From a virus (lineage: Duplodnaviria; Caudoviricetes): a DNA stretch of 51,702 nucleotides. The position numbers were made by a program, and so were the translations under genes. The DNA lies in IMG/VR virus record IMGVR_UViG_3300037483_000246, positions 1 through 51,702 of that record; one strand, 5' to 3'. Positions within the stretch are counted from its first letter, which is position 1. The number at the start of each line of letters is the position of its first letter. Shown here piece after piece: positions 1-51,702 of the stretch. The notes below the pieces were generated by a model that ran no database searches, had not been told where the DNA came from, and was given only the letters and a program-made list of their open reading frames with translations.

Positions 1-250
1 GCGGCAGTCCTGTAGCCGGTGTTCTTCGCGGCCCTCTGGTCGCCGGTCTTCGTCGCGGCACTCTGGTCGCCGGTGTTCGTCGCGGCACTCCAGTCGCCGG
101 TGTTCGTCGCGGCACTCCAGTCGCCGGTGTTCGTCGCGGCACTCTGGTCGCCGGTGTTCGTCGCGGCACTCTGGTCGCCGGTGTTCGTCGCGGCACTCTG
201 GTCGCCGGTGTTCGTCGCGGCACTCCAGTAGCCGGTGTTCGTCGCGGCAC
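1..250 (-). repeat. 27-nt tandem coding repeat (~9 units, TNTG-xx-SAA)
   Basis: Unit CTCTGGTCGCCGGTGTTCGTCGCGGCA read directly; variable codon pair gives YW, DQ, DW, YR. Confidence 0.97.
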
Positions 251-587
251 CTGTGGGCACTTCGCAGCGGGAGGAGATAAAGGCGACGGAGGCTTTTACT
301 AAGTCCGCGATGCTCACTTGCGCCGAGACTTTCAGGGTGCGACTTGCAACTTTGGAATCATCCGAGTGGCGGGACAGCGAACCCTCCTGCTCAACTTCAG
401 CAAAAACGCTGCTGGCTGGCGCATAGTACCCAAAAACGTCGAGGGGGTACTCACAGGCATGGAAGCCGGAGGAGCAGGCTTCGACCTCGCCTTCGTGGGT
501 GTACGACGCCCCGACTTGGAACTGAAAATCAAGGCAGGTCCAGTCTGCGTTAAAGCCCTTGTAGGAAACGATCTTTTCTTCGCTCAT
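1..587 (-). CDS. N-terminal part of a DUF7666-like repeat protein (MSEEKIVSYKGFNADWTCLDFQFQVGASYTHEG...GFHACEYPLDVFGYY...), running off the window start and continuing at the window end
   Basis: ATG at 587 preceded by AGGAG; frame open to position 1; YKGF...C...GFHAC..PLDVF.YY motif followed by TNTGDQSAA repeats. Missed by the ORF track because it crosses the end. Confidence 0.85.
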   Translation of the reverse strand, partial: MSEEKIVSYKGFNADWTCLDFQFQVGASYTHEGEVEACSSGFHACEYPLDVFGYYAPASSVFAEVEQEGSLSRHSDDSKVASRTLKVSAQVSIADLVKASVAFISSRCEVPTGAATNTGYWSAATNTGDQSAATNTGDQSAATNTGDQSAATNTGDWSAATNTGDWSAATNTGDQSAATKTGDQRAAKNTGYRTA

Positions 588-628
588 TTTTATTTCTCCT
601 TGGTTGGTTTTCCTACTTGACGACCCGA

Positions 629-657
629 ACTCTACAGCATCGGCTAAAACCTGTCAA
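629..657 (-). promoter_or_regulatory. sigma70-type leftward early promoter
   Basis: TTGACA-17nt-TAGAGT on - strand, upstream of the ATG at 587. Confidence 0.75.
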
Positions 658-671
658 GCGCAATTTATCGC

Positions 672-700
672 TTGCTATAAAAATCGACTTCTCATATAAT
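672..700 (+). promoter_or_regulatory. sigma70-type rightward promoter (divergent pair)
   Basis: TTGCTA-17nt-TATAAT upstream of ORF 732. Confidence 0.75.
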
Positions 701-731
701 CGCCACCAGCCCTCAACACCGGAGAAACGAA

Positions 732-1025
732 ATGGCACAGAACGGGATGCGCGTGTGGCTCGAAGCGGCCACAAGGGAGGAACTGGACAAACTCGGTTCC
801 ATATCGAAGAGAACCGTGGCAACTATCCGGCAGATCGCTGGCGGATACCGCACCAAAGGGGCGGCCCGCACGACGCCCGAGGTGGCACGCGACATCGAAC
901 TCGCCACGATCAAGATGCAGCGCCAGGGCCTGCCCATCGTGCGCAGGGAGGACCTGTGCCCCGCGTGCGCCAAATGTGAGTACATGAAGGCGGCCAAGAA
1001 GGAGGCGAAAAATGGCGAAGCCTAA
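732..1025 (+). CDS. Cro-like transcription regulator with C-terminal CxxCxxC
   Basis: GGAG RBS; first gene of the divergent arm; HTH-like segment TVATIRQIAGGYR and REDLCP end resemble phage Cro-like proteins. Confidence 0.6.
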   Translation: MAQNGMRVWLEAATREELDKLGSISKRTVATIRQIAGGYRTKGAARTTPEVARDIELATIKMQRQGLPIVRREDLCPACAKCEYMKAAKKEAKNGEA

Positions 1026-1236
1026 CGCCCCCGCCGTGGAGATGCCGCGCGACAAGTGCGGCGGATGCTACTTCTGCTATCAACTTCAGCGTCGCCCCGG
1101 CAAGCCTTTCTGGTGCTTTGTCGAGCCGCCGTATCCGATGGACCCCGAGAACCCCGACGCGGGGAGCATGCGCGGAGCTATGACCGCGCAGGAATCCCCC
1201 GCATGTGATCTTTTCAAACCGAGAGGAGTGCACTGA
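1012..1236 (+). CDS. small Cys-rich hypothetical protein
   Basis: AGGAGG RBS; CxxC...C...C pattern. Confidence 0.7.
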   Translation: MAKPNAPAVEMPRDKCGGCYFCYQLQRRPGKPFWCFVEPPYPMDPENPDAGSMRGAMTAQESPACDLFKPRGVH

Positions 1237-1237
1237 C

Positions 1238-2497
1238 ATGGCCATTCAAAAACCTAGCAAGAAAACAGTACAGCAGATTATCGACCGCTGGGTCGCTCTC
1301 GGCGGCCCGGACAAGTGCAGCATTAAGGCCCTCTCTGCCGATGTGAGCATTCCACGGCAAACGGTGAGCGGCTGGCTCAATGACTTGGCTAAGGAATATG
1401 ACCTGCAAGTGCCAGTCAAAGGCGAGCCTGTTATCGCCCTGGCACCTTCTACAAAAGCCTCCGCGGAGGATGAACTGAAGCATCAAGTCGCTACGCTGAA
1501 GACTCAACTCACAGCGTACCAGAAAGACGAACTGACTGCGCGTTATGTCCGTTCGAAAATCATGGGCCTTGCCGAAACGACGCCTACCCCTCCGGTTTGG
1601 CTGGTCGAGAACAAGGCCTCGAAGTCTTCCCCTGGTGTTCCTACCCTATTTTGCAGCGATCTGCATTGGGGTGAGGTAGTTGACCCGAGACAAATAAACG
1701 GGGTGAACGAGTACAATCTGAACGTTGCGCATACCCGCATGTCCACCCTGGTGACTCGTGCTATTGACTTACTGAACAACCACGTAGTCAACCCGAAATA
1801 TCCGGGCTTGGTGCTTGCGCTTGGTGGAGATATGGTGAGCGGTTCGATACACGAAGAACTTGAACAAACAAACGATGTGCCGTTGCTACCTTCTGTCCTT
1901 GACTTGCTTGACGTAATGGTGTGGAGCATTGAGACACTGGCGAATGCCTTTGGGCACGTCCACATCCCGGCGGTGGCAGGAAACCACGGACGCCTGCACC
2001 ACAAGGTAAGAGCGAAAGACTTCGCGCACACTAATCTCGACTGGCTGCTGTATTGCCTGCTGGAAAAGAATTTCGCCAAGGATAAAAGGGTGACGTTCCA
2101 GATACCCGACGGTCCGGACGCGCAATATCGAATCTACTCGCACAGATACCTGCTCAGCCACGGCAACCAGTTCAGGGGCGGAGATGGCCTTATTGGTGCG
2201 CTAGGCCCTATCATCCGTGGGGACCATAAAAAGCGTTCGCGCAACAACCAGATCGACATGGGCTACGACACCATGCTGCTCGGCCACTTCCACCAGCTTA
2301 TCCAACTCGAACGGGTGATCGTCAACGGTAGCCTGAAAGGGTACGACGAGTATGCGTGGGCTAACAACTTTGCCTTCGAACGCCCCCGGCAGGCCCTTTT
2401 CATTACTCACCCGCAGCACGGCATAACTATCTCAATGCCTGTCAACTTGGACGATACCGCCAAGCAGGAAGACGCACCATGGGTATCGGTGAAGTGA
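1238..2497 (+). CDS. calcineurin-like metallophosphoesterase with N-terminal HTH and coiled coil
   Basis: SDLH, GGDMV, GNHG, HG, GHFH motifs; ATG 1238 after GAGGAG. Confidence 0.85.
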   Translation: MAIQKPSKKTVQQIIDRWVALGGPDKCSIKALSADVSIPRQTVSGWLNDLAKEYDLQVPVKGEPVIALAPSTKASAEDELKHQVATLKTQLTAYQKDELTARYVRSKIMGLAETTPTPPVWLVENKASKSSPGVPTLFCSDLHWGEVVDPRQINGVNEYNLNVAHTRMSTLVTRAIDLLNNHVVNPKYPGLVLALGGDMVSGSIHEELEQTNDVPLLPSVLDLLDVMVWSIETLANAFGHVHIPAVAGNHGRLHHKVRAKDFAHTNLDWLLYCLLEKNFAKDKRVTFQIPDGPDAQYRIYSHRYLLSHGNQFRGGDGLIGALGPIIRGDHKKRSRNNQIDMGYDTMLLGHFHQLIQLERVIVNGSLKGYDEYAWANNFAFERPRQALFITHPQHGITISMPVNLDDTAKQEDAPWVSVK

Positions 2498-3075
2498 AGA
2501 CGTGCTCAAAATGCGGAGAGACGAAGCCCGCCGGTGCGTTCTACCCGGATCGCAGTAAGCCAGACGGCAGGCGCTCTTACTGCAAAGACTGTGGGAAAGC
2601 GAGCGCGGCATCGTGGGCTAAAGCTAACCCCCACAGTGCTAGGGCGAGTAGCGCTGCCTACCGTGGTTCAAATCCTGAGAAAGTAAAAGTCGGCGCGGCA
2701 GCCTGGAAGAAAGCCAACCCTGAGAAGAATAAAGCTAGCTATACAGCATGGGACAAAGCCAACCCCGAGAAGCGCAGGGCATTGCATAGGGCTTGGGACA
2801 AAGCCAATCCGGGTAAAGCAAACGCAAGAACGAGAAGACGCCAAGCAGCCAAACTCCAAGCCACCCCAGCATGGGCCAACAATTTTTTCATGCAAGAGGC
2901 TTACACCCTGGCCGCCTTGCGAACAAGGATGCTCGGCTTCAAGTGGCACGTTGACCACGTCGTCCCTCTGCGTTCGAAGATCGTCTGTGGCCTGCACTGC
3001 GAAGCTAACCTGCGGGTGATCCCTGCGGTGATTAATATGTCAAAAGGTAACCGCTACTGGCCCGACATGCCTTGA
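2494..3075 (+). CDS. HNH homing endonuclease with N-terminal Zn finger
   Basis: KTCSKCG...YCKDC; HVDHVVPL...CGLH..NLRVI...N..KGN; GTGA overlap with upstream stop. Confidence 0.88.
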   Translation: MKTCSKCGETKPAGAFYPDRSKPDGRRSYCKDCGKASAASWAKANPHSARASSAAYRGSNPEKVKVGAAAWKKANPEKNKASYTAWDKANPEKRRALHRAWDKANPGKANARTRRRQAAKLQATPAWANNFFMQEAYTLAALRTRMLGFKWHVDHVVPLRSKIVCGLHCEANLRVIPAVINMSKGNRYWPDMP

Positions 3076-3123
3076 CTCATCCTTTAGCTCATACTAAACT
3101 GCTCGCAACAAAGGAGAACCAAA

Positions 3124-3318
3124 ATGCGTAAAACATACCGCCCTGCATCACCTGCTGAAGAAATACTCGTGGCCAAGCACCTGGCCAAAGGCGAGACTCT
3201 GTTCGGCGTGAATGAATCCCAGAACTTGTACGCAGTGCGGAGTCCTGACGGGGCGCTGCGGTACATTGACGGCAAGACGCTGAAGCCTTCTCTCTTGCGG
3301 CGCTTACTCGGAGTATGA
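3124..3318 (+). CDS. hypothetical protein
   Basis: AAGGAG RBS, ATG start. Confidence 0.7.
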   Translation: MRKTYRPASPAEEILVAKHLAKGETLFGVNESQNLYAVRSPDGALRYIDGKTLKPSLLRRLLGV

Positions 3319-3319
3319 C

Positions 3320-3619
3320 GTGGGCATCCCGTGCCGCTGCGGCCACACCGTCGGGGGCAGAACCTGCTTTACCCGCAAGACTCTCGCCAAGCGCCCAGAG
3401 GATTACGCGGATCGTCGGTACATGCCGCGCTGCCCTGGCTGCGGATCGCGCAAGTGGATGGTGGACAAGTGGCGCACGAAGCACGAGGTGTGGGGCAACA
3501 GGGAGACGTGCAACTGCGGCGGTTACCACTTTATCCATCGCCTCGGATCGAAGTTCTGCTACAGCCACCCGAAGGCGGAGCAGCACCACAGTGAACGATA
3601 TGAAAGGAGAACAGCGTGA
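3320..3619 (+). CDS. Cys/His-rich hypothetical protein (putative Zn-binding)
   Basis: CRC, CPGC, CNC..YHFIH..C; tightly packed with neighbours. Confidence 0.65.
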   Translation: MGIPCRCGHTVGGRTCFTRKTLAKRPEDYADRRYMPRCPGCGSRKWMVDKWRTKHEVWGNRETCNCGGYHFIHRLGSKFCYSHPKAEQHHSERYERRTA

Positions 3620-3897
3620 GTAAGAACGACATCACCGGCGACGCGCTGCGCTCGCGCCCACTATCCCTTGAGGGGAAGGCAAACTGGGATCGCATCTTCG
3701 CGCCGAAGAAAAAGTGCTCCTGCGCAGGCTGCTCTGGCCGGGGGAGCACCATGCCCACCAGAATCTTCTGCCCTGAATGCGGCTGCGAGCTAGACCCGAA
3801 CGATCACGTCTTCGGCGTGTGGGTGTGCCCCGCCTGCGACGTGACCGTCGCCGATCTCGAACCTATGGACATCACTGACCTGCCGGAGGCCCCATGA
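3616..3897 (+). CDS. Zn-ribbon hypothetical protein
   Basis: AGGAG RBS; CPEC...CPAC; overlapping start/stop. Confidence 0.7.
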   Translation: MSKNDITGDALRSRPLSLEGKANWDRIFAPKKKCSCAGCSGRGSTMPTRIFCPECGCELDPNDHVFGVWVCPACDVTVADLEPMDITDLPEAP

Positions 3898-4001
3898 ACG
3901 AAAAACAAAAGCACATAGAGTACGAGGTCCACCCGGCCATAGCGGCAGCGCCTATCGTCCTGCTGCTGGTTCTCGCGGTCGTCATGGTGTTCACGGCATG
4001 A
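3894..4001 (+). CDS. 35-aa membrane peptide
   Basis: ATGA overlaps at both ends, GGAGG RBS, hydrophobic C-terminal half; below ORF-track cutoff. Confidence 0.55.
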   Translation: MNEKQKHIEYEVHPAIAAAPIVLLLVLAVVMVFTA

Positions 4002-4213
4002 TCGGCTACCCGATGTTCTTCCAGATCGACAACACGCGCGACAAGTGCGACTTCTGCGGCGGCGGCGGAAAGCTGTTGAAGGCGCTCTCTACCGGCAAGT
4101 GCGTCTGCCCTGCATGCGTCGGGCACATCGCGGAGGCGATGGCGGAGGACCTGCTGCGCCTACCCGCGCCAACGCACCGGCCGCTCGACCCCAACGGCCC
4201 ATCACCCTTTTAA
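3998..4213 (+). CDS. small C4 Zn-finger protein (ClpX Zn-finger-like spacing)
   Basis: CDFC...VCPACV. Confidence 0.6.
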   Translation: MIGYPMFFQIDNTRDKCDFCGGGGKLLKALSTGKCVCPACVGHIAEAMAEDLLRLPAPTHRPLDPNGPSPF

Positions 4214-4222
4214 GGAAGCGTC

Positions 4223-4420
4223 ATGCCTGACAAAAAATGCTCCAAGTGTGGAGAAGAAAAGCCGACGACGGAATTCTACCCCCACACAAAGACGGGCAAG
4301 CCTCGTGGAGTGCTGTGCTCTACCTGTAACTCCGCCCTTGGGTTATTCGTTGACGATCCTGAGAATCTGCGCAGCGCAGCGCGGTATCTTGAACTACACA
4401 GGGGGCAGAATAATGGCTGA
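4223..4420 (+). CDS. internally deleted endonuclease VII-type homing endonuclease (65 aa)
   Basis: KKCSKCGEEK..EFY joined directly to H..TGKPRGVLC..CN..LG.F.D....L..A..YL (EndoVII C-terminus); catalytic DH region absent. Confidence 0.7.
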   Translation: MPDKKCSKCGEEKPTTEFYPHTKTGKPRGVLCSTCNSALGLFVDDPENLRSAARYLELHRGQNNG

Positions 4421-6458
4421 AAAAACATGGGGCGCCGACGCGGGTGCTTGGGACCACTTCAGCTTTATCCTTGGCCTAACTGAAGACCTGCTGCCGGTGG
4501 TGAGCGACGCCACGGCGAAGATCAGCCCGGAGTCGAACATGCAGGCGATAGGCAAAACGCCTAGCTGCTTCAATCGTCGAGGATTGGTGGTAGGTATCCC
4601 TGGGTGGACACAAAAAGCCTCGGAGCAAAGCGAGCTTGACGTGTGGGCGCAGGACACCCGGCTAGGGCTGTGCCTACAGACGCGCAACGTGCGCGCCTTC
4701 GACATAGACGTAGATAACCCGGAACTGGCGGGGAAGGTTGCCTCGTTCATCACTTCCGCCATGGGCACCCTGCCTTGCCGAACTCGCCCCAACTCGGGCA
4801 AGCGCCTTTTCCTTTTCTCCCTGCCCGGCGAGTTGCCTAAGCGCGTCGTAAAATTCGATGGTGGGATGGTTGAAATGCTCGGGACGGGGCAGCAGTGCAT
4901 TATTTCGGGGACACACACGAGCGGCGTCCGTTACGAGTGGCCTGATGGCTTCCCGAACGTCATCCCAGAGATATCCCCTGAGCAACTAGACGCCTTGTGG
5001 CTTCGCCTTGCAAGCGCCTTCGGGGGCACCGCCTCGCAGTCTTCTGCCTCTACACGAGCGGAGACACTACATGCTGCGGTAGAGGGCGATCCTGTGGCTC
5101 AGCACTTGGTTGCCGAGCGATGGGTTAAGCAGCAGGCCAAGGACGGCTCTCTACACATCCTGTGCCCTTTCGAGGATGGTCACTCCGGCCCTTCCTCAGT
5201 GAGCGCGACAACCTACTTCCCCGCGCACACCGGGGGTTACGACCAAGGGAACTTCAAATGCCTACACGCCTCGTGCAGCGGGCGAACCCAAGATGATTTC
5301 AAGGCGGCCATCGGCATCCAAGCGGCCGACCCTTTCGAGGGGTTCTTCCCTCTTACTGACGAGGATGTCCCCGACATGCAAAAAACCATGTCGGAAGAAA
5401 ATCAAGCTCCCGAAGCGGCAAAGAAGCCCCGTTTCCAAGTCGTCCCTGCCCACGAGTTCGCCGAGCGCAAGCTCCCCGGGTGGATCGTCAAGAACGTGCT
5501 ACCCAAAGCGAGCCTGGCGGTCGTCTACGGCGAGTCTGGCTCAGGCAAGAGTTTCTGGGTGTTCGATGTGTGCGCGGCTGTCGCGCGCGGGGAGCCTTGG
5601 CGCGGCCACAAGGTCACGCAAGGGAAGGTGGCCTACGTCTGTGCTGAGGGTATCGGCGGCATGCGTTCACGCCTTCGCGCCTACGGGGCACACCATGGCG
5701 TAGACCTTCAAGACCTCGACGTAGGCATCATCCCTGACACGCCCAACCTCATGCAGGTGCAGGACACGAAGGACCTGATCCTCGCCATCCAGGCGTTCGG
5801 GAAGGTGTCCGTCGTCGTGGTTGACACCTTCGCCCAGGTTATGTCGGGCGCCAACGAGAACGCCGGCGAGGACGTGGGCAAGGCGCTGGATCACTGCCGG
5901 CAGATTCACAAGTGCACCGGCGCGCTGGTCATCCTGGTGCACCACTCAGGCAAGGACAGTTCCAAGGGTGCGCGGGGTTGGTCCGGGCTGCGCGCCGCAG
6001 CTGACGCCGAGATCGAGATAGTGCGCGACGGCGACGACCGCCAGGCCACCGTCACCAAGATGAAGGACGGGGCTGACGGGGCCGAGTTTGGCTTCAAGCT
6101 GGTGACGGTAGAACTGCCCGAGAAGGACGACGACGACGAGGTTATCACAAGCTGCGTCGTCAAGGAGTCGGCTATCCCCGTGAAGGCGGAAGACAAGAAA
6201 GGGGAAAAGGTAGACCACAACAAGCTGGTGTTCGAGTGCATGGACGGCTTGGAGCAGGTAGGCGATAGCAAGGTGATGTACTACGACCTTCTCGCCGCTG
6301 TGAAGAACCGTTTGCCACCCGGGCCAGAGGGTGCAAAGACCGACCCAAGGGACAAGGCCGTATCGAAGATGGTCGCGCTCCTGCAGGAAGTCGGCAAGAT
6401 CGTGATTTCTGGCGGCTTCGTGTGGAGGGCGGCGCCCGTCGTAGAGGACACCAGCTGA
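4413..6458 (+). CDS. primase-polymerase / RecA-family (AAA_25-like) helicase fusion
   Basis: Prim-pol DIDVD motif, CP..H...CLHASC Zn motif, Walker A GESGSGKS, Walker B VVVVDT, ILVHHSGKD..RG.S; ATG 4413 preferred over 4248. Confidence 0.9.
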   Translation: MAEKTWGADAGAWDHFSFILGLTEDLLPVVSDATAKISPESNMQAIGKTPSCFNRRGLVVGIPGWTQKASEQSELDVWAQDTRLGLCLQTRNVRAFDIDVDNPELAGKVASFITSAMGTLPCRTRPNSGKRLFLFSLPGELPKRVVKFDGGMVEMLGTGQQCIISGTHTSGVRYEWPDGFPNVIPEISPEQLDALWLRLASAFGGTASQSSASTRAETLHAAVEGDPVAQHLVAERWVKQQAKDGSLHILCPFEDGHSGPSSVSATTYFPAHTGGYDQGNFKCLHASCSGRTQDDFKAAIGIQAADPFEGFFPLTDEDVPDMQKTMSEENQAPEAAKKPRFQVVPAHEFAERKLPGWIVKNVLPKASLAVVYGESGSGKSFWVFDVCAAVARGEPWRGHKVTQGKVAYVCAEGIGGMRSRLRAYGAHHGVDLQDLDVGIIPDTPNLMQVQDTKDLILAIQAFGKVSVVVVDTFAQVMSGANENAGEDVGKALDHCRQIHKCTGALVILVHHSGKDSSKGARGWSGLRAAADAEIEIVRDGDDRQATVTKMKDGADGAEFGFKLVTVELPEKDDDDEVITSCVVKESAIPVKAEDKKGEKVDHNKLVFECMDGLEQVGDSKVMYYDLLAAVKNRLPPGPEGAKTDPRDKAVSKMVALLQEVGKIVISGGFVWRAAPVVEDTS

Positions 6459-6484
6459 TAGGGAAAGTAGGTAGTTTTCCCATC

Positions 6485-6514
6485 TAGCCCGCCTCTCGTC
6501 GAGACTGCGGGCTA
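6485..6514. terminator. hairpin between convergent genes
   Basis: TAGCCCGC...GCGGGCTA inverted repeat; no clear downstream U-tract. Confidence 0.4.
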
Positions 6515-6523
6515 TAAAAACGT

Positions 6524-7645
6524 CTAGGCCAGGTCTTCATCTTCTAAACGGCGAAGGCGGGCCCCTTCTTCCAACTGGCGAATGCGAGCTTGTTTCAATA
6601 AACGCTCCTTACGAAGTGTTTCACGTCGTTCGCACATAGACCGGTAGTAAGGCCCCTCTAAGGCCATTAGGCCGTTATTGTAGTCCAGCATCGCCTGAAG
6701 ATTGCCTTGCGCGGCCTCCAGATCGGCGGCGGGGTACTCTTGTGGGTATCCTTCAACATCGTATTTGGCCCCCCGCATTCTTTTCTCCGCTGCTGCGCAG
6801 GAGCGCTCCCTTGCCTCTGCTTCCTCTGCTTTTTTCTTGGCTTGATACTCGGGGTCCGCCTCCAGCTTGCGCTGAGCCTCTTGCTGTGCCCTTCGTTCTG
6901 CGTCCTCTTTCACATCCCGCTCCGCCTTAGCCTTTGCCTCGGCTTGCTGCTTCGCCTTCTCTATCCTGGCAGCCTCTACCATGGCGCGAGCCTTCTCCTC
7001 GTCTACTGGCCAGCCGTGTTCAAGGGCCAACTCCGCGAAATAGGCGGCGGTCTCGTCATCCCACTCCCGCATTGCCTTCGCACGCTCTTGCAAGTGGTCC
7101 TCGTCCTTGTTGTTAGGCCAGCGACGCTCCGTGAACTTCACTTGGCGGATGCGATCCAGCGCGGGGAAGTCCTTACCTTCGATCTCGATCAAGATATCAT
7201 CAAGGTACACGCCTGGGTTTTTCTTCTCGAAGGCAGAGCGGTCATACTCTACCGCATCGAACGGGCCGACATTGAGAGGGTAGCCTTTCCGGTCATATTC
7301 AATCTTCGCGGCTGCAGGCTGGGGGTGCTTGCGCAAGATAGAAGCGCACAAGGCTTCGGCGCGGGGCCGTGGTAGGCCGTGGATGTACTCTTCCACCACC
7401 AGGTCCGTGATCTGCCTGGAGGGGGGCTGCCGGGCCGCTGGGAGGTTGGCGAAGTAGGCGTCTATATCGGCCTGGGTTTTGCCGATGGCTTCGAGGAACT
7501 TCAGGTAGGTAGCTTCTGGTATAGGGCTTTTGCCTTTTTCCATACGGCACAGGTACTCGGGGCTTACCCCCGCTTTTTGGGCGGCTTCTTTTTGTCCTAG
7601 GTTTGCGATTGTGCGCGCGGCCTTCAAATCTTCGTGTTTTGACAT
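6524..7645 (-). CDS. XRE-type HTH protein with two internal YDxxGYP repeats and a coiled coil
   Basis: LKAARTIANLGQKEAAQKAGVSPEYLCRMEKGK is an XRE HTH; ATG 7645 after AAGGAG. Confidence 0.8.
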   Translation of the reverse strand: MSKHEDLKAARTIANLGQKEAAQKAGVSPEYLCRMEKGKSPIPEATYLKFLEAIGKTQADIDAYFANLPAARQPPSRQITDLVVEEYIHGLPRPRAEALCASILRKHPQPAAAKIEYDRKGYPLNVGPFDAVEYDRSAFEKKNPGVYLDDILIEIEGKDFPALDRIRQVKFTERRWPNNKDEDHLQERAKAMREWDDETAAYFAELALEHGWPVDEEKARAMVEAARIEKAKQQAEAKAKAERDVKEDAERRAQQEAQRKLEADPEYQAKKKAEEAEARERSCAAAEKRMRGAKYDVEGYPQEYPAADLEAAQGNLQAMLDYNNGLMALEGPYYRSMCERRETLRKERLLKQARIRQLEEGARLRRLEDEDLA

Positions 7646-7679
7646 GGTTGTATCTCCTTGATTTAACATAAAAAGAAAA

Positions 7680-7872
7680 ATGTCAATTCTCTTGATGTTA
7701 TTGGCTTTCAGAGGCGGAAAAAGAGCATCAAAATTGACATTTTCAGAGCAGAATTATATCAAGATTGACTTGATACTGCAAGGCTGAAAATTGATATGGT
7801 GTCAATCGTTTCTTGATATTTCAACCTCCTTTCTTGACATTTCAACCCTCTTTCTTGACATAAAATTGACTC
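7680..7872. repeat. AT-rich region with phased TTGA/TCAA repeats (operator, iteron or packaging-site candidate)
   Basis: TTTCTTGAYATTTCAACC at 7809 and 7830, partial copy at 7851; TTGA at 7770, 7791, 7813, 7834, 7855. Confidence 0.85.
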
Positions 7873-7972
7873 CAAGGCACCGTGAGTGTGTGTGATGTGG
7901 ACAGGGAGGAGAGAGTAGTTGTTTTTGGACAACTCTCTCCCCTTCCTGTATCACACATACGAGCCTCCAACT

Positions 7973-7997
7973 TTTCAACCCTTGAAAGTGGTACAAT
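7973..7997 (+). promoter_or_regulatory. extended -10 promoter next to a TTTCAA-CCC-TTGAAA palindrome
   Basis: TGgTACAAT at 7989-7997; palindrome 7973-7987; upstream of the late region. Confidence 0.5.
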
Positions 7998-8033
7998 TCG
8001 AACATTGAAAAGCACTCGGGAAAGACCACAACC

Positions 8034-8216
8034 ATGCAAGTGTCATTCTACTGCAACCATTGCCACAAGCACCTTCGCTCGGGGGATCATTCCGAATGCC
8101 GAAAAGCGCTACGGGCAGCCGAGGCGACAAGGTTATCCAACGGAAAGCGTACCCAGGCTCGATACGCCAACGGCGAACTGGGCAAGGTACTTGCAAAGGG
8201 GGACAAGGCCGAGTAA
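8034..8216 (+). CDS. small Cys/His hypothetical protein
   Basis: CNHC...H..C; directly downstream of the putative promoter. Confidence 0.5.
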   Translation: MQVSFYCNHCHKHLRSGDHSECRKALRAAEATRLSNGKRTQARYANGELGKVLAKGDKAE

Positions 8217-8255
8217 GATTCGCGCGTACAGTGTTCACCTACCCAAGCAAACGAC

Positions 8256-8945
8256 ATGGCAGCCAAACCGAAAGTCAACTACACCCTACTTGAAGCCGAC
8301 TGGAAAGCCGGCTTGAAGTCTACGCGCCAAATGGCTGCCGACTACGAGATTCTGACTGGCGACTCGGTTACCCACGCAGCGATTGCAAAGCACTTTGAAG
8401 ACGTGCCCCGCGACAAGCAAGCGCGCATCCGTGCACGCATCGAAGAGATGGTTTCCACTTCGGCGATTGACGCCATGGTAGCCGCCGACAAGGTTTCCAA
8501 GGTCGCCGACGAGGCCATCATCGAGGCCGCTGCTCAAAAGGGCACAGAAATTATTCTTGCTCACCAGAAAGAGATCACCCGTTACCGCACGCTGGCTCAG
8601 AAACTGCTCGCCGAGATCGAGACGACAAGCGACAACCTCGAACTGTTCGACACTCTGGGCGAATGCCTGCGCAGCGAGAACGAGCGAGGCGTGGACAAGC
8701 TGAACGACGCCTACAAGAAAGTGATCGACCTGCCTGGACGAGTGGACAGCTTCAAGAAGCTGGCCGAAGTCCTGAAGGTTCTGATCGGGCTGGAGCGCCA
8801 AGCGTTCGGCATGGCTGACAATCCCGATGGCGGGAAGAACGCACCTCCTGCGCCAGCGCCCCAAGGTGGCACCAGCGATGTGAACGACGCCGCGCGTCGC
8901 ATCGCTTTCCTGTTCATGTCGGCAACCCACACCAAGGAGAAGTAG
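8256..8945 (+). CDS. terS: terminase small subunit
   Basis: N-terminal HTH (ADWKAG..STRQMA), helical body, LIGLERQAFG C-terminal motif; first large late gene. Confidence 0.75.
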   Translation: MAAKPKVNYTLLEADWKAGLKSTRQMAADYEILTGDSVTHAAIAKHFEDVPRDKQARIRARIEEMVSTSAIDAMVAADKVSKVADEAIIEAAAQKGTEIILAHQKEITRYRTLAQKLLAEIETTSDNLELFDTLGECLRSENERGVDKLNDAYKKVIDLPGRVDSFKKLAEVLKVLIGLERQAFGMADNPDGGKNAPPAPAPQGGTSDVNDAARRIAFLFMSATHTKEK

Positions 8946-8948
8946 ATC

Positions 8949-9278
8949 ATGCCTTCTGTCAAACAAGCGAACGAGTCCTACGAGTACGGGGGCCACGACT
9001 ACGAAACAGTAGCCGTAAGCCAGGCGGATCAGGTACTGGGCGGCGCAGGGGCGAAGGGGGACTTCCTCACCCGCCTCATTATCGAGACGATCACACCGGC
9101 CACCGCCAGCGTCACGCTGACCGATGGCGCCACGACCATCGTTATCCAGACGGCTAACGCTGCGCTGGCCGTGGGGCCGCGAGTGGTAGATATCGGTGCC
9201 AGGGCGGTAACCGGCCCGTGGAAGATCACCACCGGCGCCGGCGCCGCTGTCATCGCTGTCGGACAGTTCTCGGCATAG
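8949..9278 (+). CDS. hypothetical virion-associated beta-rich protein
   Basis: AAGGAG RBS; Ala/Thr/Gly/Val-rich. Confidence 0.7.
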   Translation: MPSVKQANESYEYGGHDYETVAVSQADQVLGGAGAKGDFLTRLIIETITPATASVTLTDGATTIVIQTANAALAVGPRVVDIGARAVTGPWKITTGAGAAVIAVGQFSA

Positions 9279-9295
9279 TGTCGGGAGTATTTGAC

Positions 9296-9511
9296 ATGAA
9301 GACCGTGACGACATACCGCAACGCGGGCCGCACGAAGATCAGCGACGGCGCGATGCTTTGGATTCTCTTCGCCTTCGTGGCGTACCCTGTCGAGGCCGTG
9401 CGCTTTCAAGTGTCGGCCATCCGTTATGAGGGCCTGAGTGTGGGCGACTCCTTCACGGAGATATGGCCTTGGTTGTGGCGCGGCAACGTCATGGCGTGGG
9501 AGAGCCTGTGA
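9296..9511 (+). CDS. hypothetical membrane protein
   Basis: GGAG RBS, hydrophobic segment. Confidence 0.55.
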   Translation: MKTVTTYRNAGRTKISDGAMLWILFAFVAYPVEAVRFQVSAIRYEGLSVGDSFTEIWPWLWRGNVMAWESL

Positions 9512-9778
9512 TGCTTGACGACGTGGTGATCGCAGTGTGGGCCGCCCCGATGCGCACCACGGGCTTCGTTATGGTGCAGAGCGCCAAGGTGCTCGCCGCC
9601 GCAGCGAACGATGAATGAAGGGGGGTGATCGCGATGGACCACGAGAAGCACAAGGGCAAGTGCCCTGGCAAGGGTTACCCCATGCTGAAGCGTAAGAAGT
9701 AGCACCTCCGCCGGGTAGGACCACCCGGTAAGCAATCCGGTCCTTGTGGCCGGGCATAACAAGCAAAGGAGAATCACC

Positions 9779-10237
9779 ATGGCTGCAACCGCAACTATCC
9801 TCACCTCGCTGCACGGCAAGCTGATCGGCCTGTCGAAGGCTTTCAAACTCGTCGTCGGTGGCCGCACCGCACTGTGCTACAACGACACTGGCCGCGCAAT
9901 CGGTCTGCAAGGTTCCCAAGGCAGCTTGAACGCCACTGGTGCCCTGACCGCTGCGCTGCTGAAGACGGGTATCGTCAACTCCACCACTGCAGCCGCCGTC
10001 GTGGCCACCCTCGACACCGGCACAGCGATGGACACCTCGTTCGCGTCCCCTGACAACCTGCTGGTGAATGAGGCCTTCGAATGGTCCGCGATTAACACGG
10101 GCGCAAACACCTTCACCGTCACCGCCGCAGCGACGCATACTGTTGTGGGTTCTGGCGTTGTCGCCGCAGGCACTTCGGCTCGCTTCTTGACTCGCAAGAC
10201 CGCGGCCAACACCTACGTGACGTACCGCTTGGCGTAA
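9779..10237 (+). CDS. putative head decoration / structural protein
   Basis: AAGGAG RBS; Thr/Ala-rich beta composition; followed by a UUCG hairpin. Confidence 0.75.
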   Translation: MAATATILTSLHGKLIGLSKAFKLVVGGRTALCYNDTGRAIGLQGSQGSLNATGALTAALLKTGIVNSTTAAAVVATLDTGTAMDTSFASPDNLLVNEAFEWSAINTGANTFTVTAAATHTVVGSGVVAAGTSARFLTRKTAANTYVTYRLA

Positions 10238-10241
10238 CACT

Positions 10242-10302
10242 TTGGCCCTCTTCGGAGGGCCAAGTTATTATCTACTGAGAATATCGGTAGATAATAACTT
10301 GG
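10242..10302 (+). promoter_or_regulatory. UUCG hairpin followed by a 19-bp AT-rich inverted repeat overlapping the next RBS
   Basis: TTGGCCCTC-TTCG-GAGGGCCAA then CCAAGTTATTATCTACTGA-GAATA-TCGGTAGATAATAACTTGG. Confidence 0.8.
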
Positions 10303-10315
10303 AGGAGGTAACCCT

Positions 10316-11092
10316 GTGATCGCATCGAAGCGCAACATGCTGGTCGCCAGCTATGAGCAGGACTATCTGCTTGCAGTAGCGCGCGGGGCTGTACCGGGCG
10401 CCGAACCGTTTGGCGGGTTCGGTGAACGTGTGACCATTGGCGTGGTGGTGAACGGGCTGATCTGGCCCAACGGGGTGCTGTACATTCCAGGGATCGCCGG
10501 CGTGCAGCCGTCTATCGTATCAACCTCAATCAACGACACAGCAGCGGGCACAGGCATCCGCACCGTCGAAGTACACTACCTGGACATGAACCTCGACCCC
10601 CAGACGGAGATCGTCACCCTCAACGGCACGACGCCTGTGCTCATGGTGGCGACCGACGTGCGCTTCATCCAGTGCTTGCATGCTTTCACCGTCGGCTCGG
10701 GCGGATACTCGGCAGGGACCATCACCGCGTCGTTCGCAGGCAGCACGCTGTCGGAGATCGGCATTTCCGATCTGCGCTGCAGGTCTACCGCGAGAATGGT
10801 CCCTCGCGGCAAGTACGCATTCATCGCTGCCGGCATCGGTGGCGCTGTGAGTGGCACCGCAGCCTCGCAGGTGCACATCGAACTGGTGGCGACTGAACTG
10901 GATGCCCACCAATTCACCCAGCAGGGGCTGTTCTTCCCCCACGGCGAGGTGGCGATGCAAGACAGCAGCGAGGGCATGGCCTTCCCCATCCCGCTGCGAT
11001 TCAGTGAAGGCACGATCATTGCCATGACCTTCACCTGCGACAAGGCCGCGCTGGTGACGGGCACTTACTTCGGCTGGACGGAGGACGTATGA
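10316..11092 (+). CDS. putative virion structural protein
   Basis: GGAGGAGG RBS; GTGIRTV...YLD...EIVTLNGTTPV pattern I associate with phage structural proteins. Confidence 0.75.
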   Translation: MIASKRNMLVASYEQDYLLAVARGAVPGAEPFGGFGERVTIGVVVNGLIWPNGVLYIPGIAGVQPSIVSTSINDTAAGTGIRTVEVHYLDMNLDPQTEIVTLNGTTPVLMVATDVRFIQCLHAFTVGSGGYSAGTITASFAGSTLSEIGISDLRCRSTARMVPRGKYAFIAAGIGGAVSGTAASQVHIELVATELDAHQFTQQGLFFPHGEVAMQDSSEGMAFPIPLRFSEGTIIAMTFTCDKAALVTGTYFGWTEDV

Positions 11093-11484
11093 GCACGCTG
11101 ATCCTGATCGCCGAGGCGGTGACTGCGTGGGCCGCGCTCAGCGTGTTCTTGCTCTATTCGACATGGGTGCACTTCGCCGCAGTCATGCGCATGCGCGCGC
11201 TGCGCGATTCGGGCGGGATCGACAAGGACAAGGATCGAATGCTCTGGGTGTGCGGCAACATCATGCTGGCTATCGGGCTGGCCCTCGACGTGCTGCTGAA
11301 TGTTGTGGTGGGCACCGTGGTGATGCTGGAACTGCCGCGCGAGTGGCTGACGACAACCCGGCTGAGCCGGTGGAACAGATCGAGGGGCACAAGCTGGTGG
11401 ACGCGCAACGTGCGCAAGCCGATGGTGAACTTGGGCAAGGTGCTGCTGGACAAGGTAGACACCGACGGCGTGCACATTCAGTGA
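11089..11484 (+). CDS. membrane protein
   Basis: Two hydrophobic helices; GGAGG RBS; ATGA overlap. Confidence 0.75.
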   Translation: MSTLILIAEAVTAWAALSVFLLYSTWVHFAAVMRMRALRDSGGIDKDKDRMLWVCGNIMLAIGLALDVLLNVVVGTVVMLELPREWLTTTRLSRWNRSRGTSWWTRNVRKPMVNLGKVLLDKVDTDGVHIQ

Positions 11485-11493
11485 GGAGACAAG

Positions 11494-11922
11494 ATGACCA
11501 CAATAGCCTATGACGGCAAGACCCTCGTGACGGACTCGCGGATCGTATCAGGCAGCACTGTCTTCGGCACGGCCACGAAGATTTTCAAGCTGAAAGATGG
11601 CAGCTATGTGGCCTTTTGTGGCCGGGCGTCACTCTGGCCCGAGGTGATCGAGTGGCTGAATGGGGGTGACAAGCCCGTGATCGTAGATAGGGAACTGGAC
11701 TCGGTCTCGGCGCTGGTCGTGGACAAGAAGGGTCGAGCGTTCGAGATTGACGACGACCTGCGCCCGTTCCCCGCCTGCGTGCCGTGGGCTGGTGGTAGTG
11801 GCCAACCCTTCGCACTGGCGGCGCTGGCGCTCGGGCACACTGCAGAGGAAGCGGTAGAGGTAACGTGCAAGCTCGACACCGCATCGGGCCTGCCCATCCA
11901 GAAAGTGACGATATGCAAGTAG
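11494..11922 (+). CDS. Ntn-hydrolase (HslV/proteasome beta-like) peptidase
   Basis: M-TTIA start (N-terminal Thr nucleophile), DSR, KI, GSG..ALAAL..G..AEEAV...D..SG. Confidence 0.8.
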   Translation: MTTIAYDGKTLVTDSRIVSGSTVFGTATKIFKLKDGSYVAFCGRASLWPEVIEWLNGGDKPVIVDRELDSVSALVVDKKGRAFEIDDDLRPFPACVPWAGGSGQPFALAALALGHTAEEAVEVTCKLDTASGLPIQKVTICK

Positions 11923-13478
11923 ACGACATCATCGCCAAGTTGACTGCGATGCCCGAGGCTGCGCAGCGCGAGGCATGCGCGCAGGCGCTCGAAGCGACGA
12001 AGGACATGATCTTCATACCTTCGCCAGGGCCGCAGTTCGAGGCCTACGTGAGCGAGGCTGACGTGCTGCTGTTCGGTGGATCGCCGGGCGGTGGCAAGAC
12101 CGCGCTCGAAGTCGGCCTGGCGCTGAACCAGCACCACCGCTCGCTGGTCGTGCGGAAGAACTTCGTGGACCTCACCGGCGTGCTGCACACGCTCGACAAC
12201 ATCTTGGGCCAGGAACAGTCTGCGGTAGGGGGCAACCGCCCCGTGTACCGGAAGCCCCAAGGCGGCGTGATCGAGTTCATGGGCCTGGGCGAGAACATTG
12301 ACTCGAAGCAGGGCAACCCGCACGACCTGATCTGCGTGGATGAGGCTGCGCAAGTGCCCGAGAAGCAGGTGCGGATGCTGATCGGCTGGCTGCGTACCGA
12401 CAAGCCAGGACAACGCTGCCGGATGGTTCTCGGCAGCAACCCGCCGTTGAACTCTACTGGCGACTGGCTGATTACCTACTTCGCCCCATGGCTCGACCCA
12501 CACTATCCGAACCCCGCGCAAGGGGGCGAACTCCGCTACTTCTTGCCCGATCCCGAGGGCGGCGACGACAAGGAGTGCGGAAAGGACGACTTCGTGATGA
12601 TGCACGGCGTCAAGGTGCCGGCTCTGAGCCGCACGTACATCTCCTCAAAGTTCACCGATAACCCCTACTACGACAAAGAGCAGTACGCGAAGTCCCTTGC
12701 CGGCTTGCCGAAGGAGATGCGCGATGTCCTGGTGTCGGGCAACTTCCTGACAGACAGATCGGACGACGCCTTCCAGCTGATCCCGACCGCGTGGATCAAG
12801 GAGGCCCAAGCCCGGTGGACTGCCACGGTCCCGCCCGGCGTGCCGCTGTGCGCTATCGGCGCCGACGTAGCCCAAGGTGGCAACGACCGATCTGTCCTGG
12901 CCAAGAGGTACGACGGATACTATGCAAGGCTGGAAGTCAAGCCCGGCAAGGAAACCCCCGACGGGAAGGTCTACGGGGGCTGGGTTATCGCTCACCGGCG
13001 TGACAACGCGAAGGTCGTCATTGACATAGGCGGAGGCTGGGGCGGTGACGCCTACGCCCACCTGCGCGAGAACGGGGTAGACGCGGTAGGTTACATGGGC
13101 GTGAAGACTACACCGGCCAAGACGGTAGACAACCTGCTCGGGTTCGAGAACGTGAGGACGATGGCCTACTGGCGTTTCCGTGAAGCGCTCGACCCGTCTC
13201 AGCCAGGCGGATCACGGATCGCGCTGCCTCCTGATCCCGAGATGGTGGCCGACCTGTGCGCTGTTGGGTACGAGATCATCAAGAGGGCGGACAAGGGCGG
13301 CAAGATAAAAGCCGAGTCGAAGGAGGACGTTTGTGCTAAACTTGCGCGCAGCACCGATAAGGGTGACGCCGTGGTAATGGCGTGGGCGGATGGCCTGAAG
13401 CAGTCGAGCATGCTTGGCGGCGACTGGTCGGCGCGCAAGCCGGTACCGCAGGTTATCGTGAGAAGGAGAAGGACATGA
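11913..13478 (+). CDS. terL: terminase large subunit
   Basis: PSPGPQ, Walker A GGSPGGGKT, Walker B ICVDEA, SNPP, nuclease GADVA..G.D and DKGDA. Confidence 0.95.
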   Translation: MQVDDIIAKLTAMPEAAQREACAQALEATKDMIFIPSPGPQFEAYVSEADVLLFGGSPGGGKTALEVGLALNQHHRSLVVRKNFVDLTGVLHTLDNILGQEQSAVGGNRPVYRKPQGGVIEFMGLGENIDSKQGNPHDLICVDEAAQVPEKQVRMLIGWLRTDKPGQRCRMVLGSNPPLNSTGDWLITYFAPWLDPHYPNPAQGGELRYFLPDPEGGDDKECGKDDFVMMHGVKVPALSRTYISSKFTDNPYYDKEQYAKSLAGLPKEMRDVLVSGNFLTDRSDDAFQLIPTAWIKEAQARWTATVPPGVPLCAIGADVAQGGNDRSVLAKRYDGYYARLEVKPGKETPDGKVYGGWVIAHRRDNAKVVIDIGGGWGGDAYAHLRENGVDAVGYMGVKTTPAKTVDNLLGFENVRTMAYWRFREALDPSQPGGSRIALPPDPEMVADLCAVGYEIIKRADKGGKIKAESKEDVCAKLARSTDKGDAVVMAWADGLKQSSMLGGDWSARKPVPQVIVRRRRT

Positions 13479-13795
13479 GCGGATTAGGGGGTTCTGTCAG
13501 CAGACAATATGACCGCGCCGGAGGGCTGGGCGGCGTCATCTCACCGGAGTACGGCACACTCAACGTGATGCAAGAAGGCATTGGCGCGATCCGTAGCGCA
13601 GGCGACGATGCGCCCGCCCCCGCTCCCGCTCCGGTGACGATGCCTACCATCGACTCCGAGACGATCCGGCGCGCAAGGCTGCGCGCGATGCGACGGATGG
13701 TGGCTCAGAACCAAGGACGCGAAAGTACGATCCTGGGCGGGGCGAACAATAACCTGGGCGGAACGAACAACCCCGCGCCAGCAACAGGGAGCTAA
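13475..13795 (+). CDS. small virion protein upstream of the portal
   Basis: ATGA overlap; Pro-rich linker and GRESTIL motif typical of podovirus pre-portal genes. Confidence 0.7.
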   Translation: MSGLGGSVSRQYDRAGGLGGVISPEYGTLNVMQEGIGAIRSAGDDAPAPAPAPVTMPTIDSETIRRARLRAMRRMVAQNQGRESTILGGANNNLGGTNNPAPATGS

Positions 13796-13798
13796 GCC

Positions 13799-15454
13799 AT
13801 GGCCTCCGATCTCGAACAACTCCTCAAGCAAAGCGAGCAGCTATTCAGCAAGCGCTCGTCGCTGCTGTCCTTGTGGCAAACCATCGCAGACAACTTCTAC
13901 CCCGAGCGCGCGGACTTCACGACGGTGCGCAACATGGGCGAGGAGTTCGCCTCGAACCTCTACACCAGTTACCCGATCCTTGCGCGCCGCGATCTGGGCA
14001 ACGCCATCGGCTCCATGCTGCGCCCGAGCAGCAAGAAGTGGTTCCATGTCCGCACCAGCAACTACGACAAACTGGACCAGACCAGCAAGGCCTGGCTGGA
14101 GATGGCAGGGGATCGCATGCGCCGCGCGATGCACAACCGGAAGACGCAGTTCGCACGAGCCACGAAAGAAGCCGACCACGACTTCTCGGCCTTCGGGCAG
14201 AACGTGCTGCAGGTATCTCCGAACAAGGACGCCAGTGGCATGCTGTACCGCTGCTGGCACCTGCGCGACTGCGCATGGGTGGAGAACGCCGACGGCATCG
14301 CGGACACCGTGTTCCGCAGGTGGAAGCTCACCGCCATCGAGCTAAAGGAACTCTTCCCGAGCACGATCCACCGCGACGTTGCGCAGTGCGTGGCGAAGGA
14401 GCCGTACAAGGAGTTCAACGTGCAGCACTGCATCCTCCCGGCGGAGCACTACGTCGGGGAGAAGAAGTGGAATACGCCTTACGTCTCCGTCTTCTTCGAC
14501 GTAGACAACAAGCACCTGCTGGAAGAACGTGGCCTGCTAACGCAGGAGTATGTGATCGCTCGGTGGAGTACCGTCTCCGGCAGCCAGTACGCCTACTCGC
14601 CTGCGACCGTGGCGGCGCTGCCCGACTCGCGCCTGATCCAGGCCATGACGCGCACTCTGCTGGAAGCCGGCGAGAAGGCGGTCACCCCGCCGATGATCGC
14701 GGTGCAGGAAGCTCTGCGGGGCGACATCTCGCTCTACGCCGGCGGTGTGAACTGGGTGGATGCTGCCTACGACGAACGCCTCGGCGAGGTACTGCGCCCG
14801 CTCACCCAAGACCAGCGGGGCCTGCCGAATGGCCTGAACATGCAAGGCGAAATTCGCGCGATGATCGCGGAGGCGTTCTTCCTGAACAAGCTGGCCTTGC
14901 CGCCGCCTGGCCAGGATATGACCGCATTCGAGGTAGGCCAGCGCGTGCAAGAGTACATTCGGCAGGCGCTGCCCCTGTTCGAGCCGATGGAATCGGAGTA
15001 CAATCATCCGCTCTGCGACAAGACGTTCGACATAATGATGCGCAGGGGCGCCTTCGGTTCGCACTTCGACATCCCCGAGGGGGTGCGTGGCGCCGAGGTC
15101 GAGTTCTCGTTCGAGTCGCCGCTGCACGATGCGGTAGAGCGCGAGAAGGGCCAGCGATTCTTGGAGGCCAACAGCATGCTGGCTCAGGCCGTGCAGCTGG
15201 ACCCGACGGCGGCCGACATCCTCGACTCTTCGACTGCCCTGCGCGATGTGCTCGAAGGCATCGGCGTTCCGGCCAAGTGGACCCGCAGCGAAAGCGTGGT
15301 GGCGAATATGGCCAACAAGCGCATGCAGGATCAGCGCACGGCGGAGATGCTGGCGCAGATGCAAGCCGGCGCCGACGTAGCGAAGACCTTGGGCGAGGCT
15401 GGAAAGATCGCACCGCCGGGGGCACTGGAAGGTGCCGCCGCCGCGCTGAGATAA
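13799..15454 (+). CDS. portal (head-tail connector) protein
   Basis: 551 aa; RW....YAYSP..ALPD, PPM, MTAFEV..R..E motifs of T7/BPP-1-type connectors. Confidence 0.93.
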   Translation: MASDLEQLLKQSEQLFSKRSSLLSLWQTIADNFYPERADFTTVRNMGEEFASNLYTSYPILARRDLGNAIGSMLRPSSKKWFHVRTSNYDKLDQTSKAWLEMAGDRMRRAMHNRKTQFARATKEADHDFSAFGQNVLQVSPNKDASGMLYRCWHLRDCAWVENADGIADTVFRRWKLTAIELKELFPSTIHRDVAQCVAKEPYKEFNVQHCILPAEHYVGEKKWNTPYVSVFFDVDNKHLLEERGLLTQEYVIARWSTVSGSQYAYSPATVAALPDSRLIQAMTRTLLEAGEKAVTPPMIAVQEALRGDISLYAGGVNWVDAAYDERLGEVLRPLTQDQRGLPNGLNMQGEIRAMIAEAFFLNKLALPPPGQDMTAFEVGQRVQEYIRQALPLFEPMESEYNHPLCDKTFDIMMRRGAFGSHFDIPEGVRGAEVEFSFESPLHDAVEREKGQRFLEANSMLAQAVQLDPTAADILDSSTALRDVLEGIGVPAKWTRSESVVANMANKRMQDQRTAEMLAQMQAGADVAKTLGEAGKIAPPGALEGAAAALR

Positions 15455-15464
15455 GGAGCACTGG

Positions 15465-15740
15465 ATGACCAAGAAAATCGAGTACCCGGCGGCAGTAGAG
15501 CCTGCGAAGTGGAACAAGGCAGACGCCGCCGCGCTGCAGGCTCTGGCGCAGGGCGTGGCGTCCGCAGATCAGCAGCAGCGCGCGCTGAACTGGATCGTCT
15601 ACGAAGCCTGCGGCACCTACGAGGAGGACTATCGCCCTGACCCCAGGGACCACGCCTTCGTTTCCGGCAAGCGTCGCGTAGGCCTCCAGATTCTCACCCT
15701 GATTAAGGTCAAGCTGGGTGTCCTGCCCGACAACAATTGA
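15465..15740 (+). CDS. Bbp19-like small protein
   Basis: HAFVSGKRRVGLQIL motif; between portal and scaffold. Confidence 0.7.
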   Translation: MTKKIEYPAAVEPAKWNKADAAALQALAQGVASADQQQRALNWIVYEACGTYEEDYRPDPRDHAFVSGKRRVGLQILTLIKVKLGVLPDNN

Positions 15741-15767
15741 TTTTTCAACCCGTGAAGGAGAAGCACC

Positions 15768-16739
15768 ATGGCTGACGAAACCCCGGTTCCCGGCACGTCT
15801 ACACCCGCTGCACCCGCTGCACCTGCTGCACCTGCTGCACCTGCTGCACCTGCACCTGCTGCACCTGCACCTGCACCCGCTGCACCTGCACCCGCTGCAC
15901 CTGCACCTGCTGCACCTGCTGCACCTGCTGCACCTGCCGATCCTGCCCCGAAGGACTGGGCGGCCATCCGCACCGAGATCGCTGGCGAGGATGATAAGCT
16001 GCTGAAGCGTCTGTCCCGTTACAGTTCCGTTAAGGACGTGACCGACGCGCTGATCGCGGCGCAGAACAAGATCGCCAGTGGCACGCTGAAGTCTGCCCTC
16101 CCGACGGACCCGACACCCGAGCAGTTGGCCGAGTGGCGCGAGGAGAACGGCATCCCCGCGTCTGCCGACAAGTACGACACCACGCTGCCCGACGGCATGG
16201 TGGTGGGCGAGTTCGACAAGCCGGTAGTAGACGGATTCGCCAAGACAGCGCACGAGTTGAACCTCACACCGGCTCAGGTAAAGAGCACCCTGGCGTGGTA
16301 CTTCAAGCAGCAGGAGGCCCAGGTCACCGAGTTGCGCCAAGCCGATGCCGCGTTCACGAACGAGTCCAACGAGAAGATGCGGGAGGAGTGGGGCAGCGAG
16401 TACAAGCTGAACATGAACCTGATCGACGGCTTGCTCACGCAGATTCCTGAAGATGGCAAGGCGCTCATCATGGGCGCCCGGCTGGCTGACGGTACGCCTC
16501 TCGGCAGCAATCCGAAAATCCAGCGCTGGCTCGCCAATCTGGCGCGCGAGGTGAACCCCACGGCCACCGTCGTTCCGGGTTCGGGCACCAACGCCGCCCA
16601 GGCCATCGAGACTGAGATCGCCAACATCTCGAAGCTCATGGGGGACCGCAACTCCGAATACTGGAAGGGTCCGAATGCCGAGAAGATGCAGTCCCGGTAT
16701 CGCGAGTTGGTGGACGTGCAAGAAAAGTTGAAAAAGTAG
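15768..16739 (+). CDS. capsid scaffolding/assembly protein
   Basis: Acidic helical protein immediately before the capsid gene; Pro-Ala N-terminus. Confidence 0.85.
   Translation: MADETPVPGTSTPAAPAAPAAPAAPAAPAPAAPAPAPAAPAPAAPAPAAPAAPAAPADPAPKDWAAIRTEIAGEDDKLLKRLSRYSSVKDVTDALIAAQNKIASGTLKSALPTDPTPEQLAEWREENGIPASADKYDTTLPDGMVVGEFDKPVVDGFAKTAHELNLTPAQVKSTLAWYFKQQEAQVTELRQADAAFTNESNEKMREEWGSEYKLNMNLIDGLLTQIPEDGKALIMGARLADGTPLGSNPKIQRWLANLAREVNPTATVVPGSGTNAAQAIETEIANISKLMGDRNSEYWKGPNAEKMQSRYRELVDVQEKLKK
15803..15940 (+). repeat. CCTGCTGCA/CCTGCA low-complexity repeat encoding (PAA/PA)n
   Basis: Read directly. Confidence 0.95.
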
Positions 16740-16768
16740 TTGACAGGGCCGTTCGATTCGAATAGCTT
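16740..16768 (+). promoter_or_regulatory. sigma70-type capsid promoter
   Basis: TTGACA-17nt-TAGCTT. Confidence 0.65.
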
Positions 16769-16785
16769 TGGCGTTATTGGTAGAG

Positions 16786-16915
16786 GAAGGAAACGTCGCT
16801 GATCCTGAGTCAGGCGGACGCTTCCTTCCGAAGCCACCCGACAAGTAAGGCCCCGTTGGCCTAGTTGCTGATCCGAAAGGGCACCCAGCGACGACAGCAC
16901 GATGGATACCCCAAG
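16786..16915 (+). ncRNA. structured capsid 5' leader
   Basis: GGAAGGAA/TTCCTTCC hairpin; GTTGCTG/CAGCGAC stem capped by TCC-GAAA-GGG. Confidence 0.5.
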
Positions 16916-16963
16916 CTGCGGATGAAAGAAACTTTTTGTCTTCAACATTGAGGAGAACCCATC

Positions 16964-17794
16964 ATGTCCGACCACGCATACCAAACGCAATACCGCCAGG
17001 AGTTCATCGCTGGCTTCGAGCAGCGTCAATCGCTGGCTCGTCAAACCGTCACCACTGAAGTCGAGATTAAGGGCAACACCGCGACCTTCCTGGTAGCTGA
17101 CTCCGGCTCTGCCGAAGCGGTCACCCGCGGCCTGAACGGCCTGATCCCCGGTCGCGCTGACAACCTGACCCAAAGCTCCGCCACTCTGGTCGAGTGGCAC
17201 GACAAGCCGATCCGCACCGGCTTCAACCTGTTCGCGTCGCAAGGCGATGGCCGCCGCATCATGCAGGAAACGTCGATGGCTGTTATGAATCGCAAGGTCG
17301 ATTCCGACATCATCACCACCCTGAACACCGGCACCCAAGACACCGGCACGGCCGTCACCGCCAGCCTGTCTCTGGCGCTGTATGCGAAGACCATCCTGGG
17401 CAACAACGCAGTGCCGTTCGACGGCAACGTGTCCGCGCTGATTACCCCGGCTTTCGAGGCGTACCTCATGCAAGTCAAGGAGTTCGCCTCCGCCGACTAC
17501 GTGAACAACAAGCCCTTCGAAGGCAACCTGACCATGTTCCGTTGGGCTGGTGTGAACTGGATCGTTCACCCGAACTTGCCGGGCAAGGGCACCAGCGCCG
17601 AGAAGTGCTTCATGTACCACAAGAGCGCCGTCGGCCACGCGATCAACACGGGCGGCATCACCACCAACGCAGACTACAACAAGGAGCACGACTACTCCTT
17701 CTGCCTGGTGAGCGCCTACATGGGTTCCGCTCTGCTGCAAAACAGCGGTGTGGTCGTTATCAACCACGACGGCTCTGCCTTCGCAGCGCAGTAA
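16964..17794 (+). CDS. major capsid protein
   Basis: 276 aa; QY..EF..FEQ..S..R, AVMNRKVD.DII, AVGHA motifs; strong RBS and codon bias; follows scaffold. Confidence 0.9.
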   Translation: MSDHAYQTQYRQEFIAGFEQRQSLARQTVTTEVEIKGNTATFLVADSGSAEAVTRGLNGLIPGRADNLTQSSATLVEWHDKPIRTGFNLFASQGDGRRIMQETSMAVMNRKVDSDIITTLNTGTQDTGTAVTASLSLALYAKTILGNNAVPFDGNVSALITPAFEAYLMQVKEFASADYVNNKPFEGNLTMFRWAGVNWIVHPNLPGKGTSAEKCFMYHKSAVGHAINTGGITTNADYNKEHDYSFCLVSAYMGSALLQNSGVVVINHDGSAFAAQ

Positions 17795-17800
17795 TCGGTA

Positions 17801-17820
17801 GCCCACCCTTCGGGGTGGGC
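17801..17820 (+). terminator. GC hairpin with cUUCGg loop after the capsid gene (terminator or stabiliser)
   Basis: GCCCACCC-TTCG-GGGTGGGC; no adjacent U-tract. Confidence 0.6.
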
Positions 17821-17850
17821 GATCAAACACTTTAAGAGAGGAGAGTCACC

Positions 17851-18141
17851 ATGGCTTACGATTCCGCAAACCCGCCCACGCTGCAACAGCAGGCCGTTGC
17901 CGGCCCGCGCTCTTGGTATCACACTTCGGCCGACGCAGCCGCTGCGGTGGACACCTCGGGCTTCATCACCAACGGCGGCGCCCTGGGCATGAAGGTCAAC
18001 GACCTCGTGTATCACAAGGATAGCACCACCGACGCAACCGCACTGTCGGTCCATAAGGTCGTATCCGTCAGCGCCACCTATCCAGGTGCTGTTGATCTGG
18101 GTGACGGCACTGTGATCGGCAGCGCAACTAACACCGACTAA
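17851..18141 (+). CDS. capsid decoration / virion protein
   Basis: AGGAG RBS; directly after the capsid gene. Confidence 0.75.
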   Translation: MAYDSANPPTLQQQAVAGPRSWYHTSADAAAAVDTSGFITNGGALGMKVNDLVYHKDSTTDATALSVHKVVSVSATYPGAVDLGDGTVIGSATNTD

Positions 18142-18153
18142 AGTGTAAAGGGG

Positions 18154-18182
18154 TTGCAGCGAGAAGGCTCCAGGGTTATACT
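18154..18182 (+). promoter_or_regulatory. sigma70-type promoter
   Basis: TTGCAG-17nt-TATACT. Confidence 0.6.
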
Positions 18183-18214
18183 TGGGGCCTTTTCAACGTG
18201 AAGGAGATCGTCAA

Positions 18215-18682
18215 ATGTCTACCCCCAACGCAGCCAAGAACGTGACATCCCCGCGGATCACACAGAACCGCGTCAAGGCCGCCGAGTTCGCGCGCAACAT
18301 CCACCGCGCCACACCGGAAGCCTCCACCCAGTTCAAGGACGTGCTCGACCCTGCGTACTGGGCGCACGTAGCCAAGGGCGTCGCGCTCTACGACACCATC
18401 GAAGTCGTCCCCGACGGCGGCGCGTGGTACGCCCAGTTGCTCGTGGTGGGCTGTTCCAAGCTGCACGTCAAGGTGCAAACGCTTATTTTCGTGAAGCTGA
18501 ACGGGAAGGACGAGAAGCCCGCCACCGACGCTCCCTTCGCCATTGAGTTCAAGGGGCCGCAGCGCAAGTGGTCTGTCATCCGAGTGTCGGACAAGTCCTA
18601 CGCCAAGGAAGGCTTCGACAGCAAGGAAGATGCGGCCAAGTGGCTCGCCGAGAACGAAGCTGATCTGACCGATCTGGCGTAG
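18215..18682 (+). CDS. hypothetical protein (morphogenesis region)
   Basis: AAGGAG RBS; ATG 18215. Confidence 0.8.
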   Translation: MSTPNAAKNVTSPRITQNRVKAAEFARNIHRATPEASTQFKDVLDPAYWAHVAKGVALYDTIEVVPDGGAWYAQLLVVGCSKLHVKVQTLIFVKLNGKDEKPATDAPFAIEFKGPQRKWSVIRVSDKSYAKEGFDSKEDAAKWLAENEADLTDLA

Positions 18683-18736
18683 GAATTGGCCCACCAAGGT
18701 GGGATTTTACACGGAGGCGCTACGGCGTAAGGCTAT

Positions 18737-19375
18737 ATGGCTACTAAGCTGGGAATTTACAACAAGGCGCTCACCGAACACCTCGGCGAGCGCAAGCTGG
18801 CCAGCCTCGCGGAGAACCGTGAACCTCGGCGCGTTCTGGACGATATCTGGGACAATGGCATTGTAGACGCCTGCCTGGAGGCTGGCCAGTGGAAGTTTGC
18901 CAAGCGCACGCTGAAGCTGACCTACAACCCAGACGTGACCCCCTCTTTTGGCCACGCCTATGCCTTCGACAAGCCGACCGACTTCATCCGACTAGCGGGC
19001 GTGTACTCTGACGCCTTCTGCCAGACGCCGCTGCTGCAGTACCAAGAAGAGGCCGGCCAGTGGTTCGCCTCGCTGCAGGACATCTACGTTGAGTACATAT
19101 CCAACGGCGCCAGCTACGGGAACGACCTGTCCAGATGGCCGAGTTCGTTCACTGATTTCGTCGCCGGCAGCGCAGCCTTGCGCGCCAGCGGGCGCCTCCA
19201 AGGTAACACCACCGACCGTAACGCGTTGAAGGCGGACGTGGACACGCTGCTTCGCCTGTCGCTGTCGAAGGACGCGATGGAAGGACCCGCCAAGCGTCTA
19301 CCGGCGGGGTCGTGGACCACGGCCCGCCGAGGCGGAAACGCGCAGGAGCACACGGGCAGCACACTTCTCGGTTAA
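18737..19375 (+). CDS. tail tubular protein A (adaptor)
   Basis: N.AL..LGE, WKFAKR..L, FG.AY..P.DF.RL motifs; ~210 aa. Confidence 0.85.
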   Translation: MATKLGIYNKALTEHLGERKLASLAENREPRRVLDDIWDNGIVDACLEAGQWKFAKRTLKLTYNPDVTPSFGHAYAFDKPTDFIRLAGVYSDAFCQTPLLQYQEEAGQWFASLQDIYVEYISNGASYGNDLSRWPSSFTDFVAGSAALRASGRLQGNTTDRNALKADVDTLLRLSLSKDAMEGPAKRLPAGSWTTARRGGNAQEHTGSTLLG

Positions 19376-19388
19376 TGGGGGCAAACCA

Positions 19389-22046
19389 ATGCGGCAGAAT
19401 GTACCTCTAACGGCGTTCAACAGGGGCATTATCAGCCCGCTCGCGCTGGCGCACAATGACGTGCAAAGGGTGGCGCTCTCCGCGGAGGAGCAAACGAACT
19501 GGATGCCGAAAAAGCTGGGGCCTATGTCGCTGCGCCCCGGCTTCGGCTACATCGGCAACACGCGCAACGAAGCGAAGGCGCACTACCTGCCCTTCGTGTT
19601 TGCCGTAGACGATACCGCGCTGGTTGAACTCACTCCGGGGATCGCCCGCTTTTGGGTAGACGACGAGCTTGTCACCTTCCCGGCGGTGTCCGCGGCCATC
19701 ACCAACGGCCTTTTTACTTCGAACATAACCGGATGGACTGACGCCGACGAGTCGGGGTGCACCTCCGTCTGGTCTTCGGGCGCGATGTCTCTCACGGGTG
19801 ATGGCGCGAACCAAGCGATCCGCTACCAGCGCGTGCCTGTGACAGCGGTAGACAGGGGAGTTATTCACGCGGTAAGCGTTAAGGTCGCCTCGGGCGACTG
19901 CACCGTTCGGATCGGCTCGTCTGTTGCCGGGCAGGAGTACATCTCGGACACCGCATGCAAACCCGGCACGACCACCCTTGCCTTCGCCCCCGCGGGTGAC
20001 TTCTACGTCCAGGCGATGAACTCCGACTTCTACCCCGGCCTCGTGGAGTCTATAACCGTCTACACCGGGGTGCTTGAAGTAGAGACTCCGTGGACGACGG
20101 AGGCGATGCTGGAGGATATAAGGGCGGACCAATCGGGCGACGTGCTGTTCGTCGCATGCGACGGGGTGCGGCAGCAGCGCATCGAGCGCCGCCAAGACGG
20201 CGGCTGGGGCGTCGTGGACTACGTGACCTACGACGGCCCTTTCCTGGTGGTGAACGTCGAGCCGACAACAATAACGCCGAGCGCAGTCACAGGGCCGTGC
20301 ACGCTGACGGCGAGCCGCCCTATTTTCAAACCGCAGCAGGTGGGAGCACTCTACAGTCTGACCACGCAGGGGCAGCAGGTGTCGGCCAACCTGATCGCGG
20401 AGGACACGTACACGGGGTATATTCGGGTGTTCGGCACCGGCGCGACTCGGGCATTCACCCGGGTGATCTCGGGCGTCTGGGTGGGCACGCTTACCCTTCA
20501 GAGATCACTAGGCGAACCCGGTTTGTGGGAGGATGTCGCCGCGGTAGCGAACGGCACCGCAAGTTACAACGACGGCCTCGACAATCAGATAGTTTACTAT
20601 CGCATAGGCTTCAAGACTGGCAACTATACCTCCGGCACGGCTAGCATCTCGATCACGTACAACAACGGTGTCACCACGGGGTCCGTGCGGATTACAGGGT
20701 ACACCGACCCCAGCACCGTTACCGGAAACATCGTGCGCGCTCTGGGCAGTGTTGAAGCTACCGTTGAGTGGGCGGAGGGCGCGTGGTCCGACTACCGCGG
20801 ATTCCCCTCGGCGGTGGCGCTGAATGAGGGGCGCCTGTGCTGGTCCGGGCACGCAACAAGCTGGTGCAGCATAACCGATAGTTTTCACAGCTTCGACATC
20901 GACTACGAAGGCGACGCCGGCCCGATTATCCGCTCGATTGGCGCCGGCCCGGTGGACAAGATTCACTGGATGCTGTCCGCGTCTCGCCTGGTCATGGGCG
21001 GCGGGTGGGCAGAGCATTCCGTGCGCTCGTCGTCTCTGGACGAACCGATCACGCCGACGAACTTCAACATGAAGAAGTACACTACCAGGGGTTCCGCTGG
21101 CGTAGAAGCGATCTGCGTGGACCACAGCATCATGTTCGTAGACCGTTCCGGTTCACGCGTCTACGCTCTATCCCCTGACCAGAACGGGAACCACTCCGCC
21201 GTTGAAGCGACGGCGATGTGCCCGGCGGTGGCCAAGCCGAGCGTGGTGCGCCTGGGTGCGCAGCGCAACCCAGACACCAGGGTGCATTGCGTGCGAAGCG
21301 ATGGCAAGGTAGCGGTCATGGTGTACGACCCCCTCGAAGACGTGAATGCCTGGATGCTGGTTGAGACAGCCGGCGTGGTGGAGGACGTGGTGGTGCTCCC
21401 CGCTGCGGATCAGGACGAGGTGTACTATGTGGTGCTCCGCACGATCAACGGCTCTCCACACCGCTACCTGGAGAAATGGGCACACGATGACGACTGCATC
21501 GGCGGTGCGGTGAATCGCCAGGCCGACGCGCACACTTTCATAACGAACTTTGCCCCGACGGCAACGCTTACCGGCCTGCTTCACCTGAAGGGGGAAGAGG
21601 TCGTGTGCTGGGCCGACGGAAAGGACCTCGGCACCTTCACGGTGTCTGCCACGGGGGAGATCACGCTCCCTGCGGCGGTGACGCGCGCAGTCGTCGGCCT
21701 CACCTACCGCGCGCGCTTCAAGAGCGTGAAGCTCGCGCACGCGGCGCAGGGCGGCACCGCGCTGACCCAGCCGAAACGGGTGGATCACCTCGCGCTGATT
21801 ATGGCGAACACACATTATCAGGGCCTGCGATACGGGCGAGACTTCGACACGATGGACGATCTGCCCTTGGTGGAGGAGGGCACCGTCACCCCCGCGGATA
21901 CCGTGTGGGAGTCCTACGATGCCGACTCGATAGAGTTCAACGGCATGTACAGCACCGACGAGCGCCTGTGCCTGGAAGCGCAGGCACCAAGGCCGTGCAC
22001 GGTACTGGCAGCGATAATCAGCCTTAAGACAAATGACAAGCTGTGA
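19389..22046 (+). CDS. tail tubular protein B (nozzle)
   Basis: FNRG.ISP, N....GP...RPG, QSGDV, PSAV...EGRL, VGL.Y motifs. Confidence 0.88.
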   Translation: MRQNVPLTAFNRGIISPLALAHNDVQRVALSAEEQTNWMPKKLGPMSLRPGFGYIGNTRNEAKAHYLPFVFAVDDTALVELTPGIARFWVDDELVTFPAVSAAITNGLFTSNITGWTDADESGCTSVWSSGAMSLTGDGANQAIRYQRVPVTAVDRGVIHAVSVKVASGDCTVRIGSSVAGQEYISDTACKPGTTTLAFAPAGDFYVQAMNSDFYPGLVESITVYTGVLEVETPWTTEAMLEDIRADQSGDVLFVACDGVRQQRIERRQDGGWGVVDYVTYDGPFLVVNVEPTTITPSAVTGPCTLTASRPIFKPQQVGALYSLTTQGQQVSANLIAEDTYTGYIRVFGTGATRAFTRVISGVWVGTLTLQRSLGEPGLWEDVAAVANGTASYNDGLDNQIVYYRIGFKTGNYTSGTASISITYNNGVTTGSVRITGYTDPSTVTGNIVRALGSVEATVEWAEGAWSDYRGFPSAVALNEGRLCWSGHATSWCSITDSFHSFDIDYEGDAGPIIRSIGAGPVDKIHWMLSASRLVMGGGWAEHSVRSSSLDEPITPTNFNMKKYTTRGSAGVEAICVDHSIMFVDRSGSRVYALSPDQNGNHSAVEATAMCPAVAKPSVVRLGAQRNPDTRVHCVRSDGKVAVMVYDPLEDVNAWMLVETAGVVEDVVVLPAADQDEVYYVVLRTINGSPHRYLEKWAHDDDCIGGAVNRQADAHTFITNFAPTATLTGLLHLKGEEVVCWADGKDLGTFTVSATGEITLPAAVTRAVVGLTYRARFKSVKLAHAAQGGTALTQPKRVDHLALIMANTHYQGLRYGRDFDTMDDLPLVEEGTVTPADTVWESYDADSIEFNGMYSTDERLCLEAQAPRPCTVLAAIISLKTNDKL

Positions 22047-22395
22047 GGTTCGACCGGCTACCACGGCGGACATCCTGCGGTGGTACGAAGGCCCGCCGCC
22101 GTTCTCGTGCAAGGCCTTCGTGATGGAGGTAGACGGCAACCTGGAAGCCCTGTGGGGTTTGAGGTTCGTGAACGGGGAAGCGGCATGCTTCTCCATGCTG
22201 ACCACCGTTGCGCGAGAGCAGAAGAGAGCCGTCGTTCAAGGCATCCGGCTTTTGCGAAAGATGCTGCAGGAGCACCAGGATGTGATAGCATACGCCGATA
22301 GGAACGAACCAACGGCGAAGGCCTTCCTTGAGCACGTTGGGTTCAAGCGCATAGGCGCTACGATCTGGGGGGAGGAGGTGTACCGATATGAGTAG
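22033..22395 (+). CDS. GNAT-like small protein (T7 gp13-like position)
   Basis: VRPAT..D start, A..FLEHVGF end; follows the nozzle gene. Confidence 0.65.
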   Translation: MTSCEVRPATTADILRWYEGPPPFSCKAFVMEVDGNLEALWGLRFVNGEAACFSMLTTVAREQKRAVVQGIRLLRKMLQEHQDVIAYADRNEPTAKAFLEHVGFKRIGATIWGEEVYRYE

Positions 22396-22882
22396 CATGG
22401 GCATGGCGGGAGGCATCGTTCAGAGTGTCGGCACGAACATGGGCGCCACAGGAACCTACCTGGAGGGGCGCTCTACTCAGGCTTCTAACGACGCCCAAGC
22501 GGCACAGATGGAGCGCAACGCCGACCAGCTGCGCGCCCAAGGCCAATTTGAGGGCGAAGAAGAACTGCGCAAGGCGCGGCTGATCCAGTCGCGGATCATC
22601 GCGGTAGCGGGCGCCTCTGGTGCAAGCGTCGTTGACCCCACGGTACTGAACATCATTGGCAAGAACGCTGCAGAAAGCAGCCTCGCGGCGGCAACCCGGC
22701 GCTACGATACCGAGTCGCGGGCGCAGGATATGGACTACCAGGCTGAAATCAAGCGCTTTGAGGGCCGCGCGCACGCGAAAGCTGCGCGCTGGTCCGCCTT
22801 TGGTTCCTCGGTATCGGGTATCGGCTCCATGCTGGGTAGCATGGGCGGCGGCATGGGCGGCGGCATGGGCGGTGGAGGTTAA
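22388..22882 (+). CDS. internal virion (ejection) protein, gp14-like
   Basis: Gly/Ala-rich termini, AGASG motif, position. Confidence 0.75.
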   Translation: MSSMGMAGGIVQSVGTNMGATGTYLEGRSTQASNDAQAAQMERNADQLRAQGQFEGEEELRKARLIQSRIIAVAGASGASVVDPTVLNIIGKNAAESSLAAATRRYDTESRAQDMDYQAEIKRFEGRAHAKAARWSAFGSSVSGIGSMLGSMGGGMGGGMGGGG

Positions 22883-22885
22883 AGC

Positions 22886-24916
22886 ATGGCAACTATTCCT
22901 GACGTAAATCGCGCTCGCGTCATCCCGCAACCTTCGATGGCGGTGGCTCAGCACGAACCCGGCATCATCGGTCGAGCGCTGCAGAAGGTAGGCGGGCAGA
23001 TTGCCGGCATGGGTGCTGAGGTGCAGAAACAGGCGGAGCAGGAGCAGCGACGCCTCGAAAAGGCGCAAGCCGACACGGCGGTGAACAAGACGCTGAGCGA
23101 TATGATGGACCTCCGCGCTGGCCAGCCCGCCGAGGGGAAGAAGGGCGGCTACTTGTACCAGCGCTCCTCCGCTGTCGTCCAGCCTGGCGCGAATGGCGAG
23201 AATTTCTACGATAGCTACAATACCCAATTTGAAGCCCTTGCGGTGGCCAACGGAGCGAACCTGAGCGGGCACGCGAAGGAGCAGTATGATTCCGCTCTGG
23301 GAAGGATGCGTCTCGACTTCCAAGCAGGGCTGTTGAACCATTCCCTGAAGGAGACAGACGACTACTTCGCCCAAGCCCACGCCAACACGGTGAAGGCCGA
23401 AGGCATCAACGCTGGCGCGAACTGGGACAATCCGGTAGCCGTGGCGGGATCACTGCAGCGTATCAGCGAAGCCACCGCGCGCGAGGCAGAGCGTCGAGGA
23501 AACGTAGACATACCCGCCGCGCAGCAAGAACAGGTCGCAGCAGGGGTTGACGCCGCCGCGCGCGGGGCCTTGGCCGCCGGCAACTCGAAGGTCGCGGAGG
23601 ATTACCTGAAAGAGTACAAGGACATCATGCCCGCGAGGATGGCGCAATCGCTGAGCGATGCCGTGTCACACGCACGGGGCCAAGAGATCGCCCTTGCCAC
23701 AGCGGAGAAGGTGTCGAACGCCATGAAGCACCGGGTTATGCCTACGGATTACGACCGCGCGCTGGCAATCGCCGGCGCCGGCACGCGCGAAGACCGCGCC
23801 AAGTTCGATGACCTCGCCAAGAAATACAGCGGAAACGTGGAAAAGGCGTGGGCTGCCTACGAGATCGGTCCGAAGGCGCTGGCGGAAGCTGAGGTCCTGG
23901 CCATGAAGTCGGAGCGCGAGAACAAGAAGGACTCGAACGTCCCCGTGAAGTCGTGGATCGAGTTTGTGCCCAAGGAGACGCGCGCCTCCGTTGAGGACAA
24001 GCGCAAGACGTTCGCCGTCGGGGGCGGTGTGACGGAGCCGTCGCGGCTGGAAGCCGAGGAGATGGCGGTGAACATCGCCCGGAGGGACAACCCGAACGCT
24101 ACCCCGGAGCAACTGAACGCAGCGCGCGAAAAAGCTGGGCAGTGGTTCGCCGATCTGAAGACGGCGCGCGCCCAGTCGGAGGAAAACGCCCTGCTGGAAG
24201 TGCAGCGGCTGGTAGATACCGGCAAGATCAAGTCGGCGAACGATGTACCCCCGCAGACTCGATCTATGCTGGGTGGCAGGTGGAATTCTGCGCAGTCGTA
24301 CATCAACGGCGCGCAGGAGAACCAAGACAAGATTGCGCAAGCGTCTCCTGTGGCTCGCGAGTTCCAGGACAAGCTCATGGCGTCGCCCGAGTTGCTGGTG
24401 AACACGCCCGTGGCGGACATCATGGCCCTGGCCCCTGACCTCGGCAACAAGAACGTGCAGTCTCTGCTGAAACGGCGCAACGACTATACCAACAATCCGG
24501 CCAGCGTCACGGAAGCGAAGATCGACTCCGACCAGTTCGAGGCGGCCATCGCTCCCTACCTGAACGGGGTGTCGAAGGACGGCAGGACGCTGTTCAAGCA
24601 CCAGGTCCGCGCGAAGGTGGAAGAGGAAATTGCCTACCGCAAAGCCCGTGGCGAATCCGGCATGGCGGTCTACAAGGACCTGAACGGCATCATTATGAAA
24701 TACGCCACGCTCTACCCGGTCGAGAAGCCCGGCTTCTTGTTCGGCACCAACACGGAGCAGGTTCCCGGCGCGCAACTCCCCGCGGGATATGCCCTCCCAG
24801 CTGACGAGGTAGCGAAGATCGACGCCAAGGCTGCGAAACTGGGGCTGCATAATCTCAGCGATGATGATAGAATGACGATCTACCGCAAGATGAAAGCAGC
24901 GGAAGCCGCAAAATAA
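22886..24916 (+). CDS. internal virion (ejection) protein with a degenerate lytic transglycosylase segment
   Basis: Helical 676 aa; KYSGNVEKAWAAYEIGP and PKETRASV resemble SLT C-terminal motifs. Confidence 0.75.
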   Translation: MATIPDVNRARVIPQPSMAVAQHEPGIIGRALQKVGGQIAGMGAEVQKQAEQEQRRLEKAQADTAVNKTLSDMMDLRAGQPAEGKKGGYLYQRSSAVVQPGANGENFYDSYNTQFEALAVANGANLSGHAKEQYDSALGRMRLDFQAGLLNHSLKETDDYFAQAHANTVKAEGINAGANWDNPVAVAGSLQRISEATAREAERRGNVDIPAAQQEQVAAGVDAAARGALAAGNSKVAEDYLKEYKDIMPARMAQSLSDAVSHARGQEIALATAEKVSNAMKHRVMPTDYDRALAIAGAGTREDRAKFDDLAKKYSGNVEKAWAAYEIGPKALAEAEVLAMKSERENKKDSNVPVKSWIEFVPKETRASVEDKRKTFAVGGGVTEPSRLEAEEMAVNIARRDNPNATPEQLNAAREKAGQWFADLKTARAQSEENALLEVQRLVDTGKIKSANDVPPQTRSMLGGRWNSAQSYINGAQENQDKIAQASPVAREFQDKLMASPELLVNTPVADIMALAPDLGNKNVQSLLKRRNDYTNNPASVTEAKIDSDQFEAAIAPYLNGVSKDGRTLFKHQVRAKVEEEIAYRKARGESGMAVYKDLNGIIMKYATLYPVEKPGFLFGTNTEQVPGAQLPAGYALPADEVAKIDAKAAKLGLHNLSDDDRMTIYRKMKAAEAAK

Positions 24917-24931
24917 CCTGGGGGATGCGCC

Positions 24932-27900
24932 GTGGCAGATGACGCTTTGGATGCAGCGCTGATTCAATTCAAGCAGGAACAGGACGACCGGACCACCCTC
25001 GGTGCCACCGCGTCGATTCACCAGGCAATCACCCAGAACCCTGACGAGATGGCGCGTTACAACGCCATTTCGCGCAAAACGGGCTTCGATCCCTTACTGA
25101 TCGCCACTGACCCAGCTGTGAAGGTGGAGGCCGAACGCCGTGCGAAGATGCAAGACATCGACTTGCCGGGGTTGGTGCAGACGCATCCGAAGACCGCATC
25201 GGCGTTGACCGATGCGAACCTTGCGGCGTTGGTGAGTGATGACGTAGGGACTCTTCAGAATCTTGAGAACGCTTTCTCGCGCGGGTTGAAAGGGACACTG
25301 CGAGGTGGTGATGCGGGAGCGATTCAGGAATCCGCGGAGATTCTGAACACAATCAGCAGAATCCAAAGCGGAGAACTCAACGACTACGGTAAAATCAGTG
25401 GCGCTTCAAGATATGCCTCCCTCTTCGCGGGAGTAGGAGGCACGCCCGAAGCGGTGGAGCAGAAAAGGATCGCTACCGAGAGACGCCTTGCCGAAAACGC
25501 TGTCGAGTTCGCTCAACGCACAGCAGGGATGAAAAGCACGGGGGCGTCTGCGGAGTACGAGCGCTTCTCGGCGGAGAAGGGACTGGGAGCATTCAGTGCT
25601 CTCTTTGACGCGCCTTTCAAAATCACCGGAGAGGTCATCGCTGAATCGATGGGTGCGATGCTCCCCGCAATCCCTACAATAGTCGGAAGTGGTGTAGGTG
25701 GTGGCGTTCGTGGGCTTGCGACGGCTACCGGGTTGACCTCTGCGGGTATCGAGTACGCGAATTCCCTGTCGGGCATCCTTACCGATATGGGTGTAAATCT
25801 ATCAGATGCTCGCGCTGTACGCGAGGCAATGGCGACGCCAAAGTTCATAGAAGCCAATAGGCAAGCTATGGTAAAGGCGGGCGTAATCGGCGCCTTTGAC
25901 GCCGCTACCGCGGGGGTCGCGGGCAAGATGCTGCGCCCAACAATGCTAGGCAATATCGCTGCACAGACGGTGGTACAGGCCGCTGGAGGAGCAGCGGGGG
26001 AGGCGGTTGGTTCAGTCGCCTCCGGGCAGGAGGTATCGCTCTCTGCCGTGCTGGCGGAAGCTATTGGTGAGGCCCCTGGTGGCGTGGTAGACGTTGGCCT
26101 ACTGGCTTTCAACAAAGCGAGGGTGAAAGAGCAAGCGCGTCCTAGCGAAGAAATCATCCGTGCGGAGGAGGCGCATGCCGCGCTAACGGAGATTAGCCAG
26201 ACCGCCACGTCGGCCAAGCTGCGCGAACGCGATCCCGCGCAATTCAAAGCGTTCATGCAGTCGATGGTTGAAGACTCCGACCTGAAGGAAGTGTTCGTGG
26301 ATGGCACCGTACTGCGCGACGCGCTGGCTCAGGCACCCATCGAAGTGCAGCAGAAGTTCGCCCAAGATATGCCGGAAGTCGTGCGCCAGATTGGTGAAGC
26401 TGCGGGGACCGACGGACTCGTGCGCGTGCCCGTAGAGGATTATGCTACGCACGTCGCCGGCACCGAACTGGACGCCACGATCCTGCCGAACCTCAAGACC
26501 GAAGTTGACGGGCTGACCTATTCTCAAGCGCAGGAGCAAGTCAAGGGCCAGACCGAACAAATGAAAGCCGAGGCCGATCAACTGCTGGCCGAGAAGGAGA
26601 AGGACACCGAATTCCAAGCGGATGCGCAACAGGTCTACGACGCGCTATACTCGCGCATCGAAGGCGCGAAGCGATTCACCCCAGACGCGAACAAGAAGTA
26701 CGCAGCATTGCAGCAAGCGTACTTCATCACCCGTGCGCACAAGATGGGCATCAAACCTTCCGAGTTGCTGGCTCGCTTCGATATTCGCGTAACCGCAGAG
26801 CGCACACCCGGCGCGGAGTTGGAGCAGGGCGTCACACTGCTCGAAGGATTACCTCAACCGAAGATGACGCTGAAGACTGGCGCTTACACGCCGAAGCCGT
26901 ATGCGCCCGCGCACAAGGCTGCACGGGAGTATGCGAACAAGGCGGGGATCGAGTACGCCCCTCCGCGTAAGTATGCGAAGGTGAACGAAGCTCGCGCCGC
27001 CAAGATCGCCGCCGAGTACGAGAAGATGCCCCACGCGCCGAACGATCCCGAAGTGGCGAAGGCCTATGCGCAGCTAATCAAGGAAGCGGTGCAGCAGTGG
27101 GACGCAATGCTCTCCACGGGGCTGAAGGTCGAGTTCATCCCCGAAGGCGCCCCCGATTTTTATGCAGAGAACCCCCACGGCTTCATTGACGACATCGCGC
27201 GCAACAACCACCTTTGGGTGTTCTCTACCCGTGCTGGCTTCGGCACAGGGCAAGACTTCACCCCGAAGGACCACCCGCTGCTGGCTGAGACGGACATCGA
27301 GATCAGCGGGCAGAAGGCTCTCGCGAACGACATCTTCCGCGCGGTGCATGACTTCTTCGGCCACGCCAAAGATGGCGTGGGCTTCCGTGCTGCAGGCGAG
27401 GAGAACGCCTGGCGCGCGCATGCCGCCATGTTCTCTCCGCTCGCGCGCCGCGCATTGACCACCGAGACTCGCGGACAAAACAGCTGGCTGAACTACGGCC
27501 CCTTCGGCGAGGCCAACCGCAAAGCGAAAGCTGGCGAGACGCACTTCGCAGATCAGAAGGCGGGCTTGCTGCCCGAGTGGGTGTCGGAAGAAGGGCGCGA
27601 AGACGTAGCCCCCGTGCCTACGCCGGCGTCCAGCGACTACGGCTTCCGCCGTCGCGCGAAGGCGCGCGTCGCCACGCTCGACGATTTCAAGCCGAACAAG
27701 GTCAAGAACCTGCTCGCCAAAACCGACTGGGCGATCCTGACCGCCGAGAACCCGAACGCGCAGCAGCTTTCCGTGGAGGAGAACGCGCAGCGTAACGCCG
27801 ATCTGCGCGCCGATCTGGAAGCGATGGGCGCCAAGTTCGTTGAGGTCGAAGGCAAGTACGGCGGCAACGTCGAGAACTCGGTAGCGATCACCGGGATCAC

Positions 27901-30900
27901 ACGCGAGCAGGCAAATGAGCTCGGCATCAAGTACGGCCAGCAGTCTGTGCTCACAAGGGATGGCTTGGTGTACCCCGACGGAACAGTAAACCCGGCCAAG
28001 AGCGTCACGGTGCACGCCAAGGCCCCGAGCGACTTCTACAGCACGATCCCGTCTACCGGCGCGACGTTCGCGGTGGAGATCGACTTCGGGAAGACGCTGC
28101 CCACCTCCGACGAGCGCGTAGGCAGCGTCACCGTCGAGGCAGTGCACTTCTCCCGCGCGCCGCGCAGTTCGTTGTCCGGGCGCATGTACGGCACCGGCAT
28201 CAAAGGCGCGGAAGCTCGCCGCCTGGGCGATCCGAATGCGCACCCGAAGATCAAGCAGCGCGTCTCCTTCTACGTGGACGAGGGCCAGGGTGTACGCCCT
28301 GAACCGGGTGTGGGCGCCTTCCGCCACGGGCTGACGCTGGATAACATCTACGACGGCGCGAAGAACCCGCTCGGGTTTCCCACCGAATCGAACGCCTTCG
28401 AGGCTGCAGTCGTCGAGGCTGGCTTCGATGGCTACTACATCCGCGAAGGCTTCGGCAATCAAGGCGTCGGCGTGCTGCTGGGCGACGCGACGCAGGACGT
28501 GGAGGTGGACATTCCGCCCCGTCCGACCAAGTACGCCCAGGCCCTGAACGAAGTCGCCGAGACGCTGCCCCCCGCCGGCAAGCTGGAACAGCAAGACCTC
28601 GCCGATCTGCGCAAGCTCTGGGCAATGTACGCTGCCAGCGAGACGGCTGCGCAGTACGGCACGGCCCAGGTGAAGGCACAAGCCGACGACGCACCGGGTA
28701 TTCAACGCGCGCTGAGCGATACCCTCGACGCCGTGATGCAGGGCATGGTGGACACCTCGGTGAAGAACATCACCCACTGGCACAAGGGCACGCAGCGTCT
28801 TCCTGCCGGCGGCTTCGCCTATGAGATCGTGAGCGGAAACAGCAGCGCGGCAGTCTACCTCGACATGGCCGACCGTTCGATGCAGATCGATATCACCCGC
28901 TGGGGTGAAGGCCGCGGTGGTTCCGGCGTCTACAAGGCGCTGCTCGATTTCGCGCAAGCGAACGGCTTCGTCTTCTACGGCGACGCGCAGGGCATCTCGG
29001 TGGCCGGCATCAAGCGTCGCTTGGAGAACTTGCTGTCGCACGCCCTGCAGTCGGGCGACACCAGCTACATGCGCTTGCACCCGAAGCAGATCGACTTCAT
29101 CGAGCAGGAGACGGGCCTGAAGGTGAACTGGACTGACGACTCGAAAAATAATGTTGAACAAATGCTAAATGCGTCGTATAATTTAGCCAACCTCGACATA
29201 CCGGAGTTGAAAAATGTCTACTTCGATTTTACGCAACGTGAATTCATCGCCCGAAATACAGGCGCTCCTGCCGATCTTGCAGGACTCGTCGCCAAGGCCC
29301 GACGGAACCCTGACCAGGTACGAAGAGAAGGTGCGCCTGGCTTGGCCTCTGCTAAGCGCACGGTTTTCGCGAACACCCTACTTTCGGCAAAAGGGGAAAC
29401 TCGACGTACCGTTTTTGCTGAGATGGCTCGGCTCTCACTGGAACAACTACCCGGAGCCGAACGCCTCCTTTATCAGTCGGAACCCCCTGGAGAACGTCCA
29501 CCTTTCTATAGCGCCCTGACCCGCGCGTTCGAAGAAACCAAGCTGGCCAAGGCCTCGCCGGATCAATGGCTCGGCACCCTCAAGAGCTTGACGCAGAAAG
29601 GCGTCAAGCCGATGGAGATCGAATACACCGGCCTGCAAGAAAGGCTTGAAGTGCGTAAGGACAAGGCTGACAGCTGGCACGTCTACGAAAATGGCGTCGT
29701 GGTGTCTACGCGTCCCGCCACCGATCCGAAGCCGGAGGGCGCCGACGTGCGCCTGTACCAGCCTTCCAAAGTGGTGACCAAGGAAGAGATCATCGACTTC
29801 TTGAAAGAGAACGCCGTCACGGTGGAGCCGCGTGTCTACGGCGGCGAAGGCGTCGTGACTGAGTTCGACTTCACGTTTGGCCAATGGGAAACTGAAGAAC
29901 CGGACGAGAACTGGCTGCGAGATCAGGCGCAGGATCGCGTGCGCGGAATGGGTGAGGACGAACTGAGCAGCGGGTTGGAAGGCATCGCGGACGAGGACGA
30001 AGATGGCAGCATTGACACCGCCATCGAGGCTGTGAGGGGCTACATAAACGAAAGCGGCCCAGGCCAGAGCGCACAGAAAACGGAAGGTACTAGAGGGTAC
30101 AAGCTGTTTGAAAAACTCGTGGAGGGCGCCTTCGAACAGGAGCGCGAGAATTACTGGGACGATGGCGATTCGCCGCAGAACAGTAGCGTCGAAGTCGAAG
30201 CTGGCGGGCGCACTTTCAACTTCACCTGGACGAACAGTTACCACGAGCACTTCTTGTACGCTCACGAGTCGAACAAGAGCGTTGAAATCTCGGGTCGCAG
30301 CATAGACAGCGCCGACATCGAATCCGCGATCCGTGAATTCCTTGGCACGGAGTACGGCATCTCCGAAGTCGATGACGAAAAAGCGCCGAAGTTCGAAAGC
30401 TACAAGCTCTCTGGCGGCGAGAACTATCGCGAGCGTTTGCTGCTGAACAAGTCGCACAAGGGCGAGACGTTCAGCTATACCAACCACTTCGACGACGACA
30501 ACATCATCGGCCACTCGCGTGTCGATGACCGTGAAGTCCCGGTCGAGGCCATCGAAAAAGAATTCCCCGAACTCGCCGCGCGCATGAAGGCTGAAGGCCG
30601 CACGACAGCGAAGGTGTACTTCATCGAAGAGGTGCAGTCCGACTGGGCACAGCAAGGGCGCGAACGGCCTGAAGCGCAGAAGCATTACGCGATGGAAGAC
30701 CTCGTGTTTAACGAGAAGGCCTCGGCGAGAAACGACGATAGACTTGCGCGGATCAAAGTCAGCGCGATCAGCGACCGCAGTGGGTACACCCACACAAGGG
30801 ATAGGGGGCTGGTGAAGGACCAGGTAGAGTTCTGGCACCTGCACACGGAAGAAGACTTGAGTGCCTACCCCAGCGAGATATACACCACGAAGGAAGCAGC

Positions 30901-33900
30901 AGAGAGAGGTCGCTTTGCGGTGGCGGGTGCCGTGTGGGTTATTGAGGCACCGAATCAAGTCTTCGAGATTTTGCGCGCCCAGCACCCCACAGTCGAAGAG
31001 GCAAAAAGGTATATCGCGGACGTGAAGACCACGATGGTTCCGGGCGAGATGACGGCGTTCGAACTGGCTCGCAAACAGGGGGCCTTGCAGCGCAAGCTGG
31101 ACGCGCTCAGGAAAGAAGCTCGCGCCCTCGCGCAAGGCCCTGAAGATGACGCCACAAACGCTGAGTACCAGAGCGCCCAAGATCGCATCGCGGAGGTGCG
31201 GGGCCAGTTAGAAGAGATCGGCAACAAGGTCGTCACACCTGGCGCCTTCGTAGAATCCACCGATGCATGGGTTGGCCTCGTGGTGAAGGACGCAGTACAC
31301 CAGGCTGCGAAGGGTGGCTTCGACCTGATCTCGTGGACAACTGGCGACCAGCAGACGCAGCGCTGGTCTTACGGCCTGCGCAAGCAGGTCGATCTGATCG
31401 AGTGGACGAAATCCGAAGAGGGGAAGATTCACATCGTCGCGATGCAGCGCGGCGTCACCAAGGCGGACACCAAGTACGGCGAGAACGATCTCTCTGCCGC
31501 TATCGGCAAGACGATGGCGAAGCGCATCATCGAAGACCCGAACCAGAACGGGTTCATCGAAGGAGAGGGCATCACCGTCGCCGACCTCGGCATGACGAAG
31601 TTCTACGGTGACACGGCAGGACTCGATCCCTCTGGCAAGCCCGCGATCCTCACCAAGGTGGCGAATCAGGTGGCGAAGAAGCTGGGCGGCGGGCAGGTGG
31701 TAGCCGCCAAGCTGAACCCTGCCTTCGGCCGCATGTCCGACAGGGAGAAAGGGAGCGCGCTGAATGTGCAACCTACGTTTGAAGTCACGCTTCCCATGCG
31801 TGTCGCCGCGTTACAGGGACAGGTGCTGTTCCAGTCCTTCACGGTTGACGCTGAGCAGGTGAAGAAGCTGCAGGAGAAGCTGGACACATCGAAGGTAGAT
31901 GCAGAAGAGTATTACAAGCGCGGCTATCGCATCGACGATTTCGGGAGCATGGACCGCACCGGCGAGGACCTGTCGGCAAGCGATATGTTCCAGAAGAACC
32001 GCGGTACTTTCAACCCTGACACGCTGACGATCAGCCTGCTGAAGGATGCAGACCTGACCACGTTCTTGCACGAGACGGGGCACTTCTTCCTTGAAATGGA
32101 AGCAGCGCTCGCGAGCGATCCTCGCGCCACGCCGGAGATGCGCGACGACTTCACGAAGGTGCTGAACTGGTTCGGCGTGAAAGACCTGACCGAGTGGAAC
32201 GCGCTCTCCTTCGAGCAGAAGCGCTCGCACCACGAGAAGTTCGCACGCGGCTTCGAGGCGTACCTGTTCGAAGGCAAGGCGCCGTCGAATGATCTGCGCT
32301 CGATCTTTGCATCCTTCAAGACCTGGCTGCTGCACGTCTACCGCAGCATCACGAACCTGAATGTCGAACTCACCGACGAAGTGCGTGGGGTGTTCGACCG
32401 CATGCTCGCATCGGAAGAAGCCATCGCGACTGTGCAGCGTCGCACGGGCCTGACTGACGCGATGATCGAGGCGGCGAACTCGAAGGACAAGGCCGCCTAT
32501 CTCGCGCTCAATCTTGCGGCGGGGGATAACGCCGGCGACGACTTGCAGCGTCGTTCGCTGCGCGACATGAAGTGGCTGTCGAACGCCAAGTCGCAAGAGT
32601 TGAAGAAGCTGCAGCGCGAAGCGGCCAGCAAGCGCAAGGAAGTTCGCGCCGAAGTGACCGCCGAGGTGAACGCAGAGCCAATCAACCAGGCACGCGCGTT
32701 CCTGCGCAAGGGCACGACCACCGGCCCCGATGGCGAGAGCATCCAAGCCACCGAAGGGTTCCGCCTGAACCACGCTATCGTCGCGGAGATGTACCCCGAG
32801 ACGATGCTGGCCCGCCCTGATCTGTCGAAGCTCCGCGGCATGACAGAAGCCGATGGTCTGCATCCCGATCTGGTTGCGGATATGTTCGGCTTCCGCTCTG
32901 GCGACGCGCTGATCCGCGAGCTGATCGACGGGGAGAACCCCCGCGACAAGATCAACGGCATGACCGATCAGCGCATGATGGAGCGCTACGGCGACCTGAA
33001 CGACGAACGGGCCATCGAGAACGCGGCCAACTCCGCCGTGCACAACGAGGCGCGCGCACGCTTCATGGCCACCGGGCTGAAGATGCTGTCGGACTCCAAG
33101 CTGCCCGCCTCGCAGATTCAGAAAGCTGCCACGGATGCCGCCAACCAAGCCATCGCTGCGAAGAAGGTGCGCGATCTGCACCCGGCCAAGCACATCGCCG
33201 CCGAGACGAAAGCGAACAAGGACGTGCTGAAGAACGCAGCCAAGGACGTGAAAGCGGCGCAGCGCGCACAGCGCTCGGCCCTGCTGAACAATCGGCTGGC
33301 GAAGGCTTCGCAGGATGCCCAGGAAGAAGTGCGCAAGGGTGTGGACCGCATGACGCGCACGCAGAAGGCTGCCGCTCAGAAGAACATGCGCGGCGAGTAC
33401 CTGATCCAGTTGAACGAGTTGCTGGCTCGTTTCGATCTGCGCAAGAGCACGACCCTCAAGGAGATCGACGCGAAGCGCACGCCGTTGGCTGAGTGGCTGG
33501 CAGCCGAGTCGGAGCGCATGTCTGCGGTGATGCCAGACATCCCGGCTTGGATTCTGAACGAAGCGAACCGCACCTCCTACAAGGACCTGACCGTCGAGGA
33601 GTTCCGCGGGGTGGTGGATACCGTCAAGCAGCTGGAGATGATGGCCCGCCGTGAGGAGACGCAGTACCAGGCCATCCGCGGCATGAAGTTCGCCGAGGAG
33701 CGCAAGGCCCTGCTGGATCGCATCCGCGAGTTCCACCCTGAAGCCTTCGATCTGAATGGTGAACCCCTCGGCATGGCGCCGAAGTTCGTCAAGCATCTCG
33801 GCGACAAGGTGGAGGAGCTTGGCGAGAAGTTCGCCGGTGAGTTCCTGAACGCGGAGACGCTGGTGAACCTGCTTGAAGGCGGCGAGTTCGGCATCGCTCA

Positions 33901-35761
33901 CGAGTCGCTGCTGGGCCGCATGAGCAAGCGCGCGGACTGGAAGGCCACCCGCCTCGAAGGCATCTACAACAAGATGGCCCCGCTGTTCGGGCAGTACAGC
34001 GTGAAGGAGCGCTACGACTTCGCACGCAAGGACATCGGCGCCCCCATCGGCATGAGCCTCACCCGCGAGAACGCGCTGGTCGTCGCACTGCTGCACGGCA
34101 ATACCGAAGGCCGTGAGCGCTTGGCCAACTATGGCTGGAGCGAGAAGAAGCAGGAGGAGATAATCAACTTGCTGGACGACCGCGACATGGCCCTCGCGCA
34201 AGGTATCTGGGACTTGTTCGACAACGATCTCTGGCCCGAACTGAAAGACCTGAATGACCGCACCCGCGGCAAGGCCCCGCCCAAAGTCGTCGCGATCCAG
34301 GTCTTCCACAGGGGCGGCACCTACCGTGGTGGCTACTTCCGCCTGAAGTACGACACGAACCTGGACGAGCGCGCGTACCGCATGGACGAAGGCGCCGCCG
34401 TGAAGGAACTCCTCGGGGGCGGACTGGGCATGTCGGCGAAGACCGGCCAAGGCGCCAGCACGGAGCGCAAGCAGAACGTCACCATGCGCCCCCGGCTTGA
34501 TCTCGGTGTGTTCGCCGAAGCCGTGTCCGAGACGGTGCACGACATCGCCTACCGTGAAGCAGTGGCGGACACGATGCGCATGCTGAACGACACCCGCGTG
34601 CAGAACACGATCAAAACCGCTGCCGGCGTGCCAGCGTACCGTGCCCTCGTCACCCGCGTGCGCGAGATCGCAGCGCCTCCCCGCAACCCTTCCGGCTTCG
34701 TCGAGAAGACGCTCAGCATCGCGCGCAAGAACACGATTGTCACCCTAATGTCCGGGGTGAACACCGCGTTGCAGAACTTCACCGGCTTTGTTTCAGCCAC
34801 TGCGCGGGTGAATCCCGGTAGGCTGGCGAAAGAGATCGCGCTGTTTTACAGCACGAAGATGACCGAGCGGGTGAACTTTGCTATGGAGCATTCGGAGTAC
34901 ATGCGCCATCGGCACAACGCCTTCGAGCGCGATCTACAAAACGAGATCAAGAAGATGACTGTGAACGCAAGCATCATGCCTGACACCGGCGCATGGCTGA
35001 CACTCATGGCCCTTGTAGATAAGGGCACCAGCGTTCCCGTCTGGAATGCGGCATTCCACGAAGGAATGGTAAAGTACGAAAACGATAATGGTAAAGCCGC
35101 AGACTATGCCGACCATGTTGTGCGCCAGTCGCAAGGTTCTGGCCGTGAACTGGACGTGGCCCAGATCATGTCGGGCCACGGGGGCTATGGCCAGCTGAAG
35201 CGCGTCTTCACCATGTTCTACAGCTACTTCAACGCGCAGCTTGGCATGCTGGTGCGCAGCGGTGTTATAAACGCACACGCCTCCAAGAAGAACCCCGCGA
35301 TGGCGGTGGCTCGTTTCACGAAGGACTTCATGGTGATCGTGATCCTGCCGGCAGTGCTGACGGCTATGATCTTCAAGAAGGACGACCCGGATGAAGACCC
35401 GGAGAAGTGGCTGCACAAGTATAGCCACGCCATCGCGATGTACGGCTTGGCCATGATCCCTCTGGTGCGCGATGTCGGCAGCTTCGCATGGGCATCTTTC
35501 GACCACGATGTCAAGAACTACGGGTACAAGATCACCCCGGTGCAGTCAGCTGGCGAGGGGGTTGTCAAGGGTGCCGTAGCCGCGCGAGACATCGCCGTAG
35601 GGGAAGGCGACGACAGGGACCTGAAGAACCTCATAATGGGCACAAGTTTCGCTGTAGGCCTACCCGGCAAGTTGATCTCGGACATCACCCTTGGGACGAA
35701 GGCTTTCTTGGAGGGTGAAGCCGGCCCCGAGGCAATCCTGTTTGGCCCCCCGAAAAAGTGA
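24932..35761 (+). CDS. giant internal virion / ejection polyvalent protein (3609 aa)
   Basis: Single open frame; HDFFGH..GEENAW..ETRGQNSW domain, DUF3293-like TAENP domain, ART-like HFS...GFDGY domain, GNAT-like domain, FYS...EEVQSDW domain, HETGH..HEKFA zincin, helical C-terminal core. Confidence 0.9.
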   Translation: MADDALDAALIQFKQEQDDRTTLGATASIHQAITQNPDEMARYNAISRKTGFDPLLIATDPAVKVEAERRAKMQDIDLPGLVQTHPKTASALTDANLAALVSDDVGTLQNLENAFSRGLKGTLRGGDAGAIQESAEILNTISRIQSGELNDYGKISGASRYASLFAGVGGTPEAVEQKRIATERRLAENAVEFAQRTAGMKSTGASAEYERFSAEKGLGAFSALFDAPFKITGEVIAESMGAMLPAIPTIVGSGVGGGVRGLATATGLTSAGIEYANSLSGILTDMGVNLSDARAVREAMATPKFIEANRQAMVKAGVIGAFDAATAGVAGKMLRPTMLGNIAAQTVVQAAGGAAGEAVGSVASGQEVSLSAVLAEAIGEAPGGVVDVGLLAFNKARVKEQARPSEEIIRAEEAHAALTEISQTATSAKLRERDPAQFKAFMQSMVEDSDLKEVFVDGTVLRDALAQAPIEVQQKFAQDMPEVVRQIGEAAGTDGLVRVPVEDYATHVAGTELDATILPNLKTEVDGLTYSQAQEQVKGQTEQMKAEADQLLAEKEKDTEFQADAQQVYDALYSRIEGAKRFTPDANKKYAALQQAYFITRAHKMGIKPSELLARFDIRVTAERTPGAELEQGVTLLEGLPQPKMTLKTGAYTPKPYAPAHKAAREYANKAGIEYAPPRKYAKVNEARAAKIAAEYEKMPHAPNDPEVAKAYAQLIKEAVQQWDAMLSTGLKVEFIPEGAPDFYAENPHGFIDDIARNNHLWVFSTRAGFGTGQDFTPKDHPLLAETDIEISGQKALANDIFRAVHDFFGHAKDGVGFRAAGEENAWRAHAAMFSPLARRALTTETRGQNSWLNYGPFGEANRKAKAGETHFADQKAGLLPEWVSEEGREDVAPVPTPASSDYGFRRRAKARVATLDDFKPNKVKNLLAKTDWAILTAENPNAQQLSVEENAQRNADLRADLEAMGAKFVEVEGKYGGNVENSVAITGITREQANELGIKYGQQSVLTRDGLVYPDGTVNPAKSVTVHAKAPSDFYSTIPSTGATFAVEIDFGKTLPTSDERVGSVTVEAVHFSRAPRSSLSGRMYGTGIKGAEARRLGDPNAHPKIKQRVSFYVDEGQGVRPEPGVGAFRHGLTLDNIYDGAKNPLGFPTESNAFEAAVVEAGFDGYYIREGFGNQGVGVLLGDATQDVEVDIPPRPTKYAQALNEVAETLPPAGKLEQQDLADLRKLWAMYAASETAAQYGTAQVKAQADDAPGIQRALSDTLDAVMQGMVDTSVKNITHWHKGTQRLPAGGFAYEIVSGNSSAAVYLDMADRSMQIDITRWGEGRGGSGVYKALLDFAQANGFVFYGDAQGISVAGIKRRLENLLSHALQSGDTSYMRLHPKQIDFIEQETGLKVNWTDDSKNNVEQMLNASYNLANLDIPELKNVYFDFTQREFIARNTGAPADLAGLVAKARRNPDQVRREGAPGLASAKRTVFANTLLSAKGETRRTVFAEMARLSLEQLPGAERLLYQSEPPGERPPFYSALTRAFEETKLAKASPDQWLGTLKSLTQKGVKPMEIEYTGLQERLEVRKDKADSWHVYENGVVVSTRPATDPKPEGADVRLYQPSKVVTKEEIIDFLKENAVTVEPRVYGGEGVVTEFDFTFGQWETEEPDENWLRDQAQDRVRGMGEDELSSGLEGIADEDEDGSIDTAIEAVRGYINESGPGQSAQKTEGTRGYKLFEKLVEGAFEQERENYWDDGDSPQNSSVEVEAGGRTFNFTWTNSYHEHFLYAHESNKSVEISGRSIDSADIESAIREFLGTEYGISEVDDEKAPKFESYKLSGGENYRERLLLNKSHKGETFSYTNHFDDDNIIGHSRVDDREVPVEAIEKEFPELAARMKAEGRTTAKVYFIEEVQSDWAQQGRERPEAQKHYAMEDLVFNEKASARNDDRLARIKVSAISDRSGYTHTRDRGLVKDQVEFWHLHTEEDLSAYPSEIYTTKEAAERGRFAVAGAVWVIEAPNQVFEILRAQHPTVEEAKRYIADVKTTMVPGEMTAFELARKQGALQRKLDALRKEARALAQGPEDDATNAEYQSAQDRIAEVRGQLEEIGNKVVTPGAFVESTDAWVGLVVKDAVHQAAKGGFDLISWTTGDQQTQRWSYGLRKQVDLIEWTKSEEGKIHIVAMQRGVTKADTKYGENDLSAAIGKTMAKRIIEDPNQNGFIEGEGITVADLGMTKFYGDTAGLDPSGKPAILTKVANQVAKKLGGGQVVAAKLNPAFGRMSDREKGSALNVQPTFEVTLPMRVAALQGQVLFQSFTVDAEQVKKLQEKLDTSKVDAEEYYKRGYRIDDFGSMDRTGEDLSASDMFQKNRGTFNPDTLTISLLKDADLTTFLHETGHFFLEMEAALASDPRATPEMRDDFTKVLNWFGVKDLTEWNALSFEQKRSHHEKFARGFEAYLFEGKAPSNDLRSIFASFKTWLLHVYRSITNLNVELTDEVRGVFDRMLASEEAIATVQRRTGLTDAMIEAANSKDKAAYLALNLAAGDNAGDDLQRRSLRDMKWLSNAKSQELKKLQREAASKRKEVRAEVTAEVNAEPINQARAFLRKGTTTGPDGESIQATEGFRLNHAIVAEMYPETMLARPDLSKLRGMTEADGLHPDLVADMFGFRSGDALIRELIDGENPRDKINGMTDQRMMERYGDLNDERAIENAANSAVHNEARARFMATGLKMLSDSKLPASQIQKAATDAANQAIAAKKVRDLHPAKHIAAETKANKDVLKNAAKDVKAAQRAQRSALLNNRLAKASQDAQEEVRKGVDRMTRTQKAAAQKNMRGEYLIQLNELLARFDLRKSTTLKEIDAKRTPLAEWLAAESERMSAVMPDIPAWILNEANRTSYKDLTVEEFRGVVDTVKQLEMMARREETQYQAIRGMKFAEERKALLDRIREFHPEAFDLNGEPLGMAPKFVKHLGDKVEELGEKFAGEFLNAETLVNLLEGGEFGIAHESLLGRMSKRADWKATRLEGIYNKMAPLFGQYSVKERYDFARKDIGAPIGMSLTRENALVVALLHGNTEGRERLANYGWSEKKQEEIINLLDDRDMALAQGIWDLFDNDLWPELKDLNDRTRGKAPPKVVAIQVFHRGGTYRGGYFRLKYDTNLDERAYRMDEGAAVKELLGGGLGMSAKTGQGASTERKQNVTMRPRLDLGVFAEAVSETVHDIAYREAVADTMRMLNDTRVQNTIKTAAGVPAYRALVTRVREIAAPPRNPSGFVEKTLSIARKNTIVTLMSGVNTALQNFTGFVSATARVNPGRLAKEIALFYSTKMTERVNFAMEHSEYMRHRHNAFERDLQNEIKKMTVNASIMPDTGAWLTLMALVDKGTSVPVWNAAFHEGMVKYENDNGKAADYADHVVRQSQGSGRELDVAQIMSGHGGYGQLKRVFTMFYSYFNAQLGMLVRSGVINAHASKKNPAMAVARFTKDFMVIVILPAVLTAMIFKKDDPDEDPEKWLHKYSHAIAMYGLAMIPLVRDVGSFAWASFDHDVKNYGYKITPVQSAGEGVVKGAVAARDIAVGEGDDRDLKNLIMGTSFAVGLPGKLISDITLGTKAFLEGEAGPEAILFGPPKK

Positions 35762-35790
35762 TTGCGAAGGCCGCTAGGGTCCGATAGTAT
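35762..35790 (+). promoter_or_regulatory. sigma70-type promoter for tailspike/lysis genes
   Basis: TTGCGA-17nt-TAGTAT. Confidence 0.55.
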
Positions 35791-35811
35791 TGGCAGAAAA
35801 GGAGAAGCACC

Positions 35812-37902
35812 ATGGCAGAAACGAGCAGGACAAATGGATTGATCGGCACCTTGGGCATCAAGGCGCCATGCCGCGCTGCGACGGTAGCCAACATCACCTT
35901 GACAGGCGCCCAGACGGTAGACGGGGTGGTACTAGCCGCAGGGGATCGGGTTCTGGTCAAAGACCAAACCGATGCAACCCTGAATGGAATCTACTACGTC
36001 GAGACGGGGGCTTGGACTCGAGCACCTGATTTCGACGGCGCTCAGGACGTGCTGAAGGGCACCACAGTCAACGTGAACGAGGGCACGGTCAACGCCGTTA
36101 CACAGTGGCGCGTGACTTCCGCCGATCCAGTGATTCCGGATACGAGCGCCATCACCTTCAGCCTATCGGCTACCGCTTTCGGCGCCGACATCGCGGGGTT
36201 AATCCATGCCGCCACTGAGAAGACCCGGCCAGTAGGGGCCGACGAGGGTGGCTTCTGGGACTCCGTTTCGAACAGCTTGCGCCGCATGACGGTAGCGAGC
36301 ATGCGGTCTACCACTTACGCCTTCGATGGCTTCACCGAGGCGCAGCAAAACGACGTATTGGCGGGCACTGAGGCTCTGGATGTCCGTGCAGCCCTTCAAG
36401 CGCAGATTGACACCTTGGACGCCGTAGGTGGTGGCGTTCTCGATCTTCCGCGGGGGGTCTATAGCATCGGGGCCGCACTGGTTCTGCCGCCGAAGGTATT
36501 CCTGCGCGGTGCCGGATCGGCGGTCACAAAGATCAGGCTCCGGGCGGCGTCGAACAGTAACATTCTGCAGACCAAAGACTTCGCCACCCTCACGGGTTCG
36601 AACAAGTGGCTGGTGTCGGAAGGGGTGCCTACACACTTCGGCTTCGACGGCATCACCTTCGACGGCAACCGGGCGAACCAGACCGTCGCGGGTGGAGTTG
36701 CCCTTTACGGGAAGAACTACTACGTGGGCTTCGACGTGAAAGTGATCGAACCCAAAGGCATCGGCTTCTATTCCGAGTGCGCCTACAAGGGTGGGCAGAC
36801 CGTCGAACAAGACATGCCAGAAGGGCACATAGGGAAGGTGCAAGTATACAAGAGTGGCCGGGAAGGATTCGTCTATCGCGGGCCGCACGATCAGCCGATC
36901 CACGACATATCCGTGTCTCAAGCAGGGCAGGACGGTATTTATGACGGCGTGGCGTTCGAAGGTCAGGTCAACCTCTACAACGGGGCGACGTACGTCACGG
37001 GATCAGTTCACGCTTACGCCTGCACCCGCAGGGGCATCACGCTGCGTACGCACGTGCTGGCCAACCAGTTGACCGGCGAAAACTGCGACCAGGATGGCGT
37101 GGTGTTTGAAGCGACGGGCGAAACAGCAGGGATGATCGGGGGCACTTTTGCGAACGTCGATCTGGTGGAAGCATATGGGAACGATAACAACGACACCGGA
37201 TTGTATTGGGGTGTACGCATCTCAGGGGGGAGCAATACCCTCAGTTCTATCCGTGTTTCGTCCAGTGGACAAGCCGCGGGGGGTGTGTTTGCTGAAGGAA
37301 ATTTTACCACCATTAGCGGTGGCACCATAACGGGATCGAATGCTATTGCCGACGGTACGGGGTTGAAAATATCCAGCAATTATCACCGGATTAGCGCAGT
37401 CATTCAGAGCTTCGACAGCGGTGCTGCAGTTGGCTTGCGCACAGAGTCCTGCGCTTACAGCAACATCAACGTGGTGCTGTACAACTGTTCAGCAACGGGC
37501 TGGCTAAACAGCGGGACCTCCAGCAACAATATGTACTCGGTGCGTGGGTTTTCCTCCGCAGGAACCCCGTTTAGCCAGACGGGAACCTTCGCTGCGACGG
37601 ACAACTTCGACGTGGACCTTAATTACGGCGGCACTTCTTACCTATCGAAGTACAACGACAGTGTGCAGCGAGGGATTATTCAACCAAATGCCGCGGTTAC
37701 CGTAACGCACAACGGTTTCAAAACCCCAACGTCGGGGGACATCACCATCACACCGGATGAGAAGTGGGCAGTGCTTTCGTCCGGCGCGGCGCGTAACTGG
37801 TGGATAAGCAACATCACAGCAACGACGTTTGACGTAAACGTCTCTACCGCCGTTGAGGTAGCCGAAACGTCCCTGCTGTTTCACTGGAAGTTGGACATGT
37901 AG
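35812..37902 (+). CDS. tailspike / tail fibre with pectate-lyase-like beta-helix (putative depolymerase)
   Basis: N-terminal ATVANITLTG.QTVDGV....GDRVLVKDQ...NGIY; ALQAQID...GGGVLDLPRGVY...LRGAG; ITFDGN beta-helix motifs. Confidence 0.88.
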   Translation: MAETSRTNGLIGTLGIKAPCRAATVANITLTGAQTVDGVVLAAGDRVLVKDQTDATLNGIYYVETGAWTRAPDFDGAQDVLKGTTVNVNEGTVNAVTQWRVTSADPVIPDTSAITFSLSATAFGADIAGLIHAATEKTRPVGADEGGFWDSVSNSLRRMTVASMRSTTYAFDGFTEAQQNDVLAGTEALDVRAALQAQIDTLDAVGGGVLDLPRGVYSIGAALVLPPKVFLRGAGSAVTKIRLRAASNSNILQTKDFATLTGSNKWLVSEGVPTHFGFDGITFDGNRANQTVAGGVALYGKNYYVGFDVKVIEPKGIGFYSECAYKGGQTVEQDMPEGHIGKVQVYKSGREGFVYRGPHDQPIHDISVSQAGQDGIYDGVAFEGQVNLYNGATYVTGSVHAYACTRRGITLRTHVLANQLTGENCDQDGVVFEATGETAGMIGGTFANVDLVEAYGNDNNDTGLYWGVRISGGSNTLSSIRVSSSGQAAGGVFAEGNFTTISGGTITGSNAIADGTGLKISSNYHRISAVIQSFDSGAAVGLRTESCAYSNINVVLYNCSATGWLNSGTSSNNMYSVRGFSSAGTPFSQTGTFAATDNFDVDLNYGGTSYLSKYNDSVQRGIIQPNAAVTVTHNGFKTPTSGDITITPDEKWAVLSSGAARNWWISNITATTFDVNVSTAVEVAETSLLFHWKLDM

Positions 37903-37910
37903 GAGGGGCC

Positions 37911-38198
37911 ATGCCTGAATCTTTGCAGACTTTCATCTGGCTTTTTGGGGTAGGCGTAATTGGGGTGTTGCTCACCCTGGTGGGTTTCTTTGTCGTGCGA
38001 CTTATCAACGGTATGGACTCCTTCAAGACGGAAGTAACCGCAGCCTTGACTGAGTTAAGTCGAACGATGACGGCGATCCGGGTGGACCTGGGAGACGATC
38101 TCGCCGAGGTTCGCGCAAAGGTGAAAGTGATTGAAGAAGCTGGGTGCATCGGGCACCGAACTCGTCGCAAGGAGGACACCTCATGTTACCCGCACTAG
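37911..38198 (+). CDS. single-TM coiled-coil protein of the lysis cassette
   Basis: AGGAGG RBS; N-terminal TM helix. Confidence 0.65.
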   Translation: MPESLQTFIWLFGVGVIGVLLTLVGFFVVRLINGMDSFKTEVTAALTELSRTMTAIRVDLGDDLAEVRAKVKVIEEAGCIGHRTRRKEDTSCYPH

Positions 38199-38710
38199 CA
38201 CTGTTATCGCCCCTGGCCAGGGACCTGTTCGCCAACGGGCTGAGCCTGCTCGGTAATGCCGTGCTGGCCAAGGGCAAGGAGAAGGTCGAGGAGACTCTGG
38301 GCATCAAGCTGCCCGACGAGAACAAGTCTCTCACGCCTGAGCAGGCTGCGCATCTCCGCGAGGTAGAAGCGGACCATGAAGAACGCCTGCTCGAACTCGG
38401 CATCGAGAAAGAGAAAATCAAGCTGGAGGGCGAGAGGGTTGCGCAGGAGGCGGTAACGAAACGCTGGGAGGCGGACATGCTCTCGGACTCGTGGCTCTCC
38501 AAGAACATCCGCCCGGTGGCTCTGCTGCACACCCTGGTTGCCTTCGACCTACTGTTGCTCGCCGCGCTGTTCGACAAGAAGGTCCCTGACGGGTACTTGT
38601 CCCTGATCGGATCGCTGCTGACCACGATGGTCGCCGCCTACTTCGTCGGTCGCACCGTCGAGAAGGGGATCGACCTGTATCAAGGCTGGAAGCAAACCAA
38701 AGGAGAATAG
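38183..38710 (+). CDS. holin (3TM/GTA-holin-like)
   Basis: ADM.SDSWLSKNIRP, two C-terminal TM helices, YFVGRTVEK; ATG 38183 after AGGAGG. Confidence 0.8.
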   Translation: MLPALALLSPLARDLFANGLSLLGNAVLAKGKEKVEETLGIKLPDENKSLTPEQAAHLREVEADHEERLLELGIEKEKIKLEGERVAQEAVTKRWEADMLSDSWLSKNIRPVALLHTLVAFDLLLLAALFDKKVPDGYLSLIGSLLTTMVAAYFVGRTVEKGIDLYQGWKQTKGE

Positions 38711-38713
38711 GCC

Positions 38714-39040
38714 ATGCGTCTCGGACAGCACCAGGAAGCATTCAGCCGCGATCTCGTCAAGCTCGCGCTTAAGGCCTTTGAACTCGGGTATGAGATTCGC
38801 TGGGGTGAGGTTCAGCGCATGCCTGAGATGCAGGCGATCTACGTACAGACCGGGCGCAGCAAGACCATGCTGTCGAACCACCTGAAGAAATGCGCCGCTG
38901 ATCTGCACTTCTTCATGGAGGGAAAGCTCTGCTACCCCGAAGAACTCGGGCGCTACTGGGAGAGTCTGAACCCCCTCAACCGGGCAGGCATGTTCTGGAA
39001 GTCCTTCAAGGACGGCCCGCACTTCGAGCGCAACTGCTAA
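38714..39040 (+). CDS. M15-family peptidase endolysin
   Basis: R...Q...SNH....AADL ... DGPHFE motifs. Confidence 0.88.
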   Translation: MRLGQHQEAFSRDLVKLALKAFELGYEIRWGEVQRMPEMQAIYVQTGRSKTMLSNHLKKCAADLHFFMEGKLCYPEELGRYWESLNPLNRAGMFWKSFKDGPHFERNC

Positions 39041-39312
39041 ACCTCCGGTCCGGGTTCGGCCAGTTCGCAGATGTCCGTGCTTTTCTTGTCACGGCAAAGC
39101 ATGTGATCCTTCCCCGCCGTGTCGAGAACGGCCACGCAATTCGGTGCGCCATTCATCCCCTGCAGCGCGTAGACGATCCCTGACGGGCGGACGAAGAACA
39201 TCCCGTCGGCGTTGTGGCACACCATGATGTACACCTCATCGATAGGCAGCTGTTCGTGCTGCCCGGCGTGCGCCGTGGTGGATAGAAGCAGCAGTGCGAG
39301 TAGCTTTCTCAT
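39037..39312 (-). CDS. secreted hypothetical protein
   Basis: Signal peptide MRKLLALLLLSTTAHA; four Cys. Confidence 0.7.
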   Translation of the reverse strand: MRKLLALLLLSTTAHAGQHEQLPIDEVYIMVCHNADGMFFVRPSGIVYALQGMNGAPNCVAVLDTAGKDHMLCRDKKSTDICELAEPGPEV

Positions 39313-39506
39313 GCCGTTCTCCTTTTATTCCTTGCCAGCCTTTTCAACTCATCGGCCACCCATACATGGTGGAGAAAATGCAGCGCTGCTTGCTCTAGCG
39401 CATGGGCTTCGACTTCGGCGATTGCCCTACGCGCGTCGGCCAGCTGGCGGCGTAGCTCGTCCCTTTCAGCTTCAAGTTCGACGATCTTGGTGGTCGGTTC
39501 ACTCAC
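39309..39506 (-). CDS. coiled-coil hypothetical protein
   Basis: GAGGA RBS; overlap with next gene. Confidence 0.65.
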   Translation of the reverse strand: MSEPTTKIVELEAERDELRRQLADARRAIAEVEAHALEQAALHFLHHVWVADELKRLARNKRRTA

Positions 39507-39552
39507 TTTGGTGTCCTCTCGTCTTTAGGTATTGACCCTCAGAAAAACTTCA

Positions 39553-39714
39553 TCATGCGCCAATTCTGCCCCCGGCCGCAGGCATAGTCAATGGCGATGT
39601 CCCTCTTGGCAAGTCCGCTGAGTGGTTGCTTGGCCTGCCACAAGGCACCCTCTCTACAGCACCAGCGGCGAAGGCCACGCCAGCGATCAGGACCAGTACG
39701 AAGAGGCGCCGCAT
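39553..39714 (-). CDS. small signal-peptide protein, possibly frameshifted
   Basis: MRRLFVLVLIAGVAFAAG start; alternative frame continues to 39539. Confidence 0.45.
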   Translation of the reverse strand: MRRLFVLVLIAGVAFAAGAVERVPCGRPSNHSADLPRGTSPLTMPAAGGRIGA

Positions 39715-39715
39715 C

Positions 39716-40099
39716 TCAGAACCTCACCTGCAGCCCAATCCAGGTCCTGTTGCGCGTCACGCCAAGGCGCAGGCCGTGGCCGATCCACGCCCCTGCTGCG
39801 GCGCCGACTACATCGGCGGCGAGATCGGCGGTGCTGGCCGTGTGGCGATCCGGGTGCCGCGCGTCGTAGACCTCCTTCGCCAGTCCAGGGATGACAGCCA
39901 GCGCGGCGCCATAGAGAACCGGGTGCTCCGTCTCGCGGCACGCCACCGCACCGACGGCGCCCAGGAAGGCGGATACCGCGACGTGCTGCTGCTTGTCCTG
40001 CTCCAGCGCTTCGGAGCGATCCGACAGCAGCACGGCCAGGGCGCCGAGGATGATGGCCAGCAGAAAAGAACCTTGACTGTTTCCGTTATGTTTTTGCAT
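39716..40099 (-). CDS. YfiM/DUF2279-like membrane protein
   Basis: DKQQH..VSA, GLAKEVYD, S.ADL.ADVVG motifs. Confidence 0.7.
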   Translation of the reverse strand: MQKHNGNSQGSFLLAIILGALAVLLSDRSEALEQDKQQHVAVSAFLGAVGAVACRETEHPVLYGAALAVIPGLAKEVYDARHPDRHTASTADLAADVVGAAAGAWIGHGLRLGVTRNRTWIGLQVRF

Positions 40100-40112
40100 A
40101 ATCAGTCCTCCT

Positions 40113-40460
40113 TTATGCAGGTGAGAGTTCTTCGAGGGCGGCGAAGCACCACTTCGACTGCTGGGCGTCCAGCTTGTACTGGCGGGCGAAGGCTTCGATC
40201 TCAGCTTCGGTGCTGTGCTCGTTGAGGTAATCTACGCGCGGGGTTGTGTCCTTGCTGCGCTCGGTGCCCACGCCGGCGTAGGTGCGACGCGACAGCACGA
40301 TCACCGGAGCGGTGAGGATGACCTTGCCGTTCCAGTCCCACTTCGCTTTGCGCAGAAGCACCTGCACGCTGGGCGCTCTCGTCTCTACCCAGTAGCGCAC
40401 GCCGAAGGCCGCCTCGACGAAAGCATTGCCCTCACTGTTGTAACCGATAAGTTGCGTCAT
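40113..40460 (-). CDS. hypothetical protein
   Basis: AAGGAG RBS. Confidence 0.75.
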   Translation of the reverse strand: MTQLIGYNSEGNAFVEAAFGVRYWVETRAPSVQVLLRKAKWDWNGKVILTAPVIVLSRRTYAGVGTERSKDTTPRVDYLNEHSTEAEIEAFARQYKLDAQQSKWCFAALEELSPA

Positions 40461-40474
40461 CTCGTTCTCCTTGG

Positions 40475-40573
40475 TTATTGCACGGGGTCGTGCTTCGCAG
40501 CTTCTTCGAGTTTACGATGTTCTTCTTCGAGCTTTACAATTGCGTCGCGGTCTTTCTGGTTGAGGTTGCTCAT
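40475..40573 (-). CDS. 32-aa hypothetical protein
   Basis: AAGGAG RBS before MSNLNQ. Confidence 0.55.
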   Translation of the reverse strand: MSNLNQKDRDAIVKLEEEHRKLEEAAKHDPVQ

Positions 40574-40662
40574 GGCGTTCTCCTTTGGCTGATCGTGGTT
40601 GCATCTTGCCCGATCAGAGCCGTCGGGTATATGGGGTCGATGCTGTATTTTGCTGGTAGGGT

Positions 40663-40926
40663 TCACCCGGTTATGCGCAGCCACCGCGCTTTGAAGTAGC
40701 CAGGACACTCGGCGAGGGTAAACACCGGGGTTAGCAGCAGGTACGCCGCCGCTTGGAGGTAGCACTTGCGGCGCAACAGGGTGCCGGCCTCGAGCATTGC
40801 ATAGGCCCACACGGCCACGAGCAAGAACGGTGAGGACACCAGCAGGGCGACGAAAGCGAGCATCGCAGCATCATCAATCTTGTAGTCGCGAGGGTGAGCG
40901 TTTTTCCAGCGGGTGTATCGGTACAT
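40663..40926 (-). CDS. hypothetical membrane protein
   Basis: AGGAG RBS; two hydrophobic segments; downstream of promoter. Confidence 0.65.
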   Translation of the reverse strand: MYRYTRWKNAHPRDYKIDDAAMLAFVALLVSSPFLLVAVWAYAMLEAGTLLRRKCYLQAAAYLLLTPVFTLAECPGYFKARWLRITG

Positions 40927-40952
40927 GGCATTCTCCTAGGTAACTAGGGCCG

Positions 40953-40982
40953 AGTGTACATCAAGTGCTAAACGCTTGTCAA
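40953..40982 (-). promoter_or_regulatory. early promoter, shared-motif family
   Basis: TTGACA-18nt-TACACT; 18 nt identical to the 44825-44854 promoter. Confidence 0.75.
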
Positions 40983-41222
40983 GCGCCGCGCCCAGCCTTC
41001 CGCTGCTGCGTGCATCTTCGCGTTGAACCATCTGCGCACGGCGTAGGACCGCACAACCGAAATCACGGTGTAAAGCAAGCCGATGTAGAAGTTGTTCGCC
41101 AGCGTCAGGCTGGTGAAACCGAACAGCGGCAGGATCAGGAGGTTCGCGGCGAAGTTGATCCAGAAGCCGATGAACACATTCACCCACGCCTCGATAAAGG
41201 AACCGAGTTTAGTCTGGCCCAT
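40968..41222 (-). CDS. small membrane protein (DUF7220-like)
   Basis: Q.K..S.IEA..NV.IG ... SVVRSY.VRRWFN pattern. Confidence 0.75.
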   Translation of the reverse strand: MGQTKLGSFIEAWVNVFIGFWINFAANLLILPLFGFTSLTLANNFYIGLLYTVISVVRSYAVRRWFNAKMHAAAEGWARRLTSV

Positions 41223-41805
41223 TTGTTCGCTCCTCTAAAGGCACCACTGGATCGTCGCGGGTGTACTGACGCGGCGCCTTGTCTTTGTGCATCTCGATGA
41301 TCGCTGCCGTCTTGGCGTTGAGGTCGTCGTAGTCAATAAGGCTGATCGGCGGGCGGTCATCGTTCACCATGCCGTTGCGCTGCGCGTCGCGCAACACGAC
41401 GAGGGTAGACAGCGCCTTGACGACATGCGGCAGGCCGGAAGCGGGGTCAATGTCTTCGCCCTCCCACCAGGCCATGATGTGCCGTTGAAGTGCGTCATAG
41501 TAGACGGATGAACGGATACCCGCGATGCGGTAGTTGAACGCACCGTACTTCGCTTTGCCTTCCATCATGGCCACACCGATCTCGGCAAGCACGCCGGCAG
41601 GGAGCGTGGACATTGGCGCCTTCCTGCTACCGATGGCGTCCTTGGGGTTGGTGTCCTTACACGTATCGGAGGTCACCTGGATGTGACAGTCAAGACCGTC
41701 GTGGTGCTTCAACGGGAAGTTGCAAAGCTCGCAGATCGCCTCGGGGAAATTGTCGAGCAGGTATTCAAGCGATCTTACTGGAACGTGTTTATTAGTGAAC
41801 ATCAC
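41209..41805 (-). CDS. dATP/dGTP diphosphohydrolase-domain protein (DUF5664-like)
   Basis: NPKD..G..K.P, G..KYG.FNYR, YYDALQRH..AWW.GED.DP.SGLPH, DDRP. Confidence 0.85.
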   Translation of the reverse strand: MMFTNKHVPVRSLEYLLDNFPEAICELCNFPLKHHDGLDCHIQVTSDTCKDTNPKDAIGSRKAPMSTLPAGVLAEIGVAMMEGKAKYGAFNYRIAGIRSSVYYDALQRHIMAWWEGEDIDPASGLPHVVKALSTLVVLRDAQRNGMVNDDRPPISLIDYDDLNAKTAAIIEMHKDKAPRQYTRDDPVVPLEERTNGPD

Positions 41806-43241
41806 ATCCTCGCTTTCTTCATGGCTTGTAAAAAGAGTTCTTGTATAGTTGCTTTGCCTTCAACTCGCGCGATCACCATCTCGTCCACCGTGTCTCTCGC
41901 GATGATGTTGTAGATGAACACGGGGCGCTTGTGCCCCGATTGCATCTGCCTTACTGGTCCGATGCGTTCGAGAATCTGCTGCCGATTTTCCAAGTTCCAA
42001 TCATGGCTGAAATAGACCAGTATGTTTCCCCCATCCTGAAGGTTAAGGCCGTGCCCCGCCGATGCTGGGTGAGCGAATAGAACAGGAATGTGCCCAGCAT
42101 TCCATGATGCAATCGTCGCAGGGTCAGCGTCAAGCTGCCGACCTTTAGGGAACGCTCGCTGTAACCGAGCAAGGTCACTTTTGAAATGGTAGGCCACCAA
42201 GACAGGCATACCAGCAGCTTCTTCGACAATGTCTTCCAGGGCTTGAACCTTTGCATCGTGCACCTCCTTCCACTCTTTGCTTTTCGGGTGGTAGTCGCTG
42301 TCCGCATCCGGGTCGAGGTACACGGCGCCGCTCGCCAGCTGCAGCAGCTTCTGCGTCTTCGCTGCGGCGTTGAACGCTTCGACCTCGTGGCCATCGAACT
42401 GCATGAAGAGGTCCTTCTCCATGTCGCGGTATAACTTGCGCACCTTGATCGGTAGGTCCACATATACCGGCGTGACAATCGGCTCCTCCAGGTCGAACCA
42501 ATCCTTCGCGTCGATAGTGATGCAGATGTCGCGCAGCAAGTTCTCGATCTCTTCCTGCGCGTGCGGCAACGGCACCGATCCGTATCCGTCGGGCGATGGC
42601 TTGAACCACCGCTGCTTGTACGCTTCGAACGTGCGCCCGAGTCGGCGGCCTGCGTCCATGAACCATACTTGGCCCCACAGGTCCTGCAGTCCATTCGGCG
42701 CCGGCGTGCCCGTCAACTCGGTGAAGCGCTTGATCTTCGTGTGCGCAATCTTGCCGAGAGCCTGCGCCCGCGCGCCGCCCTGCTTCAGTCTGAAAGACTT
42801 CAGCTTCGTGGACTCATCCGAAACGAAGTTGCGAAAAGGCCAGCGCTCGCCGAAGTGGTCGATCAGCCACGGCAGCTGCTCGTAGTTCGTCGTGAAGACA
42901 CTGGCGTCGGTCTTCAGCGCCGCGCGTCGCTCCGCCTCGCTGCCCACGATTGGCACCACGGAGATGTTGCGCAGGTGGTCCCACTTCTTCGCCTCTTCCG
43001 GCCACGTCGTCTTCGCCACGCGCAACGGCGCCGCGATCAGCGTAGGATGGCTCTCGCCGCACAGGATATGGTTGTCTATCACTGTGAGCGTCGAGACGGT
43101 CTTACCGAGGCCCATGCCGGCGAACACCGTGTTGCGATCTATCTGCGACGAGTGCGCGATGATGAGGTCCTGGTAGCCGTGAGGCGTGAAGATTTTGCGC
43201 TTCACTTGGGGTGCGCTTCTTGGATCAGCCATCGCGGGCAT
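41802..43241 (-). CDS. SNF2-family helicase
   Basis: MGLGKT, DES, TGTP..N, GHGLNLQ, Q...RI motifs; start may be GTG 43205. Confidence 0.92.
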   Translation of the reverse strand: MPAMADPRSAPQVKRKIFTPHGYQDLIIAHSSQIDRNTVFAGMGLGKTVSTLTVIDNHILCGESHPTLIAAPLRVAKTTWPEEAKKWDHLRNISVVPIVGSEAERRAALKTDASVFTTNYEQLPWLIDHFGERWPFRNFVSDESTKLKSFRLKQGGARAQALGKIAHTKIKRFTELTGTPAPNGLQDLWGQVWFMDAGRRLGRTFEAYKQRWFKPSPDGYGSVPLPHAQEEIENLLRDICITIDAKDWFDLEEPIVTPVYVDLPIKVRKLYRDMEKDLFMQFDGHEVEAFNAAAKTQKLLQLASGAVYLDPDADSDYHPKSKEWKEVHDAKVQALEDIVEEAAGMPVLVAYHFKSDLARLQRAFPKGRQLDADPATIASWNAGHIPVLFAHPASAGHGLNLQDGGNILVYFSHDWNLENRQQILERIGPVRQMQSGHKRPVFIYNIIARDTVDEMVIARVEGKATIQELFLQAMKKARM

Positions 43242-43672
43242 GCTGCCAGGTATTGCCTATCAACTTCTGCCTTGCTGTCGATCACCCGCACGGTGAACCC
43301 GCGCTCGCGCAGCTTCGCATGCTCGCGCTCTTGCAACTCGGTGGGCTTCTGGCCTGTCGCTTTCAGTTCGACGAAGTGGATCATGTGCGAGACGATCTCG
43401 GCCACCTGTTGTGCAAGCTCCTCTTCCGTGGCGTTCTCCACACTTCGGCAGTCGTAGCTTTTCACCACCTTGTACAGGGCAGCCGCTGCGGCCTTCGCGT
43501 CCCCCAGCACCAGTCGATCCGGCACGCTGCGCCGTTGCGGGCTGGTGAACTTGTAGGCGATGCCGCCTCGCGACTTCGTGCGCTTGACCAGATACTCCTC
43601 GATTGCACTCTCGCGCTCGTGGAACTTCTTCGGCTTCTGCTCCACGCCTTCAGGTAGGGTGAACTTAGTCAC
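43202..43672 (-). CDS. VRR-NUC nuclease
   Basis: ESAIE, KFTSP...VPDR, FVELKA.G.KPT.LQ; ~40-aa insertion between PDR and ELK. Confidence 0.88.
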   Translation of the reverse strand: MTKFTLPEGVEQKPKKFHERESAIEEYLVKRTKSRGGIAYKFTSPQRRSVPDRLVLGDAKAAAAALYKVVKSYDCRSVENATEEELAQQVAEIVSHMIHFVELKATGQKPTELQEREHAKLRERGFTVRVIDSKAEVDRQYLAACPRWLIQEAHPK

Positions 43673-43838
43673 AACAAGCCTCCTGTTCAAAAACTTTGTA
43701 GGCGCACACGAACATCGGGCACACTGGCCCTTCGTTCGTTTCGACGATCAACGGTGCGAAGTCGAGCGCGTTCTTCGTCTGGGTGGCGCGATAGCACAGT
43801 CCCCGCGCGTGGCACTGGGTTGAGGAGCAAGCGGTCAT
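43665..43838 (-). CDS. 57-aa Cys-rich hypothetical protein
   Basis: ATGA overlap; C....C.....CYR; below track cutoff. Confidence 0.55.
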   Translation of the reverse strand: MTACSSTQCHARGLCYRATQTKNALDFAPLIVETNEGPVCPMFVCAYKVFEQEACCD

Positions 43839-44104
43839 ATCACCGCCTTCATTATGAACGTCGGCTTGTCCGCTGCCTGCGAGAACTCAACGTAGTAGGG
43901 CAGCAGCTGGGGGCAAGGTATGTCCTCGCGCATCTTCAACGGAAGGACCAACAGATACCGCTCGGGCGGGTATCCCTGCTGGCGCATCCATTCGCCGATT
44001 GGCTCCGGCGGGGCGCGCAAGACGTGGATTACGCGTTCGAGATCGGCCAGCGTCAGTGGCTTCGTATCGCCCGTTCCGGCAGTGGCAATGCTTGTGGCGG
44101 TCAT
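43835..44104 (-). CDS. hypothetical protein
   Basis: ATGA overlaps; start MTATSIA. Confidence 0.6.
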   Translation of the reverse strand: MTATSIATAGTGDTKPLTLADLERVIHVLRAPPEPIGEWMRQQGYPPERYLLVLPLKMREDIPCPQLLPYYVEFSQAADKPTFIMKAVI

Positions 44105-44229
44105 AAGTATCTCAGCCCGTAAAGTGGCAGGCAAAGCGCACCCAGGATGATCGCTCCCGCAACACCCCATGCCGCTTCTTGCAGAATGATCCAAGGCACC
44201 AGCCAGCAATTTGTGAGAAAATTTTTCAC
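44101..44229 (-). CDS. 42-aa membrane peptide
   Basis: MKNFLTNCWLVPWIILQEAAWGVAGAIILGALCLPLYGLRYL; overlaps both neighbours. Confidence 0.55.
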   Translation of the reverse strand: MKNFLTNCWLVPWIILQEAAWGVAGAIILGALCLPLYGLRYL

Positions 44230-44393
44230 GACGGCTTCCTTTCCACTTTCAAAGTCATCTCGGCGTAGCCCGACACGATCAGGTCGGCCATGAAGCGAAA
44301 GGCCTTCCGCTGCTCTGTGAAACGGGCCTCGCCCTTCGCCTTGTCGGTGAGAGTGACGTAGCCTACGACGTAGGTGGTTCTCGTATTAGCCAC
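44226..44393 (-). CDS. 55-aa hypothetical protein
   Basis: AAGGAG RBS, GTG start. Confidence 0.6.
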   Translation of the reverse strand: MANTRTTYVVGYVTLTDKAKGEARFTEQRKAFRFMADLIVSGYAEMTLKVERKPS

Positions 44394-44556
44394 AGGACAA
44401 CTCCTTCGCGCGCTCGCCCACGGAGACGATGATGTCGCCTTCCGCCTTGTCGTCGAGCAAGAATTTCACGAAGCGCTGTGCTTCGTAATAGCTTGCGAAG
44501 GTATTGACCGACGCGACGCCGCCATGCCGGCGGGTGACGATGTAGACTTTTTTCAC
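44386..44556 (-). CDS. 56-aa hypothetical protein
   Basis: AAGGAG RBS, GTG start (MKKVYIVT...). Confidence 0.6.
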   Translation of the reverse strand: MKKVYIVTRRHGGVASVNTFASYYEAQRFVKFLLDDKAEGDIIVSVGERAKELSCG

Positions 44557-44579
44557 GATGCTCTCCTTCAGAATAAATT

Positions 44580-44647
44580 GCGCGTCCTACTTCGAGCCTT
44601 CACAGGAACCCACTCGACGGCGGGTATCTTCTGCGTTTCGGACGCGC
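44580..44647 (-). ncRNA. candidate pseudoknotted cis-regulatory RNA
   Basis: P1 GCGCGTCC/GGACGCGC, GAAA, CGCAG/CTGTG, ACCC/GGGT; loop TCGAGT complementary to GCTCGA. Confidence 0.45.
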
Positions 44648-44651
44648 CGGC

Positions 44652-44789
44652 CTAGTAGGCCGTGCCAACGTGGCGGGTTACGCCAGTGTAGGGCTTGACG
44701 ATCTGCGACGCCGGGATGATGCGCGCCCACAGGCGAGCACGGCGGAGTTGCCTTTTCACTTCGGCGCGGATCGGGTTGGTCGTTTTCAT
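44652..44789 (-). CDS. 45-aa basic hypothetical protein
   Basis: AAGGAG RBS; first gene after the promoter. Confidence 0.6.
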   Translation of the reverse strand: MKTTNPIRAEVKRQLRRARLWARIIPASQIVKPYTGVTRHVGTAY

Positions 44790-44824
44790 GTTGTTCTCCT
44801 TGGTTTGTTTGACAGCGTGCAGCC

Positions 44825-44854
44825 ATGGTACAGCACATGCTAAACGCTTGTCAA
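44825..44854 (-). promoter_or_regulatory. early promoter, shared-motif family
   Basis: TTGACA-18nt-TACCAT. Confidence 0.75.
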
Positions 44855-44873
44855 GTACAGTCGATACCTTATT

Positions 44874-46994
44874 TTAATCCTTCCGGTATCTGTACGCCTC
44901 GAAGCCCGCAGCTGCAAGGGGCAGCCCCTCGGCCCACTCAGGCACCGTGGCCATGATCCCTGCAAGGCCATCGACGCTGTGATCCAGGTCGTCGGGCGCC
45001 TCGGTGATAAGCTCGTCGTGCACGGTGAGCACGACTTCGTAGCCTTGCCCCTCCGCTATCGGCATCGCGTGGGCCATGTTGTCGCGCGCTGAAGCCTGGC
45101 AGATGTTCTCGAACAACTTGCCGCCGTAGGTGCCCAGCCGTTGCCACTGGCGGGTGTACTGGTTCACACCCATGTAGCTGCAGCTGCCGCTGTCGTCCAC
45201 CTGCGGCTGCGGGTAGCACAAGAAGCGGCCCGAGGGGAGACGGATGCGCAGCCAGGCTCCATCCTTGCGGAATGCAACGCGGCGCACGAGGAACCACTCA
45301 CCCGGATGATTCACCGCGGAGATGAACCCCTGCTGCAGTTCCTTCCAATAGGAAGAGATAGCAGGGTGCGCTGCACGCCACAGAGACTTCAGCGAGTTGC
45401 ATACGACATAGACATCATCGGGCAGGCCATACGTCGTGCGGCGCTGCTTCAGCGTCCACTTCAGGAAGTCGCGAGACTCCTTCACCGTGTCTTCGGGGAG
45501 CAACGGCAGCGCCTTCGCAGCCATGTCGTCGAGGTCGATCCGGTAAGTCTCGGCACCCGTGACGAACGCACCGACACCGCCTTCGTATTGCAGCATGAGT
45601 TCCTGCACCTTACCGATCTGACGCATGGTGCCGTCGCCGTTCTTCTTGTTGTCGAGCACGACCGCGGGCGGCACGTTGAATGACTTGCTGTAGGCCATCA
45701 CGTAGTTGTCGAACTCGACAGCGCCGGAGTCGTAATCGCGGAAGTATTTCAGCTTCCACTCTTCCCCCGCGATCCAGGCGGCCTTACGGCCTTCGATGTT
45801 CGACAGGTCGGCGACGACCAGCTTGCGCCCTGGCGGCGCGATGATGCAGCCCCGCACGGCGTTCGAGATGACCTGCATCACGTCGTCGTAGAAGAACTCG
45901 CAGGCGTTCGACTTGATAACCTCGATGCCGAACTCGATGTCCTTCTGCTTCATGTCGGGACGCTTCAAGTTCTGCGGCTGGAACATGCGCCCTGACCAGC
46001 GCCCGGTACGCGCAGCACCATCGAACTGCAACAGGCCGCGCAGGCGCCCATCCTCGGACGTGCAGCGAAGCAGTGTGTTGTACTTGCTCACGCTCGTGGT
46101 GCTGGCCTGGAGGCGATTGGCCAGCAGTTCGCGCAGCGCCTCGGGCAGATCGGGATCGTTCAGCCGGCGCTCGATGGTGTCCATTTGGAGATCGGGCAGT
46201 GACACGCCGTAGGATTCCAGCAGGTGTTCGAGCAGCTTGTCGCGCTGCGTGGTGGCCTGGACGGCGCCTTCCGTCAGTACCTGCGCCCGTGATGCAAGTA
46301 CGTCTTTCGCTCGCTCTGCAGCAAGGACAGCGCCTCGCGCAAGGGCACGATCAACGGCCACGCCTCGCGCGTTGATTTTCTGGTCCAGAAGCCACAGGTA
46401 GTACTCGAAGCCGCGGTAGTTCCAGCGCGGGACTTTCCGGTAGACTTCACGCATCGAGGTGATGTCGGCCTTGGCGTATTCGATGAAGCGTTGCCACTCT
46501 TCGGGGTGCGTTTCACGGGTAGCTCTCCTAAGTTTCGTTTTCTTCGGTCGGGGTTTGCAGAACAGTTGAATTAGGGCCTTGCCTTCCTTGTGCTTCGCCT
46601 TGTCGGCACCGATGTTCAGCACGGCGCAGAGCGTGTCAAGAGAGCCGGGCAGCGAGTGTGCATACGCGCAGGCCATTGTGTCGAACACGCGCAAGTGCGG
46701 CAGCGGCGGGATGTCATACAGCTGGCCGACAGCGTTCAGCACCGTGAGGTCGAACATACCGCCGTTGTGCCATACCGTGCGGCGTTCTTGATCCTCCAGC
46801 GCTTCGCGCAAGTCGTCGGGCATCGGCTCGAAGGTCGTGAGGTCCCAGCACTTCGGCTCGCCTTCGCCTATGGCGTAGGGGAACAGCATGACTTCAGCTT
46901 CGGTGGCGTAGACGTGCGCGCCGCACTTCTTCAAGTCGATTGTCGAGAACGTCTCCAGGTCGGCGAAGAGTTCGTTGGTGATGGCGTGGCTCAT
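44874..46994 (-). CDS. polA: family A DNA polymerase with 3'-5' exonuclease
   Basis: DLET exo I, RTGRWSG..QPQNL, ADLSNIEGR (motif A), RQIGKVQEL (motif B), VHDE (motif C). Confidence 0.95.
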   Translation of the reverse strand: MSHAITNELFADLETFSTIDLKKCGAHVYATEAEVMLFPYAIGEGEPKCWDLTTFEPMPDDLREALEDQERRTVWHNGGMFDLTVLNAVGQLYDIPPLPHLRVFDTMACAYAHSLPGSLDTLCAVLNIGADKAKHKEGKALIQLFCKPRPKKTKLRRATRETHPEEWQRFIEYAKADITSMREVYRKVPRWNYRGFEYYLWLLDQKINARGVAVDRALARGAVLAAERAKDVLASRAQVLTEGAVQATTQRDKLLEHLLESYGVSLPDLQMDTIERRLNDPDLPEALRELLANRLQASTTSVSKYNTLLRCTSEDGRLRGLLQFDGAARTGRWSGRMFQPQNLKRPDMKQKDIEFGIEVIKSNACEFFYDDVMQVISNAVRGCIIAPPGRKLVVADLSNIEGRKAAWIAGEEWKLKYFRDYDSGAVEFDNYVMAYSKSFNVPPAVVLDNKKNGDGTMRQIGKVQELMLQYEGGVGAFVTGAETYRIDLDDMAAKALPLLPEDTVKESRDFLKWTLKQRRTTYGLPDDVYVVCNSLKSLWRAAHPAISSYWKELQQGFISAVNHPGEWFLVRRVAFRKDGAWLRIRLPSGRFLCYPQPQVDDSGSCSYMGVNQYTRQWQRLGTYGGKLFENICQASARDNMAHAMPIAEGQGYEVVLTVHDELITEAPDDLDHSVDGLAGIMATVPEWAEGLPLAAAGFEAYRYRKD

Positions 46995-47452
46995 TTGCGT
47001 TTTTGGGGAAACCCGGCCTTGCTCAATTCAGCCATCAGGTCGTTCAATGCTGGAAGTTGCTTGGTCTTTTCTGGAGGCTTCGGGATATACGCATCAAGCT
47101 CCGGTATGGCTGCGCGCATTTGACTATCGGTGGAGAACTGATAAACCACGTTCTTGACGTGCGCTCGAAGGTCTTTGCGTATCTTTTCGGATGCCTGATG
47201 ACGCAGCAGGATGGCTCTCAGTTCGTCGTGCGTTTTCCCCCCGGTGGGGAGGTAGTTAAACCCTGGGCAGTATTCAACTTTTACCCATCCGCGCGTTGTC
47301 TTGTCTTCCCAGAGCTTGCGGATTTTATCCGGCATCTTGGAAACGCAAACAGCGAGCGCATCCTTGTCGCGCTGGTCGCTTGAGTATTCATGCGGGGTAT
47401 TACCCATCACAGCGTTGACAATGGACTCTTTTAAGGCGTTCGTAAGCTTCAT
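46991..47452 (-). CDS. Nmad5-like (nucleotide-modification-associated) protein
   Basis: MKLT...KESIV start and L......ST..Q....PEL..YIP end; adjacent to the polymerase. Confidence 0.6.
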   Translation of the reverse strand: MKLTNALKESIVNAVMGNTPHEYSSDQRDKDALAVCVSKMPDKIRKLWEDKTTRGWVKVEYCPGFNYLPTGGKTHDELRAILLRHQASEKIRKDLRAHVKNVVYQFSTDSQMRAAIPELDAYIPKPPEKTKQLPALNDLMAELSKAGFPQKRK

Positions 47453-47478
47453 GTTCTTCCCCTAATAAAATTCGTTAT

Positions 47479-47619
47479 AAAGCCGTTGCCGGGATTACCT
47501 GCCTAATAACTTGCGGGCGGTGAGCAGGTTGCGTACGCGCTATTCCTTTGGCACTCTATTGAAACAAGATCACGAGGGATAGAGTGTTGAGCATCCCGGC
47601 CTTTATGTCGTGTGGCTTT
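47479..47619. ncRNA. multibranch structured element
   Basis: AAAGCC/GGCTTT, GCCGGGAT/ATCCCGGC, ACCTGC/GCAGGT and CACTCTAT/ATAGAGTG nested pairings. Confidence 0.55.
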
Positions 47620-47668
47620 TTCATTCGCACGTTGGTTGACGCTAGGAACACCGCCCCCTCTATGTGTT

Positions 47669-47744
47669 TGGTGCGAAGTACGTGCGGGACTCGAACCCGC
47701 GACCGCCCCTGTAGGGAACTCTACCAGCTGAGCTAACGCACTTC
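47669..47744 (-). tRNA. atypical tRNA-like RNA (collapsed anticodon arm, 9-bp acceptor stem, encoded CCA)
   Basis: GAAGTGCGT TA GCTC AGCTGGTA GAGT TCCC-TACA-GGGG CGGTC GCGGG TTCGAGT CCCGC ACGTACTTC GCACCA. Confidence 0.8.
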
Positions 47745-47748
47745 TTCA

Positions 47749-47874
47749 TGTTGGCACGGATTTCGCGCGCCGCGTGCCAACAGAGAGCGATCCTACAGTC
47801 TCGGACAAGCAGCTGGCAATTTTTCGTTTTGTCACAGCTGTCGAGCTTTGAAAGCAGGATCGCTTTCTGTTGGC
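47749..47874. ncRNA. overlapping long hairpins
   Basis: TGTTGGCACG/CGTGCCAACA (47749-47782) and GCCAACAGAGAGCGATCCT/AGGATCGCTTTCTGTTGGC (47776-47874). Confidence 0.6.
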
Positions 47875-47976
47875 CCTCGCCCGAAGGCGAGGACCTTGTT
47901 GGGAAGGTTAAGGGCAGCAACCCCACGCATCCAAGCAGAGCAGTGTTGGCCCTCGCCCGAAGGCGAGGACCTTGTT
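47868..47976 (-). repeat. two identical 33-nt hairpin repeats separated by a 43-nt spacer
   Basis: AACAAGGTCCTCGCC-TTCG-GGCGAGGGCCAACA at 47868-47900 and 47944-47976. Confidence 0.95.
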
Positions 47977-47978
47977 AC

Positions 47979-48563
47979 TTACGCCAGAGCTTCTTCGTCC
48001 GCTGGCGCACCCAGGTCTTCGAAGCCGGCAACACTCGGAGCGCTACCCGAGAAGGCGTCGCCGTCCTTCACGAACTGGATCACGGAGAAGGAGGCACGCA
48101 CGCCAGGGTTTTCACCGGACTGGCAGTAGATGCTGACCTTCGCTTTCACGTAGCAACCAGCATACGGCTTGCCGTCGTCCGCCGTCAGCGGCGATGTGTC
48201 GCGGTCGATGATCGCGGGGCGGGGGGCCGCACCACCGTTTCGCGTCTTCGCGTTGCGGTGAGCGGACAGAGCCATCATGCCGGCATAGCCTTCGTAGTCG
48301 CGCAAGTCGCCGCTGAGGTAGCAATACTGGTTCTTCTGGCCGGCGTATTCCTTCAGCTTCGAAGCTGCCTTGTCTTTCCACTCCGTTTCGGCGGCCTTCT
48401 TGATCGCGGCGTTGACCGCTTTGTCGGACGCGCTGCCCGGCTCGACCAGGATGGTAGCGTTCCAGCGCGGGCGGTCATCGCCGGGTTTGAACTCCACGGG
48501 GTCCCACAGATCGGGGAATGACAGGCGACCTTCGATGATGAAATCGGTTTCTGCTTGGGCCAT
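47979..48563 (-). CDS. ssDNA-binding/annealing protein (DUF2815-like)
   Basis: RLSFP, YAGCYV, NPGVRA....IQFVKDGDAF, acidic C-terminal tail. Confidence 0.9.
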   Translation of the reverse strand: MAQAETDFIIEGRLSFPDLWDPVEFKPGDDRPRWNATILVEPGSASDKAVNAAIKKAAETEWKDKAASKLKEYAGQKNQYCYLSGDLRDYEGYAGMMALSAHRNAKTRNGGAAPRPAIIDRDTSPLTADDGKPYAGCYVKAKVSIYCQSGENPGVRASFSVIQFVKDGDAFSGSAPSVAGFEDLGAPADEEALA

Positions 48564-48607
48564 GATGGCTCCTTTCTTTGGTTGATGAAACTGTTTAACG
48601 AGTGCTT

Positions 48608-48636
48608 AGTATAACCGATGCTAATCAGTCGGTCAA
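48608..48636 (-). promoter_or_regulatory. early promoter upstream of SSB
   Basis: TTGACC-17nt-TATACT with TTAGCA in the spacer. Confidence 0.75.
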
Positions 48637-49926
48637 GGGGGTGAAGCCATCGAGCGCAGGTTTTATTTCGATAGCCTGGCGTTTGTCCGACGCGGGCGCC
48701 ACGTTGAAGCCGCCATCTTTCTGCGTGATGATCTCCAACACCCTCGGCCACTTCTTGCCCTTGCCGAGCAGTTTCTCCGCGGTGGTGGGCGAGATGACAC
48801 TGAACTCGTACATCTCGTCGCGCTTCAGCTTGAGGTGTTTCAGCAGGTCTTCGGCTTCTTCTTTGCTGGTCCACGAGCGATTACCCTTGCGACCCTGCAC
48901 GAGCTTGTAGCCCGGCACGACATTGCCTTGGAGCAGCTGACTCTCCGCTTCGGCGCGCACTGCCTTGCACCAGCCTTCGATCAGATCGACCGCGTTGAGG
49001 TGCTTGGCAAGCAGATCGTTGTTCCCCTGATCGACCACCACCGGGAGGGCATCGAAGCCGCTCAGGTCTACCTGCAACTCTTCGGCGACGAAGGTATCGT
49101 ACTTCGGGCAGCGAGCCTTCGCACGACAGAAGCGGCAGCCGTCTTCGGACACGTGCAGGTAATTGTCCATCCACTCGTTGAAGCTCACGTGCTTCGTGTC
49201 GTGAAACGCGGCACTCGCTTCGTCGCAAACCTTCGACCCAGCGCGCACTTCATCCTCGAACTCGCGGAGTTCTTCGATGGTGCAGGACCACTCGCTCGGC
49301 AGGGTGCTGACGCGCGGCTGCAAGATTGCCATGCGCACGTGCCCGACTTTCTCCACGCCACCAACGAGGTCGTCGATCCAGCGGAGAGCGCCAGAGGCAT
49401 AGATGCGCATTTGTTTGTTCTCGATAGCCGACACCTCGACCCCGCGACCGTACTTCAGGTCCACAACGATCAGTTCGTCCTCCGCCAGGATCACCGCGTC
49501 GCTGGTCCCCGTGGCTTCTTCCTCTCCTGTGAGGTGGTCGATAGGCACACTCACCTCGACGAACAGCACGCCGCCGGAGGACTTCACCAGATCGCGCACG
49601 TAATCGACGTAGACCTGGACATATCGCGCCATGTCGTCGTCAACCGTGAACTGGTTCAACGTCTTAACTGCGGACGTATGCACTTTCTGGAATGCTTCGT
49701 AGTGGTTGCCTTCTACGTCTTCCAGCAGTTCGACCACCTTGCCGAGGTAGTGCGCCGCATCGGTGCCACTCTGCAGGCACGTAGCTCCCAAGAAGTGCGC
49801 CGCAGTGCCCTCGTCGGAATACTTACTGGACGGGTTCGGCTGTTTCTCCGACAGCTTGATACTGCCGGGGCAGACGCCCATCCAGCGCTCCGCCGAGGAG
49901 GGGGACTTAACGGCGTGCTTAGCCAT
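48625..49926 (-). CDS. DUF2800 (Cas4-like PD-(D/E)xK) exonuclease
   Basis: HA..SPSS..RW..CPGS, EGTAAH, GTSD, DLKYGRG, QMRIYA, CRFCRAK..C, GYKLVQGR; ATG 49926. Confidence 0.9.
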   Translation of the reverse strand: MAKHAVKSPSSAERWMGVCPGSIKLSEKQPNPSSKYSDEGTAAHFLGATCLQSGTDAAHYLGKVVELLEDVEGNHYEAFQKVHTSAVKTLNQFTVDDDMARYVQVYVDYVRDLVKSSGGVLFVEVSVPIDHLTGEEEATGTSDAVILAEDELIVVDLKYGRGVEVSAIENKQMRIYASGALRWIDDLVGGVEKVGHVRMAILQPRVSTLPSEWSCTIEELREFEDEVRAGSKVCDEASAAFHDTKHVSFNEWMDNYLHVSEDGCRFCRAKARCPKYDTFVAEELQVDLSGFDALPVVVDQGNNDLLAKHLNAVDLIEGWCKAVRAEAESQLLQGNVVPGYKLVQGRKGNRSWTSKEEAEDLLKHLKLKRDEMYEFSVISPTTAEKLLGKGKKWPRVLEIITQKDGGFNVAPASDKRQAIEIKPALDGFTPLTD

Positions 49927-50230
49927 GGAGCACCCCGCACTGGCCATCGAAGCCGCGTGCCAGGCGGCGCGCGACCTCGCGGGCGCCTTGGTGGGGGTTC
50001 CCCGTCACCCGGCTGCGGTGTGCCTTCGCGTGCTGCGCGTAACCGAAGCCGATGCGAGCGCGCGGGTGGTGGTGGCCGCCGTGGCCGCGAGACTTGTACT
50101 CGCCGATTTCGGCGATGGCCGCTTGCACGAGCGTGGGGGAAGGGGCGGACATCATCGCAGCAACCACCAGCCGATTGAACGCGATGGCGCGGCTGAATGG
50201 GCTGCCGTTGCCGAAGTATGCCTCAGCCAT
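49919..50230 (-). CDS. hypothetical protein
   Basis: GGAGG RBS; overlaps both neighbours; Y.SRG.G motif. Confidence 0.65.
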   Translation of the reverse strand: MAEAYFGNGSPFSRAIAFNRLVVAAMMSAPSPTLVQAAIAEIGEYKSRGHGGHHHPRARIGFGYAQHAKAHRSRVTGNPHQGAREVARRLARGFDGQCGVLHG

Positions 50231-50555
50231 TTGCGGCCTCCTTGATCTTGCCGGCCAGGTCGGCGTAGGTTTCGGGTTTGCCTTCGAAGCCCTTCAAGTT
50301 CGCCACGCCGAGATCAGCGAGCAGCTTTAGGGCAACGTCGCGCTTACTGTTCAGCAAGGCAAGGAACGGCTTGCGCACGTCGTCTTCGTAGCTGAGCTTC
50401 ACCTCGGTGGGTTCGTCCTTGGGCTTCTCAGCCTTCGGGGCTTCGGTGAGCGGCACGGGGGCACCAGTCGCCAAACCCGCAGTATGCTTCGACAGCAGTT
50501 CCACCAGCGACTTCAGCACTGCGGTATTCTCTTTGATTACGTCTTCGAGGGACAT
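50223..50555 (-). CDS. small helical protein upstream of DUF2800
   Basis: MSLE..I.ENT; Pro/Lys linker; C-terminal helical domain; AAGGAG RBS. Confidence 0.8.
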   Translation of the reverse strand: MSLEDVIKENTAVLKSLVELLSKHTAGLATGAPVPLTEAPKAEKPKDEPTEVKLSYEDDVRKPFLALLNSKRDVALKLLADLGVANLKGFEGKPETYADLAGKIKEAANG

Positions 50556-50585
50556 GCTTTTTCTCCTTCTTCGTGGTTGAAAAAT

Positions 50586-50843
50586 TTAGTCGAGGAACAG
50601 GTACGAGAGCGCGAATTTTTCCAGCTGCTCGTATTCGCCTTTGTCGAGGAGCAAGGTACCGGCGTCCAGCGCGAGCTGATCTACTCGCGAGATTGCAGGG
50701 GTATCCGGCAGCGGCGGAGCGCTACCCACTTGCGTATCCACGCTTTCGGTATTCTCGGCAGCGACCGGCGCAGGCCACGCAGCTTTTTCTTGACTCGCGG
50801 CAGCGGCTTCATTGAGTTCTTTCAGGGTGCTGATTGCGTGCAT
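50586..50843 (-). CDS. hypothetical protein
   Basis: AAGGAG RBS before MHAIST. Confidence 0.6.
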   Translation of the reverse strand: MHAISTLKELNEAAAASQEKAAWPAPVAAENTESVDTQVGSAPPLPDTPAISRVDQLALDAGTLLLDKGEYEQLEKFALSYLFLD

Positions 50844-51138
50844 GATGGTTCTCCTTTTTGAACAGGTTGGTGAAACGATCCCAGAGGGATTTCTTGCAGG
50901 GAAGCGGACGATAGGCTGGTGGCAGGTAGATGTCAAGAGCGCCGGTGATGTCCAACCCCAAAGCGTGCGACTCGCAAAAGAGAACTTTATGGATCGCTGC
51001 GGGGGACAACACTTTCCCCATTAAGTGCATGGTGAACTTGCGATCCGGCCCCGTCGCGGGCCACTCCATCTCCGCGTCGTTGGTAGACACGGAGACGACC
51101 GCCCTGGATGGAACATAGCAGAAGAGATACGTCTTCAT
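50809..51138 (-). CDS. hypothetical protein
   Basis: ATGA overlap with upstream gene. Confidence 0.6.
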   Translation of the reverse strand: MKTYLFCYVPSRAVVSVSTNDAEMEWPATGPDRKFTMHLMGKVLSPAAIHKVLFCESHALGLDITGALDIYLPPAYRPLPCKKSLWDRFTNLFKKENHHARNQHPERTQ

Positions 51139-51293
51139 TTCGCGATCCCTTTCAGCTTCAGCAGCGAGTCGAGGTTCTTGTATCCAGCCGTCGAGTCGGG
51201 CGGCGTTTTCGTTTGCGTCGCTTGGAAGTACCCGTCGGGGGATGTCCAGACGTTGTATCCGCCGACGGTCTTCAGGAAGGTCCAGTAGGTCAT
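51135..51293 (-). CDS. 52-aa hypothetical protein
   Basis: GGAGG RBS, ATGA overlap; start MTYWTF. Confidence 0.65.
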   Translation of the reverse strand: MTYWTFLKTVGGYNVWTSPDGYFQATQTKTPPDSTAGYKNLDSLLKLKGIAK

Positions 51294-51702
51294 GCCTCCA
51301 CGAGCCTTCCGGCGTCGTCCAACGTGTACCAAGTATCCGCCTTCACGCCGCGTGTGCCTGCGATCTTCGCAACGATCTTCAGTATTTTGCCTGTTTCTTC
51401 ACTACGCAGAACCAGAACAATCGCACTACCCTTGGACGCCTTTGCTTTGGAGCGATACCCTGTCGCGATAGCGACAGAATGCTTCCCAGACACCTCTGCG
51501 GCACTCTGGTCGCCGGTGTTCGTCGCGGCACTCCAGTCGCCGGTGTTCGTCGCGGCACTCCGGCGGCCGGTGTTCGTCGCGGCACTCCGGCGGCCGGTGT
51601 TCGTCGCGGCACTCCAGTAGCCGGTGTTCGTCGCGGCACTCTGGTCGCCGGTGTTCGTCGCGGCACTCTGGTCGCCGGTGTTCGTCGCGGCACTCCGGGC
51701 GC
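51290..51702 (-). CDS. C-terminal part of the DUF7666-like repeat protein
   Basis: TNTGxxSAA repeats in frame with ...SVAIATG..SKAKA..GSAIVL...GVKADTWYTL. Confidence 0.85.
   Translation of the reverse strand, partial: ARSAATNTGDQSAATNTGDQSAATNTGYWSAATNTGRRSAATNTGRRSAATNTGDWSAATNTGDQSAAEVSGKHSVAIATGYRSKAKASKGSAIVLVLRSEETGKILKIVAKIAGTRGVKADTWYTLDDAGRLVEA
51497..51702 (-). repeat. 27-nt tandem coding repeat (~7.5 units)
   Basis: Same unit as at the window start; variable pairs DQ, YW, RR, DW. Confidence 0.97.

What the first reader, a model, noticed from the sequence alone, without database searches (positions are those of the whole stretch)
47460..47978. Candidate new system: a ~520-nt structured-RNA cassette punctuated by a tRNA mimic inside the replication operon
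Seen: in a tightly packed genome this gap has no credible ORF and is almost fully paired. In transcript order after SSB it runs repeat hairpin, 43-nt spacer, repeat hairpin, long stem, 10-bp hairpin, tRNA mimic, multibranch RNA, then Nmad5 and polymerase. Both repeats, the 10-bp hairpin and the tRNA mimic end in CCA(A)ACA. Inference: a polycistronic precursor cut by host RNase P/III/E, with the mimic as processing signal (analogous to mascRNA). It could release small RNAs acting as decoys, guides or antisense regulators, and uncouple SSB from polymerase expression.
Basis: inference. Interest (0 to 1): 0.8.

Follow-up and report, generated by a model that had tools for sequence, protein, structure and literature searches.

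The report
Structured RNA hub after phage SSB
The gap between a phage's DNA-binding-protein gene and its polymerase genes is a stack of folded RNA modules: a tRNA look-alike that close relatives swap for other folds, and a strongly conserved knotted RNA of an uncatalogued family whose job is still unknown.

Summary
Window 47453-47978 (minus strand) is a 526-nt non-coding spacer between an Enc34-type SSB gene and Nmad5/PolA. It folds better than every shuffle (z -4.15). It contains two identical UUCG hairpins, a long hairpin of about 105 nt, a 10-bp hairpin, a tRNA-like unit and a 189-nt multibranch RNA, here called M. The tRNA-like unit scores 44.2 bits on Rfam tRNA, but its anticodon arm is cut down to about 12 nt.

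Two new points:
1. The tRNA-like unit is not conserved. The closest relatives and two other samples carry 89 or 180 unrelated letters in the same slot, so it is a swappable cassette.
2. M is the conserved core.
   - It is 94-95% identical to relatives whose SSB gene is 84-88% identical.
   - It has four nested helices plus a pseudoknot, all with compensatory changes, in at least 7 lineages.
   - Probable distant copies exist, including one in the cultured Burkholderia phage BcepC6B.
   - No Rfam family matches it.

Most likely this is an intercistronic processing and stability hub, cut by host RNase III and RNase P/Z, that frames a functional RNA. No RNA data exist, so the mechanism is inferred.

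This scan has noted anticodon-less tRNA mimics in phage operons before on other DNA. It has not noted M before.

The parts
47979..48563 (-). SSB gene (Enc34/DUF2815 type), the upstream cistron
   Evidence: Pfam PF10991, E 5.2e-25. A promoter-like site (10 of 12 matches) lies at 48636-48608 just upstream.
47944..47976 (-). Repeat hairpin R, copy 1 (10-bp stem, UUCG loop), 2 nt after the SSB stop
   Evidence: Exact 33-nt direct repeat and inverted repeat. Relatives have one copy only. No U tract follows, and no terminator-like site was found on this strand.
47901..47943 (-). 43-nt spacer between the two R copies
   Evidence: Absent from relatives.
47868..47900 (-). Repeat hairpin R, copy 2
   Evidence: A weak STAXI-model match spans both copies (15.1 bits against a gathering score of 40.5, E 0.92).
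47771..47879 (-). Long irregular hairpin A (24-nt arms, 88% complementary, extended in the MFE fold): candidate RNase III-type site
   Evidence: Kept in L002/L071. Replaced by a different long hairpin in L070/L072.
47749..47782 (-). 10-bp hairpin; its 5' arm overlaps the 3' arm of hairpin A, so the two pairings exclude each other
   Evidence: Part of the segment 47671-47776 that relatives replace.
47674..47744 (-). tRNA-like unit: D arm, variable region and T arm kept; 9-bp acceptor-type helix; anticodon arm cut down to about 12 nt
   Evidence: Rfam tRNA 44.2 bits at 47676-47742. ARAGORN finds none. MFE fold. Absent from L002, L070 and L072 and from contigs of runs X2 and X3.
47477..47665 (-). 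Module M, the conserved pseudoknotted RNA. P1 47649-47656 with 47515-47522; P2 47614-47617 with 47481-47484; P3 47593-47600 with 47488-47495; P4 47579-47586 with 47552-47559; P5 47524-47528 with 47498-47502.
   Evidence: Covariance models R1 and R2. Pair counts. P1 table. 93.7-95.2% nt identity against 83.9-87.9% for the SSB gene. No Rfam family matches.
46991..47452 (-). Nmad5-domain gene, first cistron after the spacer; its end overlaps the PolA start
   Evidence: Pfam PF18757, E 4.5e-8. ORF coordinates.
44874..46994 (-). Family A DNA polymerase
   Evidence: Pfam. tblastn finds 57.5% identity to the BPP-1 group polymerase.

Best explanation
The spacer is transcribed with the SSB gene on the minus strand. 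It works as an intercistronic RNA hub built from separable modules.

Shown:
- It is non-coding and unusually structured.
- Its modules are exchanged as cassettes between close relatives.
- Its last 189 nt (M) belong to a conserved pseudoknotted RNA family that is under stronger constraint than the neighbouring gene.

Inferred:
- The UUCG hairpins protect the 3' end of the SSB message.
- The long hairpin is cut by RNase III.
- The tRNA-like unit is cut by RNase P and RNase Z/E.
- Together these cuts uncouple the abundant SSB message from the downstream Nmad5/polymerase message and define the 5' end of M.
- M then acts either as a structured 5' leader of the downstream replication genes or as a released stable RNA. 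Which of the two is open.
For: Structure:
- Fold z -4.15, with 0 of 100 shuffles as good.

tRNA shape:
- 44.2 bits on Rfam tRNA with a shortened anticodon arm.
- The T arm fits the pseudouridine-arm consensus that Forner et al. used to find t-elements (passages of PMC1920247).

Cassette behaviour:
- L002/L071 keep R, hairpin A and M but put another stem-closed module in place of the 10-bp hairpin and the tRNA-like unit.
- L070/L072 replace hairpin A as well.
- Contigs of runs X2 and X3 join 47670 to 47777 with 89 other letters. X3 also joins 47670 to 47944 with 180 other letters.

M:
- R1 found M in 15 of 99 sources at E <= 1.7e-4. These include L089 and L075/76/77, which were not in the seed.
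- R2 added L164 (E 1.4e-3) and L174 (E 3.2e-3).
- 83.2% of pair cells are paired against 65.5% in shuffles. The covariation score is 0.437 against 0.158 (0 of 500 shuffles), and 0.065-0.161 when the partners are slid.
- P3 is 97.7% paired, and 6 of its 8 pairs show changes on both sides.
- The P1 pseudoknot is 8/8 paired in 10 of 12 rows and 7/8 in the other 2, with 8 different 5' strands. Its 3' strand always lies 41-48 nt from the end of M. Fisher combination over 8 lineages gives p about 6e-7.
- P1 holds 8 G-U pairs against 1 A-C.
- A variant in run X2 changes one P4 pair A-U to G-C and two others A-U to G-U. This fits the sense strand only.
- M is 93.7-95.2% identical, against 83.9-87.9% for the SSB gene.

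Relatives:
- Canonical hairpin-plus-U terminators, and helices of 16-24 bp closing tRNA-like or T-loop-bearing domains, occupy the same interval in L158, L170, L171, L075 and L010.
Against: - No transcript ends are known for any member.
- The tRNA-like unit is dispensable in the nearest relatives, so it cannot be essential to the hub.
- Its acceptor-type helix is 9 bp, and no CCA directly follows the discriminator position. That is not an ideal RNase P/Z substrate.
- The R hairpins have no U tract.
- Over the nested helices, the G-U against A-C count is 16 against 11, which does not settle the strand.
- M lies before a terminator in L075 but after one in L158, L170 and L164. One transcript model does not fit all members.
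- The gene after M differs between members: Nmad5, other small proteins, or PolA. That weakens a gene-specific leader role.
- The BcepC6B, L173, L172 and L030 matches are at noise level for the model (E 0.03-0.6). They rest on position and on alignment to L174.
- The pair counts were made on an alignment fitted to the model.
Confidence: 0.5

Rival explanations
1. M is a cis-regulatory leader, either a riboswitch or a protein-binding operator in the manner of the T4 gene 32 or gene 43 operators. It would set translation or read-through of the downstream replication genes, and the upstream modules would be accessory. This overlaps with the best explanation.
For: - In 8 lineages M ends 12-30 nt before a ribosome site and start codon on the same strand.
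- Its junctions carry conserved unpaired stretches (alignments), as ligand- or protein-binding RNAs do.
- A C/U-rich stretch follows the P1 5' strand. By eye it can pair with the downstream ribosome site in W, L158, L170 and L174. No statistic was computed.
- In L075 M is followed by a hairpin-plus-U terminator, as an aptamer followed by an expression platform would be.
Against: - The gene after M is not constant.
- L003, L171 and L173 show no ribosome-site pairing by eye.
- In L075 about 200 nt and a terminator separate M from PolA.
- No ligand or protein partner can be named.
Confidence: 0.25
2. The spacer is recombination debris: a decaying tRNA gene plus hairpins left at mosaic joints, with no function of its own apart from possibly M.
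For: - The tRNA-like unit, the second R copy and hairpin A all vary between near relatives.
- The phage has no other tRNA.
Against: - Every remaining stem of the tRNA-like unit still pairs, and the anticodon arm is shortened symmetrically.
- tRNA-like units with odd anticodon loops recur after SSB in L171 and in L010/L150, where SSB is only 37-50% identical.
- The replacement cassettes are themselves closed by 9-13-bp stems.
- M is more conserved than the coding DNA next to it.
Confidence: 0.12
3. The structures act in DNA, not RNA: a replication origin or a primase/SSB-excluded hairpin signal placed inside the replication module.
For: - The site lies between the SSB and polymerase genes.
- Weinberg et al. 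raised the same idea for the SSB-associated STAXI motif (passage of PMC2864571).
- The G-U against A-C count over the nested helices is inconclusive.
Against: - P1 has 8 G-U pairs against 1 A-C.
- The changes in run X2 keep pairing only on the sense strand.
- UUCG loops stabilise RNA rather than DNA (the same passage).
- The tRNA shape and the terminators of relatives read on the gene strand.
- The minus strand folds better than the plus strand.
Confidence: 0.08
4. The two R repeats with their spacer are a CRISPR-like mini-array or repeat decoy, or the tRNA-like unit is a Y-RNA-type partner of a Ro60 protein.
For: - Formally this is repeat, 43-nt spacer, repeat.
- Bacterial Y RNAs carry tRNA-like domains (passages of PMC4201824).
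Against: - Relatives carry one repeat only.
- No TROVE/Ro60 gene is present in the complete record, while the control search found it in 2 of 14 genomes.
- In YrlA the long stem leaves from the anticodon position, not the acceptor position.
Confidence: 0.03

Closest known systems
t-elements and tRNA punctuation of organelle transcripts (Forner et al. 2007, PMC1920247, passages read; the punctuation model itself is recalled)
   Same: A non-canonical cloverleaf with a canonical T arm sits between cistrons, where RNase P/Z cuts would make mRNA ends.
   Different: This is a bacterial virus. The acceptor-type helix is 9 bp. No mapped ends exist. The unit is optional among close relatives.
mascRNA/MALAT1 3'-end processing (recalled, not read here)
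   Same: A tRNA-like unit with a shrunken anticodon arm is used as a cutting signal, not for decoding.
   Different: mascRNA belongs to a eukaryotic nuclear system. Here nothing shows that the small RNA is released or receives CCA.
RNase III sites between early genes of phage T7 (recalled, not read here)
   Same: Long imperfect hairpins lie between cistrons of one phage transcript. After cutting they leave a protective 3' hairpin.
   Different: There is no sequence relation. Cleavage has not been tested. Here several kinds of signal are stacked and followed by a conserved pseudoknotted RNA.
STAXI motif, Rfam RF01728 (Weinberg et al. 2010, PMC2864571, passage read)
   Same: Tandem structured units with UUCG loops lie next to an SSB gene. 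The model aligns hairpin plus tail across both R copies.
   Different: The score is 15.1 bits against a gathering score of 40.5. STAXI units are pseudoknots, usually three per array, in Enterobacterales. Relatives of this phage have a single R.
Bacterial Y RNAs (YrlA/Yrn1; Chen et al. 2014, PMC4201824, passages read)
   Same: A tRNA-like domain is joined to a long helix. It is non-decoding, and some are RNase P substrates.
   Different: The phage has no Ro60/TROVE gene. No Rfam hit. YrlA has a different topology.
Translational operators of T4 replication genes (gene 32 pseudoknot, gene 43 hairpin; recalled)
   Same: A structured RNA next to the SSB and polymerase genes could set their ratio.
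   Different: M lies 3' of SSB, is much larger, has five helices, and has no known protein partner.

Membership tests
tRNA (Rfam RF00005) | Score at or above the family's gathering score | tested here: met
   44.2 bits against 29, at 47676-47742 on the minus strand
tRNA (functional, decoding) | 5-bp anticodon stem with a 7-nt loop | tested here: not met
   Only 5 nt align where the model has 11. ARAGORN finds no tRNA. The MFE fold gives a 4-bp stem with a 3-nt loop.
tRNA (functional, decoding) | 7-bp acceptor stem followed by a discriminator base and CCA or a trimming site | tested here: inconclusive
   The helix runs for 9 bp, and CCA does not directly follow.
t-element-type processing signal | Non-canonical cloverleaf with the conserved T-arm consensus | tested here: met
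   T arm read. Consensus taken from PMC1920247.
t-element-type processing signal | Transcript ends coincide with the ends of the element; cut by RNase P/Z | not testable with these tools
   No RNA reads were available.
STAXI (RF01728) | Score at or above the gathering score | tested here: not met
   15.1 bits against 40.5, E 0.92
STAXI (RF01728) | Two or more tandem units with UUCG loops next to an SSB-type gene | tested here: met
   and the passage. Relatives have one unit only.
STAXI (RF01728) | Each unit is a pseudoknot | not tested
   Only plain hairpins were seen in the folds.
YrlA / bacterial Y RNA | Ro60 (TROVE) gene within about 4 kb on the same strand | tested here: not met
   PF05731 has no match in the whole record. 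The control search found it in 2 of 14 genomes.
tmRNA | Found by ARAGORN or by the Rfam tmRNA models | tested here: not met
Intrinsic terminator (for the R hairpins) | GC-rich hairpin followed by a U tract | tested here: not met
   No terminator-like site on the minus strand within 46900-48700
Any Rfam 15 family (for M) | A match at E <= 10 in an 801-nt search, or at the gathering score in the whole window | tested here: not met
   Also none in 21 relatives' loci at E <= 5.
M family (defined here) | Helices P2-P5 in order, with the P5 loop pairing to a 5' strand (P1); same strand as the SSB gene and after it | tested here: met
   The window scores 157-168 bits. Pair counts. P1 is 8/8 paired.

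The most novel reading that the evidence does not exclude
M is a new class of functional phage RNA, a ligand- or protein-sensing element or a stand-alone ribonucleoprotein or catalytic RNA of the replication module. The slot in front of it is a dedicated docking place where tRNA-shaped or T-loop-bearing cassettes are exchanged between phages to recruit host tRNA enzymes. That would make this a modular 'RNA operon' and not a passive spacer.
Probability: 0.25. Interest if true: 0.8.

Novelty: new variant of a known kind. Interest (0 to 1): 0.6.

Why it matters
Phage replication modules are usually annotated as proteins only. Here the best-conserved stretch of the SSB-polymerase interval is a non-coding pseudoknotted RNA that no catalogue holds, and a probable distant copy sits in a phage that can be grown (BcepC6B), so it can be tested directly.

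The locus also shows tRNA-like and long-stem modules being swapped as cassettes at one site. This gives a natural experiment on how phages use host RNase P/Z and RNase III to set the ratio of SSB to polymerase messages.

Tried and rejected
RNA evidence:
- The look-up of sequencing runs listed no RNA holder, so expression could not be examined. Only DNA contigs were laid.

Context of closer SSB relatives:
- The search for homologous proteins gave 197 proteins at E <= 1e-30. Relatives at 64-84% SSB identity therefore remain unseen.

Collection scans for M by pattern:
- The first pattern had a wrong gap range and found nothing.
- The corrected one found only the contigs of L158 and L002.
- An exact 50-nt scan for the tRNA-like unit found nothing.

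blastn against cultured phages:
- No match for the whole gap, the L171, L075 or L003 regions, or the 43-nt spacer.
- The tRNA-like unit gave only two weak tRNA-type hits.

Other tests:
- Phage-promoter idea for the conserved start of M: the motif occurs once in the window. The search for a phage RNA polymerase family was uninformative because the control found it nowhere.
- attP idea: no tyrosine integrase. In L150 the tRNA-like unit lies inside the prophage replication module.
- Strand test by G-U against A-C on the nested helices: 16 against 11, inconclusive.
- A MAFFT alignment trimmed to start at P1 did not put P1 in register. P1 was therefore counted by script and not with the count of structure pairs. 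The P1 starts were chosen by eye from the pairing, so the table leans towards the structure. The shuffles are the control.
- R2 on BcepC6B and BPP-1 found nothing with default filters. With filters off, BcepC6B and L173 appear only at noise level.
- R2 found nothing in Xanthomonas phage DoCa5.
- RNAalifold on A5 recovered only P3 and a local 5' hairpin.
- Two P3 changes in the X2 variant have partners near the contig end. Differences there are not listed, so their compensation is unknown.

Not consulted or not used:
- No supplements of papers were asked for. Supplementary motif lists of PMC2864571 and PMC4201824 might hold related sequences.
- The third covariance model, structure prediction, complex prediction and the protein atlas were not used.

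Full report
WHAT IS THERE

The window is a whole virus record of 51.7 kb that CheckV rates complete. On the minus strand it carries, in order:
- a DUF2800 nuclease gene
- an Enc34/DUF2815-type SSB gene (47979-48563)
- a 526-nt gap (47453-47978)
- an Nmad5-domain gene (46991-47452)
- a family A polymerase gene whose start overlaps the Nmad5 stop

The polymerase is 57.5% identical to that of the Bordetella BPP-1 group and 53% identical to that of Burkholderia phage BcepC6B.

- two exact 33-nt repeats, each a 10-bp hairpin with a UUCG loop
- a long imperfect hairpin
- a 10-bp hairpin whose 5' arm reuses the 3' arm of the long hairpin
- a tRNA-like unit
- a 189-nt multibranch stretch

The strand folds to -202.4 kcal/mol, against -175.4 +/- 6.5 for shuffles (z -4.15, 0 of 100 as good). 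The opposite strand gives z -2.86.

Rfam's tRNA model matches 47676-47742 at 44.2 bits, above its gathering score of 29. Only 5 nt stand where the anticodon arm has 11, and ARAGORN calls no tRNA. This is the only Rfam family reaching its threshold in the whole window.

THE tRNA-LIKE UNIT IS A CASSETTE, NOT THE CORE

Four metagenomic relatives have SSB proteins 87-91% identical to the window's: L002 (= L071 = L073), L070 and L072. All keep one R hairpin and the last roughly 190 nt almost unchanged. Between those two parts they differ:
- L002 keeps the long hairpin. In place of the 10-bp hairpin and the tRNA-like unit it has another domain closed by an 11-bp stem.
- L070 and L072 also replace the long hairpin with a different one, and carry a third domain closed by a 9-13-bp stem.

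Contigs from other samples show the same alleles:
- Runs X2 and X3 each have a contig that joins 47670 to 47777 with 89 other letters.
- X3 has one that joins 47670 to 47944 with 180 other letters.
- X3 has another that skips the second R copy.

So the tRNA-like unit and the R duplication are specific to this lineage.

tRNA-shaped units do recur at this position in distant relatives:
- ARAGORN calls an odd tRNA 98 nt after the SSB stop in L010/L150, a Psychrobacter prophage with 37% SSB identity.
- It calls another in L171 (50% identity). There the 'acceptor' helix runs for about 17 bp in the MFE fold.
- In total ARAGORN called 3 units in 86 loci scanned, and two of those loci are the same element.

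L158, L170 and L075 have helices of about 20 bp or more that close multibranch domains just after a canonical hairpin-plus-U terminator.

THE CONSERVED CORE IS MODULE M (47477-47665)

Conservation. M is 93.7-95.2% identical between the window and L070, L071 and L072. The SSB gene beside it is 83.9-87.9% identical.

Searches with covariance models:
- R1 was built from eight sequences of five lineages.
- R1 matched 15 of 99 sources at E <= 1.7e-4. Two of the lineages were not in the seed: L089 and L075/76/77.
- The rebuilt model R2 added L164 (E 1.4e-3) and L174 (E 3.2e-3) among 70 sources.
- L172, L030, L173 and BcepC6B appear only at noise level (E 0.03-0.6). They lie at the expected place. 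The BcepC6B stretch is 79% identical to L174 across SSB plus M. L174 itself is only a weak hit. I count these four as probable distant members.
- By eye, L074 also has the architecture, although the model missed it.

Pair counts on the model-fitted alignment of 11 sequences:
- 83.2% of pair cells are standard pairs, against 65.5 +/- 1.8% in shuffles (0 of 500 as high).
- 17 of 25 pairs show changes on both sides, against 11.5 in shuffles (1 of 500).
- The covariation score is 0.437, against 0.158 in shuffles (0 of 500) and 0.065-0.161 when partners are slid.
- Helix P3 is 97.7% paired, with changes on both sides in 6 of its 8 pairs.
- P4 is poorly aligned in several rows (67.9% paired).

A fifth helix, P1, joins a G-rich 5' strand to the first part of the P5 loop and makes a pseudoknot:
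- It is 8/8 paired in 10 of 12 rows and 7/8 in the other two.
- It has 8 different 5' strands.
- Its 3' strand always lies 41-48 nt from the end of M.
- Positional shuffles give p between 0.001 and 0.15 per lineage. Fisher combination over 8 lineages gives p about 6e-7.

No Rfam family matches M, either in the window or in 21 relatives' loci.

RNA OR DNA, AND WHICH STRAND

For the gene strand, and so most simply for RNA:
- P1 holds 8 G-U pairs against 1 A-C.
- The X2 variant of M changes one P4 pair from A-U to G-C and two others from A-U to G-U.
- The tRNA shape, the UUCG loops and the terminators of relatives all read on the gene strand.

Against a clear verdict: over the nested helices the count is 16 G-U against 11 A-C, which is inconclusive because several rows are misaligned.

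HOW IT PROBABLY WORKS

In L075, L174 and L089 M begins within a few nucleotides of the SSB stop (within about 16 nt in L089), so it is co-transcribed with SSB. A promoter-like site lies just upstream of the window's SSB gene.

In the window three kinds of classical processing and stability signals stand between SSB and M:
- stable hairpins with no U tract
- a long duplex
- a tRNA shape whose T arm fits the consensus used to find plant-mitochondrial t-elements

The simplest reading has three parts. First, the SSB message is stabilised at its 3' end. Second, RNase III and RNase P/Z cut the precursor. Third, M is left either as the structured 5' end of the Nmad5/polymerase message or as a free RNA. 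This is inference. No RNA run holds the region (see Tried and rejected).

Points that do not fit neatly:
- The cassette is optional.
- The acceptor-type helix is 9 bp and has no adjacent CCA.
- M lies before a terminator in L075 but after one in L158, L170 and L164.
- The gene after M varies.

COMPARISON WITH WHAT IS KNOWN

- The tRNA-like unit works like a t-element or mascRNA-type signal and is not a decoding tRNA.
- It is not a Y RNA. The record has no TROVE gene, and YrlA has a different topology.
- It is not a tmRNA.
- The paired R hairpins resemble the SSB-associated STAXI motif: tandem units, UUCG loops, and a weak model match of 15.1 bits. They fail its threshold of 40.5 bits.
- M has no catalogued relative. 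My literature searches turned up no description of it. That covers only the held open-access library.

WHAT THIS SCAN SAW BEFORE

Earlier notes of this scan describe anticodon-less tRNA mimics punctuating phage operons in many other genomes. The look-up returned 111 notes from at least 105 genomes that hold the search words, and I saw eight of them. These are unchecked AI notes. I took from them only the pointer to Forner et al., which I then read.

VERDICT

This is a real, modular, structured non-coding region. The noteworthy result is M: an uncatalogued, strongly constrained pseudoknotted RNA family of SSB/PolA-type phage replication modules, with a probable copy in cultured phage BcepC6B.

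Noticed in passing
L158:3215-3400, L170:3070-3260, L179 (Xanthomonas phage vB_Xar_IVIA-DoCa5, NC_073026.1) locus 1690-1790: The interior of the long-stem module upstream of M in L158 and L170 is 79% identical to a stretch of DoCa5. In DoCa5 it lies in an unannotated 560-nt gap between the terminase and ribonucleotide reductase genes. Two hairpins covary among the three sequences. In DoCa5 it follows what looks by eye like a normal tRNA-Met. It may be a second uncatalogued phage RNA motif linked to tRNAs.
   Followed up: partly
L156:3077-3200 and L157:3077-3186: Right after the SSB gene, these two near-identical contigs carry the same long inverted repeat, but the roughly 55-nt segment between the arms is reverse-complemented in one relative to the other. 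This is either an invertible segment or an assembly flip of a hairpin.
   Followed up: no
window 1-340 and 51417-51702: A tandem array of 27-nt units (about 10 copies) runs off both ends of the record. The record is probably circularly permuted, with a repeat-bearing region across the junction.
   Followed up: no
window 15775-15973: A run of 9-nt units (14 overlapping copies) lies inside a plus-strand ORF, giving a three-residue protein repeat.
   Followed up: no
window 24932-35761: A single 3609-aa ORF on the plus strand. Earlier notes on this window describe it as a multi-domain virion protein. Not examined here.
   Followed up: no
window 48608-48636 (minus strand): A promoter-like site matching 10 of 12 consensus positions lies between the DUF2800 nuclease and SSB genes. 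SSB may therefore have its own promoter.
   Followed up: no
L075:2340-2560: In this lineage M directly follows the SSB stop. It is followed by a canonical terminator whose U tract pairs with a downstream A run, closing a domain of about 190 nt in front of PolA.
   Followed up: partly
L177 (BcepC6B, NC_005887.1) locus 572-722: The annotated start of gp37 (locus 669) lies inside the stretch that aligns with M of L172-L174. The true start may be further downstream.
   Followed up: no

What the first reader, a model, noticed from the sequence alone, without database searches (positions are those of the whole stretch)
47669..47744. 76-nt tRNA mimic that trades anticodon arm for acceptor arm
Seen: canonical U8-A9, D arm (GCTC AGCTGGTA GAGT), variable loop and T arm (GCGGG TTCGAGT CCCGC). 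The anticodon arm is only a 4-bp stem with a 4-nt loop (TCCC-TACA-GGGG, like a shrunken Val-UAC arm). The acceptor stem is 9 bp followed by GCACCA, so total length stays 76. Every stem still pairs, which argues against random decay. Inference: it cannot decode normally. It may be an elbow/CCA decoy for tRNA-targeting defence toxins or synthetases, a non-ribosomal aminoacyl donor, or an RNase P signal.
Basis: partly seen in the sequence, partly recalled or inferred. Interest (0 to 1): 0.8.

Follow-up and report, generated by a model that had tools for sequence, protein, structure and literature searches.

The report
Anticodon-less threonine-tRNA look-alike in phage
A sediment phage carries a tRNA-shaped gene, derived from a threonine tRNA, that has lost six bases of its codon-reading arm and so cannot decode; it may be a working tRNA mimic or cutting mark, or simply a freshly broken tRNA gene.

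Summary
Rfam calls a tRNA (44.2 bits, E 3e-6) and ARAGORN calls nothing. All 22 proposed pairs form: a 9-bp acceptor helix, a 4-bp D stem, a 4-bp stem with a 4-nt loop in place of the anticodon arm, and a 5-bp T stem.

It cannot decode. It is not YrlA, tmRNA, allo-tRNA or an attP remnant.

New findings here:
- The body is threonine-tRNA-like, and one 6-nt block deletion from a canonical arm gives the present arm. "Every stem still pairs" is therefore no argument against decay.
- The element sits in a 106-nt cassette (47671-47776) that none of 4 close relatives carries. They hold two other structured cassettes between near-identical flanks.
- In 46 similar shortened-arm tRNA look-alikes from viral contigs, acceptor helices run on by 2 or more pairs far more often than in normal tRNAs (9/46 against 6/135 and 8/307). 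One unrelated phage (L266) combines the same D and T arms, a 5-nt UUACA loop and a helix of about 13 bp.

This scan has noted anticodon-less phage tRNA look-alikes before on other DNA.

Best reading (0.4): a selected non-decoding tRNA-body module in the replication-operon leader. A dead tRNA-Thr gene (0.3) is not excluded. No RNA data exist.

The parts
47669..47744 (-). It has a 9-bp acceptor helix, D arm, mini-hairpin, variable loop, T arm and the tail GCACCA.
   Evidence: Sequence; pair list and energies; fold.
47676..47742 (-). Rfam tRNA match in the 7-bp acceptor register: A1-U72 through the discriminator U.
   Evidence: RF00005, 44.2 bits, E 3.1e-6; alignment.
47736..47744 (-). 5' strand of the 9-bp acceptor helix. 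The two outer pairs go beyond the canonical 7.
47718..47733 (-). D arm: a 4-bp stem and an 8-nt loop with A14, G15, G18, G19 and A21.
   Evidence: The same D arm occurs in bacterial tRNA-Thr and tRNA-Lys genes.
47706..47717 (-). Mini-hairpin replacing the anticodon arm: 4 bp including one U-G pair, with loop UACA. It is 6 nt shorter than a canonical arm.
   Evidence: One 6-column gap block against tRNA-Thr genes.
47701..47705 (-). 5-nt variable loop, the same letters as in many bacterial tRNA-Thr genes.
47684..47700 (-). T arm: a 5-bp stem and a 7-nt loop carrying the GGTTCGAGTCC motif.
47675..47683 (-). 3' strand of the 9-bp acceptor helix.
47669..47674 (-). Single-stranded tail of 6 nt. Its CCA lies 3 nt after the helix.
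   Evidence: Sequence.
47671..47776 (-). 106-nt window-specific cassette (hairpin interior plus tRNA look-alike). In relatives 89 or about 180 other letters take its place.
   Evidence: Joints 47670>47777 and 47670>47944 in contigs of runs X2 and X3; alignments and printouts.
47750..47781 (-). 9-bp hairpin with a 14-nt loop, directly 5' of the look-alike. Its outer letters are shared with the long closing stems of the relatives' cassettes.
   Evidence: Sequence; comparison; centroid fold.
47790..47819 (-). Sigma-70-like promoter match, TTGCCA-18-TAGGAT, 9 of 12. It is shared with type-B relatives but not with type A.
   Evidence: a consensus match only.
47979..48563 (-). Upstream gene: Gp2.5-like ssDNA-binding and annealing protein.
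   Evidence: phrog_112, E 4e-31.
46991..47452 (-). Downstream gene: a 153-aa protein with an Nmad5 domain. It is absent from the close relatives.
   Evidence: PF18757, 33.8 bits.
44874..46994 (-). DNA polymerase, the next gene of the same operon.
   Evidence: phrog_17, E 1e-103; 57.5% identical to Bordetella phage BPP-1 polymerase.

Best explanation
This is a non-decoding RNA module derived from a threonine-type tRNA. It keeps the acceptor, T-arm, D-arm and elbow body of a tRNA, but six nucleotides of the anticodon arm are gone. It is accessory cargo in a swap-prone slot of the structured leader between the SSB gene and the Nmad5 and DNA-polymerase genes of a BPP-1-like podophage.

Shown:
- the anatomy;
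- the tRNA-Thr ancestry;
- the co-orientation with the operon;
- the cassette nature;
- the recurrence of the same design in other phages.

Inferred:
- It is transcribed with the replication operon, or from the weak promoter 40 nt upstream.
- Host tRNA-handling proteins (RNase P, 3' trimming enzymes, the CCA-adding enzyme, T-loop and D-loop modifiers) recognise its body.
- It acts in cis as a tRNA-shaped processing and stability mark that separates or caps the leader of the polymerase mRNA, as t-elements do in plant mitochondria.
- Because the acceptor helix runs on for two extra pairs, cutting may be inefficient, and the module may partly stay embedded as a protein-binding knob.

My odds are about 0.6 that it is a selected non-decoding module at all. 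Of that, roughly two thirds go to cis-acting and one third to trans-acting.
For: 1. The tRNA body is intact, with all 22 pairs and the universal elbow nucleotides, and scores 44.2 bits.

2. It lies on the same strand as all flanking replication genes, with no terminator-like site on that strand and a promoter-like site just upstream.

3. Three different closed-stem structured cassettes occupy the same slot between near-identical flanks: the window, type B (L002/L189, L187) and type A (L186, L188). This fits a generic RNA-level role for the slot.

4. The type-B cassette also folds as a 7-bp (extendable to 10-11 bp) stem directly abutting a 5-bp hairpin with a 7-nt loop, which is an acceptor/T minihelix layout.

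5. The design recurs. Of 114 pattern hits in viral contigs, 53 (46 unique) have intact acceptor, D and T stems with a shortened middle.

6. Acceptor-end features differ from working tRNAs in those 46 elements:
- The helix is extended by 2 or more pairs in 9 of 46, against 6 of 135 bacterial tRNAs (p 0.003) and 8 of 307 viral tRNAs (p 6e-5).
- G at +1 is found in 18 of 46, against 202 of 321 viral and 115 of 138 bacterial tRNAs.
- The window's element shares both oddities: A at +1 in the 7-bp register, and 2 extra pairs.

7. L266, from an unrelated phage, has the same D and T arms, a 4-bp stem with a 5-nt UUACA loop and an acceptor helix of about 13 bp.

8. L010 (SSB 37% identical) has a look-alike with a 5-bp stem and a 4-nt loop 98 nt downstream of its SSB gene.

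9. t-elements are a precedent for tRNA-like mRNA processing marks (PMC1920247, passages read).
Against: - The element is a singleton. None of 4 close relatives' loci carries it. Of 4 runs laid, only the likely source run holds it. No second copy was found in IMG/VR by three exact patterns.
- There is therefore no conservation or covariation for this element itself.
- One 6-nt deletion in a tRNA-Thr gene explains the short arm.
- A 9-bp helix is a poor RNase P substrate by established knowledge. Chen et al. name the 7-bp stem as a major determinant of cleavage (PMC4201824).
- The promoter match is weak (9 of 12) and is absent from type-A relatives.
- The class statistics come from rows that are not phylogenetically independent, were chosen by my own pattern, and carry a register caveat for the viral control.
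- The relaxed T-loop motif that picks up the type-B minihelix was chosen after I had seen that cassette.
- The class's end features are close to what unconstrained sequence would give. They show loss of the normal constraint, not a new one.
Confidence: 0.4

Rival explanations
1. It is a recently broken accessory tRNA-Thr gene. The phage acquired a threonine tRNA gene, and a single 6-nt deletion removed the end of the 5' stem strand and the first four loop nucleotides, including two anticodon bases. The rest looks perfect only because there has been no time to decay. It has no function.
For: - MAFFT places one 6-column gap block between the element and two annotated phage tRNA-Thr genes and one bacterial tRNA gene of the same body that has a TGT (Thr-type) anticodon. 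The acceptor letters are partly shared.
- 22 of the 25 best-listed cultured-phage matches are annotated tRNA-Thr.
- Bacterial genes with the same D and T arms are mostly NGT (Thr) or TTT (Lys).
- The letters left in the loop fit positions 36-38 of an NNU-anticodon tRNA (my reading).
- Accessory tRNA genes come and go in this phage group. The type-B relative has a normal tRNA-Ile(TAT) that the window lacks.
- The element is a singleton.
Against: - The presumed parent would itself have been an odd tRNA. It would have A1-U72, two extra acceptor pairs (seen in only 6 of 135 and 8 of 307 normal tRNAs) and no CCA at 74-76, although the relative's tRNA-Ile encodes CCA.
- The same combination of a short arm and a long acceptor helix occurs in L266.
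- Phage genomes are compact, and this cassette was gained or kept in a slot that always holds structured RNA.
Confidence: 0.3
2. It is a trans-acting tRNA-body decoy. The RNA is released and binds or absorbs a host factor that recognises the acceptor end, T arm or elbow and not the anticodon. One example would be a defence toxin that modifies or cuts the CCA end or the acceptor stem. This would spare the host tRNAs that the phage needs.
For: - The body and elbow are intact while decoding is impossible.
- The design recurs in many unrelated viral contigs. 18 of 53 have another ARAGORN tRNA within 1 kb and 35 of 53 have none.
- It is accessory and variable between close relatives, as counter-defence cargo usually is.
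- A promoter-like site lies upstream.
- That tRNA-targeting defences and phage tRNA countermeasures exist is recalled knowledge. I read no paper on it here.
Against: - No partner is known, and no tRNA-related enzyme gene was found in the ORFs scanned.
- There is no terminator and no defined 3' end.
- The CCA is not at the canonical distance.
- There are no expression data.
- The slot holds non-tRNA-like cassettes in relatives.
- A search for the terms tRNA mimic, phage and decoy found no paper on such RNAs.
Confidence: 0.2
3. It is aminoacylated and serves as a non-ribosomal aminoacyl donor, perhaps for the neighbouring Nmad5-domain protein.
For: - A free acceptor-like end with a nearby CCA.
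- An Nmad5 (nucleotide-modification-associated) gene lies directly downstream, and only in this phage.
Against: - There is no G3-U70 pair, no long variable arm and no anticodon. By recalled identity rules, the ThrRS determinants (G1-C72, C2-G71, G35, U36) are absent.
- The co-occurrence with Nmad5 is a single case.
- The Nmad5 match covers only residues 85-137.
Confidence: 0.03
4. It is an integration-site (attP) remnant that copies part of a host tRNA gene.
For: Relatives such as BPP-1 are temperate and encode an integrase. L010's provirus ends near a tRNA-Leu.
Against: - No Phage_integrase domain is present in the complete 51.7-kb record.
- Both halves of the tRNA are present, not only a 3' part.
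- The element lies inside the replication operon.
- No identical host tRNA was found among 119 bacterial or archaeal genome loci that share its D and T arms.
Confidence: 0.02

Closest known systems
Canonical phage or bacterial tRNA-Thr (Rfam RF00005)
   Same: It has the same acceptor, D, variable and T architecture and the same universal nucleotides. It scores above Rfam's cut-off. Its best full-length matches in cultured phages are annotated tRNA-Thr.
   Different: - The anticodon arm is 6 nt short, with no anticodon.
- A1-U72 replaces G1-C72.
- The helix runs on for 2 more pairs.
- There is no CCA at 74-76.
- ARAGORN rejects it.
t-elements of plant mitochondria (Forner et al. 2007, PMC1920247; passages read)
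   Same: Both are non-canonical cloverleaves that keep the GGTTCRANYCC T-arm motif. Both are embedded in transcribed leaders or trailers, where RNase P or RNase Z cutting sets mRNA ends.
   Different: The system is different (organelle against phage). No transcript ends are mapped here. The extended acceptor helix may hinder cutting.
YrlA Y RNAs bound by Ro60/Rsr (Chen et al. 2014, PMC4201824; passages read)
   Same: Both are tRNA-mimicking domains that cannot decode. They are found in bacteria and phages and are recognised by tRNA enzymes.
   Different: - YrlA is permuted: its acceptor is a closed stem-loop and its ends leave from the anticodon side.
- YrlA lies next to a TROVE gene.
- Here the order is that of a normal tRNA, there is no TROVE gene, and no Rfam family other than tRNA was listed at E up to 1.
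Anticodon-less tRNA look-alikes of phages, as noted earlier by this scan and re-sampled here; L266 is the nearest single example
   Same: The acceptor, D, T and elbow parts are intact, and a short capped stem or a bare linker replaces the anticodon arm. The acceptor ends are often non-canonical.
   Different: - This element has no conserved relatives of its own.
- Its loop (UACA) is not a GNRA or UNCG cap.
- Its short arm is explained by one deletion.
mascRNA cut from MALAT1 (recalled; not read here)
   Same: It is a tRNA-like RNA with a reduced anticodon arm, cut out of a longer transcript by RNase P and RNase Z.
   Different: It is a eukaryotic nuclear lncRNA system. The resemblance is by analogy only.

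Membership tests
Canonical tRNA (RF00005) | Cloverleaf with acceptor, D and T arms and the conserved tertiary nucleotides; score above Rfam's gathering cut-off. | tested here: met
   44.2 bits against a cut-off of 29. U8, A14, G15, G18, G19, A21 and the T-loop are present.
Canonical tRNA (RF00005) | 5-bp anticodon stem with a 7-nt loop carrying an anticodon. | tested here: not met
   A 3-4-bp stem with a 4-nt loop. ARAGORN finds 0 genes.
Canonical tRNA (RF00005) | 7-bp acceptor stem, one discriminator base, then CCA (encoded or added). | tested here: inconclusive
   The helix continues to 9 bp and the encoded CCA lies 3 nt beyond it. The mature ends are unknown.
YrlA / bacterial Y RNA (RF02553) | Encoded next to a Ro60/Rsr (TROVE) gene. 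| tested here: not met
   PF05731 gives 0 matches in the complete record.
YrlA / bacterial Y RNA (RF02553) | [quoted passage not shown] | tested here: not met
   The order here is acceptor-D-mini arm-variable-T-acceptor. The topology of YrlA is taken from PMC4201824. tRNA was the only family listed at E up to 1; two lower-scoring overlapping same-clan matches were left out of the listing.
tmRNA | tRNA-like domain plus a tag reading frame. | tested here: not met
   ARAGORN finds no tmRNA. Only tRNA was kept among clan matches.
allo-tRNA (8/4 or 9/3; Mukai et al., PMC5389517; only the listing and the start of the abstract seen) | 12-bp acceptor branch made of a longer acceptor stem and a shortened T stem, with a working anticodon arm. 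| tested here: not met
   The T stem is 5 bp, so the branch would be 9/5 = 14 bp, and there is no anticodon loop.
tRNA-like processing marks (t-elements) | Non-canonical cloverleaf with a conserved T-arm motif inside a transcribed, co-oriented non-coding stretch. | tested here: met
   The GGTTCGAGTCC motif is present, and the element lies on the same strand as the flanking genes in a 525-nt gap.
tRNA-like processing marks (t-elements) | Transcript ends coincide with the element's ends. | not testable with these tools
   No RNA holder is listed for this DNA.
Anticodon-less phage tRNA look-alikes (a class of this scan; not found in print by my searches) | Intact acceptor, D and T stems and elbow, with the anticodon region shortened by 3 or more nt. 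| tested here: met
   The same criteria passed 53 of 114 pattern hits.
Anticodon-less phage tRNA look-alikes | The shortened form is kept among diverged relatives. | tested here: not met
   Absent from 4 of 4 close relatives' loci. No other copy was found.

The most novel reading that the evidence does not exclude
The element belongs to an undescribed kind of phage RNA. These would be tRNA bodies whose anticodon arm is shrunk and whose acceptor helix is lengthened or closed, so that they are not released as tRNAs. Instead they would stay as tRNA-shaped knobs on leader RNAs. There they would recruit or absorb a host or defence protein that reads the acceptor end or the elbow. They would be exchanged as cassettes at a hot spot in the replication operon.
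Probability: 0.12. Interest if true: 0.75.

Novelty: new variant of a known kind. Interest (0 to 1): 0.4.

Why it matters
If selected, this is one more case of phages keeping tRNA bodies for something other than decoding. I found no paper describing such phage RNAs, although this scan keeps meeting them.

This instance adds three things:
- a clear parent type (tRNA-Thr) and a one-step origin;
- a slot where structured RNA cassettes are swapped between near-identical phages;
- a measurable class trait, namely that the acceptor ends are freed from the constraints of working tRNAs.

That trait gives a way to tell mimics from freshly broken genes. If the element is only a broken tRNA-Thr gene, it is ordinary.

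Tried and rejected
- blastn of the 601-nt region against cultured phages found no match.
- Exact and gapped patterns for the element or its 3' half in IMG/VR gave 0 hits, or only L266. The conserved-flank patterns gave only the contig of L002.
- Rfam at the E-value threshold on 10 relatives' loci found no tRNA-like match at the slot. At the gathering threshold on 20 loci it found only L041, a tRNA with a 46-nt insert.
- ARAGORN on 45 loci found only L010.
- YrlA reading: rejected.
- attP reading: rejected.
- allo-tRNA, tRNA-Sec and tmRNA readings: rejected on stem lengths.
- No RNA holder is listed for this DNA. The four runs laid are DNA contigs. The parts that X2-X4 do not cover are not evidence.
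- No tRNA-related enzyme was seen among the ORFs scanned. Small ORFs were not all scanned.
- Literature: four searches found no description of anticodon-less phage tRNA look-alikes. Supplements are closed, so the YrlA phage lists of PMC4201824 could not be checked.
- I did not build a covariance model, because there is only one sequence of this element.
- The viral control has a register problem (194 of 307 at extension 1). I therefore use only the class of 2 or more extra pairs.
- The T-loop motif was relaxed after I had seen the type-B cassette.

Full report
WHAT IS THERE

The window is a complete 51.7-kb virus record; CheckV rates it 100% complete. The finding lies on the minus strand.

Rfam's tRNA model matches 47742..47676 at 44.2 bits. 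The cut-off is 29, and E is 3.1e-6 in the window and 2.4e-8 locally. This is the only Rfam match in the window. ARAGORN calls no tRNA or tmRNA.

- a 9-bp acceptor helix with one G-U pair;
- U8 and A9;
- a 4-bp D stem with an 8-nt loop carrying A14, G15, G18, G19 and A21;
- a 4-bp stem (one U-G pair) with the loop UACA where the 17-nt anticodon arm should be;
- a 5-nt variable loop;
- a 5-bp T stem with a canonical T loop.

The cloverleaf with 9 acceptor pairs costs -28.2 kcal/mol. The MFE is -29.0. The fold energy alone is unremarkable, at z -1.53.

The CCA lies three nt beyond the helix, not one. The figure of "76 nt" follows only from stopping at that CCA.

CONTEXT

All genes from about 41 to 51 kb run on the minus strand. 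They include a DUF2800/PD-(D/E)XK exonuclease, a Gp2.5-like SSB, a 153-aa Nmad5-domain protein, the DNA polymerase and a helicase. The gene order matches Bordetella phage BPP-1, whose polymerase is 57.5% identical.

The look-alike sits in the 525-nt gap between the SSB gene and the Nmad5 gene, on the same strand. A weak sigma-70-like match (TTGCCA-18-TAGGAT) ends about 40 nt upstream, and no terminator-like site lies on that strand. The record has no TROVE/Ro60 gene and no tyrosine integrase.

RELATIVES

Four independent close relatives (SSB 87-91% identical) cover this gap: L002/L189, L187, L186 and L188. The roughly 215 nt downstream of the element are nearly identical in all of them. The stretch upstream is nearly identical only in type B (L002/L189, L187); in type A (L186, L188) it also differs. 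None of the four has the look-alike.

Type B carries 89 other letters in its place. Type A carries about 180 other letters. All three versions are closed by a long stem with similar outer letters.

Contigs of three other runs confirm the break points. There are joints 47670>47777 with 89 letters between (X2, X3) and 47670>47944 with 180 letters between (X2). Only X1, which is probably the source sample, holds the look-alike. So the element is part of a 106-nt cassette (47671-47776) in a swap-prone slot.

The type-B cassette is not recognised by Rfam. It does fold as a 7-bp stem, extendable to 10-11 bp, that directly abuts a 5-bp hairpin with a 7-nt loop. That is an acceptor/T minihelix layout. 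I note that I relaxed the T-loop motif after seeing this cassette.

The type-B phage has a normal tRNA-Ile(TAT) with encoded CCA and a strong promoter elsewhere in its genome. The window lacks that gene. A distant relative, L010 (SSB 37% identical), has a look-alike with a 5-bp stem and a 4-nt loop 98 nt downstream of its SSB gene.

ORIGIN

Of these 120 hits, 117 have normal spacing, and most are tRNA-Thr (NGT) or tRNA-Lys (TTT). Many have the same variable loop.

Against cultured phages, 22 of the 25 best-listed matches are annotated tRNA-Thr. I aligned the element to two annotated phage tRNA-Thr genes and to one bacterial tRNA gene of the same body that has a TGT (Thr-type) anticodon. It differs from them by a single 6-column gap block, and it shares part of the acceptor letters.

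Read on the sequence, the present arm equals a canonical arm of the form CCC-yU / 7-nt loop / AGGGG from which six consecutive nt were removed: the last two of the 5' strand and the first four of the loop. The loop letters that remain fit positions 36-38 of an NNU anticodon loop.

So one deletion explains the short arm and its pairing.

THE WIDER CLASS

A pattern for a common D loop and T loop with a shortened spacing hit at least 115 viral-contig loci. My script recovered 114 pattern matches in those loci. Of these, 53 (46 unique sequences) have a 5/5 T stem, at least 3/4 D stem and at least 6/7 acceptor stem, with the middle shortened.

Further counts on these elements:
- 18 of 53 have another ARAGORN tRNA within 1 kb.
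- 13 of 53 are themselves called by ARAGORN, mostly as "tRNA-???".
- CCA is encoded at 74-76 in 2 of 46.
- The acceptor helix runs on by 2 or more pairs in 9 of 46. ARAGORN-called normal tRNAs show this in 6 of 135 cases in the bacterial loci (Fisher p 0.003) and 8 of 307 in the viral loci (p 6e-5).
- G at +1 is found in 18 of 46, against 202 of 321 viral and 115 of 138 bacterial tRNAs.

Caveats: the rows include families of related sequences, my own pattern chose the set, and the viral control has a register problem at extension 1.

The class values are close to what unconstrained sequence would give, about 14% for two extra pairs. They therefore show that the normal end constraints of working tRNAs are lifted while the body is kept. 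The window's element shares both oddities.

L266 comes from an unrelated phage (portal, terminase, antiterminator). It has the same D and T arms, a 4-bp stem with a 5-nt UUACA loop, and an acceptor helix of about 13 bp with one mismatch.

Earlier notes of this scan describe anticodon-less tRNA look-alikes in many other phages. I treat these notes as leads only.

WHAT IT IS NOT

- YrlA is permuted and sits beside Ro60 (PMC4201824, passages). Here the order is that of a normal tRNA and there is no TROVE gene.
- tmRNA, tRNA-Sec and allo-tRNA (8/4 or 9/3) do not fit the stem lengths. For the allo-tRNA paper I saw only the listing and the start of the abstract.
- An attP remnant is unlikely. There is no integrase, both halves of the tRNA are present, and no identical host tRNA was found.

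HOW IT MOST LIKELY WORKS

Shown:
- a tRNA-Thr-derived body that cannot decode;
- its co-orientation inside an operon leader;
- its cassette nature;
- the recurrence of the design.

Inferred: it is transcribed with the operon, and tRNA-handling proteins read its body.

I put about 0.6 on its being a selected non-decoding module. I favour a cis role as a tRNA-shaped processing or stability mark for the polymerase-operon leader, for two reasons. First, the slot always holds some closed structured RNA. Second, there is a precedent in the t-elements of plant mitochondria (PMC1920247, passages). The two extra acceptor pairs argue that cutting may be poor, and that the module may partly remain embedded.

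A trans-acting decoy gets 0.2. A freshly broken tRNA-Thr gene gets 0.3. The broken-gene reading is favoured by the singleton status and the one-step origin, and disfavoured by the non-tRNA-like acceptor end. Nothing here tests expression, because no RNA holder is listed.

VERDICT

The element is a new variant of a known kind (tRNA-like elements). This particular copy has no conservation of its own. Interest is 0.4.

Noticed in passing
window 47453-47670 (-), small ORF 47556-47624: The roughly 215-nt leader downstream of the look-alike is almost identical in all 5 sequences compared. It contains a 22-codon ORF with an identical peptide in 5 of 5. The only two nucleotide differences fall on third codon positions. 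I saw no obvious ribosome-binding site.
   Followed up: partly
window 47868-47976: Two copies of a strong hairpin of about 33 nt (7-bp stem, UUCG loop) follow the SSB stop codon. The close relatives have one copy. Run depth is raised there, as expected for a repeat.
   Followed up: partly
L002 617-702 (also L187, L189): The type-B cassette at the same slot folds as a 7-bp stem (up to 11 bp) abutting a 5-bp hairpin with a 7-nt loop, plus one long arm. This is an acceptor/T minihelix layout that Rfam does not recognise.
   Followed up: partly
L388 1501-1576 (genome of L002); window about 40911-40967 and 44817-44855: The type-B relative carries a normal tRNA-Ile(TAT) with encoded CCA behind a TTGACA-18-TAATAT promoter, at a site that is empty in the window. 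A 39-nt stretch around that promoter is 87% identical to window 44817-44855, so it may be a repeated phage promoter.
   Followed up: partly
window 24932-35761 (+): A 3609-aa ORF has LPD22, DUF3293 and LPD37 domains. It is a large polyvalent protein of the kind carried by phages and conjugative elements.
   Followed up: no
window 41209-41805 (-) and 46991-47452 (-): A protein with the N-terminal domain of dATP/dGTP diphosphohydrolases (PF18909, 81.9 bits) and an Nmad5-domain protein hint at nucleotide-pool or DNA-base modification in this phage.
   Followed up: no
L015 5-82 (also L019, L022, L023, L024): A 78-nt tRNA-like element in five related contigs has a perfect 7-bp acceptor stem (8 bp by my own reading of the flanking bases), a 7-bp hairpin with a 4-nt loop in the D-arm position and a canonical T arm. 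ARAGORN does not call it, and it scores below the cut-off for tRNA-Sec.
   Followed up: no
L041 2806-2903: A tRNA match (37.4 bits) has a 46-nt insert in the anticodon region, upstream of an SSB homologue.
   Followed up: no
L082, L083, L087, L109, L118, L132, L142, L145, L159, L162, L177, L180: A group of shortened-arm tRNA look-alikes from viral contigs shares acceptor letters of the form TGGAAnG (one begins CGGAA) but has varied mini-hairpins in the middle. It may be a conserved family.
   Followed up: no
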